Assembly: GCA_002104905.1 (NCBI GenBank) | Contig: MCFE01000086.1 | Location: 1 to 64,000, forward strand | Reading direction: 5' to 3' | Length of the DNA: 64,000 nt | DNA from: Basidiobolus meristosporus CBS 931.73 | Taxonomy: Eukaryota > Fungi > Basidiobolomycota | Shown: positions 1 to 64,000 of the stretch, piece by piece | Position numbering within the stretch: position 1 is the stretch's first letter | How the letters are laid out: each line of letters begins with the position of its first letter | Position numbers and translations under genes: made by a program | The notes under the pieces: model-generated | Seen by the model: the letters and a program-made list of their open reading frames with translations, nothing else | Databases searched by the model: none | What the model was told of the DNA's origin: nothing

Positions 1-3000
1 TATGCTGATATTGGAGTTGACGATCGAGTTGCTTTTGCAGCCAACCCTGCCTTTGATGCAAGCACCTTTGAAGTCTGGGGACCCTTACTTAACGGAGGAA
101 CCGTGGTCGTTATAGATCGTGGTACCGTTCTTACACCCAACTCCTTTGTGCAAACCTTACAGCAAGAGCGAATAACTGTGATGTTTTTGACCACTGGCTT
201 GTTTAATCAAATGGCGGTGGCTCTGGAAGCAATATTACCACAATTCAAGATATTAATCACCGGTGGAGACGCGCCCGACTGTGGAGTCATAACGCAAGTG
301 ATGCGAAACGCCCCGCCGCAGCAACTGCTAAATGCATACGGGCCCACGGAAAGCACAACTTTTACAACTACATACAGAATTGCCGCTCCACCCGGAACAG
401 GTACAGAGATACCTATCGGTCGACCGATTGCGAATACGCGGCTTTATCTGCTGGATAAGTATGGCCAGCCACTACCATTGGGAATGATTGGTGAGTTATA
501 CATTGGGGGTGATGGCGTCGCATGCGGTTACTTGAATCGTCCCGAGTTGACAGCCGAGCGTTTCCTCCCTGACCCGTTCAGCAAGCACAAAAACGCTCGT
601 ATGTACAGAACGGGAGACTTAGCCCGCTACATGCCCGACGGCAATTTAGTTTTCCTTGGCCGGAGTGATCAACAGGTCAAAATCCGAGGATTTCGGATTG
701 AGCCCGGTGAGATTGAGGCGTGCCTGAATGAGCATCCTCAAGTGCGCGAAGCTACTGTGCTAGTATTAGGCAAGAACAATAGCAAGCGCCTTGTTGCATA
801 TGTCGTTGCTGAACCAAACAAACAGCTCGCCCACACGTTGCGCTTGCACCTCACTAACAAACTGCCAGAGTACATGATTCCAGCGGCTTTCGTGCAATTG
901 GATGTACTTCCATTAACACCTAATGGTAAAGTAGACCGACGAGCACTTCCAGAACCGAAGGATGAATCTTTTGCGCACCAAGAATATGAGGCTCCTCAAG
1001 GAGAGCTTGAAACTGTACTGGCAGCTATCTGGGCCGAGTTACTCAAGTTGGAACAAATTGGGCGCCACGATAATTTCTTTGCGCTCGGTGGGAACTCCCT
1101 ACTGGTCATGCAAATGATTGAACGGCTCCGTCGACTCGATCTAAGAGTTTCTGTGCGCGCGCTTTACGATACGCCCACTCTCAGCACACTAGTACAATCT
1201 CTAGGTCAACACTCTGAGGTGCCTACCCCACCCAACCTGATCACGCCGAATACCAGCAAGATAACGCCAGACCTACTCCCGCTGGTCAACCTCACTCAGG
1301 CTGAAATTGACCAAATCATTGAAGTGATCCCCGGTGGTGTTTCTAATATCCAAGATATATACTCATTGACTCCACTGCAAGATGGCATCCTGTTCCATCA
1401 CCTTCTGGAGACCGACAATGACCCCTATCTGGTTACTACACTACTGGCTTTCGCTGACCGGCCTTTACTCGATCGCTACTTGGAGACTATTCAGCAGTTG
1501 GTGAATCGTCATGACATTCTACGCACTGCCTTTGTATGGAGGAACCTGACTGCTCCTGTTCAGGTGGTGTGTCGCCAAGCGTTATTATCAATCAGTGAAC
1601 TTACTTTCGATTTGTCAAATGGCCCAATTAGAGATCAGCTACTTCGGTACTTTGATCCTCACAAGTATCGCGTCGACTTAACTCAGGCATCCTTGCTGCG
1701 CTACGCGGTCACTCAGGACACCGATGGTCGCTGGCTGCTTGTCCAACTGCTCCACCATGTTATAGGTGATCACTCCACAGTAGATGTGATGCAATCGGAG
1801 ATTCAGGCTTTTCTTAGTGGGCAGGGAAGTACCCTTCCACCACCACAGCCATTCCGTAATCTGGTGGCACAAGCGCGCCTAGGGCGACGCCAGAAGGAAC
1901 ATGAACAGTTCTTTACGGAGATGCTTGCCGATATTGAGGAGCCCACCCTGCCGTTCGGCTTGGGCGAGATCTATCGTGACGGATCAAAAGTAACAGAATC
2001 GCACCAGATGCTACCGCAGGATTTGAACAAAACCCTGCGTGCACAAGCTAAAAGATTGGGGGTAAGCGTGGCCGACTTATTTCACCTGGCCTGGGCTCAG
2101 GTGCTAGCTCGTTCAAGCGGCCAGGAGCGAGTGGTTTTTGGGACAGTCTTACTTGGAAGAATGCAGGCTGGCGACGGAGCGGACCAAGCATTGGGTTTAT
2201 TCATTAACACGTTACCGATACGTATTGATCTTGGTGAACGAGGTGTTCAAGAAAGCGTACAGCAAACCCATGCGGACTTGGCCGCGCTTCTTCAGCATGA
2301 ACACGCCTCGTTAGCGTTGGCACAGCGTTGTAGTAGCTTACCCGCTGGCACTCCGCTCTTTAGCGCGCTGCTCAACTACCGACATAATACAGTACCCCTT
2401 GGGAAGCACACAAGCATGTCGGGTATCGAATTCCTGAGCACGCAAGAACGCACCAACTATCCATTATTGATGTCAGTAGAGGATTTCGGGGATTCTCTTG
2501 GCCTCACTTCTCAAGCTGTGTACCCACTTGACTCTGCTCAGATATGTAACTACATGCGGCAAACATTGCAAAGCTTGGTCGATGCCCTGCAGCACAAACC
2601 AGAAATGCCTATTCACCAAATCGAGGTACTCTCTGATGACGAGCGTGAGCGCTTACTTGGGACGTTGAATGCGACAGATGCTCCGTATTCAGAGCACCGC
2701 CTACTTCACCAATTATTCGAGGAACAAGCCGAACGCACTCCTCAAGCAACCGCGCTTGTATGCGAAGGTGCATCATTAAATTACGCTGAACTGAACATTC
2801 GTGCCAACTATCTGGCTCAACATCTGATCGAGTTAGGAGTCCAGCCAGACACACGCGTGGCAATCTGCATGCAACGTGGTCCACAGATGATTATGGGATT
2901 ACTAGCGATCCTGAAATCGGGTGGTGCATATGTACCGCTTGATCCAGCATATCCGTGCGCGCGTCTTGCGCAAATCCTTGCTGATGCGACCCCTATGATT

Positions 3001-5295
3001 ATTGTAGCAGATTCAATTGGCTGTTCTGTATTGGGTGAGGCAGTCCTCTCCTCACGGACTATTGTTGATCCTGATAGGCTACCAGGGGTATCGCTTACTA
3101 ATCCGCAGATCCCGAAGCTGACCGCACGTCATCTTGCATATGTGATCTACACTTCTGGTTCCACTGGCATTCCCAAGGGTGTGATGATGGAGCATCGAGG
3201 GATCGTGAATCTCGCTCAAGCACGAAAAGCCCGTTTTGAGGTTCATCCATCCAGTCGAATACTGCAGTTTGCCTCTCTCAGCTTCGATGTGAGCATCTGG
3301 GAAATCATTTTAACCCTGAGTACCGGGGCAAGTCTATACCTCCCCCCTGACATAATCCGGCACGACTTGAAGAAGCTGTGGGAGTATATAGCGAGATATT
3401 CCGTCACTCATGCTATACTACCTCCAGCGCTGCTTCAGGATGGTGAGGGTCTACCTAGACTAGAAACACCACTGACGCTAATCCTGACAGGCGAAGCAGC
3501 AAACGCGGCGTTGTATCAAAATCTGAGCCAGCATGGTGCAGTTTACAACGCCTATGGCCCAACAGAAACTCACGCTATAACCATTTGGGCCAGTCAGCAG
3601 TGTTCTCTCAGTGCAGGATCGGTTCCGATTGGGCGGCCGATTGAGAATACCCGGCTTTACCTAGTAGATAGGCGCGGGCAACTGGTACCGTATGGAGCGG
3701 TGGGAGAGCTATACATTGCCGGAGTTTGCGTTGCTCGCGGCTATCTAAACAGGCCAGAATTGACATCAGAACGTTTTCTCCCTGATCCATTTAGCAAGGA
3801 GAACGACACTTGGATGTACAAGACTGGCGACTTGGCCCGGTACTTGCCCGATGGTAATCTGGAGTTCCTCGGCCGTAACGACCACCAGATCAAGATTCGG
3901 GGCTTTCGGATTGAGCCAGGGGAGATTAAGACACTACTTCTCAACCACCCACAAGTGCGCGAGGCGTTTGTTATGGCACAAGGCAAGGATCACAACAAGC
4001 ACCTGGTGGCCTATGTTGTGGCAGAGCCCGACGAAAGTCTGGCGCGTACTTTGCGCAATTACCTCTCCAAGAAGCTACCTGAATATATGACGCCTTCTGC
4101 CTTTCTGCGCTTAGATGAGCTGCCATTGACTCCCAACGGAAAGATTGATCGACAGGCGCTACCTACCCCCGACCATAATTCCTTTGCACTTCCGGCGTAT
4201 GAGGCTCCGCAAGGCACGATCGAGTGCACCCTTGCAGGAATCTGGGCTGAGCTGCTTGATGTCGACCGAATTGGCCGCCATGATAACTTCTTTGCGCTAG
4301 GCGGATACTCCTTGTTAGCAGTGCGAATGACTAGCCGCATTCACACAGCACTACACGTTGAGCCTCCCTTGCGCATGTTGTTTGAAGCACCTACAATCGC
4401 TGAACTCGCGCAACGCTTACTTGAACTAGACGATCATCCTCATGACTCATATGCGGTTTTGTTCCCTATCCAGCCCAAAGGAACGCTTGCTCCACTCTTC
4501 TGTGTTCATGCTGTCTCTGGTCTAAGCTGGGGCTATGTTGGCCTATCTCAGCATTTGGACCCGGATCAACCGATTTACGGGCTGCAAGCCCGTGGCCTTA
4601 ACAACAACGCCCCGCTTGCCGAGTCTATCGAGGCTATGGCTTCCGACTATATCAAGCAAATCCGCAGCATTCAGCCTCACGGGCCCTACCACTTGCTGGG
4701 GTGGTCCTTTGGTGTCTATGTCGCACACAGCATGGCGACGCAGCTCGAAAACCAGGGTGAAGCGGTGGCACTGCTCGCCATGCTTGACAGTAATCCAGAA
4801 TACACGCCACGAGCCGAGGAGACGGAGGCCGAACGAGATGATGCCTATAAGCAGTTCCTTAGCCGCTACAGCGATGGAGGGATTCCGAATGCCGGCGAAT
4901 ATTTATGGGGGAAGACCGAAAGTGTCATCAAGAACAACCTTGAGCTTGTGAAGAAATTTACTCCGCTCACAGTTCGCGGCGACGTGCTCTTCTTTCGTGC
5001 CACGATTCCTGAGCATGAGGACATCCCGCTGATCACCCCGGAGCTATGGAAACCTCATGTTCTCGGTGATATTGAGGTGCACAATATTCATTGCAAACAC
5101 CGGGAGATGGACAGGCCCACGCCAACTGCTGAAATTGGTCGGATCCTCGCGAAGACGCTACATGATATGCGCCACAGGCCGACACGCTCCGAAAGTTGGT
5201 GGGGAGTTTTACGGAGGGATGTGCGGAAATTCTGGGGAAGTTCGGATGGACTTGGAGGATTTTTTGATTTTCGGAATCTACCGTGTTGCTACTGA
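1..5295 (+). CDS. Non-ribosomal peptide synthetase, 3' part (A-T-dual E/C-A-T-TE); frame open to the window's left edge, no introns seen
   Basis: Frame 1 is open from base 1 (YADIGVDDRVAFAANPAFDASTFEVW). A-domain motifs YGPTE, YRTGDL, QVKIRGFRIEPGEIE, LTPNGKVDR and YTSGSTGIPKG. Two T domains (FFALGGNSLL, FFALGGYSLL). C domain with HHVIGD plus an upstream ILFHHLLETDND motif. TE domain LFCVH...GWSFG. Confidence 0.96.
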   Translation, partial: YADIGVDDRVAFAANPAFDASTFEVWGPLLNGGTVVVIDRGTVLTPNSFVQTLQQERITVMFLTTGLFNQMAVALEAILPQFKILITGGDAPDCGVITQVMRNAPPQQLLNAYGPTESTTFTTTYRIAAPPGTGTEIPIGRPIANTRLYLLDKYGQPLPLGMIGELYIGGDGVACGYLNRPELTAERFLPDPFSKHKNARMYRTGDLARYMPDGNLVFLGRSDQQVKIRGFRIEPGEIEACLNEHPQVREATVLVLGKNNSKRLVAYVVAEPNKQLAHTLRLHLTNKLPEYMIPAAFVQLDVLPLTPNGKVDRRALPEPKDESFAHQEYEAPQGELETVLAAIWAELLKLEQIGRHDNFFALGGNSLLVMQMIERLRRLDLRVSVRALYDTPTLSTLVQSLGQHSEVPTPPNLITPNTSKITPDLLPLVNLTQAEIDQIIEVIPGGVSNIQDIYSLTPLQDGILFHHLLETDNDPYLVTTLLAFADRPLLDRYLETIQQLVNRHDILRTAFVWRNLTAPVQVVCRQALLSISELTFDLSNGPIRDQLLRYFDPHKYRVDLTQASLLRYAVTQDTDGRWLLVQLLHHVIGDHSTVDVMQSEIQAFLSGQGSTLPPPQPFRNLVAQARLGRRQKEHEQFFTEMLADIEEPTLPFGLGEIYRDGSKVTESHQMLPQDLNKTLRAQAKRLGVSVADLFHLAWAQVLARSSGQERVVFGTVLLGRMQAGDGADQALGLFINTLPIRIDLGERGVQESVQQTHADLAALLQHEHASLALAQRCSSLPAGTPLFSALLNYRHNTVPLGKHTSMSGIEFLSTQERTNYPLLMSVEDFGDSLGLTSQAVYPLDSAQICNYMRQTLQSLVDALQHKPEMPIHQIEVLSDDERERLLGTLNATDAPYSEHRLLHQLFEEQAERTPQATALVCEGASLNYAELNIRANYLAQHLIELGVQPDTRVAICMQRGPQMIMGLLAILKSGGAYVPLDPAYPCARLAQILADATPMIIVADSIGCSVLGEAVLSSRTIVDPDRLPGVSLTNPQIPKLTARHLAYVIYTSGSTGIPKGVMMEHRGIVNLAQARKARFEVHPSSRILQFASLSFDVSIWEIILTLSTGASLYLPPDIIRHDLKKLWEYIARYSVTHAILPPALLQDGEGLPRLETPLTLILTGEAANAALYQNLSQHGAVYNAYGPTETHAITIWASQQCSLSAGSVPIGRPIENTRLYLVDRRGQLVPYGAVGELYIAGVCVARGYLNRPELTSERFLPDPFSKENDTWMYKTGDLARYLPDGNLEFLGRNDHQIKIRGFRIEPGEIKTLLLNHPQVREAFVMAQGKDHNKHLVAYVVAEPDESLARTLRNYLSKKLPEYMTPSAFLRLDELPLTPNGKIDRQALPTPDHNSFALPAYEAPQGTIECTLAGIWAELLDVDRIGRHDNFFALGGYSLLAVRMTSRIHTALHVEPPLRMLFEAPTIAELAQRLLELDDHPHDSYAVLFPIQPKGTLAPLFCVHAVSGLSWGYVGLSQHLDPDQPIYGLQARGLNNNAPLAESIEAMASDYIKQIRSIQPHGPYHLLGWSFGVYVAHSMATQLENQGEAVALLAMLDSNPEYTPRAEETEAERDDAYKQFLSRYSDGGIPNAGEYLWGKTESVIKNNLELVKKFTPLTVRGDVLFFRATIPEHEDIPLITPELWKPHVLGDIEVHNIHCKHREMDRPTPTAEIGRILAKTLHDMRHRPTRSESWWGVLRRDVRKFWGSSDGLGGFFDFRNLPCCY

Positions 5296-5764
5296 CGGGG
5301 GCGTCCAGCACGAATTTGCGTTGTAAATAAGAAGGGGATCCGGGTGCAATACTAGATTTTTTGTAGATGAGATAAAATAAAAATACTTCAGGAGCGAATT
5401 AAGCGAACATCCAATTTCCGTTGAAGTGTTTCAGGCCGTAAATGTTGGAACCCCCAATAGCTATACCATGGTGGTCAGATGCAATTCTAGATGTGGTGAA
5501 CAAACATTTACATCAGCCAAACGATCTGCAGTGAAACATGGATCTAGCACCACTTCCTCCCCATCAAGGCATCTCCAGAATCAAGAAAAATTACCCATCT
5601 ATAATGATGAAACACTTGGCTTAATATCTTGGGGAGCAATACGGGTTCGGGATTTTGTTTGGCGATTCCTCCCAGAAGAGGTAAATTGCGGTACATCAAC
5701 CACTGTCAACAGCACCCGCTCTCATCACTTGGCTGGAGAGTGTAGGGTGATATAGTGAAAATCC

Positions 5765-6265
5765 TGTTGTAGATACTGTTGCAAGTTATCATCTTAACAT
5801 CTGAAACATTCGTGCAGCATTAGTATCCACTTTGCTGATTGCGAACATCATGTACATGTGCAACCTGCTAGCTCTTTAGACAATCAAAGTCTTGAAAATA
5901 CTGAAACCGTAAAACTTGTCCAAATTGCCCCAAATTTTACACATGACTTTGAGACCTTCTTCAAAACACTCTTTTCATTACTTTGACAAAGCCCTACTAA
6001 ATGTACAAATACTACATTCTAGTGCCATAAGCCAACCAGTGAAATTGCTACTAGCAAGCTGTCTTGTGCCCTATTCATATTATCTCAACAGGTACCTTCA
6101 CTTAATTAGCGTTCCTCCCCAATTGCCATTCATTAATGGTTGAAATTTCAAGATATACCAAGTGTTCAGTTAAAACCCGGCTTCATTATATGGCATGACC
6201 GTATCATAAATATGTTTAGGAAGTATTGAGCATCTACATTGATACATTATAGAAATTGTCTTGTC
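5765..6265 (+). mobile_element. Old, diverged Copia remnant: LTR (about 5765-6090) plus gag start; probably continues at about 15379-15700
   Basis: TGTTG...CAACA ends. The inner segment 'cttgtccaaattgccccaaattttacacatg...gagaccttc' resembles the younger family's LTR. The downstream relic frame LKPGFIIWHDRIINMF resembles a Copia gag N-terminus. Confidence 0.45.
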
Positions 6266-9200
6266 ACTTCTGTTGTAAGAGTCTTGGAGATATTGGAAGT
6301 GATTGGGAGAACTAGTAGATTATGTGGTTTTCACTGTATGATTTATTGAATGTAAAAGTAGTACTTATACCTTTACATGGTGGTGGCATAATAAACACAT
6401 AGAATAGGTTTAGGAAGGTAGCAAGAACATGTGTGCAAAGTTTAGGGCTGTTTGGACAACTTTGAAAATTCTCATGTTCTGGGTACCAGATATTTTGGTG
6501 AAAATATTGTTAGTAAATCCCAACAAGGAATATGGTCAGTATTCTCTAAGATTTGTACGTAATGATCTAAGTGACTAAGTTAGGTGAATATTTAGGTGGA
6601 GTTACAAATTTTTACAACACTCCCACCCAGCTAAATGTTCATACTGACTAGTCCTAATTTCAACCTAAGATATTCAAACTTGTCTCTAGCTAATGGTTTG
6701 GTAAATATGTCTGCAATCATTTCATCTGTAGGACAGTCAACTAAGCTAACTAAGTTATTCTCTATAGCTTCATGTATGAGATGATGTCAAATATCTATGT
6801 GCTTGGTTCTAGCAAGAATAGTTGGATTTCTACCTAATTGTATACATCCTTGATTATCTTGAAATAAAGTAATAGGTGTTTTTTGGCATAGGCCTAAATC
6901 TGTAAAAAGCCTTCTTAACCACATTGCTTCTTTTGTAGCCTCACAGGCTGCCATGTACTCTGCCTCTGTGGTAGAGAGTGCTATGGTTGGTTACTTTCTT
7001 GAATTCCATGAAATTGCTTATTTACTGTAAAGAAAGGTGTGTCCTGTAGTGGATCTTCTGTCTTCCAAATTTTGTCCCCAATCAGCATCAGAGTATCCCA
7101 CAAGATCCTGTTCTGAATCTTTATAAGTGTATCTTAAGCAGATATCAGCAGTTCTTTTTAGGTATCCAAAAATCCGCTTAACTGCTGCAATATGATCAGA
7201 TCCATAGTTCTGATTATGTTGGCTGACAACTCCAACTGAATATGAGATATCTGGACATGTTCCAAGCATGATATACATCAGACTGCTGACCATAGATTGA
7301 TAAGGAAAGTCAGGGCTTTCAGATGGCACCAAGCTCTCTTGATTTGGTTGAGTTTTGACCAAGTTAAGGTTTGTCTCCATTGGGGTAGCTGCCAGTTTAC
7401 AGTCTTCCATTTGGTACTTCTTTAGTATATCTGGAATATACTTGCATTGACTTAGGGTGATAGTCTGGGTACTTCTGTCTATGGAGAACTTTATCCCTAA
7501 GTAGCAACTGAGTTCTCCTAGATTGGACATCTTGAACTCTTTAGATAGGCTGGATTTAGTCTCTTCCAATGTTGCTAGGTAATTGGTGGCTATATTAAGA
7601 TCATCCACATAAAGAGCTAATAGAACTGGATTTGCTCTATCCGGCTTATAATATATACTGTAGTCCGCATTACTCCTTTTGAAACTCAAAGATTCCAAAT
7701 AAGAATCTATCTTGCAATTCCAGGCTCTTGGTGATTGTTTGAGACCATTTAGTGACTTTTTAAGCTTGCAGACCAAATGGGGGTTGTCTTGGTCAACAAA
7801 CCCATCAGGCTGGTCCATATACATGTCCTCATCAAGTTCTCCATTCAAAAATGCAGTTTTTACATCCATTTGATGAATAAAAAACTTATATTTTGCTGCA
7901 ATAGCCAATATTAATCTGATGGAATTCAATTTGGCTACCGGTGCAAAGGTCTCAGTATGGTCAAGTCCTTTTGTTTGAGAGTATCCTTTGGCTACAAGTC
8001 TTGCTTTGTATCTTTCAATTGTGCCATCAGCCTTGTATTTCTTCTTGAAGACCCAACTGCATCCAATTGAATTTTGGTTGATTGGTAATTTGACTTAGTC
8101 CCAAGTTTGATTTTCCATCAGTGCCTGATATTCCTCAGTCATTGCAGATCTCCAAAACTTTGTCTGAGGGCTATTTAGGGCCTCTTTTACAGTCTGGGGT
8201 TCATCAATATGGACTGAATAGGCATAGGCTAAGTTTGTACCCTCATTGATATAGTAATTTGGGCTATTTCTTGTCCGATTGGATCTCTGGGCATTTGATA
8301 CTGGAATGATCACTTCTGGGATATTCCTGGGCACTGATTCTGGCTGAACCATGGTTGTAGAGTCCTCTGGAGTGAAAAAATTCTCACTGTTTTGCTCTGA
8401 TTCAATCCTGAAAATTGGTGGACTTGAGATCAAATTTTCGTCATCATCTGATGTCATTTTTTGTGAAAATTTTGAATTTTCATCAAACAACACATCCCTG
8501 GACTTGATCAGCTTCTTTGCTTTGGTATTGTAGAGTCTGTATGTCTTACTCCTGCAGTAGCCCAAAAATATGCATTTTACACTTTTTGGCTCAAATTTTG
8601 ACTGATTTCCAGCCAGTTTTTTGGCATATGCTGTACACCAAAATATTCTTAGATGCTCTGCACTTGGTCTGTATCCATACCATGCTTCAGATGGAGTAGA
8701 ATCACAAAGTATTCTGTTATAACTCCTATTTTAAGATATACAGCAGTGGCAACTGATTCCACCCAAAGATCATAGGATAACTTTTGATCATAGATCATAG
8801 ATCTTGCCATAACAATTATTGATCTGTTGGCTTGTTCTGCTACTCCATTCTGTTGTGGGGGGTATGGTACAGTAGTCTCTTGCTTTATCCCATGAATTTT
8901 GCAGAAGTGGATGAAGAGTTTTGAGGTATATTCTCCACCATTGTCAGAGCATATTTTCTTGATTTTTTCACCAGTTTCTCTCTCCACCATGGCTTTAAAC
9001 TCCCTGAACTTAGACAGAGCTTCTTCCTTTTTCTCCATCAAGTAGACCCATGTGTATCTTGTATAATCATCAATAAAAGTGATCAAATACTTCATCCCAC
9101 CTAAGGATAAATTTTGCAGAGGTCCACACAGATCTGAGTGAATTAGATCTAATTTTTTTCTTAGTTTTGATTAACCCAGAGCTCTTGAACAGCTGTCTGG

Positions 9201-9868
9201 CTTGTTTCCCATATATGCAGGCTTCACAGTGCTCCAAAATAGCTGGGGGATCAATTTTCACTTCAGAAATTAGCTGATCTTTGATCATTTTACGCAAATA
9301 ATCAAAATTGATGTGTCCAAATCTCCTGTGCCAAAGCATTGGTGTTTCTTCATTTAAGTGACTTATTTTGGCTTCCAAATATGATGGAATATAAGTCAAC
9401 TTGTATAGATTCTGATCTCTGATGCCCAAAGCAATATGGGCACCATTTTGATCAGTGATCCTGCATCCAGAATTGTCAAAACTGAGTCCTTCTGCTGTGG
9501 CCTTGCTTATGTTGTAAGAGTCTTGGAGATATTGGAAGTGATTTGGAGAACAAGTAGATTATGTGGTTTTCACTTAATGATTTATTGAATGTAAAAGTAG
9601 TATTTATACTTTTACATGGTCTTGGCATTACAAACACGAGAATAGGTTAAGGAAGGTCCCAAGAACATGTGTGCAAAGTTTGGGGCTGTTTGGACCACTT
9701 TGAGAATTTTCATGTTCTGGGTACCTGGTATTTTGGTGAAAATATTCCAAGTAAATCCCAACAAGGAATTTGGTCAGTATTCTCTAGGATTTGAAGGTGA
9801 TGATCTAAGTGACTAAGTTAGGTGAATATTTTGGTGGAAAATACAAATTTTTACAACACTCCCACCCA

Positions 9869-12800
9869 GCTAAATGTTCATACTGACTAGTCCTAATTTC
9901 AACCTAAGATATTCAAACTTGTCTCTAGCTAATGGTTTGGTAAATATGTCTGCAATCATTTCATCTGTAGGACAGTAAACTAAGCTAACTAAGTTATTCT
10001 CTATAGCTTCACGTATGAAATGATGTCAAATATCTATGTGCTTGGTTCTAGCATGAAAAGTTGGATTTCTACCTAATTGTATACATCCTTGATTATCTTG
10101 AAATAAAGTAATAGGCGTTTTTTGACATAGGCCTAAATCTGTAAAGAGCTTTCTTAACCACATTGCTTCTTTTGTAGCTTCACAGGCTGCCATATACTCT
10201 GCCTCTGTAGTAGAAAGTGCTACGGTTGGTTGCTTTCTTGAATTCCATGAAATGGCTCCTTTACAGTAAAGAAAGGTGTATCCTGTGGTGGATCTTCTGT
10301 CTTCTAAATTTCGTCCCCAATCAGCACCAGAGTATCCCACAAGATCCTGTTCTGAATCCTTATAAGTGTATCTTAAGCAGATATTAGCAGTTCCTTTTAG
10401 GTATCTTAAAATTCACTTAACTGCTGCAATATGATCAGATCCATAATTCTGATTATGTTGGCTGACAACTCCCACTAAATATGAGATATCTGGACGTGTT
10501 CCAAGCATGATATACATCTGACTGTTGACCATAGATTGATAAGGAAAGTCAGGGCTTTCAGATGGCACCAAGCTCTCTTGATTTGGTTGAGTTTTGACCA
10601 AGTTAAGGTTTGTCTCCATTGGGGTAGCTGCCGGTTTACAGTCTTCCATTTTGTACTTCTTTAGTATATCTTGAATATACTTGGATTGACTCAGGGTAAT
10701 AGTCTGGGTACTTCTGTCTATGGAGAACTTAATCCCTAAGTAGTAACTAAGTTCTCCTAGATCGGACATCTTGAACTCCTTAGATAGGCTGGATTTAGTC
10801 TCTTCCAGTGTTTCTAGGTTATTGGCAGCTATAATAAGATCATCCACATATAGAGCTAATAGAACTGGATTTGCTCTATCTGGCTTATTGTATATACTAT
10901 AGTCAGCATTACTCCTTTTGAAACTCAAAGATTCCAAATAAGAATCTATCTTGCAATTCCAGGCTCTCGGTGATTGTTTGAGACCATATAGTGACTTTTT
11001 AAGCTTGCAGACCAAATGGGGGTTATCTTGGTCAACAAACCCATCAGGCTGGTCCATATACATGTCCTCATCAAGTTCTCCATTCAAAAATGCAGTTTTT
11101 ACATCCATTTGATAAATAGAAAACTTATATTTGGCTGCAATAGCCAATATTAATCTGATGGAATTAAACTTGGCTACCGGTGCAAAGGTCTCAGCATGGT
11201 CAAGTCCTTTTGTTTGAGAGTATCCTTTGGCTACAAGTCTTGCTTTGTATCTTTCAATTGTACCATCAGCCTTGTATTTTGTCTTGAAGACCCATCTGCA
11301 TCCAATTGATTTTCGGTTGATTGGTAATTTGACTAAGTCCCAAGTTTGATTTTCCATCAGTGCCTGATATTCCTCAGTCATTGCAGATCTCCAAAACTTT
11401 GTCTGAGGGCTATTTAGGGCCTCTTTTACAGTCTGGGGTTCATCAACATGGACTGAATAGGCATAGGCTAAGTTTGTACCCTCATTGATATAGTAATTTG
11501 GGCTATTTCTTGTCCGATTGGATCTCCGGGCATTTGATACTGGAATGATCACTTCTGGGATATTCCTGGGCACTGATTCTGGCTGAACCACAGTTTTAGA
11601 GTCCTCTGGAGTGAAAAAATTTTCATTGTTTTGCTCTGATTCAATCCTGACAATTGGTGGACTTGAGATCAAATTTACGTCATCATCTGATGTCATTTTT
11701 TGTGAAAATTTTGAATTTTCATCAAACAACACATCCCTGGACTTGATCAGCTTCTTTGCTTTGGTATTGTAGAGTCTGTATGCCTTACTCTCATTGCAGT
11801 AGCCCAAAAATATGCATTTTACACTTTTTGGCTCAAATTTTGACTGATTTCCGGCCAGTTTTCTGGCATATGCTGTACACCCAAATATTCTTAGATGTTC
11901 TGCACTTGGTCTGTATCCATACCATGCTTCAAATGGAGTAGAATCACAAAGTATTCTGTTATAACTCCTATTTTTAAGATATACAGCAGTGGCAACTGAT
12001 TCCGCCCAAAAATCATAGGATAATTTTTGATCATGGATCATAGATCTTGCCATATCAATTATTGATCTGTTAGCTCGTTCTGCTACGCCATTTTGCTGTG
12101 GGGAGTATGGTACAGTAGTCTCTTGCTTTATCCCATGAATTTTGCAGAAGTGGATGAAGAGTTTTGAGGTATATTCTCCACCATTGTCAGAGCATATTAT
12201 CTTGATTTTTTCACCAGTGTCTCTCTCAACCATGGCTTTAAACTCCCTGAACTTAGACAGAGCTTCTTCCTTTTTCTCCATCAAGTAGACCCATGTGTAT
12301 CTTGTATAATCATCAATAAAAGTGATCAAATACTTCATCCCACCTAAGGATAAATTTTGCATAGGTCCACACAGATCTGAGTGAATTAGATCTAATTTTT
12401 TTCTTAGTTTTGATTAACCCAGAGCTCTTGAACGGTTGTCTGGCTTGTTTCCCATATATGCAGGCTTCACAGTGCTCCAAAATAGCTGGGGGATCAATTT
12501 TCACTCCAGAAATTAGCTGATCTTTGATCATTTTACGCAAATAATCAAAATTGATGTGTCCAAATCTCCTGTGCCAAAGCATTGGTGTTTCTTCATTTAA
12601 GTTACTTATATTGGCTTCCAGATATGATGGAATATAAGTCAACTTGTATAGGTTCTGATCTCTGATGCCCAAAGCAATATGAGCACCATTTTGATTAGTG
12701 ATCCTGCATCCAGAATTGTCAAAACTGAAACTGAGTCCTTCTGCCATGGCCTTGCTTACAGAGAGTAGGTTCTTGGCTATTTCTGGTACATAGAGTACTT

Positions 12801-13842
12801 CTTTAAAGGTCAGTGTATGGCTTCCTTCACTGCTTCTAAGGTTTACTTGGATAGTTCCTTCTCCCACTGCATCAAGTGTTCTATTGTCACCCATGAAAAC
12901 CTTCTTAATTGGAATTTCTTGATATTGGGTAAAAAGTTCTTTTTGGCGTGTAAAGTGTTGAGAAGCTCCAGAGTCAATATACCACGTCTGAGAATCCTTG
13001 TTTGTGGTCATATTTAGTGCAGATATGAATAGTCTATCTTCAGTTGTTGCAGCATTTCCATATTCAGGCTTCTTTTGCTGATAATCTCTCTTTTTGAAAC
13101 ACCGGTCTGATGTGTGTCCTTTCCTTTTGCAGTGGTTGCAAAATAGATTGCTGTTGCCTTTGTAGGGTCTTGGGTACCTCCTTTGTTGGTTATCATTGCT
13201 TATTAAAGCATTTTCTTCTTCCTTCTTATTGGCGCTTGAGTTTCTTAATTCTTCATCCAGGAGCCTTCCATATACATAATTTAACGTCAAATCTTCAGTT
13301 CTGGACTCTAGGGCTGATACAAGGCCCTGAAACTTGTCTGTCAGGCTATTCAGGATGGTAACTATCACATCCTCATCAGTAGTTGGTATGCCCACAGATT
13401 CCATCTCATCTACCAGCAGGGTAATTCTGTTAATTAGATTTTTCATTTCTTCTCCTGGCAGCATCTTTGTAGTAAAGAGTTTTCTTCTCAGATACATTTT
13501 CTTGGCAGCTGAACATGACTGGTAGGTGTCTTCTAATGCCTTCCAGGCATTCTTTGCCGTTTTTGCTCTTGAGCATTGATTTAGCAATTTGTCCTTGACA
13601 TTAAGGCAAATGCAGTTAAAGGCACTTTGTTCTTTCTTCTGGTACTTTAAGGCTTCCTCTCCCACGTTTTTAGGAGGGCATTCTTCTCCCATGACAATAT
13701 CCCAAAGGCCTCTTTCTTGCAGCAGCATCTTCATCTTCACCTTCCACACTTGGTAGTTAGATCCATCCAACTTTTCAGCAGAGGGAAAAATTCCAATAAT
13801 AGCAGTAGTAGACATTGCAGAGAGTGACAGCTCGGGGCTCAT
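9869..13842 (-). pseudogene. Copia gag-pol of element 2, with one frameshift (about 12400) and one nonsense codon (about 10413)
   Basis: gag LDGSNYQVWKVKM, zinc knuckle CNHCKRKGHTSDRC, protease WYIDSGAS, integrase HRRFGH...CEAC and SDNGGEY...[26 protein letters not shown], RNase H EAEYMAACEA/RTKHIDI. Confidence 0.93.
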
Positions 13843-13846
13843 AACC
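13829..13846 (-). promoter_or_regulatory. Primer-binding site GGTTATGAGCCCCGAGCT, complementary to the anticodon arm of initiator tRNA-Met (half-tRNA priming type)
   Basis: Lies directly 3' of the 5' LTR. Its complement GGGCTCATAACC matches the fungal iMet anticodon loop region. A decayed copy, ggctatgagcccc, is at 43930. Confidence 0.8.
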
Positions 13847-16800
13847 TGCTGTAAGAGTCTTGGAGATATTGGAAGTGATTTGGAGAACAAGTAGATTATG
13901 TGGTTTTCACTTAATGATTTATTGAATGTAAAAGTAGTGTTTATACTTTTACATGGTCTTGGCATTACAAACACGTAGAATAGGTTAAGGAAGGTCCCAA
14001 GAACATGTGTGCAAAGTTTGGGGCTGTTTGGACCACTTTGAGAATTTTCATGTTCTGGGTACCTGGTATTTTGGTGAAAATATTCCAAGTAAATCCCGAC
14101 AAGGAATTTGGTCAGTATTCTCTAGGATTTGAAGGTGATGATCTAAGTGACTAAGTTAGGTGAATATTTAGGTGGAAAATACAAATTTTTACAACAGGTT
14201 ACAGAGAGTAGGTTCTTGGCTATTTCTGGTACATAGAGTACTTCTTTAAAGGTCAATGTATGGCTTCCTTCACTGCTTCTTAGGTTTACTTGGATAGTTC
14301 CTTCTCCCACTGCATCAAGTGTTCTATTGTCACCCATGAAAACCTTCTTAATTGGAATTTCTTGATATTGGGTAAAAAGTTCTTTTTGGCGTGTAAAGTG
14401 TTGAGAAGCTCCAGAGTCAATATACCACGTCTGAGAATCCTTGTTTGTGGTCATATTTAGTGCAGATATGAATAGTCTATCTTCAGTTGTTGCAGCATTT
14501 CCATATTCAGGCTTCTTTTGCTGATTATCTTTCTTTTTGAGACACTGGTCTGATGTGTGTCCTTTCCTTTTGCAGTAGTTTCAAAACAGGTTGCTGTTGC
14601 CTTTGTAGGGTCTTGTGTACCTCCTTTGTTGGTTATCATTGCTTATTAAAGCATTTTCTTCTTCCTTCTTATTGGCGCTTGATTTTCTTAATTCTTCATC
14701 CAGGAGCCTTCCATATACATAATTTAACGTCAAATCTTCAGTTCTGGACTCTGGGGCTGATACAAGGCCTTGAAACTTGTCTGTCAGGCTATTCAGGATG
14801 GTAACTATTACATCCTCATCAGTAGTTGGTACACCCACAGATTCCATCTCATTTACCAGCAGGGTATTTCTGTTAATTAGATTTTTCATTTCTTCTCCTG
14901 GCAGCATCTTTGTAGTAAAGAATTTTTGTCTCAGATACATTTTCTTGGCAGCTGAGCATGACTGGTAGGTGTCTTCCAATGCTTTCCAGGCATTCTTTGC
15001 TGTTTTTGCTCTTGAGCATTGAATTAGCAATTTGTCCTTGACATTAAGGCAAATGCAGTTAAAGGCACTTTGTTCTTTCTTCTGGTACTTTAAGGCTTCC
15101 TCTCCCACATTTTTAGGAGGGCATTCTTCTCCCATGACAATATCCCAAAGGCCTCTTTCTTGTAGCAGCATAGAATAAGTTAAGGAAGGTCCCAAGAACA
15201 TGTGTGCAAGGTTTGGGGCTATTTGGACAACTTATCTAATTTTCATGTTCTGGGTAAATATTCTAAGTAAATCCTGACAAGGAATTTGGTCAGTATTCTC
15301 TAGGATTTAAGGGTAATGATCTAAGTGACTAAGTTAGGTGAATATTTAGGTGGAATTACGAATTTTTACAACAACTACTTCCACAAATGTTTACAATTAA
15401 AAAGTTGAAGGAAAAACACCAGCTGAATGCCAGCAAGATACCATTAGAGTACAAGCAGAATACTGTCAGAGTATCAGATGAATTCCAAGTGTGAGATTTT
15501 TCATAAGGATATTAGGGTATCTGGTTTAGCACCTAGATAGCTCATATACAATGACCAGTTTGTGAATTTGCTGGAATTCTGTAGGTTTCCAAAAATCCCA
15601 AGCTTGTCCAGAAAATCCCACACTCTGCTGGCAACATTCAGGGAGCATACTCAAAGCACTCCTACCGTTACATTCATGACGTTTCACAATAAGTGTGAAT
15701 CCTGTGCTTCAACCGTTTACACCACTGACCAGTGCAATACCCACTTTCTTGTGATCCCAGATCACTTCCAAAGCTCCCAGAGCTCTTCCGGCAACTGAGG
15801 GAGGTTGGTGTGCACCAAGACCTGAGTCGTGGAAAACCTTATGTGTTGCAACACCAGGGTCAGCTTGTCAAGTCCCACCAAAAGAATGAATCCCAACCTT
15901 TCAACCATGTTCCCAAGTGACACTGTTGAGCAAATCCCGTATTTGAGATCCAGAAGATCTGGGTAGCACCAGCCAGTCCCCATCATGGCCCAGGTATTCT
16001 GGATCCAATTCCCAGGCCGTGGTTGAAGTTCGCCAATGGGCATAACAGGAGCACTGCGTAGGAATCCTTGGAATGGTACCCATCTTTCTGGCGGCGTGAT
16101 CTAGGAGATCCGATCGGGTGCGGCGGGATCGGGGGACTTCGCATGGGGTTGAGTGCCCTTGGATACAATGGATATTGATCTGGCGAGATGCTACCGCTTG
16201 CCTCCTGCAATTCGTTTGTACCATGTCGTACAGAGGGGACGAACGCTCCATTTGGCACGGATTGGCTTCGATGGTTGTCAACCATGTACACGCCCAAAGT
16301 ATTGTGTTTGTTGGGTAAGGATTTTCGACTATGTTGCCAAAAAACCTTATTTGTTGGACTCCACTGTAGCTTGTTCCTCCAGATCATGAACATATGCGCA
16401 GCTCCATGGACACCGTGTCGGGTAATGGTGCTTTGCCCTATGGATCCCCACCGGGTGTAGAAACCCACACCCTCCCGCCATCCTCCAAACCTTCCCGATG
16501 CTAAGACAGATAGCGCATCGATCGGGTGGACAAGACAGTTTTTGGCAAGTATGCTGGAGCAATGGGCATCGATTGCAGCTCAGGGTTATTCAGCAACGAA
16601 TGCATTCTGTGATCCAGCGCCGGCCAATTCCGTGCTCACCGATGACTGCTATTTCGTCATAAGACCAAAGTGTTCCTTAATTCGGGCTGATGTACCTATT
16701 AGGCAAAATTAGTGTGCATCTACGTGAGATTCGTACATGCCCGTATCTCCCTAGGTGTCACCAATCATATTGGTGTCCCATCTCCAAGTGTCAATCCTTA

Positions 16801-17145
16801 AAGGTAAATCTTGGGCCACCCCCCGTTCAATATCGGTGGAGAGGGAAGGCAGCGTCGCTCGAGTCATTGTTAGTCTTGCAGCGACCTAGCCTTGGAATGT
16901 GTTGAGGGGAGTGTTAGTGAGGCTTATCGCATCGTTGTCCTCCGGATACCGCTAGAACGATCCATCGCGAGGCGAACCTGATTGGTCACACACTGGATAC
17001 CGATTGATTGGTAAATGGGTCCGTAGGCTCTCCAATCGAACCGAATATTCCACAGAATAGGAACTCGGTTTCCACGGTTCTCTTTTTTTTATCTATTCCG
17101 TATTTATTCCCCGGCTGCCTTGCCCTTTGACTTGTTAAACTAAGT

Positions 17146-18942
17146 ATGGCAGACCCCAAATTAGACGTCGACCATAACGTCGAAACATTATGGGACGCTG
17201 AGCAAATCAACTACGAATCCGAGAAGATCCCTCTGAGCCCATACGCAATCCTTCTGACCTTCTTCGCGGGGATCGGTGGGCTGCTGTTCGGTTACGATAC
17301 GGGTATCATCTCGGGCGCCATGTTGACTATGAAAGAGGAGTTCAACCTGGACACTGTTCAGCAGGAATTCATCGTAGGAGGTAAGTTTTCGCCTCTTTCT
17401 ACCCTTCGGACCTTCTCTCACCCCACCCAGGTCTTACTTTGGGTGCCATTTTCGGTGGCCTGGCTGCTGGTTTGTGTAGTGATATATTTGGCCGTAAACC
17501 GGTCATCATGACCTCCTCGGTGATTTTCACGGGCAGTGCACTCATCATGGCATTTGCCAAGACGTATGGGGTTCTTCTGGCTGGCAGATTTCTGGTTGGT
17601 TTTGCGGTTGGTCTGGCGAGTATGGTCATCCCAGTGTACATTGGAGAGATTGCCCCCAGGTGAGTGTTTGAAGTGACCCGGCCAGTGCAGTAGATACTCA
17701 TGGTTTGATATAGACGTATTCGAGGGACCCTGATCGTGACCAACGTTCTGCTGATTACGGGTGGTCAGCTGTTGGCCAATATTATTAGTTACGCGGCGCA
17801 CGACGTGCAGGATGGCTGGAGATACACGATCGGCTGTGCGGGCATCCCGTCGATGATCCAATTCTTCGGTAAGTGTGGCAATCATCAGGATAGCGGGCAT
17901 TCGATGCTGACCAAAATAACCAGGTATGCTATTGCTTCCCGAGAGCCCCCGCCATCTCATCCGAAAGGGGAGAATAGAACAGGCCAAGCAGGCGCTACAG
18001 AAAATCATCGGCAAAAACGTAAACCCACGGATCATCGATTTCGAGATTTCCAGCATACGCAGCACGTTGTCCGATACCGCCCGCCTGACCGAGGTTTTCA
18101 AGAAGGAGAATATCCGCCCGTTGATCATCGCAGTCGGGCTCCAGATCTTCCAACAGCTGTCTGGCATCAACACCGCCATGTACTACTCGGCGACCATCCT
18201 CAAGATGGCTGGCTTCGATAGCAACGCGAGTGCAACTTGGTTCTCAATCTTCATCGCCGCATCCAACGTGACCATGACAGGTATTGCATTTTCGAGCTTC
18301 GATGTGTGTTGAATTCTGGCATCTAATCCATTGCTGGCAGCGGTGGCGATGTATCTCATCGACAAGGTCGGCAGAAGAAGAATCCTCTTGTACACCATCA
18401 CCGGCATGGCGGCCTTCCTAACTCTGCTTGGTGTTGCGTTCTACTACTTGTTGGGCATCCCCTCGTACTTTGACTCTTGCGCTGAATACGGGGCGGTGTG
18501 CGCGGCCTGCATCTCAGACGATCGCTGCGGCTTCTACCAGAACATGTGCGTCGACAAGTCTAAATTCCTTGGTTTGGCCAGTGAAAACTGTGGGTCGGGC
18601 CGCCCGTGGTCCAGTTGGCTGGCTTTGGCCAGCATCATCATTTATGTAGGCTTCTACGCTCTCGGACTAGGCAATATCCCTTGGGTGGTACAGAGTGAGA
18701 TCTTCCCCCTGTCCATTCGTGGAAAAGCTTCCGGTATTGCTACGGCAGCCAACTGGATTTTCAACCTAATCATCTCCATGACCTTCCTGTCCCTTACTCA
18801 ATCCATTTCCCAAGCCGGAACCTTCTGGCTCTACGGGGGAATCGCCTGTCTGGGCTGGCTGTTCGTCTACTTCTTACTCCCCGAGACCAAGGGCAAGAGT
18901 TTAGAGGAAATTAGAGGGCTCTTCTCCAAGAAAATGTCTTAG
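17146..18942 (+). CDS. Myo-inositol/sugar porter (MFS, ITR/HMIT-like); exons 17146-17380, 17431-17659, 17714-17868, 17924-18280, 18341-18942
   Basis: Four GT-AG introns join the ORF pieces in frame. Motifs FGYDTGIISGA, FGRKPVI, PESPR, QQLSGINTAMYY, GRRRILL and PETKGKSLEEI. A Cys-rich extracellular loop, as in HMIT-type porters. Confidence 0.92.
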
Positions 18943-19442
18943 TCCGAGCCGCATCCACTGCTGGCCCCAAATATCCCCACCCGGGAGCCCAGCATCATAT
19001 CCGACTATCACCCTAGAATTCGTAGAGGTGCACTTTTCCATCGACTCTGTCGGTTTATACCAATTCAAAATCAAATAAACAATGAATCAATCCCACCTGC
19101 CATGCCAGCGTGGCCAAATGGAGCGTGGATCGGTCCATTCCATCAGGTCATGATGGGATGGCTGAGATTGGTGTGGGAGCTCAGTGCCACTGGCACCCAT
19201 ATGGTAAATTCCTGAGATCCCAGGCCAGGCTGATTGTTCAGTCCATAATCCCTAAAAGTGTGGCCTAAAATACCATATATATGATGATTGGGATTGGATT
19301 CCAGCTGCGTTGAAAATATCCGCAAAAAAAATCCATCGACCTCATCAGCATCCGCGGCCATGCCTCGTCTCCCCCTAAAAATGGATGTCGCCGATTTAGG
19401 CCCCCTCAGAGTGGTTTCTCTTCACCTCAACTAAAGTTAACT

Positions 19443-20804
19443 ATGGCCTGGGGAAATCCTGGACCGAGTCCAGCAGACGAGTGGGTCAAGAAGTTGGAAA
19501 CAAACGATCCCGCCTTCAGATCGCTACACATCCTTAGCTTCCGTCGAATCAGCCAGCCCGACTTTCAACGTATCTTCGCGGCCCTTGGGAAAAACACCGT
19601 CTTGTCCGAGCTCTACTTATCCGGACATAGATTGGAGAGCGATACCCTGAAAGTGCTATCCGATGCCTTAGCCACTAACAAGGCTCTTCAGCGGCTTAAT
19701 GTGGGCCACAATGAGTTCGGCTCCGACGAAAACGCCTCCAACTTCCAAGTGCTCTGTGAGGGACTGAAACGCTGTGAAGGGCTTAGAAACCTTGATCTTG
19801 AAAACAAGGGCATTGGTGCAAAGTGCGCTCAAATACTGGGCCATACCCTAGCAGTTAACAAGAGCCTAGTCGAGCTGAATTTATCTAGAAACCAGATTAA
19901 CGATGTGGCTATGGAGGCCTTGTGTGAATCGCTTGGTGACGATGTAATGAGCCTCGAGAAGTTGGATTTATCGGCCAACGAGATCTCATACAAGGGGGCT
20001 GCCTCTTTGGCCAAACTCCTGGTCGACGAGAGAGTGAGACTTACGGAGCTGGTGCTCTCCGAAAATCCACTTGGTGCCAAGGGAGGAGCTGAAATTGCGA
20101 AAGTTTTGGGCCAAAACCAACGTCTGAGCGTGTTGAAGATTGCCTTTATTGACCAAGAGTCGGCCGACTTTCAGGTTGTTGGAGATTCTCCTGGTGACGC
20201 TGTTCTCTCCACTCTTGCTGAATCGCTTGATGCGTCTTCCAACTTTGGAGTCCGCAGCCTCTGGATGGATGGGTGCAGAATCAGTCATGAAGGCGCCATC
20301 AACCTTGCGAAAATTATCAAACACACTAGGCTAGAGGAGATCCGTCTACGCAGCAACCAGGTTGGAGATGAGGGTGTCCGCTATATCAGTCAAGCCATTT
20401 CAGAGCCAAACTCCACCATCCGCAAGCTTGAGCTAGGAGAGAACGGGATCACGACCATCGGCTTTGAGGCGTTGTTGAGCGCCAATGCCCTGGAATACCT
20501 TGGCCTTTTCAACAACAAAGTTGACTTTGCTAATGGGGTGCCTAGTACCGAAATCACCGTGCCACTGGCAAATCTGCTTACACTAGATCTCGGATGTAAC
20601 AATATCTCCACCGAGAGCTTCACTCTCGCCTGCCAAACCCTCATCAGCGGATTTGCCCCCTCCTTAAGAACCCTTGAGATGGGTGGAAACCTGGTTGACG
20701 GCAATGAGAATGTTTGGGAGGAATGGACCGAGAAGGTCAAACAAACCAGAGAGATGCTGAATATCATGTGGAAGCAGAATCTTCAAAACCAAAATCAGCC
20801 ATAA
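19443..20804 (+). CDS. RNI-like leucine-rich-repeat protein, single exon, 453 aa
   Basis: Repeated LxxLxLxxNxIgxxG units (LRNLDLENKGIG, LVELNLSRNQIN, LEKLDLSANEIS, LEEIRLRSNQVG). Confidence 0.88.
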   Translation: MAWGNPGPSPADEWVKKLETNDPAFRSLHILSFRRISQPDFQRIFAALGKNTVLSELYLSGHRLESDTLKVLSDALATNKALQRLNVGHNEFGSDENASNFQVLCEGLKRCEGLRNLDLENKGIGAKCAQILGHTLAVNKSLVELNLSRNQINDVAMEALCESLGDDVMSLEKLDLSANEISYKGAASLAKLLVDERVRLTELVLSENPLGAKGGAEIAKVLGQNQRLSVLKIAFIDQESADFQVVGDSPGDAVLSTLAESLDASSNFGVRSLWMDGCRISHEGAINLAKIIKHTRLEEIRLRSNQVGDEGVRYISQAISEPNSTIRKLELGENGITTIGFEALLSANALEYLGLFNNKVDFANGVPSTEITVPLANLLTLDLGCNNISTESFTLACQTLISGFAPSLRTLEMGGNLVDGNENVWEEWTEKVKQTREMLNIMWKQNLQNQNQP

Positions 20805-21532
20805 TTACCCATTGTCCATTGAGTTGTTCTAGAAATAAATCTGTGAATACACGAGTATTGGAATTGATGTCCTGACGACTGTCGCGATTGCAGGCGAGCT
20901 AGCAGTTCGGAGCTGGCTCGTTCACATGCAGACTTGGATTTAGTGCCGTGGTCTCCATATGTGGGGTGACGGTGCAGCAGGTAATCTGAGCACACCACAA
21001 ACGAGTATAATATCAGTTTCACCCCTGAACGGTAATCCAGAGGCCACAGTCGAGTTTATGTACTCGAGGGAAAGAGGCCTAATGCCACACTGGGAGCGTA
21101 TCATTGATGAACCTAATTCCCGTGGTCAATACGCGAGAGTTCCAGACAATTCAGGGCTGTGGAGCTCTCTACCTTTCGATTGGTATCCGTAAAGGAGAAA
21201 TCAAACTATTTGATGCATGGCAGTGATTAACGTGAAATCCGCCATCGCTTAATATCTCTAGGTACGGTCGTATTAGTACAATTCCAGCACATCTTGGAAA
21301 GTTTACATTGGGGATGGTGCTCCACCTCCCCTGATACACCTTAAACTTGATTCAGAGATTCTAGAGTCACGCTGTTGTTTCTAATACAAATTGGGTCTTC
21401 AATACGGTCCTCTTTGTTGCTTGAAAAACTAATCGATGAGATAGTGATATAAAAGTCAACTTCCCCTTCTTCTTTCGGTCTATCGTCACGTACAGCCCAA
21501 GCCTCATACGACCCTCAGCTCACACTTATCAA

Positions 21533-22465
21533 ATGCACAGTAGCAACCAATCACAGCCAACCATTGTAATCGACACGCCTGAGGTCCAGCCTAGCAATGT
21601 GCAGAGCGAACATTTAGGAATCAAGGCTTACCTGCATGGGGAGTACTTTCCAGCGTGGGGAAGACTTCGCTCCACTTACCGCTGCTATTTGGCAGAGTTC
21701 TTTAGTACAGCCATACTGGTATTTCTTGGTCTCTCTGTGGTGACCCAAGTCCATGTAAACATGAAGGGTGCGGCTGGGTCCTGGTTGAGCATCAACATCG
21801 GGTTTGGGTTCGGCTTCAGCATCGCGATCTATGCCAATGCTGGAATCTCCGGCGCGCATCTTAACCCCGCACTTACCATAGCGCTGTGCCTACTCAAAGG
21901 ATTTCCCCTTCGTAAAGTGCCAGGGTATATCATCTCTCAGGTATTAGGTGCGTTCTGCGGTGCCGCGTTAGTCTATAGTGTGTTCTATCCAGCGATTGAT
22001 AATTTCGATGGAGGTACCAGGAGGGTGGTTGGTGATCTAGGCTCGGCCGGCTTTTTCGCAACCTATCCGCTGGCGTTCCTGGGCAATGGAAATGCGCTAT
22101 ATACCGAGATATTATCCACTGCGGTACTCGTGATGGCAATTTTTGCCGTGGAGGATATGAAGCGCCATAATCTGGTGGAGTTTGCACCTATTTTCCTTGG
22201 GCTTACGCTGATGGTAATCGGGATTAGTACCGGGTACCTGACTGGCTATGCGCTCAACCCTGCCCGCGACTTCGGCCCCCGGCTGTTCTTGCTGATTGCT
22301 GGCTGGGGCAAGGAAAGCTTCACCGCTTATAATTATTACTTCTGGGTGCCTATAGTCGGACCTATTCTGGGCGGTGTCTTGGGTGGAGCTATCTACACTT
22401 TTTTCATTCACTGTGGCCCACATCACAGAGATACCAAGAAAATGGCCCTCTCAGTTAGCTACTAA
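21533..22465 (+). CDS. Aquaglyceroporin (MIP family, GlpF-like), single exon, 310 aa
   Basis: Two NPA boxes, GISGAHLNPALT and GYALNPARDFGPRL (the D after the second NPAR is typical of glycerol facilitators). Six hydrophobic segments. Confidence 0.95.
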   Translation: MHSSNQSQPTIVIDTPEVQPSNVQSEHLGIKAYLHGEYFPAWGRLRSTYRCYLAEFFSTAILVFLGLSVVTQVHVNMKGAAGSWLSINIGFGFGFSIAIYANAGISGAHLNPALTIALCLLKGFPLRKVPGYIISQVLGAFCGAALVYSVFYPAIDNFDGGTRRVVGDLGSAGFFATYPLAFLGNGNALYTEILSTAVLVMAIFAVEDMKRHNLVEFAPIFLGLTLMVIGISTGYLTGYALNPARDFGPRLFLLIAGWGKESFTAYNYYFWVPIVGPILGGVLGGAIYTFFIHCGPHHRDTKKMALSVSY

Positions 22466-22934
22466 TTCTATCGTCATGGCCTCGTGCGCTGGCGACCATT
22501 CAAACTGTACACAAACTCTCTTAGACTAACGGTATACTCCTTCCGTCACCACTCGTCTGGATCCACATCTATACTTATCATTACCAACTGGTAGGCACGT
22601 GGATTATGCGCCACGTTGAAGTGTCTCTGCAATTACCTATATAGGAAATCTCTACTAAGATGTTTCATCTTTCCCAAATCTTCCCAAAGCTACTTGTGTA
22701 GAGATAAGAATTTTGAAATCTAATTAAACCCTGCGTATAACGTTTGTCATGGAGGGACCCATACTATCACATATATGAACAGGTCACCTCCCGCCGTTTC
22801 ACTGGAGGATCCAAATTGCGGTCGTTTGCAAGTCAGAGTGTCCCATTTATTGCTAGCAACCTACATTCGTTGACAGGATTGGATGGATATTGACGGTATT
22901 TTACACGGTTTTTGGGGTTGAGAAGGTAGGCGAG

Positions 22935-23305
22935 CTATTTATGCTCTTTCTTGATATGTTCGACGCTTTCTTTCTGTAGCTGCTCGGGTGGAATCTCGGG
23001 TGTACGATCAGCTTTGACCTAAAAATGCAAGGACCGGTCAGTGAGGGGAGGAGAGACGTATTGACTGAGTGCCCGGTACTTACACTGGCTTCAGAGTGGC
23101 TGGCCAATTTCTCATTCCATCCTGGATGATGCTTGTTGTTCTTGGTTTCCCCGCGTAGATTCTTCTGCTTCTCCCGTTCCAGAATCTCTGGATCATCATC
23201 TGACATGTTTGAAGAGAATCGTGCAGCGCAAAGTCGGGGTGTCAAGGTAGCCATGCGACCTCGGAGAAGTAGTGATGGGCGTGCTGCGCTGGTAATACTG
23301 AACAT
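22935..23305 (-). CDS. Small (101 aa) protein with a predicted mitochondrial presequence; exons 23305-23084 and 23018-22935
   Basis: Arg/Ser/Ala-rich N-terminus without acidic residues. The intron gtaagt...ttttag (23083-23019) joins PGWNEKLASHSEAS to VKADRTPEIPPEQLQKESVEHIKKEHK*. Confidence 0.8.
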
Positions 23306-24010
23306 GGTCGAGAGGGGAGTGGATGTGTCTTGATCTTACACTCGTATGTCTCGACCCTTTTATACACCGCCCGGCAGGCTATGCTGCTGTTGTTGTGGAT
23401 CATGAGATGACGTGACCCCTTTTGTTGGCCATTATCTGACCTCCTGTCATTTATGCTTCAGATGATCGTGCGCTTACCTATTCATATGTACATAAATATA
23501 TAACCACCATATGTAATCGTGGCATTTATTCGGTGCCACGTGATCCACGATGACAACATTGTTCGAAGTCTATGAATCCTGACTAAATAGCCACCTCGCG
23601 ATTTGGAGATGGGTGAACGGCGGGTAGGTAGGTAAATGTGACTGCGTCACACTATCCTTCGGGATCTGGCAAATCAGTGGGAGTATTTGGCGAATAAAAC
23701 AGCCCATCTTTGTGATCTCTGCCATCGAACATGCAGGAAGTCTCAGTCAACTGCTATTCATGCGCTGAGTACACCATGAAATATACGTAATGGATGGGCT
23801 TCCTATTTGCTCAAGAGAATCCCATCCAGCTTGCTTTGGAGTCCACCTCCCGGGCATATCAATAGAAATCTGGGGTTTATTGGTTCACGAGAAACATTCA
23901 GGACGGCCCCTTGATATCATAGGTTAACGTGTAATTGGTGGCCTGGAAGTATGAATTGATGTGCATGTTGGAGAATCTATTGCACAAGATGCAGTCGGCC
24001 TCAGAAGGTG

Positions 24011-27000
24011 CTAATAGTGTTTAGACTTGATGGCTGGTGCGTTAGAGGCCTGGTCAATACGAGCAGTCAGATTCAATATCATTTCCTCTAGGTTGGCGAT
24101 CCGTTGATCGTCATGCTTTTCTCTCTGTCGAAGGCACAGGGCACGATTTACCGGGAAAAAGCTGTAGTCGCTATCCTTGAGCATCTCTGCCACGTAGGAC
24201 TCCTGGGAGGTATATTCTGTGACGTCTTTAGTCTTCAGATGAACCAGGAAGAACAAATATTGCCATATGTTGTGGTCGTGCTTGATATGATGCTCGAATC
24301 CCTTGGCGTGTCTTTGAAATTCAGTAGCGCTGATGTTGCATATGAAGCAAACGCTCTTCATATCGTTCTGAATGGAGGATCTTTCATCTCTTAAACTACC
24401 AAATGTGTCGAAAATGATACCGAAGATCGCATTCAAAAGGAAGACGATCACAATAAGGAAGAACGAGAGATCCAGCACAATCCTATACGCGTACGAGTTG
24501 TCTCCGTGAACCGGTGCTTGGAGCACATCCCCAAGGCCACCGCCCGCTCGTATTCTAAGAGAAGATGGATCGCAAGGTCACTGACTGCTCAGCACAGAAA
24601 TACATTCGTGAATCAAGTAGTTACCCATATGCAAGTACGGTGATGAAGCAGTCGAATAGTGTGTCACAATAATACCCCTGTTCACTATCAAACGAATGAC
24701 GAAAGTAAACAAATCCCACCACTGAATATGCGTACACGATAATGACTCCAAGCAAAACCTAGCACACTACGATTAGAGAATGCCGTTTGCAGACCAGACC
24801 ATTGTAGGTCGGCTGTAGGTGAGGTGTTTGGAAGGAAGTTTGCTTTACCGTTTTCGTAAGTGAGTTGATGTTAACGGTTACGCTGGCGATAACCCCTTGG
24901 AGAATCTGGTCTCTGTAGATGAAATCAAGCAAATGGATAGAGTAGAGCATGGGGTATCGAAGACCGCATAGAGAAAGAATAACCATGAATACATGGTAAA
25001 GCGCCTTTAACTCCGTCACAGAGTATATGATCTTTTCGGCAATGTTCTGTGGAAGAAAGATAAGCATCATGCGGCATCAAAATCTTCACAGATTCTCACC
25101 CACCGATGGCGAGAGTGTCTCACTCTCCGACATAAGGACATTGAAGTAGCCAGCTGTACTATTGCGGTTGGGATCTAAGACCTCTTCGTCATTCATAAAA
25201 CTAGCTTCATGGGAGTGTAACTGTGCATCTTCTTTGGCCTTTTGTTTACGCAATTGGTTGGACTTCTCCAACCTTTTTCTATTGATGAGAATTGGTAGTT
25301 GAATCAGTAAGAACTCTCCACAAGACAATGTCCATAGAACCAGATGGGTTAATGCAAAAATGATCCGTAACGTCTCAGCTGACCAATGACACCCATCTTC
25401 CAACAAAAGCTCGGCGTTTCTGGTTCTGCCAGTAGCACGATCTTCGGGAGCGGTTGCGCAAATCAATCCTAATGCATTAATCAGAAGTGTCATCAGATAG
25501 GCCCCTTGCCACCACAGAGAATGGTACCCAGACAACTTTGAGAGGTAGTGGTTACGGGCAACTCTGGCCTGGCTCTCGATCTCATATATGATGTCTTCGG
25601 ATTTAGTAACAAAATCCTCGATCTTTGTATCTGCAGAGTCTCTCTTGACGTTCCATAAGAAATGCTCTTTGGTATCTTCTCGCAAGTATCTACAGATATC
25701 TGGGATTGGGAAGAGAACTGACGCCACCCTTTTATCACCTGGTGACAATTCGCGGATGATTTCGATTTGCCCAGTGTTTCGCTTGAAAAAGGTGAACGCA
25801 GGCTCACTTTGGAATCGATATTGTTGCTCTTTGGTTAAAGCTGGGAACAACGTCATGATTAGCATACAATACAGGAACCCAGAATCAATCGCAGACTGTT
25901 TTCCAGGCTTCCAAGTGGTACTTTTGCTTTGTTCAAACAAGTTGCGTAAGTTGCGGTTGACGGTATCCAAGTCGAGAGTGTTGGCCATCTCTCTGTAAAT
26001 GGATTTCGCTTCAATGTTGCCTCCCTCTAGCAAGCTTAGAAGACAGAGAATCGCCTTTCCCTTTAACTCGACGGCCTGCTCCGCTGGACATTGATGGAAC
26101 GGTTCGCGAAGTATTATATTGACAGACTGGACGATTTTGGCATTAAATATGCTCACTTGGTTGGGGATACATCCTTGGACCATTTCAATGATAGTGTCGA
26201 ACACCTGGGTGATCACTGGCATGGTTTGGGAGATCAGATTCTCGTCTTGAAGGATAGTGATGGGCACAATCGCATGCAGGTAATCCACCACCCCGGTGAC
26301 CAGGTTAAAACTTTTGATGTTATCTCCCTGAACACTGAAGTAGGTCTGGAGACTGTAATTGTGTCCCTCTACCATCAGCTGCAGTAGTCTCATGAGATGA
26401 CATATGGCCTCGAAGTCTTGAGCAGTGGTGCCAAGATCCGATTTGTCTTCTGGCTGAAGATATTTGGTGATCTTGTCTTCATCTTTTGCGTGCTCAAGGT
26501 TGAGGGTTATGATGGGAATATCGTCTGAATGGGAGAGTATTTGGTTCAAGAAATTCGACGTGCTAACCGAGAGTCCACTTTGGTGGCCTCGAAGTCGACG
26601 CCGAATCTTCGATGAGAGAGTTGAGGTTCGCTCCTTTTTTTTAGCATCCACGACAAGCAATTCCTTGGCCTTACGAAGGGAAAGGATTCCTTCTCTCAAC
26701 TTGTGATGGACGCAGTAAAAGAACCGCTCTACTCTGATATCAAGAAAATATAGTTAGCGAGGCCTTGCGTATCGACCGTACAATCCGTTTTTACCTTGAA
26801 CCGAGGAAATAATTCTCAAGTGTGTCCTACAGGAAGCGAGTGAATATGGTTTGCTATTGAATTAAGGCTTTTCCATCGTTACCTGCACTTTCTTATTGCC
26901 ACCGTCAAGTAGAGCATTCAGCAGCTTCATTGCACTGATGTAAATTTGCTGGCTATTGGAGGACAGGAGCTTTTCTGCCATCAGGGTGCAGCCAAGCCTG

Positions 27001-30000
27001 TTCAACTTGTTTTGGATGTCAACCTTTCGTTGCTGTAGACGAGCCCATTCTGAGGGATAGTCCAGATGCTTGATTCTTTCAATCTCGTCGGTGACGTTGG
27101 TGACCAGGTTTCTCAGAATCCTCATGGTGCGAATATCGTACAATTCCTTCCTGATATCCTCTACATCGTTCAGTCTTCCAGAGAGATATTCTACTAGGGA
27201 AACAATGGTGTACTCCCCGAGAGTTTGCGATTCCTCCAATGGAAAGTGAAGACTAAGCTGGCAGAATTCCTCTTTTTCCAGCTCTTCGATCCCGCTCGAT
27301 GTGATGATTCTGTTCAGAAATTCTTGGAAATTCTTGTTCAGCTTGCCCAATGAAGTGCCATCAAGGCTACTTCGTGGTGATTGAGAAACTTTCAGGGATG
27401 TGTAAAGCGCTTTCGTTGGGCTGTTCTTCAGATGTCCATGGAGGCTTGGTTCAACAACAAGGGTATCCAAACAATTAATCAAATGTTTTAGATGTTTTGA
27501 CGATCTTGGTGGAAACTCTGCCAACGATGTCACTTCATCTACAATGCGATTGCCCAATTCTCGTCGACCTTCGGCAATGTCGTATTGTGCGATAGGACTC
27601 TTTTGCGACGAGAAGTAAATATCAAACAGCAATCTCAAAAAGATGAGTACCGACTCATACACATATGCTGACTTGTTCTTGAAGTCTTCGACATCTTTTT
27701 GAGCACTGGGATTCCGAATATCACCATTAAACGATGCCAACAGATTGCATATCTTCTCCACGTAAACCCAGATCAGCGGGTTTTCCAGGATATATCCAGT
27801 ACTTGTTCTGGTCCATAAATATACAGCAATGAAAAATCGTAGGTAAGATCTCTCCACCATGAAGTTAAATTCCGGACTAGCCAAAACATCCAAGATTTGA
27901 GTGGCAGGTAGGATAGACTGGAATATGGACTGTAGACTATTTTCTCCTTCAGCACAAGTAGCCATTAACTCAATCAACGCTGCTTGGTAAAAGACGGGAG
28001 GTGGCTTGGAGATGCTATCATCCTGATTTCCTTCAAGGGTGATGTATTCGTCTTTCTTTTCAAGTAAAAGATCAGCGATATAGAGCTGGTTCCTTTTGAT
28101 GATTTTTCCAGAGACTTTGACCAACCCTCTGAGTAAACATAAGTATTCTCCGTGATATCCTTCCGAAAGCTCAAGTATGCGTCGCATATGATGCTCTTCC
28201 ACTCTCAAACACAAGTTGACGCTCTTCGAAAAAATGTCAATCAATGGGGCGGTCATTCGCTTATCATACGATACAAGTTCGAATAGAAGGTCAATGTTCT
28301 GTAGCAGAATGGTGCTATGTATCTCACGATCGTCACAGCTGCAGACCGAAAGAAAGGCGAGAGAAGCCAAAAACAAACCAAGGATGTCCTCGTTCAACCA
28401 CTCGACCTGTCGCTCGCCGTAGGTACATTTGTATAAATAATCTATCACGTATGTATGCATCTCCATATTGAACAGGATTCTTTGCACCATGGTGTTACTT
28501 TCTTGACAGGAAAGCTGCCTTTTCACCAGGTTGTCTTTGAAATCCACTACTGATTGGCCTCTACACAGATCCGTAAAATCGGTCAAGATTTCTTTCATTT
28601 TCCTAATACCGGTGCGCTCATGGGAGTGTTGCAAGGAAAGGGTAAGGAACATGGTTACCCTAGGCCTGATCCAGTAGTAAACTTGGATGTCGTAACTTTC
28701 TGTTAATATAAACGATCTTCGTGATTTCTCGAACAACTCTTCGTAGTCGCAATAAAGCCTGTGCATCACTACAATGGAGCCTTGCTTCAACCGCTGGTTT
28801 TGATATTTAATGAGATCCACCAGAATGGGCATAATATCCGTCTCCCGATTGATGTAGCGGGTCTCCATAAATATCCTCTTGATGATTATCTCAATAGCAG
28901 ACTCCCAGGTATTGTTGTGGCCAAAATTTTTGGAATCCAGCGTGTTCAGGCGTTGTTGATCCCTAGATGGAAACGGCAGTTAAGTCTCTTTTCTGGTCAC
29001 AAGAAATATGGTGAGGCGAACCTTTCATTTTTCAACCAGATATACAGGAACTTTCGAACTCGAATCTCTGTCCTTAGATTGAAAAGCAGCTCCAGGATAG
29101 AGCATATCTCGATTTTGATGTCAATGATCATCTTGTTCTTCTCCTTGTAATGAAACCGCTCGTCACTACACGGGATCTCATCGTTAAATCCCATCGATTG
29201 CGAGTCTAGCAGCTAATTCACAAATACCAGACTAACCTAGTGGTGGATTTCCCCGCGGCCCTTTTTGACTCCTCGATCAGTCCGTGTTCACTAGAAACAG
29301 AGTACGTGTGAGTGCTAATACAAGATGTGCTGAATAGAATGGCTTTGCTCAGTACTCGGAATCTGTACGGCCGTCCAAAAGAGTAGTCAGAGTGCGGATC
29401 ATAGATACGATTGCCGCATGCTCATGATAGAAGCCGAAAATTACAAGCGCGTGGATAAGTTTGAGGACCGAATATATCAGCGTATTGAGCTTCTCGTCCC
29501 GAGTCACCTAACGCAACAATGTGAGCTTCACTAGACCCGGAAAGCTGAGGGTTTGCAACTACCTTGGAATGAAGCACAAAAAACGATCGAAGCCACTGGG
29601 TCAGCTTCTTGATGCTATGGATATTTGCCAACGTTCCCTCCACTGAATAGTTCGACGAGTTGGTAATCTCAGACTCAATAAAAATGAGATCTTCAGAGAT
29701 TGGCGACATAGGATAAACGTCGACGTAGAGCACTAAATTACATGTTAGTTCAGAGCGAAATAGGCTTTGTAAAAACCGTCAAGCTGATACCTCGAATTAA
29801 ATCGCAGTATTGTGTTCTTATCTCGATGGGTAACTTCTCGTTAAACAAGCAGATGAGACATCTCTCTAGAGAAACCTTCAAGTACACCTCTGTTACTAGA
29901 CCCATGGAGTTTTCGTTTCTCCCCAGGCAAACTGCATTGGTAAACTTCAGCATGGCTTCGAAATACTGGGCTTGCAGAGGATTTCGTGCAAAATACTCAT

Positions 30001-32310
30001 GCATTTCGACGGAGCAATCGTCAGCATCGTTCATAATGAACACCTTGTCATTGCGATCTTCGACCTTGGCAATATGGAGTCTACTTAATATCTGGGAGGC
30101 GATGTAGTCCTGGTGCTGGCGAATTGGTGTGTTGTTGCACGAACAAAGAGTAATCAGGATATCCAGAATCATAGGCTTTTTCTCGGTGAGCACCATATTT
30201 ATGAAGAAATCAATTTGCTCTGGCGTGATCCTTTCGATTAACTCGCGATTTCCATGCAGCAGATGAATGATAACCTGGGCGACTTCGATATTATACTCGA
30301 TGTGCTTACACAACGTTGGGAGATAATCAAATACGTAGCGCTGATTCACCAAATGATCCCCTAGAAGAAACTGCGATATCAATCGGTAGGCAAGAAACAG
30401 CATTTCACTAAGCATAGGATCCTGATTCAACTTGGCCAAATCCACTTCAGCCTCCCCCTCAATTTCCTGAGTGTTCGTTCGAAGGCGGTCCCGAAGTTCC
30501 TTTCGGATCTTTAGTGAGAACGGGACCCGCAGCAGTAGTAAGATCTTAGACATAATGCCGCTTTCCCTGAGGATGTTCTGGTGAGCTATTACAGGATAAT
30601 TAGTCCGAAGTATTATGCTGCATTGGGTTGAATTCGATTTACCAACGATAGGTAAGCCAACTCGCTTGTTCGGATCCATCTCACCGGATTTAGAAGAGAA
30701 GTAAATCAGAGAAGTCTATGAAAGAAATACGTTACTACATTGTGCAGATGAGATACGCGATGCTCACTGAAATACCAATATCTTTTTGATCTTCTCATCC
30801 TCGTCCGCGTCAATGGGGAATGCTTTACGAGCTGTGGCGACTCGATATTTGACGAGAAAATGGTCGATATGAGGCGCCATGCTGTTAACAAAATTGAACG
30901 TTTCCCCAAGTGTACTGCCAACTCGAGTGATTGTGAAGCAATCATCGAAGCTTGTTTGGTTGGTCGCCATAACAGTAAAACCATCCATGGAGTCAGCGTG
31001 AATCAAGAGCGAGGACTGGCGTTGAAGTTGGTTGGCTGCCTTGCTGGAGTCCGGCGTTTCGATACCATGTAAATGGAGCCAAGTCTGGGTTTTCACATGT
31101 TTAAACTTGGTGTAGGATCCAGTAATGATGTTTGTATCATCGGACTCTAACGATTGTAACTCAAACAACGTATTGTCATCGCCAGGGTTTTGAGGCCCCA
31201 AAATGATCTTGTATAGGGTTTTCCCGGAAAGGTCATCGTGCGTTTTGGAATCAAGATCCACCTGCAGGTACAGTCGCGAGATTGGGCATTTGATTCGGCA
31301 CCGAGCTCCTCCTTTCAGCAAGCTACCATTGAAGGCCGTCTCCAGTGTGATTTGCCAAAATGTAAGAGAAGAGTCACTTTCTTGAGGATTCAACGGGTGG
31401 AAGATGTGAGGCCTAACGGTGACGTGATTAGTTCCGAGAAGATTCTGCAGATAACCTTCCTTCTCCTTGTGATAGAGTCGAACGAAATGGCCTCCTTTGA
31501 GTCGCCTGCTATTGAGCGTTTGGATTGGGCTAAAGCAGTGAACCTTCCAGCCAAACGAATTTAGCGAGTTGTATACCTCATGAAGTCTCGTTTTGAAAAC
31601 GTCGTGCGTGAACATGGACAATCCAGCCTTCAGATATCCCTCGGTTTTGATCGACTGCAGTATCACTACATGGGCTCTAAAATTAATTGCCGTATCAACT
31701 ATGAACATGAAGAACTGGCTTGTTCACCTGAATCGCCCAGCCGGACAGGTTCTCCTTCGCCGCGGATTCTGTGCTTAGGTAGAATGCGGAAAAAGTTCTT
31801 TCTGCTGGTCATATTCGATAAATCGACGATGAGCGTGGTCCCTTTGTTCGTGGTTGTCTGGTTGGTGTTGACTCGCAGGTACTTGTTGTGGTGTATGTTT
31901 CGGAGCTGAATAACCTGGCCATAGAGTAGAACTTTCCCATTGAGGCGCTGGCATTCAGCCTTGTTGTATTCGTTCTCGGATAAGGCGGCTTTTCTTAGCT
32001 TTTCCAACTGCTGGTTAGTTTCGTCGAGAGTCTCTTCTGAAGTCAGTACTTCACCAGGGGCTTCGTAGATCAGAGGGTTCTTAAGAGCGGTGAATATCTT
32101 TCGGAGGGTTTTATTTGCCTCATAGTTGCACTGGGGCTCCACCTTAAATACATATGCGTTGACATCTTGAGCACACTCATTTTGGCTAGCGTCATCTCTG
32201 AGGTAAGCGCGAGGCTGTATTGGTCCTTCGGCAAACAGCAAGCCGCCTATCTCTGAAGATAGCAAAATGTCATCCCCTATTCTAAGGAACTCTTCCACTT
32301 CCCTCTTCAT
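24011..32310 (-). CDS. ITPR: Inositol 1,4,5-trisphosphate receptor-family Ca2+ release channel, multi-exon, roughly 2,500 aa
   Basis: N-terminal suppressor-like MKREVEEFLRIGDD...LLYGQVIQLRNIHHNKYL; MIR-like region; RIH region (HQNILRE, NQRY); RIH-associated LLQLMVEGHN...SFNLV; pore CDTLFDCFITVLAYG|IRAGGGLGDVL; LNAIFGIIFDTFGSLR; C2H2 site CFIC...HIKHDHNIW; TEYTSQESYV. Internal exon boundaries were only partly resolved. Confidence 0.93.
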
Positions 32311-34251
32311 ACTGCTAACTAACAATATGAAAGTAATTCTCAACCACCATGAAGGCAAGCAATCTACTTTTTAAGCATTGAGACAGCTAAATGCTTCCAA
32401 ATTCAGAAACCCAGGTTGATTGCGGCCAATGAGGAGGGCTTGATTCATCCACCATTATACCCTATTATTTCCTTATTCTGACCTCAACTACCACAAAACA
32501 TGCATCTCATCCATTGAGCACCTGGCCAAGATGCCCTTGAGTACATTACCCTGGATATCCTTTCCAGCACGACGCTCAGCACCAGGGTTGGCCAGTGCTC
32601 ATGGGCTTGAGCACCCTGGCAAGCAAGCCCAACCTCTAAACACGCACTTTGACCCAGCCTCTCTCACAGAACAATACTTGAGCACATCGAAGAACCGTCT
32701 GATTGGTGACGTTACCACCAACACCCCTAAACGAGATCGCTTTGTCTCAAAATGGATGGGTATAGCATGATCCTTTCATGCTCTAGATATTTATCATTCA
32801 ACAGTACTGCTACACGAACAGGTTGTATGTGGATACTGACAGTCATTGGCCTCCGCTGATCGAGTTTCCATGCACCTGCATCATGTTGATTGCAGCCATG
32901 ACAATCAATAATTCCCATGCAGTTTACATATAAAGAAATGGAGGGCTTACGCAAGATATTCTATATTTAACTAGGCAATTCAGAGCGATATTTGTTTCCA
33001 AGTGGGCTAGAGATTGGGACAAACAAATGGCGCCTCGCTTCCTGAGTGCCCTCGCACAATTAGCCAGCACATATTCCAATTCTGGGACAAATTCGGCCTG
33101 ACAGTCACTTGGTGTCTATTCTCTGGCTGTGCACATGTAACCCCAGGTAGGTGGATATCGCTCACCGCTTATAGGACGATCCTTCAACTTGCATTCCAGA
33201 GTAAGATGGATGTATCTACGCCACCGTCAGATTGGGTTTTCCTCTCAGATCGCAAGTGGTGTAGCATAACCAATTGGACAGCATTAAGACACCGAGGGTT
33301 TTATGGCCATCCGTGTACCAATCTTGCTCATGGGCCCGTTTCTAGTTTAGATCATAGATATATGCTGGCTACTAATACCCCTCACTTTGGTTAGACCATT
33401 TGGAAGCCATGTTAATGATCTGGGGAGTTCCACAGGGAGACATGATGAATGACTTCGAGTACCTCTGTAGGTGAGGGGCCCAGGCTACAATCAATAGTGT
33501 GTGCTCACACCTGCCACTCAACCCTCCTCAGGCGCTCGTGTGCTACCCCATCCCACTTCTCATGCTATTTTTCCAGCAGAATGCTCGGGCAAGGGCCACT
33601 CAAACCAAGGATTGAATGCTGTGGTTAATGTGATGATGGGATGTCTATAAAGATATGGCACCCCACCGTTGTCGAATCTCTTGTGCCGTACTCAATGTAA
33701 ATCCTCTTTTCCACTTAATACTGGGGTTAAATAATGCTTGGTTTCTCAGATCCAATTCCGCCAGTAGTGCGCTATGACTATCTATGGCTACCTGGTCCAA
33801 CAGTGAAGATTGGTCGAGAAGTGCTGCGGAGCGCGAGTAAGATTGCAGGGACCATTCAGCACAGCGGAATGCCCTGCTTTCTGCCATATCTGCAAATAGG
33901 TCTTCACTAATATGGACGTCTGGCAAAATGGCAGACGGTAATTGGCTATCTCCTTGTATATTTAGACCCAGCACAGAATCGACGGAAAAATCCCGCGTCC
34001 ATTTACAAATGAAACACCACCCATCCATACTTGCAATTGGCAAGTATGCGGGGAACAAGAAACAAGCAACTGGAGTCCAAGGCGGAACCAATCACAGGCC
34101 TTGATTGCCAGCAACTGTAATTTATCCATTAGGATACTTGACCGATTCTACGTGGCACCAGATTTTTTTCCGCTCTGCCATCAATAAATTGACCGAAAAT
34201 TTCTCTTCGTTGTGTTTAGGCTTCTTCCAAAGATACCATCGACTCTATAGG

Positions 34252-35022
34252 ATGTCTTTCAGAAACGTACTTGTTCGCTCTCTACGCCCCGTAGTTTGCT
34301 CGCGTATTGCAGCTACCCGTGTTGCTCCCACTTTGTTGCGTGGCATCTCTCCCGTCGCCACTCGTGGCTTTTCTGTTACCAGCCAACGTTTCGGCAATGG
34401 TGTGGTTGACAAGGACCTTGCCCACTCTCTTCAAACCGAGATCTCCTACGAGGCCGAGAACGAGGAGACCGAGGCCCCTGAATTCTTGAAGGAATTCCAA
34501 GACAAGAACACCTTCCAAATTGAAGAAACCTCCGGACAAGCCGAGGTCACTTTGACCAGAAAATTCGGTAACGAGACCATCCAGGCCGTCTTCTCCATCA
34601 CCGATATCAACAACGCTGAAGAGGACATGATGGACGAGGAAGAGGAAGGCGAGGAGCCCGCCGAGCTTCCTTTCCCTGTTCGCTGCAATATCTCCATCAC
34701 TAAGGGGGATGACAACGGCTGCTTCACCATCGACGCCATCGCTGAAGATGGCGCCTTTGGTATCGAGAGTGTGATCTTCTACAAGGATGCCAAGCTCGCC
34801 AGAGACCGTACCAGTGAGGCTGACTGGAACCGTCGCGGCTACTATGTTGGTCCCAACTTCAACAACCTTGACGAGGGTGTCAAGGAGAACATCCAGAAAT
34901 ACCTTGAGGAGCGCGGCTTCGATGAATACTTGGCCAACTTCATCCCTGACTACATCGAGTATAAGGAACAAAAGGAATACCTTAACTGGTTAAAGGATGT
35001 CAAGACCTTCGTCGAAAAATAA
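34252..35022 (+). CDS. MAM33: Mitochondrial acidic matrix protein (MAM33/p32/C1QBP family), 256 aa
   Basis: Presequence MSFRNVLVRSLRP, highly acidic body, and C-terminal GPNFNNLDEGVKENIQKYLEERGFDEYLANFIPDYIEYKEQKEYLNWL. Strong C-ending codon bias. Confidence 0.93.
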   Translation: MSFRNVLVRSLRPVVCSRIAATRVAPTLLRGISPVATRGFSVTSQRFGNGVVDKDLAHSLQTEISYEAENEETEAPEFLKEFQDKNTFQIEETSGQAEVTLTRKFGNETIQAVFSITDINNAEEDMMDEEEEGEEPAELPFPVRCNISITKGDDNGCFTIDAIAEDGAFGIESVIFYKDAKLARDRTSEADWNRRGYYVGPNFNNLDEGVKENIQKYLEERGFDEYLANFIPDYIEYKEQKEYLNWLKDVKTFVEK

Positions 35023-35400
35023 TCTATTCAACTCGCACATCTTCTGTACCAAGCATTCAACTCAATCAAATAAATCAAAATACCTTTGTTGCATTGTACT
35101 TGGCTTTCTTCATTAGGAATCCTCCTGATGATGACGTAGGTCCACGACCTGATCCGGATCATTTGACTAAGCCACGGGGGAAAATAGCATCGGTTTATTT
35201 TATCAACATGGAGTCTTCATAAAGTGACAGAAATAGCCTAATCAACATAATGGTACAAGTTACAAGCGCAATCATAGGCTCTGCCAATTTCTCCAGGGAA
35301 TGGCAGGCACCATGCCCAGTTGCTGGGGAGACGTCAATGGGCACTTAACTGTGCGTGTTGGGCGTTTTCGAAGGAATGCACTACGCATGGAGAAGTAATC

Positions 35401-36224
35401 TTAATGAAGGCCACACTCCGTCTTGTTGCTTCCTGACCATCTACCGCTTCGTTCGTCAGAAAGATCCGGTGTAGGCTTGGTACTGTGCCAATCACCAATC
35501 GATCTATAGCCTTGATCAAGCAGAGTGTTGTAAGGAACATGGTTGCTTCGGATATACGACCACACTTGATCGAAGCTCCAATTGGCAAGAGGGTTCAGCT
35601 TAAGCAAGCCAGTCCCAGCCTCCATCTCAAGAATAACAATCCTGGAACGCGAGCCACTCTGAGATCGACGTCTGCCGGTGATCACCGCGGTAACATTCAG
35701 CTCATGGTAAGCCCGGCGGGCAGGCTCGATCTTCACCAGGAAATCGTAGCTATCCTCATCGTTCGTCCAGAACCGCTCACCATGGATCTTCTCGAAGGTT
35801 TCCACCAAATCGATTCCATCGGGTCGAAAGGTATGTAGAGGGGCGTTGTAATGGCGTTCGCACGTTTTCGCCAGCTCCAGAGTTTCGTTGAAATGGTAAA
35901 GGGTATCTACAAATATGAGTGGCACTAGGTGGGCCGATTTCTGGGAACCTAAGCTCCACTCTGGATACTTTCGACTAATTTTGGAGATCATGTCCAGTGC
36001 GACCAGACCTAGATGGAGTTCAATGATGGGGTTCAGAATCTGTTGGGAAGTGCAATGGCTCAAGTGTCAGTCATACCGGAAGGGCCGAACGCGGTGGTCT
36101 GGTACAGATTAGGTAGGGTAAGAAGGGCCCATTCCATCATTTACTGTGGTGAGAGTTTGGCCAGCTGATGGTTGATATGCTGAAGATAGTCAGGGGCAAA
36201 GAGAGATTGTATGTAGGAGCTCAT
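35401..36224 (-). CDS. MET16: PAPS reductase; exons 36224-36077 and 36008-35401; in-frame TAA at 36143-36141, so possibly a pseudogene or translated from the ATG at 36140
   Basis: MSSYIQSLFAPDYLQHINHQLAKLSPQ*MMEWALLTLPNLYQTTAFGPSG|LVALDM, FVDTLYHF, KIEPARRAY, TGRRRSQ, GYRSIGD, ERSGRW and KTECGLH*. Intron gtatga...catctag at 36076-36009. Confidence 0.9.
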
Positions 36225-38119
36225 GGTGGTTGTGGGGGATGTTAATGCTAAAGTTCGCTAAATATACCTGAAGGAACACTGGATACTTTGCCCATCTGCA
36301 TGGGCCAATCTTCGTTTTATACGCTCTTTGTGAGAACAACGCTAGGGGGAATGGCGTGTTTGTATCATGAGAGATACGACTAAACATAGAATGCGGAGAA
36401 TGGAGGGTTAGATGAGCAAGTCAATGCAGTCAGAGTTGGTGGATAGTAGGCACTAGGGAGCCAATCTACAGGTTGGGTGCTGCCAGAACCTTCGAGCTCA
36501 CTCAGAATGGATGACCAATAGTGCGTTGGTGAATTTGAGGGAGATATTATGCCAATCATGAGAAGCATTCTAAACTAACTTAATGTCCAGCTAGGAACGT
36601 GGGATGCCAGTTTGACTAGTGAATTCACTTCAACGTAATGTTCCCAGCAAACATCCAATGGGATGGACGGAGCCGGCTTTCACTTCCACTGAATCCGTGA
36701 AATGGTAGATATTCCTATGCCCAGCTGTCATTAGATCTTCTAAATGCTTCTACAAATTACCACTCGCCTGGCTGGGGCCTCTCATCCTCAACGTAGCAAC
36801 CAACAAATGCAATAGCCAAGAATATGCAAAAAACCGCGATATATATGACCCACAGTGACGGAATAATAGACCTCGAATGCCGTATGCTCTCAACCGACAA
36901 TCACTTTCAGCAACTCTCATCTAGTTACAGTTACTCGTACAAGTGCAGATCTCGAACAAATCGGAGACTTGGTGTAGCATTCATAACTGGCAATGCACTA
37001 ATCCCCCAAGATTACTTGGTGCTTAGTGTACACAGGATGAGGACTAAAGTCAGACCTCAGGTGGGCACCTATCAGAAGCTTAGTTGAGCATTTGGTAGTA
37101 GGCCATTGCCGTTTTATCTCCTATCCCTAGCAATTCACCCAATGTGTTGACTATTGGGATATAACTTGGTCCTCGCCATGCCTATGACGTGCCACACATT
37201 TCGCACCTGACATCGGATCTGTTGGTATTTCGCGGGAACGAGTTTAAGTTTCAAAGCAGGGCCATCACATTAGCGGGTGGGTCGTTATGAGTGTAGCAGG
37301 TTGATCGAATTCGTAATCTTCAACGGTGCCTTGCACCTGCAGTGCCAGCCATCCCGTAGTTCTCTTTCAAAGAGGAGTGAGAGATTGGCATTTTTATTGG
37401 TGAGCTTGGGGTGGAATTTACTGGATCATTTGTTCGGAGTAGTGAGTGTGTAAGCCATGTCAGGGCCTTAGATGGCACTAAGTCGCAAGTGAGAAGATGA
37501 GATAAAGGTGGGCCAAAAATCCCGACCTACTCCCGCACTTTGAGTGGTAGAATGAGCAGTGATGTAGTACCAACTATCAGTATTGATTCCTCAGCCTGGT
37601 AGCCATTTTTTTTGTAATAACATAGTGTTTCGGGCCGAATCAATGATTCTGATTGTCGCTTCCTCAACTCTTAGCCACGCCATGGGATTCAATGGAATCC
37701 ATTTTACGTGGTAGGCACCGACACAATGTTGGCGTCTTGGTCATATAACGACAGGTGGAAGGCAATCCACGATTCTAGGTGTTTTTATAAGTATTCTAGT
37801 CTTGATGTGTATGTTAAGGAAATATCAAGCTCAAGAGTCCATCCGTACGTAGTAAATAGAAGGAAAACATATCAGGGTGTTAAAACAAGCGGTGAAAAAA
37901 TGTTCACAAATATATACGTATATATATGTTTCAATATATATAAGGCGGCCAACGGTCGTATGGGGGGAGGGGCACAAAGTGGGTTGCCAGTACCAAGGGC
38001 CATAAACTAATGCTTCAGGGCCTATACCGTAACTACATATAGAAAAAGTAGTGAAAATGGTTGTATGTGGCCCACCAGGGGCATTCTCATTGAAGAGTAG
38101 CCTGGTTTTAACGTGCCCC

Positions 38120-39510
38120 TCAGACGAGGTTCGCCTCATCCGGTACTGACGTATCGACAAGCTGATCTATATTTGTTCTGTAGTGCTCCGCGTCTACGTA
38201 AGCAGGAGGCTCCGCACCAGGTATTGAAGGTGAGGGCTCTGTATGTGCAAGTGGAATATCAATGGATATTTGACTGGAATGTACTGTATGTTCATCATCC
38301 GACTCGTAGGTGATCAATGACAAGAGATCTCTCTGCGAACCCAATGAGCTTCCCTGACCTATGAAAACATCATTCCCAGTATGCCGGTGATATGCTTTGT
38401 GATTTTCAGGGTTTGAAAGAGACATTCGGAAGGAGATAAGTTGCTCCTCGGTGAGGTTACTACCGGATTGCAGCAGCACAGAATCTCGCTCCACTCCATA
38501 TGCAGGCGGTGGCAAGAGATTCCCAATGGTAGGTGCTAATCCCCATTTTTTAACATTCGCCTCGATAAACACGAACCCAAGTTGTCCGAAATTTACTTGC
38601 AAATTGCATGGCCCGTTGGCGGCAACCGTCGGGAAAATGTTGAGGTGAACTCCAGTGACCGCATTGCCTAGTTTCACTCCATTGCGAGTGAAGAATATCG
38701 TACCCGATTGCGTACGGTAGCCGCACCCGATCACATCCCCCTCGTGGAAAGGAATCCCGTACGGTTTGCCTTCCATCGGGTCGTTACAGTATTTGCGTCC
38801 GTTGGAATGGTAGCCGACAGAATGCCTACTACGCCCTAATGCCAATATGTCAGTTAGTGAGGATGTTCTATTGTGCGAATGTCGCCTCTTGCCGTACCTG
38901 GAAAGCGCCAGAATGGATAAGGTTTGGTGGCCACTCCCACACTCACCTGAGTCGTTTCAGGTTTGTCGAACATTTTCACTTCGAAGTAATAAACTGGCTC
39001 GCGGCGAGGGAGAGGAAGGTTCGTCTGGACACAGCATTCCCCTGAATAGAAGGAGATCTCTGTCCTATCCTGTATGATGGCATTGACATTGGATCCCACT
39101 TCAAACTCCCACGCGGCGACTCCTTTTTCGCGTATTAAGGCCCCTTGCTCAGAGGTTAGTTCATAGGATAGGCTGCCTGGTGGATAAGCCTCCTCGAAGG
39201 CACGAGACATCTCAAGAGCCTGCCGCTCCGAGTCAGACCAGAACTCAGTCCGTCTAATTACTGCATCGTAGTCGATGTCCGGAAGGAGTTCCGTGCCGTC
39301 ACTATCTAGTTGGATTGCTCGATAGGCGCTGAGAGTCCATAGTCTCCCGCGACAAGAGATAAGCAGTATCAAGACCACCAAAACCACACCAACCACAGAG
39401 AGCGAAACGGTCCACGCAGTGGCGGGGTCAGCGGCTTGCACCGCGGTTGGCAAGGAAGCCAGGCACGCAACGAATATCCAGCGTAGCCCAGTTTGATCAG
39501 CAGAGTTCAT
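38120..39510 (-). CDS. SSH4: Single-pass membrane SPRY-domain protein (SSH4/EAR1-like); exons 39510-38898 and 38835-38120
   Basis: N-terminal TM segment (VSLSVVGVVLVVLILLI). VQTNLPLP, YYFEVKM, VGVATKPYP, GDVIGCGY, FFTRNG, PTVAANG and VNFGQLGFVFIEANVKKWGLAP. The GT-AG intron at 38897-38836 restores the frame. Confidence 0.85.
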
Positions 39511-42450
39511 TGCAAGACTCTCCTCCGATATATTAAAGAAACTTTGGGAAACGAAAAGCGAAGCTCAATGGTATGTGACGAATAGATCAACGAGTAACTG
39601 TCTAGGAATCGGGTTGGATCCGGCCACAGGGTGAGCTATGTACGAGAAAAACGAATGCCGAATTGCAACCAAGGTTTGGAAAGAGAAGCAGGCGAATGGA
39701 ACGAGGTCGTCCAGAGGTAGTTTTTCTTTGAGCCAAGAAGAGCGGAAGAAGCCAAACTGGCAACCAAAGATTGAGAGTGAAATATGGAACAGAAGCTAAG
39801 GAGAGCAAGTAGGTGGAAGGGGGTAAAAATAAGAATGGTGAGACGATTTTGCCAAATCCAGCCTCTAATCCTACTGCTTGTATAATTTGGGATGTTTGAA
39901 CCGAAATAAGCCATGTTCCTTCAGATCACCCCAATGGGATTTTTTTGGAATGGGAAATTCGCACCGACCGACGGACATCGCAGACAAAGGGATATTAAAA
40001 ATTGACGGCCAATGTGTATGTAGTGTTTTCTACGAAACTGTGTTCTCAACGTTGTCTCCTGACATCTCCCTACATCGCCAAACAAGCATCCCAGTGGAAA
40101 CCAACACTGCCGTGTTTCCACCCACCCATTTCCGATGCAGAGGATGCTTAGGGAAGTTTCCAAGCGGGTGTCTCATTCGCAAACTTCCGCAATGATCTCA
40201 GCACTCGCCAACCCCTTGGTGGGCGATCACGTGCACGAGCTGGATATAGATGGCAGCGTGACCGGTAATTCACCACGATCCTCAATGGATTCCATGGCAT
40301 GGATAAATTGGCGAAGGGGTGAGTTATCAGCCACACACAAGCTGTGCTCGAGATGATGGCAGTCCAGCTGATAATTATAGATTCTCCGCATAAGGCAAAG
40401 ATCGATTCTGCTCACGATATGACTGATCGGGAGGGGTCGCGCTTGGCGGGCCAGGGCGATTGGTACGTCGGGATGATTCGCCAGCTACCACTCCCGTGGG
40501 CCAGTGGACGAAACAAAGACTCAGTCTCTCCTAGCGTTAATTCAGCGGCAGCGTATCATGTCTGGCTGCTCTGCATCGGTGGCGAGTGCCGGTATTGGCT
40601 GATTGGAAGCCAGGCCGTCAGTAAGAATATAACTGCCTCAGCTAGGCCGCTGGCTACATTGGGGTGATTCAACGGGCTCTACTACTCTGTTGGCCCTCCG
40701 CCCTAATCTGGCCAATAATCCAAGCCATCCGGCGAGCCTGCTAAATGGCCGATTCTAATGACAGGTACCCAGGACTGAAATGGAAGTGCATGACAAATTG
40801 ACGCTTCCAAATATGGCAACTACCACCTGGTGTATACCTGACTACCTTATGCCTGTCTCATATATCACGCAGACTGGGACTTGCAGATATATGAGGTTGG
40901 CGACAGAGGTGCTAAATGAATAGGTCTCAGAAATCTGAAGATCCGGAGAGTCTGTTATGGATAAGTGCTTCCTAGAGGCGCCCTACACCTGACCCATCCA
41001 GCGTACTGGCTGCTTGAGTGGAACAGCGCATGCTCAGGCTAGCTGGCTGTTGCTTTCCGCAACAAGGCTGGCCTAGCCAGTAGCGCAGCGTGACAGGCCG
41101 TCCTGCTGGCTTTCCACGCAATCTAGCTAGGTCCATGGGTTCCCAATGCTTAGCTGACATACGATATTCCGTGGGCTGGTTTGCTGGTGCATTGCCAATG
41201 CCTAGACATGCTCCTCCTCAGTCATCTGTTTGATTTGTTCAACATACAATGCCGCTCCGATCCTGATCATGGGATCCGACTGAACGGATATGTTGGTGTG
41301 GCGGGTATGCAACTAGGTTTGATACACAATAATCGAGTTGAAACCGGCCTGCGTTATGCCGCACCGCCCACGGATGAATATTGACCACCACAAGCAGTGG
41401 TTCCCTGAAAGACGGTCGACGATTGTCCCGAGGAGGCGTTAATGATGCCCATGGATGATGGTTAATGGCTGTAGTAGCGACCGACCCAACTAAATAAGGT
41501 GCAGCTATCATGTACATCAAACCCGCCCCTTACTGATTCATTTGTGATACCCTATCTCTCCCTGCATCTTTGGCTGTCAGCAGCTGCTAGAAAATCCTTG
41601 CAGGACGAAAACATGAGAAAGGATGGGTACGGCGGAGCAAATGGAATTGGTTGGGTGCAGTAGTATGATTCGTGAAACGCTCCATCTACCTCCATCACAT
41701 ACCGTGGCCAAGCCCAGGGTGAATTCGAAACCCCGTCGCGAGAAATTCCCGCGGGGCATGCGGCAGAAACCAGACACCCTCCACGGAGGATTCCTTGCAT
41801 CTCTCCTGAGAGCAATCGACAAGTTGTGACGATTCTTCAAACTCATTCGACCTTCACAACACTGTTGGATTCTCCAATACCATCCCATAGGATTCCGGAT
41901 TGGCTTGGTGCAGCGGTTGCGTATTCATCGGCATGTTCCCCTAATATTCCATCATTCCCAACTCCACCCCAGGTTGCTGGTGTTGGGAATGATCAGGGTT
42001 CACCACACGGCCACCGTGTTTCCAAATTCTCGGCCGCATAATCCTGCGTAAGTATCGGGAGTTGCTTTGCTGTGTAACCAGCCTTGATAGATGGCCTCAA
42101 GCCATCTGCGTCACTGGTGCGCTCGTGATATAGAAATCATATATGGTTCAACGCAAATTCATGGGGTTGGTGATTGACCCATGATCTGAGATTCGGAACG
42201 CAATCTGGCCAGTTCAATCATTGCATGGAGTTTATCTGATGATTTGTCATGTACTCGAATACTGGATTTCCTGGTTGGAGTAGGTGGTTGTAAGGTGTTG
42301 TCTAATCCTTTCAACTTGTTAACCATCATCCAAACATTTCCATTCTACAGGCCAGTGCAAATTGACTACTTTGGCAACTCCACGACTTTGCATCCTCCTT
42401 TCCGACTATGGAGATTCCATTCTGGATGAGTCGGTGGCTGATGAATCTTG

Positions 42451-42790
42451 TGCTGCAAGATTTTAGGGAGTACTGGAAGTGACTTGGAGAACTAGAAGAA
42501 TTGCATGATATTTGCTTGTTGTCTTATTGAGCCCAAGTATGTATGCTTTTAGGGAAACTTTGTAAACTAATGATACAAATACCTTATGGAGGATCCCAGG
42601 AAACTGGGTGCAAAGTTTGGGGCTTTTGAACAAGGTTAAAATATTGGTGACTTCCAGGCCTTCACTAGTTTCAGGAAATAGCCAATATCTTACAAAGTAA
42701 ATGTTAAGTAAATAGCTCATAGCTAAGCAACATACTGGATAGAGCTTCAAGGTATATAAGTGGTGTGGGTGTAAACTCAATATTTGCTGT
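42451..42790 (-). mobile_element. Diverged Copia LTR remnant of a related subfamily; right boundary uncertain
   Basis: 'tgctgcaagattttagggagtactggaagtgacttggagaactag' and 'gtgcaaagtttggggct' align to the family LTR. Confidence 0.55.
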
Positions 42791-44545
42791 ACCCCCACTC
42801 AACCATGGTAAAAGTGTAAACTGAAACACTTTATTTACTGATACATGTGTGTGGGTAAATAATCTGTGTACCTTTAAACTAATACTGGAATAATGTGGTA
42901 TCCAGTACAGCTATATGATTATATAGTAATTTTACTACTATTTATATCCCTTGTATACTGGAGATAGTGGCAGAATACAAAGCTGACACATCTGAAACAG
43001 CCTTTGTATCTCAATTCATACTACCCTAGCTTTGAGCCTTTGATCCTTTTTGGAAAGTAGTACATTGTTCTGGCCATATAACAGGGGCATATATAGAACC
43101 CAATAACTTGTTACTTACAGCTGCTACTTATTTGAGGAAATATGTACTATATCTGCTGGACCTCAAGTTATGTATTTATTAGTTGATTTGCATTTTCCTT
43201 GATTCCTCTCCGAATGTTAATTTAGAATACTCTTTCACTTTTTCACAGTCCTTACTAAACTTGTTCCATTGTACTGTGCCAGGGCATGTGGTGCAATCTG
43301 TGGTCCCTAAGAACAACCAGGTGCAATATTATAGCTACTAGTAGGCAGGTTTGCTCTTGGACAATTTGCACTATGTGGGACAATCTTGCATACTATAGCA
43401 CAATCTGACATGGTGAGGTTGGCCCAGATGATCACACTAGCTTGTAATGCTTGTATCACATGTATGATTAGATACCACCATTATGATAGGTAAAATCTGG
43501 TGTTTTGCTATGTTTCTTAAATATAAATGGAAATATATGCAAATCACACTGTGGAGTATACTGATGCATACCATTGAAGTTGTTGCAAAAATTTGTAATT
43601 CCACCTAAATATTCACCTAACTTAGTCACTTAGATCACTACCTTCAAATCCTAGAGAATACTGACCAAATTCCTTGTTGGGATTCACTTGGAATATTTTC
43701 ACCAAGCTACCAGGTACCCAGAACATGAAAATTCTCAAAGTTGTCCAAACAGCCCCAAACTTTGCACACATGTTCTTGAGACCTTCCTTAACCTTTTCTA
43801 CATGTTTGTAATGCCAAGATTATGTAAAAGTATAAACACTACTTTTACAATCAATAAATCATTAAGTGAAAACCACATAATCTACTTGTTCTTCCAATCA
43901 CTTCCAATATCTCCAAGACTCTTACAACAGGCTATGAGCCCCAAGCTGTCCCTCAATGCAATGTCTACTACTGCTATTGCTGGAATTTTTCCCTCTGCTG
44001 AAAAGTTGGATGGATCTAACTACCAAGTGTGGAAGGTGAAGATGAAGATGCTGCTACAAGAAAGAGGCCTTTGGGATATTGTCATAGGAGAGGAATACCC
44101 TCCTAAAAACGGGGGGAGAGGCAGCCTTAAAGTACCAGAAGAAAGAACAAAGTGCCTTCAACTGCACTTGCCTCAATATTAAAGACAAATTGCTAATTCA
44201 ATGCTCAAGAGCAAAAATGGCAAAGAATGCCTGGAAGGCATTAGATGACACCTACCAGTCATGTTCAGCTGCTAAGAAAATGTATCTGAGACAAAAATTC
44301 TTGACTACAAAGATACTGCCAGGAGAAGAAATGAAAAATCTAATTAACAGAAATACCCTGCTGGTGGATGAAATGGAATCTGTGGGTGTACCAACTACTG
44401 ATGAGGATGTAATAATTGCCATCCTGAATAGTCTGACAGACAGGTTTCAGGGCCTTGTATCAGCCCTAGAGTCCAGAACTGAAGATTTGACCTTAAATTA
44501 TGTTTATGGAGGGTTCCTGGATGAAGAATTAAGAAAATCAAGCGC

Positions 44546-45349
44546 TGTGGTAGGGTCAACATACCTCCCACAGACAAGTTTATTCATATAGTCATTATGA
44601 TATACTTATCCATATTTTATCTTATCAGTATTATCCCATTCTTCTTTTGCCCATATTATCAGTATTATCCCCATATGATGTTTACCCTGATTAGTTATTA
44701 TCATTAGTTATCCCAGATGTTATTCAGCTTTGTGATCAGTAGATGTATCTATATAAGGCAAGTACCCGCATCAGTACCTGTGACACATGACCTAGGCCTG
44801 TGTTACCATCCCTACCATTTCAATACCGTATATGGTATTTCTATGTTGCACAGGTTTCAGACTACTGATTCCTGATTGGTTGGATGTGCTGTGCCCTTTA
44901 GAACCTTGCAGGACATTCTTGGCATATTTTTAGCTCATTGTGATGTCATCAAGAATTCCACTGATACCTAGAATCTTCTAGAACCTTGTCATTAGTAATC
45001 ACTTGGCAATCAGGAAAAGTATTTAAGGGAAAGCAATCCCTCATCAATAAATCATCCCTTCTATCAGTAACACTTCTACCTTATTGATTAGCAGTTGATC
45101 ACTGCACCTGCCTTCAACAGTACATCTCAGACCTGCAATCAAGGAGCTTTTCAGGGTAGTACACAAGACACACAGAGACCTTTGGAGACACTTGGAGCAC
45201 CTAGGAAGCTAGAGAAGCAGGAGCTTTTATCATAGTGGCATATTGACAAAGACACCAGCAGTTTAGACACAGAGGCTATTGCACCCATCAGACACCTCAC
45301 ACACCTTGAGTTGTGTAGTTTCTCCCAGGAGTACCTCTATACCACCACA
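44546..45349. mobile_element. 804-bp solo LTR of an unrelated (probably Ty3/Gypsy) family, inserted in element 3 gag
   Basis: TGTGGT...ACCACA termini. 4-bp TSD gcgc/gtgc. gag resumes exactly at aataagaagg. Contains tatataagg and aataaa. Confidence 0.75.
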
Positions 45350-45661
45350 GTGCTAATAAGAAGGAAGAAGAAAATGCTTCAATAAGCAATGATAACCAGC
45401 AAAGGAGGTACCCAAGACCCTACAAAGGCAACTGCAACCTGTTTTGTAATTACTGCAAAAGGAAAGGACACACATCAGACCGGTGCTTCAAAAAGAAAGA
45501 TAGTCAGCAGAAAAAGCCTGAATATGGAAATGCTGCAACAACTGAAGATAGACTATTCATATCTGCACCAAATATGACCACAAGCCAGGATTCTCAGACA
45601 TAGTATATTGACTCTATAGCATCTCAAGACTTTACACACCAAAAAGAACTTTTTACCCAAT

Positions 45662-48454
45662 AGACTTGTTCCATTGTACCATGCCAGGGCGCGCGGCGTG
45701 ATCCGCGGTTGCAAAGAACAATCGGGCGCAATATTATAGCTACCAGAAGGCAGGATTGTTCTTGGACGATTTTGCACTATGCGGGACGATCTTGCACACT
45801 ATGGCACAATCTGACACAATGAGGTTGGCGCGGATGATTGCGCCAACTTGTAATGCTTGCATCACGTGCCCGATCGGATACCGCTATAATGGCAGGTAAA
45901 ATCCGGTATTTGGATATGTTTCCTTAATGTAAATGGAAATAAATGTGTATCACACTATAAGCTACACTGATACTTACCATTTTGGTTACCCTCAATCCAA
46001 TTGGACGGTATCTCAGTGGTTAATTGGTCCAAAAGTATCCTGAAGCTGGCAGCCCCCAATTGGCTCATTGACTACTGAAAAAGCTACCTGATTTGCCATC
46101 AAATATTCAATTTTGCCCATTGAGCAAGTAAATCCCTGATCCTAGTGATTGGGCAAGGTGTCATAGCTAGCATGCAAGCAATTGTGTAGGTGCAAAACAG
46201 ATCCAATAGCTGCACTGGTATTACAGATGACATATATATATGCAGGGTGTTTATTTATAGGGGTTCTGTCTCAAATGTGAGACGACCTTGATATTACTTA
46301 TATCAAAAATTTGATGATCACTGATTTGCAATGGCTTGATTTGGATCGCAAAAAAAAGGGTTGTCGGGATCATTACAAATGTGAGCGATTCAAAGCGATC
46401 GCATCATCTTCTCCTGGGTTTTTTTCTCACAGGGATTACTACTGAAGCATTTGGTAGTGACTCACTTTGCACACCTATACTACTTCCTGGCTGACTATCA
46501 TCTTGGCTACTTGTGTATTTGTAGTCAGTATTTTGCCTCCTAGTTGATGAGTGCGATGCTGCAGCTTGGCCGCGCTGAATCGCTCCGACTGAACCAACTG
46601 AACCAACTGAACCGGCCTGTAGTGCCACGCGCTGACGCGTTCTTTTACTTGCCAAGAGCTCCGGTGGTTGAGTCACTTCATGTTGGTCATCATCAGTCAG
46701 TTCACCAGAAGTAACTTGCTGATGGTCAGGCAAAACAGCACGCGCAGGCGCGCCTTGACGCGTTGAGATGGCCCTTGGCTGAGTTTGATGTGATGCCGCA
46801 TGTTGACGCGACTTGGTCTGCTCCAATGGACTTGTGTCTAAATGAGCAGTTTGGCAAGTTCTGGTAGTTTTGCTCTGAAGCGCGCGCGTTGACCCAATGC
46901 GCGTTGACTTAACACGGGGTGTTCTGGTAAAGGGTGTTGGCGTGGTCTGGACTGACGTGCGCTGGCGCGCTGTGGTTGCAAGAGATGGTAGGGAATCCAG
47001 CGAGGCGTGCTGGCGTGATCTGGACAATGTTGCTCACGGTCTGTATTCTTCCTCCTGAAGCTCACCATCTGATTCCTCAAGGTATTCACTTACCCTCTGT
47101 CTGATACTTTGGAGCTGATGCCTGGATGAGTCCTGTGTATATTGCTCTCGGAAGCCACTTAGCTCTACTAATATATCACATAGTACATTAGTCATTTGAG
47201 GCAAAACTCATTCAAAATCTCTTTGGTTCCCAAAGTTGAGGCACGAACGGACGCGTCCGGCCCGTACTGTGCAAATTGCACGCAAAATTGTTCCCGCGCG
47301 GCTTCCTCGTCAAATCCCTCACTCTCAGCTCATTCTTGATTTCAATACTTGTCTTGTTATATATCTTTTTACATACATCGGCTGGCATCTTGATGTAGAA
47401 CTCATGCCACAGCTTTCTACTCAAATTCTTCCATCTTTGTCGACTCTCTGAGGTATCTAGTTCTGCTAGATTAATCAGTAGTGCCCAAATATCTGTATGA
47501 AGGCTCATCATAGACACTTGGGCCATACTAAAATCATTTGGCAAGAACTCGAACGGATCCGACATCGACTTTTCCGGTCCGGACCGTGCTTATGAGCTGG
47601 GGGATGGGTTTTGTCTGGGTTGTACTAAAGATGAGTTGAGGCTTGGTATGGGGACCATAGCAACGGATTTGGATACTTATACAGCAGTATATTGGCATCA
47701 ACCTGGTCTTATATGAAATATATATGAAAACTAAAGTGATTGTTGAATTTTCCATATATTATGCATGATGCATCTTGGATTGCGTTGACACGGATCAGAT
47801 CACATCAATCGCAGATTTCCTATTTGATTATAGACCTATGATTAAAGCATCAATAAAAGTACCAAGGCATTGTTTGCGGATGATTTTTGCGACATAATGA
47901 TGGGATACATGGCAATTAATGGAGATTTAACCATAATGTGTTAAAAATCAGATAAATAACGCAGATCGCGCCAAATCAATTCAAACCACCACCATACAAT
48001 CTTCCATCAATTTTAATATGACTTACTCATCTGAATGGTCTTTTCTCATCAATCCCATCACTACCACTGGATTTCCTTTTGACACACTGGAGGAGATCTA
48101 TTCCAAGTACTGTGGACCATCAACCCCAATCTACTCAAGGAGATCCCTTGTTAAGCTTCTCTGCTATTACAAGAACTACTGCCCTACAAGGTTTCATCCC
48201 ACCATGCACAGTATGTTCATACAAGAAGTCATCCACTGAGAGAAATGTGTCTGGAGCATTATAAAGAGTAAATAAAGCAAGGAAAGCACTATTCTGAGCA
48301 ACATAAGTAAGATTGAGTAAAATTACCAGTAACTGTATCATACCACTGGCATCATGGTAGAAATTATAGTGCCAGATAGTGCCGTAGAGTGCCAGATTGA
48401 TCCAGCACTATAAACTGGCTGGCACTATGTGGCACTATCCAACGGAACAAGTCT
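45662..48454. mobile_element. PHIS/Harbinger-type DNA transposon copy B (2,793 bp, transposase internally deleted), inserted in element 3
   Basis: TIRs AGACTTGTTCCATTG / CAACGGAACAAGTCT. 3-bp TSD aat (45659-45661 / 48455-48457). Copia sequence acccaat|atcaag resumes exactly. Subterminal GGCACTAT-like repeats. Confidence 0.9.
46404..47755 (-). CDS. Accessory (ORF2) protein of the transposon, with a Myb/SANT-trihelix-like segment and a low-complexity basic tail; probably spliced, exon structure unresolved
   Basis: QRWKNLSRKLWHEFYIKMPADVCKKIYNK. C-terminal RKKPRRR (NLS-like). Transcribed divergently from the transposase remnant at 48018-48270. Confidence 0.55.
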
Positions 48455-48625
48455 AATATCAAGAAATTCCAATTAAGAAGGTTTTCATGGGTGATGATAG
48501 AACACTTGATGCAGTGGGAGAAGGAACTATCCAAGTAAACCTAAGAAGCAGTGAAGGAAGCCATACACTGACCTTTAAAGAAGTACTATGTACCAGAAAT
48601 AGCCAAGAACCTACTATCAGTAAGC

Positions 48626-48974
48626 TGTTGTAAGAGTCTTGGAGATATTGGAAGTGATTGGGAGAACAAGTAGATTATGTGGTTTTCACTTAATGATTTA
48701 TTGAATGTAAAAGTAGTATTTATACTTTTACATGGTCTTGGCATTACAAGCACGTAGAATAGGTTAAGGAAGGTCCCAAGAACATATGTGCAAAGTTTGG
48801 GGCTGTTTGGACAACTTTGAGAATTTTCATGTTCTGGGTACCTGGTATTTTGGTGAAAATAATCTAAGTAAATCCCAACAAGGAGTTTGGTCAGTATTCT
48901 CTAGGATTTGAAGGTGATGATCTAAGTGACTAAGTTAGGTGAATATTTAGGTGGAAATACAAATTTTTACAACA
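48626..48974 (-). mobile_element. Solo Copia LTR inserted antisense in element 3
   Basis: Full 349-bp LTR. TSD taagc (48621-48625) / tatgc (48975-48979). Confidence 0.9.
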
Positions 48975-51900
48975 TATGCAAGGCCACAGCAGAAGGACTC
49001 AGCTTCAGCTTTGACAATTCTGGATGTAAGATCACAGATCAAAATGGTGCCCATATTGCTTTGGGTATCAGTGATAAGAATCTATACAAGTTGACTTATA
49101 TTCCATCATATTTGGAAGCCAATATCAGTAACTTAATTGAACAAACACCAATGCTTTGGCACAGGAGATCTGGGCACTTCAATTTTGATTATTTGCGCAA
49201 AATGATCAAGTATCAGCTAATTTCTGGAGTAAAAATTGCTCCCCCAGCTAGTTTGGAGCACTGTGAAGCCTGCATATCTGGGAAACAAGCCAGACAACCG
49301 TTCAACAGCTCTGGGTTAATCAAAACTAAGAAAAAATTAGATCTAATTCACTCAGATCTGTGTGGACCTATGCCAAATATATTTCTGTGTGGACCTATGC
49401 AAAATTTATCCTTAGGCAGGATGTAGTATTTAATCACTTTTTTTGATGATTATACAAGATACACATGGGTCTACTTCACGGAGAGAATGGAAGAAGCTCT
49501 GTCTAAGCTCAGGGAGTTTAAAGTAATGGTGGAGAGAGAAACTGGTGAAAAAATCAAGAAAATACGCTCTGACAATGGTGGAGAATATACCTCAAAACTC
49601 TTGATCCACTTCTGCAAAATTCATGGGATAAAGCAACAGACTACTATACCATACTCCCCACAGTGAAATGGAGTTGTGGAACATGCTAAATGATCAATAA
49701 TTCATATGGCAAGATCTATGATCCATGATCAAAAATCATCCTATGATTTTTGGGCTGAATTAGTAGCCACTGTAGTGTACTTTAATAGTAGGAGTAATAA
49801 CAGAATACCTTGTGATTCTACTACATCTGAAGCATGGTATGCATACAGACCAAGTGCAGAACATCTAAGAATATTTGGGTGTACAGTGTATGCCAAGAAA
49901 CTGCCTAGAAATCAGTTAAAATTTGAGCCAGAAAGTGAAAAATGCATATTTTTGGGTTACTGCAATGAGAGTAAAGCATGACTCTACAATACTGAGCAAA
50001 GAAGCTAATCAAGTCCAGGGATGTGTTGTTTGATGTAAATCCAAAATTTTCATGAAAATGACATCACATGATGACAAAAATCTGATCGCAAGTCCATCAA
50101 TTGTCAGGATTGAATCAGAGCAAAACAGTGAAATTTTTTCACTCCAGAGGACTCTACAACCATGGTTAAGCCTGAATCAGTGCCCAGGAATATCCCAGAA
50201 GTGACCATTCCAGTATCAAATGCCCAGAGATTCAATTGGACAAGAAATAGCCCATATTACTCTATCAATAAGGGAACAAACTTAGCCTATGCCTATTCAG
50301 TCCATATTGATGAGCCCCAGACTGTAAAAGAGGCTCTAAATAGGCCTCAGATGAGGTTTTGTAGATCTGCAATGACTGAGGAATATCAGGCCCTGATGGA
50401 AAATCAGACCTGGGACTTAGTCAAATTACCAATCAACCAAAAATCAATTGGATGAAGATGGGTCTTCAAGACAAAATACAAGGCTGATGGTACAATTGAA
50501 GGATACAAAGCAAGACTTGTAGCCAAAGGATACTCTCAAACAAAACAACTTGACTATACTGAGACCTTTGCACCAGTAGCCAAGTTGAATTCCATCAGAT
50601 TAATATTGGCTATTGCAGCCATATATAAGCTTTTTATTCTTCAAGTGGATGTAAAAACTGCATTCTTGAATGTAGAACTTGATGAGGATGTGTATATGGA
50701 CCAGCCTGATGGGTTTTTTGACTAAGATTACCCCCATTTGGTCTGCAAGCTTAAAAAGTCACTGTATGGTCTCAAACAATTACCAAGAGCCTGGAATTGC
50801 AAAATAGATTCTTATTTGGAATCTTTGAGTTTCAAAAGGAGTAATGCTGACTATAGTATATACTATAAGCCAGATAGAGCAAATCCAGTTCTATTAGCTC
50901 TTTATGTGGATGATCTTATTATAGCCACCAATAACCTAAAACATTGGAAGAGACTAAATCCAGCCTATCTAAGGAGTTCAAGATATCCAATCTAGGAGAA
51001 CTCAGATAATACATAGGGATTAAGTTCTCTATAAACAGAAGTACCCAGACTATTACCCTAAGCCAATCCAAGTATATTCAAGATATACTAAAGAAGTACA
51101 AAGTGGAAGACTGTAAACTGGCAGCTACCCCAATGGAGACAAACCTTAACTTGGTCAAAATGCAACCAAATCAAGAGAGCTGGGTGCCATCTGAAAGCCC
51201 TGACTTTCCTTCTCAATCTATAGTCAACAGTCTGATGTATATCATGCTTGGAACACATCCAGATATCTCATATTCAGTGGGAGTTGTCAGCCATCATAAT
51301 CAGAACTATGGTTCTGATCATATTGCAGTAGTTAAGTGGATTTTGATGCCTGAAAGGAACTGCTGATATTTGCCTAAGATACACTTATAAGGATTCAGAG
51401 CAGGATCTTTTGGGATACTCTGATACTGATTGGGGACAAAATTTGGAAGACAGAAGATCCACCTCAGGATACACCTTTCTTTAGTGTGAAGGAGCACTTT
51501 CATATAATTCAAGAAAGCAACCAACCATAGCACTTCCCACCACAGAGGCAGAGTATATGGCAGCCTGTGAAGCTACAAAAGAAGCAATGTGGTTAAGAAA
51601 GCTTTTTACAGATTTAGGCCTATGTCAAAAAACACCTATTACTTTATTTCAAGATAATCAAGCATGTATACAATTGGGTAGAAATCCCAATGTTCATGCT
51701 AGAACCAAGCACATAGATATTAGACATCATTTCATACATGAAGCTATAGAGAATAACTTAGTAAGCTTAGTTTACTGTCCAACAGATGAAATGATTGCAG
51801 ACATATTTACCAAACCATTAGCTAGAGACAAGTTTGAATATCTTAGGTCAAAATTAGGACTAGTCAGTATGAACATTTAGCTGAGTGGAAGTGTTGCAAA

Positions 51901-52552
51901 AATTTGTAATTCCACCTAAATATTCAGCTAACCTAGTCACTTAAATCATTGCCTTCAAATCCCAGAGAATACTGGAAAAATTCCATGTTGGGATTTACTT
52001 GGAATATTTTCACCAAAATACCAGGTACCCAGAGCATGAAAATTTTCAAGGTTGTCCAAACAGCCCCAAACCTTGCACACATGCTCTTGGGACCTTCCTT
52101 AACCTATTCTATGTGTTTGCTATGCCAAGACCATGTAAAAGTATAAATACTACTTTTACATTCCATAAATCATTAATTGAAAACTACATAATCTACTTTT
52201 TCTTCCAATCACTTCCAATATCTCTAAGACTCTTACAACAGAAGTTATGATCATTCTGGTTGGATAATATGCCAGTGGCTAATTGGTCCAAAACTATCCT
52301 GAAGCTGTGAGCCTCCAATTGGCATATTGGTCAATACACATGCTATCTAATTTGCCATCAAATATCCCATTTTACTTACTTAGCAAGTAATTCCCTGATT
52401 TTGCTGATTGGACAAGGTGTCATTGTTAGCATGCAATTGATTGCCTAGGTGCAAATCAGATCAAAAAGCTGCACTAGTGTTGCAGATGATATATATATAA
52501 GCAGGGGTTTATTTATAGGGGCTTAGTCTCAAATGTGAGACAGCCTTGATAT

Positions 52553-52884
52553 TGTTGTAAGAGTTTTGGAGATATTGGAAGTGTTTGGGAGGGCAAGTAA
52601 ATTATGTGATTTTCACTTAATGATTTAATGAATGTAGAAGTAGTATTTATACCTTTACATGGTCTTGGCAAAACAAGCATGTAGAATAGGTTAAGGAAGG
52701 TCTCAAGAACATGTGTGCAAAGTTTGGGGCTGTTTGGAAAACTTGGAATATTTACTCAGAACATGAGAATTTTCAAAGTAAATCCCAAGAAGGAATTTGG
52801 TTGGTATTCTTTAGGATATGAAGGTAATGATTTAAGTGACCAAGTTATGTGAGTATTTTGGTGGATATACAAATTTTTACAACA
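52553..52884 (-). mobile_element. Solo Copia LTR in transposon copy A
   Basis: TGTTG...CAACA with perfect TSD gatat (52548-52552 / 52885-52889). Confidence 0.9.
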
Positions 52885-53655
52885 GATATTACTTATAACA
52901 AGAAAATTTTGATCACTGATTTGCAATGGCTTGATTTGGATTGCAAAAAAAGGGTTTTTTGAGTTAATACTTATGATATCAATTCAATGCTATCACATCA
53001 TCTTCTGCAAGTTTTCTTTCTTGCAGGGCTTACTACTGGAGCACTTGGTAGTGATTCACTTTGCACACTTAAATAACCTCCTTGTTGACTATTGTCTTGG
53101 CTACTTGAGTTCTTATGGTCCATGTTTTGCCTCCTGGTTGATTAGTGCAGAGCTATAGCTTGGCTGCACTGATTGCATCTGATGATGTTACAGAACCAGT
53201 CTGGAGCAACAAAGAGTGATCTATTCTTTTATTTGCCAAATGCTCCTGCAGTGGAGACACTTCCAGTGGATCTTCATCAGTCAGTCCACCATAAGTAATT
53301 TGCTGATAGTCAGGTATAGCAGCATGCATTGTCACAACATAGTACATTGATATGGCACTTGGCTCAGTCCAATATGATACTATATGTAAACACAACTTGG
53401 CCAGCTCCAGTGGACTTGTGTCAAATAGAGCAGTTTGCCAAGTTTTTGAAGTTTTGCTCTGAACTGCAACCATTGACCTTATGCAAGTTGACATTATACA
53501 TGGTTCTCTCACATAGATCAAATTGATGCACACCAGCACACTGGCATTGCAAGGCTTGGTAAATATTCCATTGAAGTTTGTTGGAATGAACTTGGCACAG
53601 TTGTCAGCAGTCTGTATTCCTCCTCTTAAAGCTCACATTCTGATTCTAAGATAAT

Positions 53656-56565
53656 ACAATTGTACCATTGGATAGTGTTGCATAGTGCCAACCTGTTTAT
53701 AGTGCTGGATTAATATGATACTGTATGGCACTCTCCGGTAATCTAATTTCTACCATGAGACCAGTGGTTGCATACAGTTACTGGTAATTTTACTTAATCT
53801 TGCTTATGTTGCTCAGAACAGTGCTTTTCTTGCTTAATTTACACTTTATAATGGCCCAAATACATTTTTCTCAGTGCATGTCTTCTTGAATGAATGTACT
53901 GTGCATTTATAAGAGTCTTGACTATTTTACCTATGCTGCTGTTTTCTCCTATACTTGACAATCCTTGACTTTTACCGGCCAATTTACTGAATCTCTTTAG
54001 ATATACAAATGTATACTCTACTCTCACTCTGAAATGACTAAATATCTCATTGTAGAGCTTCTGCTCCCTGCTAAACACATCATTCCTTGGCTTCCTACAA
54101 GCTGTAATACACCCCAATCTCTGACAATCCTCTCCTAAATAAGCTCAGTCTGCCATACATTTCTCTCCTCTTGTTAATTCTAAATCCTTCACTACCCAGA
54201 GTGCTTTGTCATGCCTACTTCCAGTAAATGGGCCACTAAACCAGATGATGTTACCCTCAATGTCAGACAGTGCTTGAAACTTCACACAGTTTTCCTTGTA
54301 TTTACCAAAATAGAAGTGCCCCTGCCCTCTAGAAGGTCTGTGAATCCTGACAGGGAAGGTATCCAAAATACTCCTGATATGGAACCAGTGGCTGAACACT
54401 CTGAGAAATGAAGGTCTATTGGCACTTCTGAAGCAAGTATTCCAAGCTTGTCCTAAGTCATTCATACCTTCTGCAAGGTGGTTCTCTATTGCTGTTGGCT
54501 GGGAGTGAAAGCTTCTGGGACTTTTGCTGCCATGGATGGTGGGATGAAACCTTCTAGGGCAATAGTTCTTGTTGTAGCATAAAAGCTTAACAAGGAATCT
54601 CCTTGAGTTGATTGGGATAGATGGTCCACAGTATTTAGTATAGATCTTCTCTAATGTGTCAATAGGGAATCCAGTGGTAGTGATGGGATTGATGAGAAAA
54701 GTCACTGAGATGAGTAGGTTATATTGATATTGGGACAAGATTAAGTAGATGTGATATGAATTGATTTTGCACAATAAGCTTAAGTTATCTGATATCCTAT
54801 GCATTATGATTAAATCCCATCAAATGCCGTGTATCCCATCATTATGTTGAAAAAATCATCCTCAAACAGTGCCTTGGTGATTTTATTGATGATTTACTCT
54901 CTAGTCTATAACCAAGTAGGAAGCATGTAATTGATGTGACATGATCCATGTCAATGAATTCCAAAATGCATCATGCATAACATATGCAATATTCAACAAT
55001 CACATTAGTTTTCATGTATACTTCATATAGGAGCAGGTTGATGCCAATATACTACAGTATAAGTATCCACATCCATCACTATGGTCCCTATAACAAGTCT
55101 CAACTCATCTTTAGTACAACACAGACAAACCCATCCCCCAGCAAACAAGCACAGTCTGTGCTGGAAAAGTCAATGTTGGATCCATTTGAGCTCTTGCCAA
55201 ATGATTTTGGTATTGACTAAGTGTCACTGATGAGCCTTCATTCAGATGTTTGGGCACTACTCATTAATCTTGCACAGCTGGGTACCTCAGAGAGTTGACA
55301 ATGATGGAAGAATCTGAGTAGAAAGCTGTAGCATGAGTTCTACATCAAGATGCCAGCAGATACATGTAAGAAGATATATTACAAGACAAGCATTGAAATC
55401 AAGAATGAGCTGAGAGAAATGGGATTTGATGAGTAAGACATGCAAGAACAATTCTGCACTGAATTTGCACAGTAGAGGCCAGACGCATTTGTTCAGGCCT
55501 CAATCTTAGGAACTAAAGAAGCTTTGAATGAGTTTTTGCCTCAAATACCAAATGTACTACATGATGGATTTATAGCGCTAAGTGGCTTACAAGAGCAATA
55601 TACACAGGACTCATCAAGGAAACAGTTCCAAAGGATGAGACAGAGGGTAAGTGAAGACCTTGAGGAATCAGGAGGTGAGCCTCAAGCAGAAAATACAGAC
55701 TGCAGGCAACTGCATATATATTGTGCCAGCTTTCCTTCCTGGACTCCTTACCATCCCTTGCAATGCCAGTGCACCAGTGAACATCAGTCCAATATAGACC
55801 AACAATCTTCACAAGAGTACCCCACATTGAGCTGATGCATGTCAGATAAATATGCATGCTTCAGAGCAAGACTACCAGAACTTGCCAATCTGCTCATTTA
55901 GATGCAAAACCATTGGAGCAGGGCAAGTTGCATCAACATGTAGCATCATATTGCACTCAGCCAAGGGCCATGCCAATGCATTAAATTGTGCCTGCACATG
56001 CTGTTACACCTGACCATCAGCAAGTTACTTCTGGTGAACTGTCTGACATTGACTCACATGAAGTGCCTCCACCACCAGAGCCTTTGGCAAGTAAAAGAAT
56101 GCATTAACATGTGGCACCTCAGGCTGGTTCCATTATATCATCTAGAGCATTTCAGCATGGCCAAGCTCCAGCTTTGCACTCATCAACAAGGAGGCAAAAT
56201 ACTGACAACAAGTACTCAAGTAGCCAAGATGACAGTAAACAAGGAAGTAGATTAGGCGTGCAAAGCACTCACTACCAAATGATTCAGTAGTAATCTCTGT
56301 GAGAAAAAACCTAGGAGAAGATGATGCAATTGCATTGAATTGTTACCATTTGTGATGATTCAAACAACACATTTTTTTGCAATCCAAATCAAGCCATTGC
56401 AAATTAGTTGTCACCAAATTTTTGATATAAGTACTATCAAGGTCATCTCACAATTGAGACAGAACCCCTATAAATAATACCCTGCATATATATACTTCAT
56501 CAGTAATACTAGTACAACTATTGGATCTGATTTGCACCTACGCAATCAACTGCGTGCTAGCTATA
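53656..56565. mobile_element. PHIS/Harbinger-type transposon copy C, inverted relative to copies A and B, one end missing
   Basis: 53656-53870 is the reverse complement of the right end of copy B, and 54800-56560 of 46170-48000. The left end is preceded by aat. Confidence 0.85.
53790..54720 (-). pseudogene. DDE_Tnp_4 (IS5/PIF-Harbinger/ISL2EU-like) transposase, frameshifted
   Basis: ILDTFPVRIHRP...FYFGKYKENCVKFQ...FSGPFTGSRHD...MAD, then KPRNDVFSREQKLYNEIFSHFRVRVEYTFVYLKRF. This is the family's D..D..E spacing. Confidence 0.85.
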
Positions 56566-56938
56566 TATATAATACTGGCAGCTTGGAATTAATAACCTTC
56601 TGCACACTCTTATGACAGGATCACCACAGTGTTTGGCTAATTTTACCTCCAGATAAAGTTAAAAACATAATTGTCATTGGGGTATGGTTTGCCAAAGGGT
56701 TGCATGGCATTATTGTGGTCTTGATGCACTCAACAATTATCTGAGTGTATCTAACCAGCCATTACATCCTGTTGCCTTTTATGACAAAATTTGACAGTGC
56801 CTAGATGGTCTCATTGCAAGCCTCTGATGACATTATCAGGGCAGAATGGCAGCCTACAGCTAGCTTGGCACAATGCTACCATACCAATTTACCTAATGTT
56901 ATTTCCTTTTACTACCTCACCTTGCGCAATGCATATAT

Positions 56939-57140
56939 TGTTGTAAAAGTTTATAATTCCACCTAAATATTCACCCAAATTTGTCACTTAGATCATTACC
57001 GTCAAAAACTAAAGAATACTGACCAAATTACTTGTTGGGATTTACTGGGAATATTTTTGCCAAATATCAGGTGCCCAGAACATGAAGAATAGATAAGTTG
57101 TCCAAACAGCTCCAAAAATTGCACACATGTTCTTGGGACT
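56939..57140 (+). mobile_element. Truncated Copia LTR (5' 200 bp)
   Basis: tgttgtaaaagtttataattccacctaaatattcacc... matches the family LTR in sense orientation. Confidence 0.75.
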
Positions 57141-57144
57141 ATAT

Positions 57145-58430
57145 TCCATCACTGTGTTGCAAAAATCATTCTCTAACAATAACTTTGTGATTTTATTGAT
57201 GACTTTTTTTATTGAAATTATGAATGAGCTTAGAGTGAGGGGACTTGATGAGGAAGCAATGCCCAAGCAATTCCACATGCAATTTGCACAGCACAGACTG
57301 GACATGTCAGTTTGTGCATCAACTTTGGGAGCCCAAGATATTTTGAATGAGTTTCTGACTCAAATGACTAATGGACTATGTGATATATTAGTAGTGCTAA
57401 GTAGCTTCAAAGAGCAATAGACACTGGACTCATCAAAGTACAGTTCCAAAGTATTAGACAGAGGTTGAGTGAAGACCTTAAGAAGTCAGAAGGTGAGGTT
57501 CAAGAGGATGAACACGGACTGCAAGCAACTGTGTCTAAATTGTGCCAGCATGCCTTGCTAGACGCCTTACCATCCCCTGTTATGAATAGACATAAGGCAG
57601 GAGAATAGAGTCAGGCAAGGCAGGACCAGGAAAGGACTTAGGTGAGGATCAACAAGGCACGGTGTGTTTCCAAGGCAAGGCAGATTTCCAAGGCAAGGCT
57701 GTTTATTCAAGACCTGTGTTTATCAGACGGAGGAATACATAAGGGGGGGTAGGACTATATATACCTTTTGGCAATATGGATGCCAAGAGATATTGGCTAA
57801 TATGATGGGGTTCTGGGGTGAGGCACAGTAAGTGTACCAAGATAGAATATACTAAAGAATAGACTAGAATCTCACATGGAGATATGTCAGGGGTCAGCAG
57901 ATCATGTACTAGATCATGTGACATGTAGTTACCATATATGACATGGGACTACATAAACTCTAATGGGAAGCTTCCATTGAATGTTGTGTTGTGTAATATT
58001 GACTTAGAGCTTTCAAGAAGTTGCTAGAATGTGGTAGAACTTTCTAGAAGGAACAGGGATTTCTTCACTGACTTGATTTTGCTAGATAATTGGAGACCAG
58101 GGATGTCATGATCACATGACATCCCCTGCCATGCCAGCATACTGGTGCATGTTGGTTCAATCTACACCAAAACCCATTACAAGAGCACCCTGCATCAAGT
58201 TAACATGTCCAGATCAATGCATGCGCTTCAGAGCAAAACTACCAAATCTTGCCAAACTGCTCATTTAGACCCAGGTTCATTGGTGCAAGTGATGTTGTTT
58301 CAGCTTATAACATCAAACCAAACTCAGCCAAGGGCTATGCTTATGCATCAAGTTGCACTTAAGCATGCTATTACACCTGACCATCAGCAATTTACATCTA
58401 GTGAACTGACTTTCTGCACTATTGCCCTGC
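57145..58430. mobile_element. PHIS/Harbinger-type transposon fragment D (ORF2 region on +), interrupted by a solo LTR
   Basis: Aligns with 54845-54890 and 55390-56050 of copy C. Confidence 0.7.
57578..58121. mobile_element. 544-bp solo LTR of a third family
   Basis: TGTTATG...CATGACA termini with perfect 5-bp TSD tcccc (57573-57577 / 58122-58126). Confidence 0.8.
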
Positions 58431-60369
58431 CAAAGTTAAAGATGACTACCACTGCTATAAGGACTATGTTCATGAGGATATTGCTGTGAAGAAGAATGCT
58501 GTGCCCTCAAAAGACTCATTCAGTAACTATGCAAGCTGGCTACAAAGGAGAGTCTATCAAGCTGACATGTATATATGTCAAGAAATATAGTATTTTGGTG
58601 CTCTACCACCACTGAAGAAAATTGCATAATTCCAGCAATAGAGGGTTCAGATCTACAATGAAATATACTGCTATATGTATACATATGACCTCAATTGACT
58701 GTTAGACAGGCTTTTGGACAGCATAGTATCCTGAATTGCAAAAAAAAATGTATAGATCCTCATTAAATGATTGCTGGAGGAAGATTTACCAAATCTGTAG
58801 CCGCTCAAAACAAGGCTGAGAATGCAAGTACTCTAGCTATTAACCACCATTTTGGACTATCTACTAATGGAAAAGATCTCAGAAACAAGCACCCTGAGTT
58901 GCAAGGATCCTGATGATATATAATACATATATATCCCACTGGAGTATGGATATGTACTACACAATCCAATGGAAGAATGCTATATTTGTATCAAATGTCT
59001 TGATATTAAGACTAGTGTACCAGGAGCCAAATGTAGAGCTGTTAGACATGCTATCACTCTGTTTAAGTGTCAAAACAGTGGGAGAAAGTTTTATACAAAT
59101 CTAGTAATATCAACTCAGAAAGATTCTACCACCAGCCAGAGAGAGTGAGGCAAATAATTGCCAGCCTGATTGGAGTACACAACCAAGTAACAGTTGGCCA
59201 GTATATAAGCTGCAAGCTACTCAGAAAATAACATAGTTTGTTATACTTGTTATATATATATCACTTATTACAGTAGGAGAAAATGCTTGGTGCCATTTAA
59301 TTCTCTGAATTGGATCAGAAGAACTGTGAATGATCAAGTCACTGCCAAGCTCTGCAACTCAGAAACTGATATAGTGGAGTCTGATACCAGAGAACTGATG
59401 AAGCTAGCTTGCAAATGCAGCTTATTTGATCAAATTTGGACAACTCTATCAAAAGGTATGATTGAACTAAGTGGATGCCAATTTTGACTATATTACTCTC
59501 AAGTAGTCAAATATTCTGGACAAATGATGTCATGAGGTCTTGCATGCTCAAACACACCATGGTCCCACCTGTAAGGAAGTCCAGAACCATCCCACCAAAA
59601 GAATTTCCCTTGGATCATCAGTACAAAAAGAAAAAGAAGAAAAATGGAAAACACTACTACCGCAAATTAGGGTACTTCCTAAGTGAAACTAAAGCCTATG
59701 TGGGTTGCATTTGGACTATCTGGCAATGCAGATATGCTCCATGGAGTCTCTTGTAAAAAGATCTCATGCCAGAAACCCCAGAGGAGCCTTGAGACTTCAA
59801 CAGCATCTTCTAGATCCTGTAGTATACATTGGAGCAGACTATTTAGTGCAGAAGTCTTGATGTCTGCTGTATATAGATCTGAAAGAAAAATGTGCAAGGA
59901 TCAACCAGATGGTATGTATGGATTCTGAAGACACTGAGAATATCAGTTAGTCCTGCAAGCCAAGCTCAAGGTTGAAAATAACTATGAGGAGAATAAGGAT
60001 AATCAAAGCCCTTCTTAAGGGAAATCTCACTTCTGGAAAAGTGCCAGCACCTACTCCGCAATTACATCCTGAACAGACAAAAGCAACTGTATCAATCCAA
60101 ATCAGTAGAACCACTCTAAAATAGCTACCAAACAACCAATGGCACCTTTCTGATACCAAACTGGGTAAAACAAGAAGCAAGTGGACTTTGAATATACTGC
60201 AAATGAAATAATCAGTCCAAAGAAAGTTACTGCTACTTAAGGAAGACAAAGATGACCACTCTAGATCAATTTGTAGATCTGAATCACTAAACAGACATGG
60301 TTCAAGTGGGAGCGGGCCATCCCAGCTCAGAGTTGAGCAAAAACACTTTTTTGGCCATGTTTGTATGTG

Positions 60370-60620
60370 CTGCTGTGCCAGGAAATAAGGAAACTCCAGA
60401 TCTGCTGTAAATGACCAAACCTTAACTTGGCCCAGTATAGGTCATTTCTTTTACCTCAAATAGAGCCTACATGATGGAAGTAACCATCCCTGAGCCAAAT
60501 ATGGACATACAGTGAAGTTGTCTAAGTGAATTAGACTTTTGCCTGGAAATAAGGAAACACCAGATCTGCTGTAAATGATATAACCTTACCTTGACCAAAA
60601 GTGGGTCAATTTTGCTCAAA
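60370..60620 (+). repeat. Imperfect direct repeat of about 70 bp (two copies)
   Basis: 'ggaaataaggaaac(t/a)ccagatctgctgtaaatga' at about 60380 and 60545. Confidence 0.6.
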
Positions 60621-60944
60621 TAAGAAGCATTGGATAGCCCAGAGGCAATATATCAGTATTACAGTCTGCCGATTAGACTTAGAGCATTATGCAATCTTGT
60701 ACAACTGATCAAAACCAATGACTAGCAATTTGATCAGATCATTATGATTTTTAGGCATACTCTTAAGTAGATGTGCACACTGAGTTACAAGTTTTTTTCT
60801 GTTCAAATAAGCTGAACACAAATGCATATACTGTTGGATAATATATTAGTCCAGTATGCAACGCAGCTAAGTCTTAGATGCTTATTACAGATTGCATACT
60901 CTCAATAAGTATTTATAACTTGTGAATATTTTGTTGAGCGGGAG

Positions 60945-61290
60945 TGTTGAAATTATCAAGTTGTCACCAAAATATTCATGCTAACTTAGTCACATAGATC
61001 TTATTCTTTGATTAGTATTCTGTCCTGACCAATATCTTGTTAGGATTTACTTAGAATATTTTCGCAAAATTATCAGGTACCCTGATTATGATCTTTCTCA
61101 AGTTGTCCAAAAGCCCCCAAACTTTGCACACATATTCTTGGGACCTTCATTTACAATTCTACACATTCTATTGCTCTACTTTATCAAAAGTATAAATACC
61201 ATACTTTTGAATAATAAATCTACAAGTGAATCACATGTAAATCCTCTAGTTCTCCACATCACTTCCAACACTCCTCAGAATATTGAAACA
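60945..61290 (+). mobile_element. Diverged Copia LTR (related subfamily)
   Basis: tgttgaaatt...gaaaca. Internal aacttagtcacatagatc, gttgtccaaaagcccccaaactttgcacaca and cacttccaa match the family LTR. Preceded by a PPT-like gagcgggag. Confidence 0.65.
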
Positions 61291-62645
61291 GGTATGAGCT
61301 GACAGCATACTGACTAATATAGGTGTTGGTGATGTTATGATGGCTACTTGCTGGTCTTCAACTTGGGGTACTGCTTTTGCTACATTTGCCTTTGCTTTTC
61401 AACAATATCTCTATGCTGATGACCAAGCTATAGATGGGTCATTTCAAGCTAAGTGAGCCCTTCAAGCTACCAGAAAAATCTGAAAGAATTAGTCAGATAG
61501 TACAGAGTATCTGCTAATGTAAGTACTTCTCATGGACTCCAATCAGCTTTCATACTCATATGCAACAATACAAATGCGTAGACTGGATCAACTGAATATG
61601 TACAGATTCAAATTGCATTCTGAAGCCATTCCTACCAAGAGTATGTTGGAAGCATTGGGACTCATATGTGAATATTGTAGGAATATTTATCCAGAAGGGG
61701 ATCACCAATGCCAACTTGAATCATCTACAGTTGTTGGGCATGGGGTTTGTAATGGGATTTGAGCAGTTATACTACAAACATAAAGCTGAACACATGGATC
61801 TCTACCACTACTGTATCCATTGCTAGACTTTTCTTGGTCACAAGCCAGCTTCTACATCATTCATTATGGAGCCCAAGCAAAGAAGAGACAGAGCAAAACT
61901 GTAAGGGGGACTAGAGTCCAGCAGGGAGAAGGAATATATTTAGCTAAATACCAAGAAGTATTTGTAGATATTTAGGAGGTATTCTTGGCAGCAGTGGTGG
62001 CAAACAAGCAAATGTTTGCAAGATGTATATGGAACCAGCAGTACAAGGTACATTGCATCTTTGCAAGTATCACACTAACAAGCTGTAAAGTTGCAGTAAC
62101 AGAAGTGTGTCAATTGCGGCAGGTGTGCTTGTTTGTAGAGGTTAGTAAGCAAGAGACAATATTTTCTTTTATTTGAACTATATGTGGAATATCCAAGATA
62201 GTATTGGGTATGCAAATACAGAGGGGTGATTCTACAGTAGAATGTATGAATTGTACAGGGGAGGTAGAAAAAGAATATACCATTTAAGGCAATTGGATGT
62301 CCTGGACAGTTGGATCCATTTAAATAGTTGTAGAGCACAATAAGACCACCATAATACCATGCAATTATTTTCACAGCACTAATCCTATCTTGTCATGTGC
62401 TATCACTTTTTTTGGCAGTAAAATTAGCAAACACCATTGTGGTCCTGCCATAAGATTGTTAAAAGGGTAACTAGTGTCAAGCTGACAGTGTCATGACAGT
62501 CAATAAATGGGATCCTGATGGCTGATCTGGATTGGATCCACACACAGGCCCAAAATATTTTTCATAGGTAACTTCTCCCCTATGATGTGAAAGCATATTC
62601 TATGGGCTTTATCTTTGCGCACTTTTGTTGTGCTTCAAACACTAT

Positions 62646-63378
62646 AGATTTGTTCTGTTGGATAGTGCCTCATTTAGCCATGAGTGCCAATTGATGCCAT
62701 AGTGTACCAGGGAAGCCAAGTGAGCCTATACTTGGCCACACAGTGCAAACCACAGCTGTGCATCTTCCTGCAAAGCAGCCCCTGTGTCTCACTCATTGTA
62801 CTGGAGAAAATCCATTTTTTGACCTTTTTTTGGATTAATGTTGTGCATGATATATAAGAGCACAGAAGAACTGAAGACATGCACTTGGTACTTGATACCC
62901 ATGGTACTCTGAATCTAGCTCCTGTAGCTTGTATTATATCACAAAATCAATGGCACTATCTTGGTCCACTGGTACTATCTGGCATTATGAGTGCTTTGTA
63001 TAGGTCTTACTTTAGGGCTAATATTTAAATATAGTGCATGATAGTACCAGTGGACCAAGATAGTGCCATTTATTTTTGTGATATAATACAAGCTAGAGGA
63101 GCTAGATTCAGAGTGCCATGGGTATTGTGTAACAGTTGCATGTCTTCAGATCTTCTGTGCTCTTACACATCCTGCACAACATTGAATCAAAAAAATATAG
63201 GCCAAAAAATGGATTTTCTCCAATACGACGGGTGAAACACAGGGGCTGACGTGCATGAAGATGCAGAGCTATGTTTCCCACTCTGTGGCCAAGTTTGGGT
63301 CTGCTATGCCTCACTGGCATGCAATTGCACTATTTGCCACTCATTGCTCAATATAGTACTATCCAACAGAACAAGTCT
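62646..63378. mobile_element. 733-bp foldback MITE sharing the PHIS family TIR
   Basis: Ends AGATTTGTTCTGTTGGATAG / CTATCCAACAGAACAAGTCT. TSD tat/tat. Two arms of about 340 bp are imperfect reverse complements around a spacer of about 50 bp. Confidence 0.88.
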
Positions 63379-63761
63379 TATATGCTGTTCCTCTACTCTT
63401 ACATTGAGCTACTTGAGTGCCTTCTTTGCAGCAAAGGTACTCCTCTCTCTACCTGGGAGACTGATTGCTCTACATGTATTATTGACCCATTGTGTTTCTG
63501 GAATATTTCCTAATTTCTTGGTGCCATTGCATGTATGCAATCTGCTACTGAACCTAATTATCTCACTAATGCTTTGGAATGAGCTGACAACATACTTGCT
63601 AATACTGCTGGTGGTGATGTTATAATGACTACTTGCTGGTCTTCAAATGAAGGCACTGCTTATAAGACATTTGCCTCTGCCTCAGCATTATGGTCAGCTT
63701 GTAGTGCTGCAAAGATTCCCTGTTGCCTACTTGACTGAGAGCCTGGGGAGTCTGCATTATT

Positions 63762-64000
63762 AGACTTACTCTGTTGGATAGTGTCACATTGAACCATGAG
63801 TGCCAAATGCTGCCATAGTGTGACAGGGAGGCCAAGTGAGCCTATACTTGGCCACAGCGTGTGAAGCATAGCTTTGCATCTTCATGCAATGCAGCCCCTG
63901 TGTTTCACCCATTATGTTGGAGAAAATCCATTTTTTGACCTTTTTTTTGGTCAATGTTGTGCAGGAAGTGAAAGAGCATAAAAGGATTGATGATATGCAT
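63762..64000. mobile_element. Second foldback-MITE copy, running off the window end
   Basis: agacttactctgttggatagtg... is collinear with 62646-62880. Confidence 0.8.

Follow-up and report, generated by a model that had tools for sequence, protein, structure and literature searches.

The window analysed (64,000 nucleotides of contig MCFE01000086.1 from Basidiobolus meristosporus CBS 931.73) contains on its minus strand the gene K493DRAFT_348021, with the start ATG at 32310 and the stop TAG at 24013-24011. Its reading frame is free of stop codons over 7.5 kb and is distributed across 14 exons, all introns being GT..AG. The new gene model is colinear from end to end with a paralogue (P0001; 2,495 aa, 79 % identity) as well as with the orthologue of B. 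ranarum (P0157; 2,502 aa, 82 % identity). The N-terminal domains are 80–87 % identical among the Basidiobolus proteins, and the ARM3/RIH_assoc region is 91–93 % identical between the channel, P0001 and P0157. The locus comprises the following features:

24011..32310, minus strand: whole IP3R-family gene; 14 exons, 13 GT..AG introns of 55-90 nt, CDS of 7,479 nt, 2,492 aa
31728..32310, minus strand: exon 1 (aa 1-194), suppressor / beta-trefoil 1; Pfam Ins145_P3_rec (E 2.4e-16), PDB IP3R1 residues 4-180 (E 1e-11)
30776..31665, minus strand: exon 2 (aa 195-491), beta-trefoil 2 (MIR) half of the former IP3-binding core; Pfam MIR (E 1.4e-11), PDB 3t8s (E 2e-7)
30643..30715, minus strand: exon 3 (aa 492-515); gene model
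30586..30642, minus strand: in-frame, stop-free 57-nt GT..AG intron (GTAAAT...ATAG); its 19 residues are missing from P0001, P0157 and the public model P0158
29791..30585, minus strand: exon 4 (aa 516-780), ARM1 / RIH, with AHQNILRE and DHLVNQRY; Pfam RIH (E 1.2e-21), PDB IP3R1 residues 486-658 (E 4e-13)
29563..29732, minus strand: exon 5 (aa 781-837); gene model
29356..29507, minus strand: exon 6 (aa 838-887); gene model
29237..29290, minus strand: exon 7 (aa 888-905); gene model
29022..29165, minus strand: exon 8 (aa 906-953); gene model
26883..28962, minus strand: exon 9 (aa 954-1647), central armadillo (ARM2) region; gene model
26795..26826, minus strand: exon 10 (aa 1648-1657), 32-nt micro-exon; gene model
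25104..26733, minus strand: exon 11 (aa 1658-2201), ARM3 / RIH_assoc and first transmembrane segments; Pfam RIH_assoc (E 3e-22), PDB IP3R2 (E 4e-17), hydropathy
24849..25046, minus strand: exon 12 (aa 2202-2267), transmembrane region; gene model, hydropathy
24625..24758, minus strand: exon 13 (aa 2268-2311), S5 and pore-helix region; gene model, hydropathy
24011..24554, minus strand: exon 14 (aa 2312-2492), filter, S6, C2H2 zinc finger/ATP half-site, Ca2+-site segment, C-terminal helix and stop; PDB IP3R2 residues 2494-2665 (E 1.7e-43), Pfam Ion_trans

Exon 1 opens at 32310 with the N-terminus MKREVEEFLRIGD, which is common to P0001 and P0157. The public protein of B. meristosporus is residue-identical to the new model wherever an exon is called in both, confirming the fungal origin assumed in an earlier note on this DNA; the motif coordinates given below likewise agree with the gene and motif positions of that note. 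The public gene model is under-predicted (2,278 versus 2,492 aa, i.e., 214 residues short, part of the transmembrane domain included) and needs correction; in exon 9 it splices out two stretches which are nevertheless conserved in P0001 and P0157. The full gene model suggested in the earlier note could be built and describes an intact 14-exon gene; the public model proved wrong, and one of the motifs quoted in the note overlaps an intron. The latter is the 57-nt intron at 30642-30586, whose splice signals and length are typical for the introns of K493DRAFT_348021.

Domain order and channel sites

For every large exon, the best matches in a phmmer search against PDB were IP3R1/2/3 (E 2e-7 to 1.7e-43), and a Pfam scan by exon yielded the order Ins145_P3_rec - MIR - RIH - RIH_assoc - Ion_trans, i.e., that of IP3Rs, with all domains above gathering scores. 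These matches, which far exceed chance, substantiate the proposed assignment to the IP3R family. In the same scan, exon 9 gave no Pfam hit of its own, and none of the exons matched SPRY, RyR-repeat or EF-hand domains. Hydropathy suggests five to six hydrophobic segments between aa 2068 and 2366. As part of what we consider on balance the best explanation, K493DRAFT_348021 probably encodes a subunit of an intracellular Ca2+-release channel that is tetrameric and belongs to the IP3R/RyR superfamily, its size and domain order resembling those of IP3Rs.

In hIP3R3, Ca2+ activation involves residues E1882, H1884, E1946, Q1949 and the main chain of T2581 (PMC8930994). Residue lists from the same study were the reference for the Ca2+ site, for the ligands of the zinc finger and for those ATP contacts that lie on the side of the finger. 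Retained in the Basidiobolus channel are the Ca2+-sensor residues E1780 and H1782 (LQLMVEGHN, 26384-26358) and E1841 and Q1844 (TIIEMVQG, 26195-26172), as well as the Ca2+-site segment TEYT (aa 2424-2427; TEYTSQESY, 24220-24194). All four ligands of the C2H2 zinc finger (C2381, C2384, H2401, H2406) are present, the finger and the ATP half-site being encoded at 24349-24263 (CFIC...HHIKHDHNIW). The ATP site, which in hIP3R3 also involves K2152 and F2156 of the ARM3-side helix, was compared on the zinc-finger side, where residues F, I, K, H, N and W are kept with one Met to Ile change. The selectivity filter GGGLGD is found at 24544-24527 (aa 2316-2321), and S6 is present according to the alignment to IP3R2 (E 1.7e-43). 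The S6 gate position, which we take to be I2590, is occupied by Phe in the fungal clade described below.

Retention of the Ca2+ residues, the C2H2 Zn/ATP site and the GGGLGD filter, as claimed previously, is thus borne out by the lists of PMC8930994 and the IP3R2 alignment. However, retained Ca2+-site residues do not prove Ca2+ gating, since the IP3Rs of Capsaspora keep these residues without mammalian-type Ca2+ regulation (PMC9522344).

The former IP3 pocket

Comparison of the IP3-coordinating residues of IP3R1 (R265, T266, T267, G268, R269, R504, K508, R511, Y567, R568 and K569) revealed that at most two of the 11 are kept in the Basidiobolus channel, only R511 with certainty. HMMER alignments to solved IP3R structures show K508, R504, Y567, R568, K569, T266, T267 and R269 to be replaced. 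In the ARM1 region, AHQNILRE (ending at 30563) aligns with RERQKLMRE, with K508 changed to N and R511 kept, and the mature segment reads PIVAHQNILRE, with R504 changed to V. The substitutions deduced earlier from PVIAHQNILRE therefore stand with respect to R504, K508 and R511, whereas its "PVI" and the 16 preceding residues are translated from the in-frame intron. The pairing of DHLVNQRY (30358-30335) with DYRKNQEY, likewise proposed before, is confirmed by HMMER, with His, Leu and Val at the positions of Y567, R568 and K569.

In place of LRTTGR (R265-R269) of IP3R1, beta-trefoil 2 carries a different loop:

31382..31417, minus strand: loop VRPHIFHPLNPQ (aa 278-289), from alignments; VRPHIF at 31417-31400

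HMMER pairs HIF of this loop with HVF, which places Pro at R265, while the MAFFT alignment of the family pairs the Arg of VRP (R279) with R265. Retention of R265, part of the previous reading of VRPHIF, is thus alignment-dependent, whereas the loss of T266, T267 and R269 holds. Within the fungal clade the Arg of VRP varies: Apophysomyces has Lys at this position, and chytrids have a residue that is not basic.

Members of the fungal clade share the conserved pattern (F/L)(D/N)PLNPQ(D/E)xxS in the former IP3 loop, with an invariant acidic residue after the PLNPQ stretch; in 13 fungal lineages, the loop belongs to the best-conserved 5 % of all 9-mers from the N-terminal 800 residues; the motif FDPLNPQD also occurs in three further chytrids. 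All three former IP3 segments are conserved in new form, as (D/N)PLNPQ(D/E), HQxLLRE and NQx(H/Y), in Zoopagomycota, Mucoromycota and Chytridiomycota. The equivalent of R511 (R522 in the Basidiobolus channel) is invariant in the clade, and a conserved Lys-Arg pair (PxKRxG) precedes the ARM1 helix by about 10 residues. The invariance of R511 and the strong conservation of the remodelled pocket could mean that something is still bound there.

The net charge of the three pocket segments amounts to 0 in the Basidiobolus channel and ranges from -6 to +2 in 16 fungal sequences, the corresponding values being +4 to +7 for IP3R-A and +4 to +11 for IP3R-B. The binding core could be modelled as the earlier note had suggested: the AF2 model (P0158:155-585; pLDDT 82, pTM 0.81) retains the fold of IP3R cores, with VIA Z values of up to 32.8 and an rmsd of 3.1-3.5 Å over about 360 residues. 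The claim that the IP3-contact residues are lost is upheld by the residue alignments, almost all of them being replaced. As judged from these residues, the electropositive IP3 pocket is gone from the Basidiobolus channel. As read from the alignments, this loss is no private decay but a remodelling conserved throughout the clade, in which the pocket lost its charge and the loop took the form (D/N)PLNPQ(D/E).

Phylogenetic position and related channels

In unrooted trees, the channel belongs to a fungal clade of Basidiobolus, Entomophthora, Apophysomyces and more than 12 chytrids (support 99–100), which forms a distinct branch adjoining holozoan IP3R-B (Capsaspora, choanoflagellates, molluscs), apart from IP3-gated IP3R-A. 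The split of fungal clade and IP3R-B versus IP3R-A and non-opisthokonts reached SH-aLRT values of 94 and 99. The single RyR included is a long branch of unsettled position that does not join the fungal clade, and the oomycete sequences P0135 and P0132 group with non-opisthokonts.

The IP3R-B family was reportedly defined by Alzayady and co-workers in 2015, who are also said to have shown that IP3R-B of Capsaspora does not bind IP3. Its holozoan members presumably include Capsaspora owczarzaki CAOG_04510, Salpingoeca rosetta PTSG_02461 and sequences of Corallochytrium and molluscs. IP3R-B is the nearest named clade in the unrooted trees and shares length class and Pfam domain order with the fungal channels (Capsaspora IP3R-B itself being outside the Pfam scan); the Basidiobolus exons gave no SPRY or RyR-repeat hits. 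Motifs of the Ca2+ site, zinc finger and filter were tabulated for the Basidiobolus channel, the fungal clade and IP3R-A. The pockets differ: that of holozoan IP3R-B is strongly basic (HLRVR, RQKLLR, SRKNE; net +4 to +11), unlike that of the fungal clade ((D/N)PLNPQ(D/E), HQxLLRE, NQxH; net -6 to +2). P0035 is probably the published CO.IP3R-B; it is not the IP3R-A accession of PMC9522344, and its clade contains no vertebrates in the sample.

With canonical IP3R-A (mammalian IP3R1-3, C. elegans ITR-1), the Basidiobolus channel has in common the domain order, binding-core fold, Ca2+ activation site, C2H2 zinc finger, ATP half-site, GGGxGD filter and C-terminal helix, but it lacks K508, keeps no more than 2 of 11 IP3 contacts and has a neutral pocket (versus +4 to +7). 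Identity as an IP3-gated IP3R-A is improbable, as the IP3-coordinating residues are not kept and the split supported at 94–99 sets the fungal clade apart.

RyRs belong to the same superfamily and likewise possess the zinc finger; their N-terminal trefoil/armadillo module, like probably that of the Basidiobolus channel, does not bind IP3. They represent a precedent for the same architecture without an IP3 site. The Ca2+-activation site of the Basidiobolus channel reads EGHN as in RyR, whereas IP3R-A has ENHN. However, RyRs comprise about 5,000 residues versus 2,492, and their PDB E-values are weaker than those of IP3Rs on every exon. A ryanodine receptor was discarded in view of this size and the lack of SPRY, RyR-repeat and EF-hand domains in the Pfam scan by exon. 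Oomycete IP3R homologues without conserved IP3-contact residues have also been described (PMC9694693); these are likewise IP3R-like channels of a filamentous microbe, but are phylogenetically distant and lack the PLNPQ loop.

Working mode and significance

The Basidiobolus channel is probably an IP3-insensitive, Ca2+-activated and ATP-modulated release channel of an early-fungal clade near IP3R-B. It would not respond to IP3 and would open once Ca2+ occupies the ARM3/linker site, i.e., by Ca2+-induced Ca2+ release, the working mode of RyR; ATP would potentiate it. The N-terminal beta-trefoil/armadillo module may be kept as an allosteric gating ring, as in RyR, rather than as an inositol-phosphate sensor. 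An IP3-independent, Ca2+-gated channel, as put forward in the earlier note, is thus the most reasonable reading of a replaced pocket combined with kept Ca2+, Zn/ATP and pore sites. The further suggestion of a possibly undescribed signalling mode is not supported, because IP3-insensitive IP3R-like channels have already been published: the clade adjoins IP3R-B, and oomycetes (PMC9694693) and RyRs provide precedents.

Tentatively, one may speculate that chytrids, Mucorales and Entomophthoromycotina (including Basidiobolus) share an IP3R-like subclass in which the pocket was not merely lost but rebuilt as a conserved, neutral or acidic (D/N)PLNPQ(D/E) / HQxLLRE / NQxH surface, which either binds a non-IP3 messenger or acts as a beta-trefoil 2-ARM1 latch replacing IP3. 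If true, the rebuilt pocket would add to IP3R-A and RyR a third way of controlling the same channel architecture.

It is rather unlikely that the remodelled pocket serves as receptor for another ligand (a non-polyanionic small molecule, a cation, a peptide or a partner protein) gating the channel jointly with Ca2+. The three former IP3 segments are indeed not degenerate but conserved in new form across three fungal phyla, including the invariant acidic residue after PLNPQ and the invariant Arg522 (R511 equivalent); yet an inter-domain surface should be conserved just as well if the clam does no more than pass on allosteric motion, as the N-terminal domains of RyR do, and none of the present data points to any ligand.

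Binding of and gating by IP3 or another inositol phosphate via basic residues that compensate from other places in the cleft is improbable, even though R522 is kept, R279 of Basidiobolus possibly corresponds to R265, the Lys-Arg pair of PxKRxG is conserved, and IP3-evoked Ca2+ release is reported for fungi without any IP3R, the receptor being unknown (PMC3410928). Against it stand the loss of K508 along with R504, R568, K569, Y567, T266, T267 and R269, and pocket segments that are net neutral to acidic clade-wide. In the alignment, Capsaspora IP3R-B has far more basic residues in these segments. That this more basic protein reportedly does not bind IP3 also counts against retained binding.

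A decaying or non-functional relic, as the complete loss of the family in Dikarya (PMC3410928, PMC9694693) might suggest, is very hard to reconcile with a frame intact over 7.5 kb and 14 exons, 79 % and 82 % identity to the paralogue and the B. ranarum orthologue, 91–93 % identity in ARM3/RIH_assoc, and retention of the checked Ca2+, Zn, ATP-side and pore residues.

Ca2+ transients and IP3-evoked Ca2+ release are reported for fungi, yet Dikarya possess neither IP3R nor RyR, and the proteins responsible are unknown (PMC3410928). Early-diverging lineages that keep the IP3R/RyR family offer the only fungal view of store-release channels. The conserved but de-charged "IP3" site argues against the Basidiobolus channel being the missing fungal IP3 receptor. 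As a natural IP3R-sized and probably Ca2+-only-gated channel, it would be useful for dissecting the coupling of N-terminal ring and pore, and for tracing the origin or loss of IP3 dependence in the IP3R-B/RyR lineage.

Gene model and public annotation

Raw translation of the minus strand between 24011 and 32310 displays a run of long open segments with IP3R-like sequence. A full gene model of this channel gene (K493DRAFT_348021), as proposed in the earlier note, was assembled manually on the basis of GT..AG sites and continuity of the reading frame and then corrected against relatives; the gene is intact, with a coding sequence of 7,479 nt (ATG at 32310, TAG at 24013-24011) encoding 2,492 residues.

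Features of the window
103-5292 (+), NRPS fragment, a long intron-free ORF with AMP-binding_C, Condensation, AMP-binding, PP-binding and Thioesterase domains; it seems to extend past the window start
7021-7929 (-), second RVT_2 fragment, near the Ty1/copia element
10416-14088 (-), Ty1/copia LTR retrotransposon, gag and pol in two ORFs overlapping at 12313-12362
19443-20801 (+), LRR_6 protein
21533-22462 (+), MIP aquaporin
24011-32310 (-), channel gene with 14 exons; its 13 introns, each GT..AG, measure 55-90 nt
30642-30586 (-), stop-free in-frame 57-nt intron of the channel gene, starting GTAAAT and ending ATAG
34105-35019 (+), MAM33 mitochondrial glycoprotein
54148-54804 (-), fragment of a DDE_Tnp_4 (Harbinger-type) transposase

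Homologues were sought in the whole protein library with HMMER (query: exon 11 of the final model), followed by a word-based search. Together, these returned (i) P0158, the public model of the window gene, (ii) P0001, a paralogue on another contig of the same B. meristosporus CBS 931.73 genome (K493DRAFT_341790; 2,495 aa; 79 % identity), and (iii) P0157 from B. ranarum (K7432_003395; 2,502 aa; 82 % identity). The latter, the sole B. ranarum protein found, groups with P0001 and not with the window gene. No earlier description of two channel copies in Basidiobolus was found, and this observation may be new. The word-based search, run with the N-terminus of P0001, yielded only four proteins, which reflects the sensitivity limit of the search rather than rarity. 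Search queries were single exons or public proteins, whereas the joined spliced protein was used for alignments and trees.

The stretch at 30642-30586 reads as coding in the raw translation, but its 19 codons are absent from the paralogue, the B. ranarum protein and the public model and it is therefore regarded as an intron; similar stop-free in-frame introns could mislead likewise. Comparison with P0001 and P0157 revealed no further intron of this kind in the window gene. A 13-exon, 2,511-aa model was dropped once the comparison with relatives had exposed this intron. Apparent first and sixth introns of 29 and 31 nt were likewise replaced by introns of 62 and 71 nt, with which the reading frame and the IP3R1 alignment are recovered.

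The public model (2,278 aa, named "MIR domain-containing protein") is residue-identical to ours at every position that both models treat as exon. This identity places the window in B. meristosporus; a fungal genome is also in keeping with the neighbouring NRPS, copia retrotransposon, LRR protein, aquaporin and MAM33. The start of the public model is 71 residues late, and blocks of 88, 24 and 38 residues are spliced out, one of them within the transmembrane domain. Since P0001 and P0157 show good conservation of each of the four missing pieces, the four additional "introns" and the late start were rejected, and the public model is under-predicted by comparison with the 2,492 residues obtained here. 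The corrected model may be new, as no earlier description was found.

Channel architecture and the IP3 pocket

Membership in the IP3R family, as assigned in the earlier note, is borne out by the Pfam content of the window exons (Ins145_P3_rec, MIR, RIH, RIH_assoc and Ion_trans, ordered as in IP3Rs), among which neither SPRY nor RyR-repeat domains were found, and by a search of solved structures, in which IP3R1/2/3 rank top for every large exon (C-terminal exon, E 1.7e-43) with RyRs weaker.

Residues of the IP3 pocket were equated via HMMER alignments, with the beta-trefoil 2 loop also aligned by MAFFT.

Residue equivalences in the pocket (model numbering = rat IP3R1 numbering)
Beta-trefoil 2 loop, HMMER: HIFHPLNPQ versus HVFLRTTGR; P285 = R265, Q289 = R269
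Beta-trefoil 2 loop, MAFFT: R279 = R265
ARM1 first helix, HMMER, intron-corrected: V515 = R504, H517 = R506, N519 = K508, R522 = R511
ARM1 second helix, HMMER: H593 = Y567, L594 = R568, V595 = K569

On this basis, the loss of the IP3-binding residues described in the earlier note is confirmed at the sequence level, with two corrections. Firstly, the first three residues of its PVIAHQNILRE motif derive from the in-frame intron, the mature protein reading PIVAHQNILRE; AHQNILRE stands, with R511 kept and K508 replaced by Asn. Secondly, R265, reported there as kept, is so in the MAFFT but not in the HMMER alignment, and Arg279 is not conserved beyond Basidiobolus and Apophysomyces. The losses of Y567, R568 and K569 reported there are reproduced by HMMER; T266, T267 and R269, likewise reported as lost, are replaced under both alignments, as is G268.

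Sites for channel function are retained, in agreement with the earlier reading. Checked against the residue lists of PMC8930994, the protein keeps the Ca2+ activation site (E1780, H1782, E1841, Q1844 and the TEYT segment), the zinc finger (C2381, C2384, H2401, H2406), the zinc-finger-side contacts for ATP (residues C, F, I, K, H, N and W present, one Met replaced by Ile) and the selectivity filter (GGGLGD). The S6 gate lies within residues 2353-2363 (24401-24433, minus strand), for which the consensus of the fungal clade is NxIFGIIFDTF. The hydrophobic gate residue is Phe in the window protein as well as in this consensus, at a position which we take to be equivalent to I2590 of IP3R1.

The AlphaFold2 model of the window core (P0158:155-585, i.e., model residues 219-649; pLDDT 82.4, pTM 0.81) structurally matches IP3R cores best, followed by RyR N-terminal domains, indicating that the predicted binding-core fold is retained. 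It is closer to IP3-bound, pre-active and active hIP3R3 (VIA Z 30.5-32.8, rmsd 3.1-3.5 A) than to apo states (Z 19-22). However, a canonical IP3R-A core modelled at the same alignment depth (Sarcoptes, P0182:245-655) displays the same preference (Z 41-42 for IP3-bound-like versus 24-26 for apo states). The pattern is therefore attributed to a holo-state bias of AlphaFold and provides no evidence for a constitutively closed, IP3-mimicking clam, which was rejected. In both AlphaFold2 models (me5c47b683804, m6369413ea19e), the pocket-less fungal and the canonical core alike are closed as in the IP3-bound state.

Phylogeny and pocket remodelling in the fungal clade

The ~16 closest full-length matches are all from early-diverging fungi: Apophysomyces (Mucorales), Entomophthora muscae (Entomophthoromycotina) and the Chytridiomycota Quaeritorhiza, Blyttiomyces, Polyrhizophydium, Chytriomyces, Clydaea, Lobulomyces, Polychytrium (two copies), Phlyctochytrium, Podochytrium, Dinochytrium and Physocladia. 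The clade member from Polyrhizophydium stewartii (P0153; 4,446 aa, annotated "protein kinase domain-containing") is a fused gene model or else a genuine fusion of kinase and channel. Unrooted trees of ~700 C-terminal columns (FastTree, IQ-TREE LG+C20 PMSF and IQ-TREE LG+G4) agree in uniting the fungal sequences in one clade (support 99-100), with a long-branched pair of chytrid paralogues as sister to the main fungal clade (support 97-99). In these paralogues (P0037, Quaeritorhiza; P0084, Clydaea) the IP3-contact residues are also missing.

The next clade in the unrooted trees comprises Capsaspora CAOG_04510, Salpingoeca rosetta PTSG_02461, a Corallochytrium protein and mollusc proteins. Its Capsaspora member differs from the IP3R-A accession quoted in PMC9522344. 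No vertebrate member was found among the sampled sequences. For these two reasons we regard the clade as the "IP3R-B" family that Alzayady et al. (2015) defined. IP3R-A (Corallochytrium, Caenorhabditis, Trichuris, Sarcoptes) groups with non-opisthokont homologues, and the split dividing these from fungal sequences and IP3R-B has SH-aLRT values of 94 and 99 in the unrooted trees. As the single sampled RyR (P0190) forms a long branch of unsettled placement in the unrooted tree, the "IP3R-B/RyR" grouping of the literature is neither confirmed nor refuted.

In a binding-core alignment of 16 fungal, 10 IP3R-B and 4 IP3R-A sequences, most basic pocket residues are still present in holozoan IP3R-B (HLRVR, RQKLLR, SRKNE). 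The fungal clade instead has a conserved (F/L)(D/N)PLNPQ(D/E)xxS in the trefoil loop and conserved HQxLLRE and NQx(H/Y) in ARM1.

Net charge of the three pocket segments
IP3R-A: +4 to +7
IP3R-B: +4 to +11
Fungal clade: -6 to +2 (mean -2.4); window protein 0

P0035, P0042, P0045, P0113, P0106 and P0086 are holozoan IP3R-B proteins with a strongly basic pocket. The Capsaspora member of IP3R-B was reported by Alzayady et al. (2015) not to bind IP3, and the basic residues suggest that these holozoan proteins may accommodate another polyanion.

The new trefoil loop ranks among the 5 % most conserved 9-residue stretches (N-terminal 800 residues, 13 fungal lineages), and in the Basidiobolus proteins the N-terminal domains are conserved as much as the rest of the protein. 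Judged from sequence conservation, the fungal pocket has been remodelled under constraint rather than decayed. This clade-wide conserved, de-charged motif, which separates the fungal branch from holozoan IP3R-B, may be new, as no earlier description was found.

Proposed function and alternatives

IP3R homologues are present in early-branching fungi and absent from Dikarya (PMC9694693, PMC3410928, PMC7016017); the descriptions of fungal IP3Rs found in the literature are general statements only. IP3-insensitive IP3R-like channels as such are already known, namely IP3R-B and oomycete homologues without the contact residues.

The best-supported reading of the window protein is that of a store-release channel that is insensitive to IP3, activated by Ca2+ and modulated by ATP, presumably a tetramer located in an endomembrane. 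As the chief alternative, the newly formed and conserved surface of the pocket would bind another ligand or partner. Residual IP3 binding is unlikely in a pocket that has lost its net positive charge, and a pseudogene is unlikely too, given an open frame across 14 exons. As for Ca2+ activation, the Capsaspora IP3Rs, which keep the Ca2+ residues but lack mammalian-type Ca2+ regulation (PMC9522344), advise caution. As a putative store-release channel insensitive to IP3, the window protein would act as a small RyR while retaining IP3R architecture.
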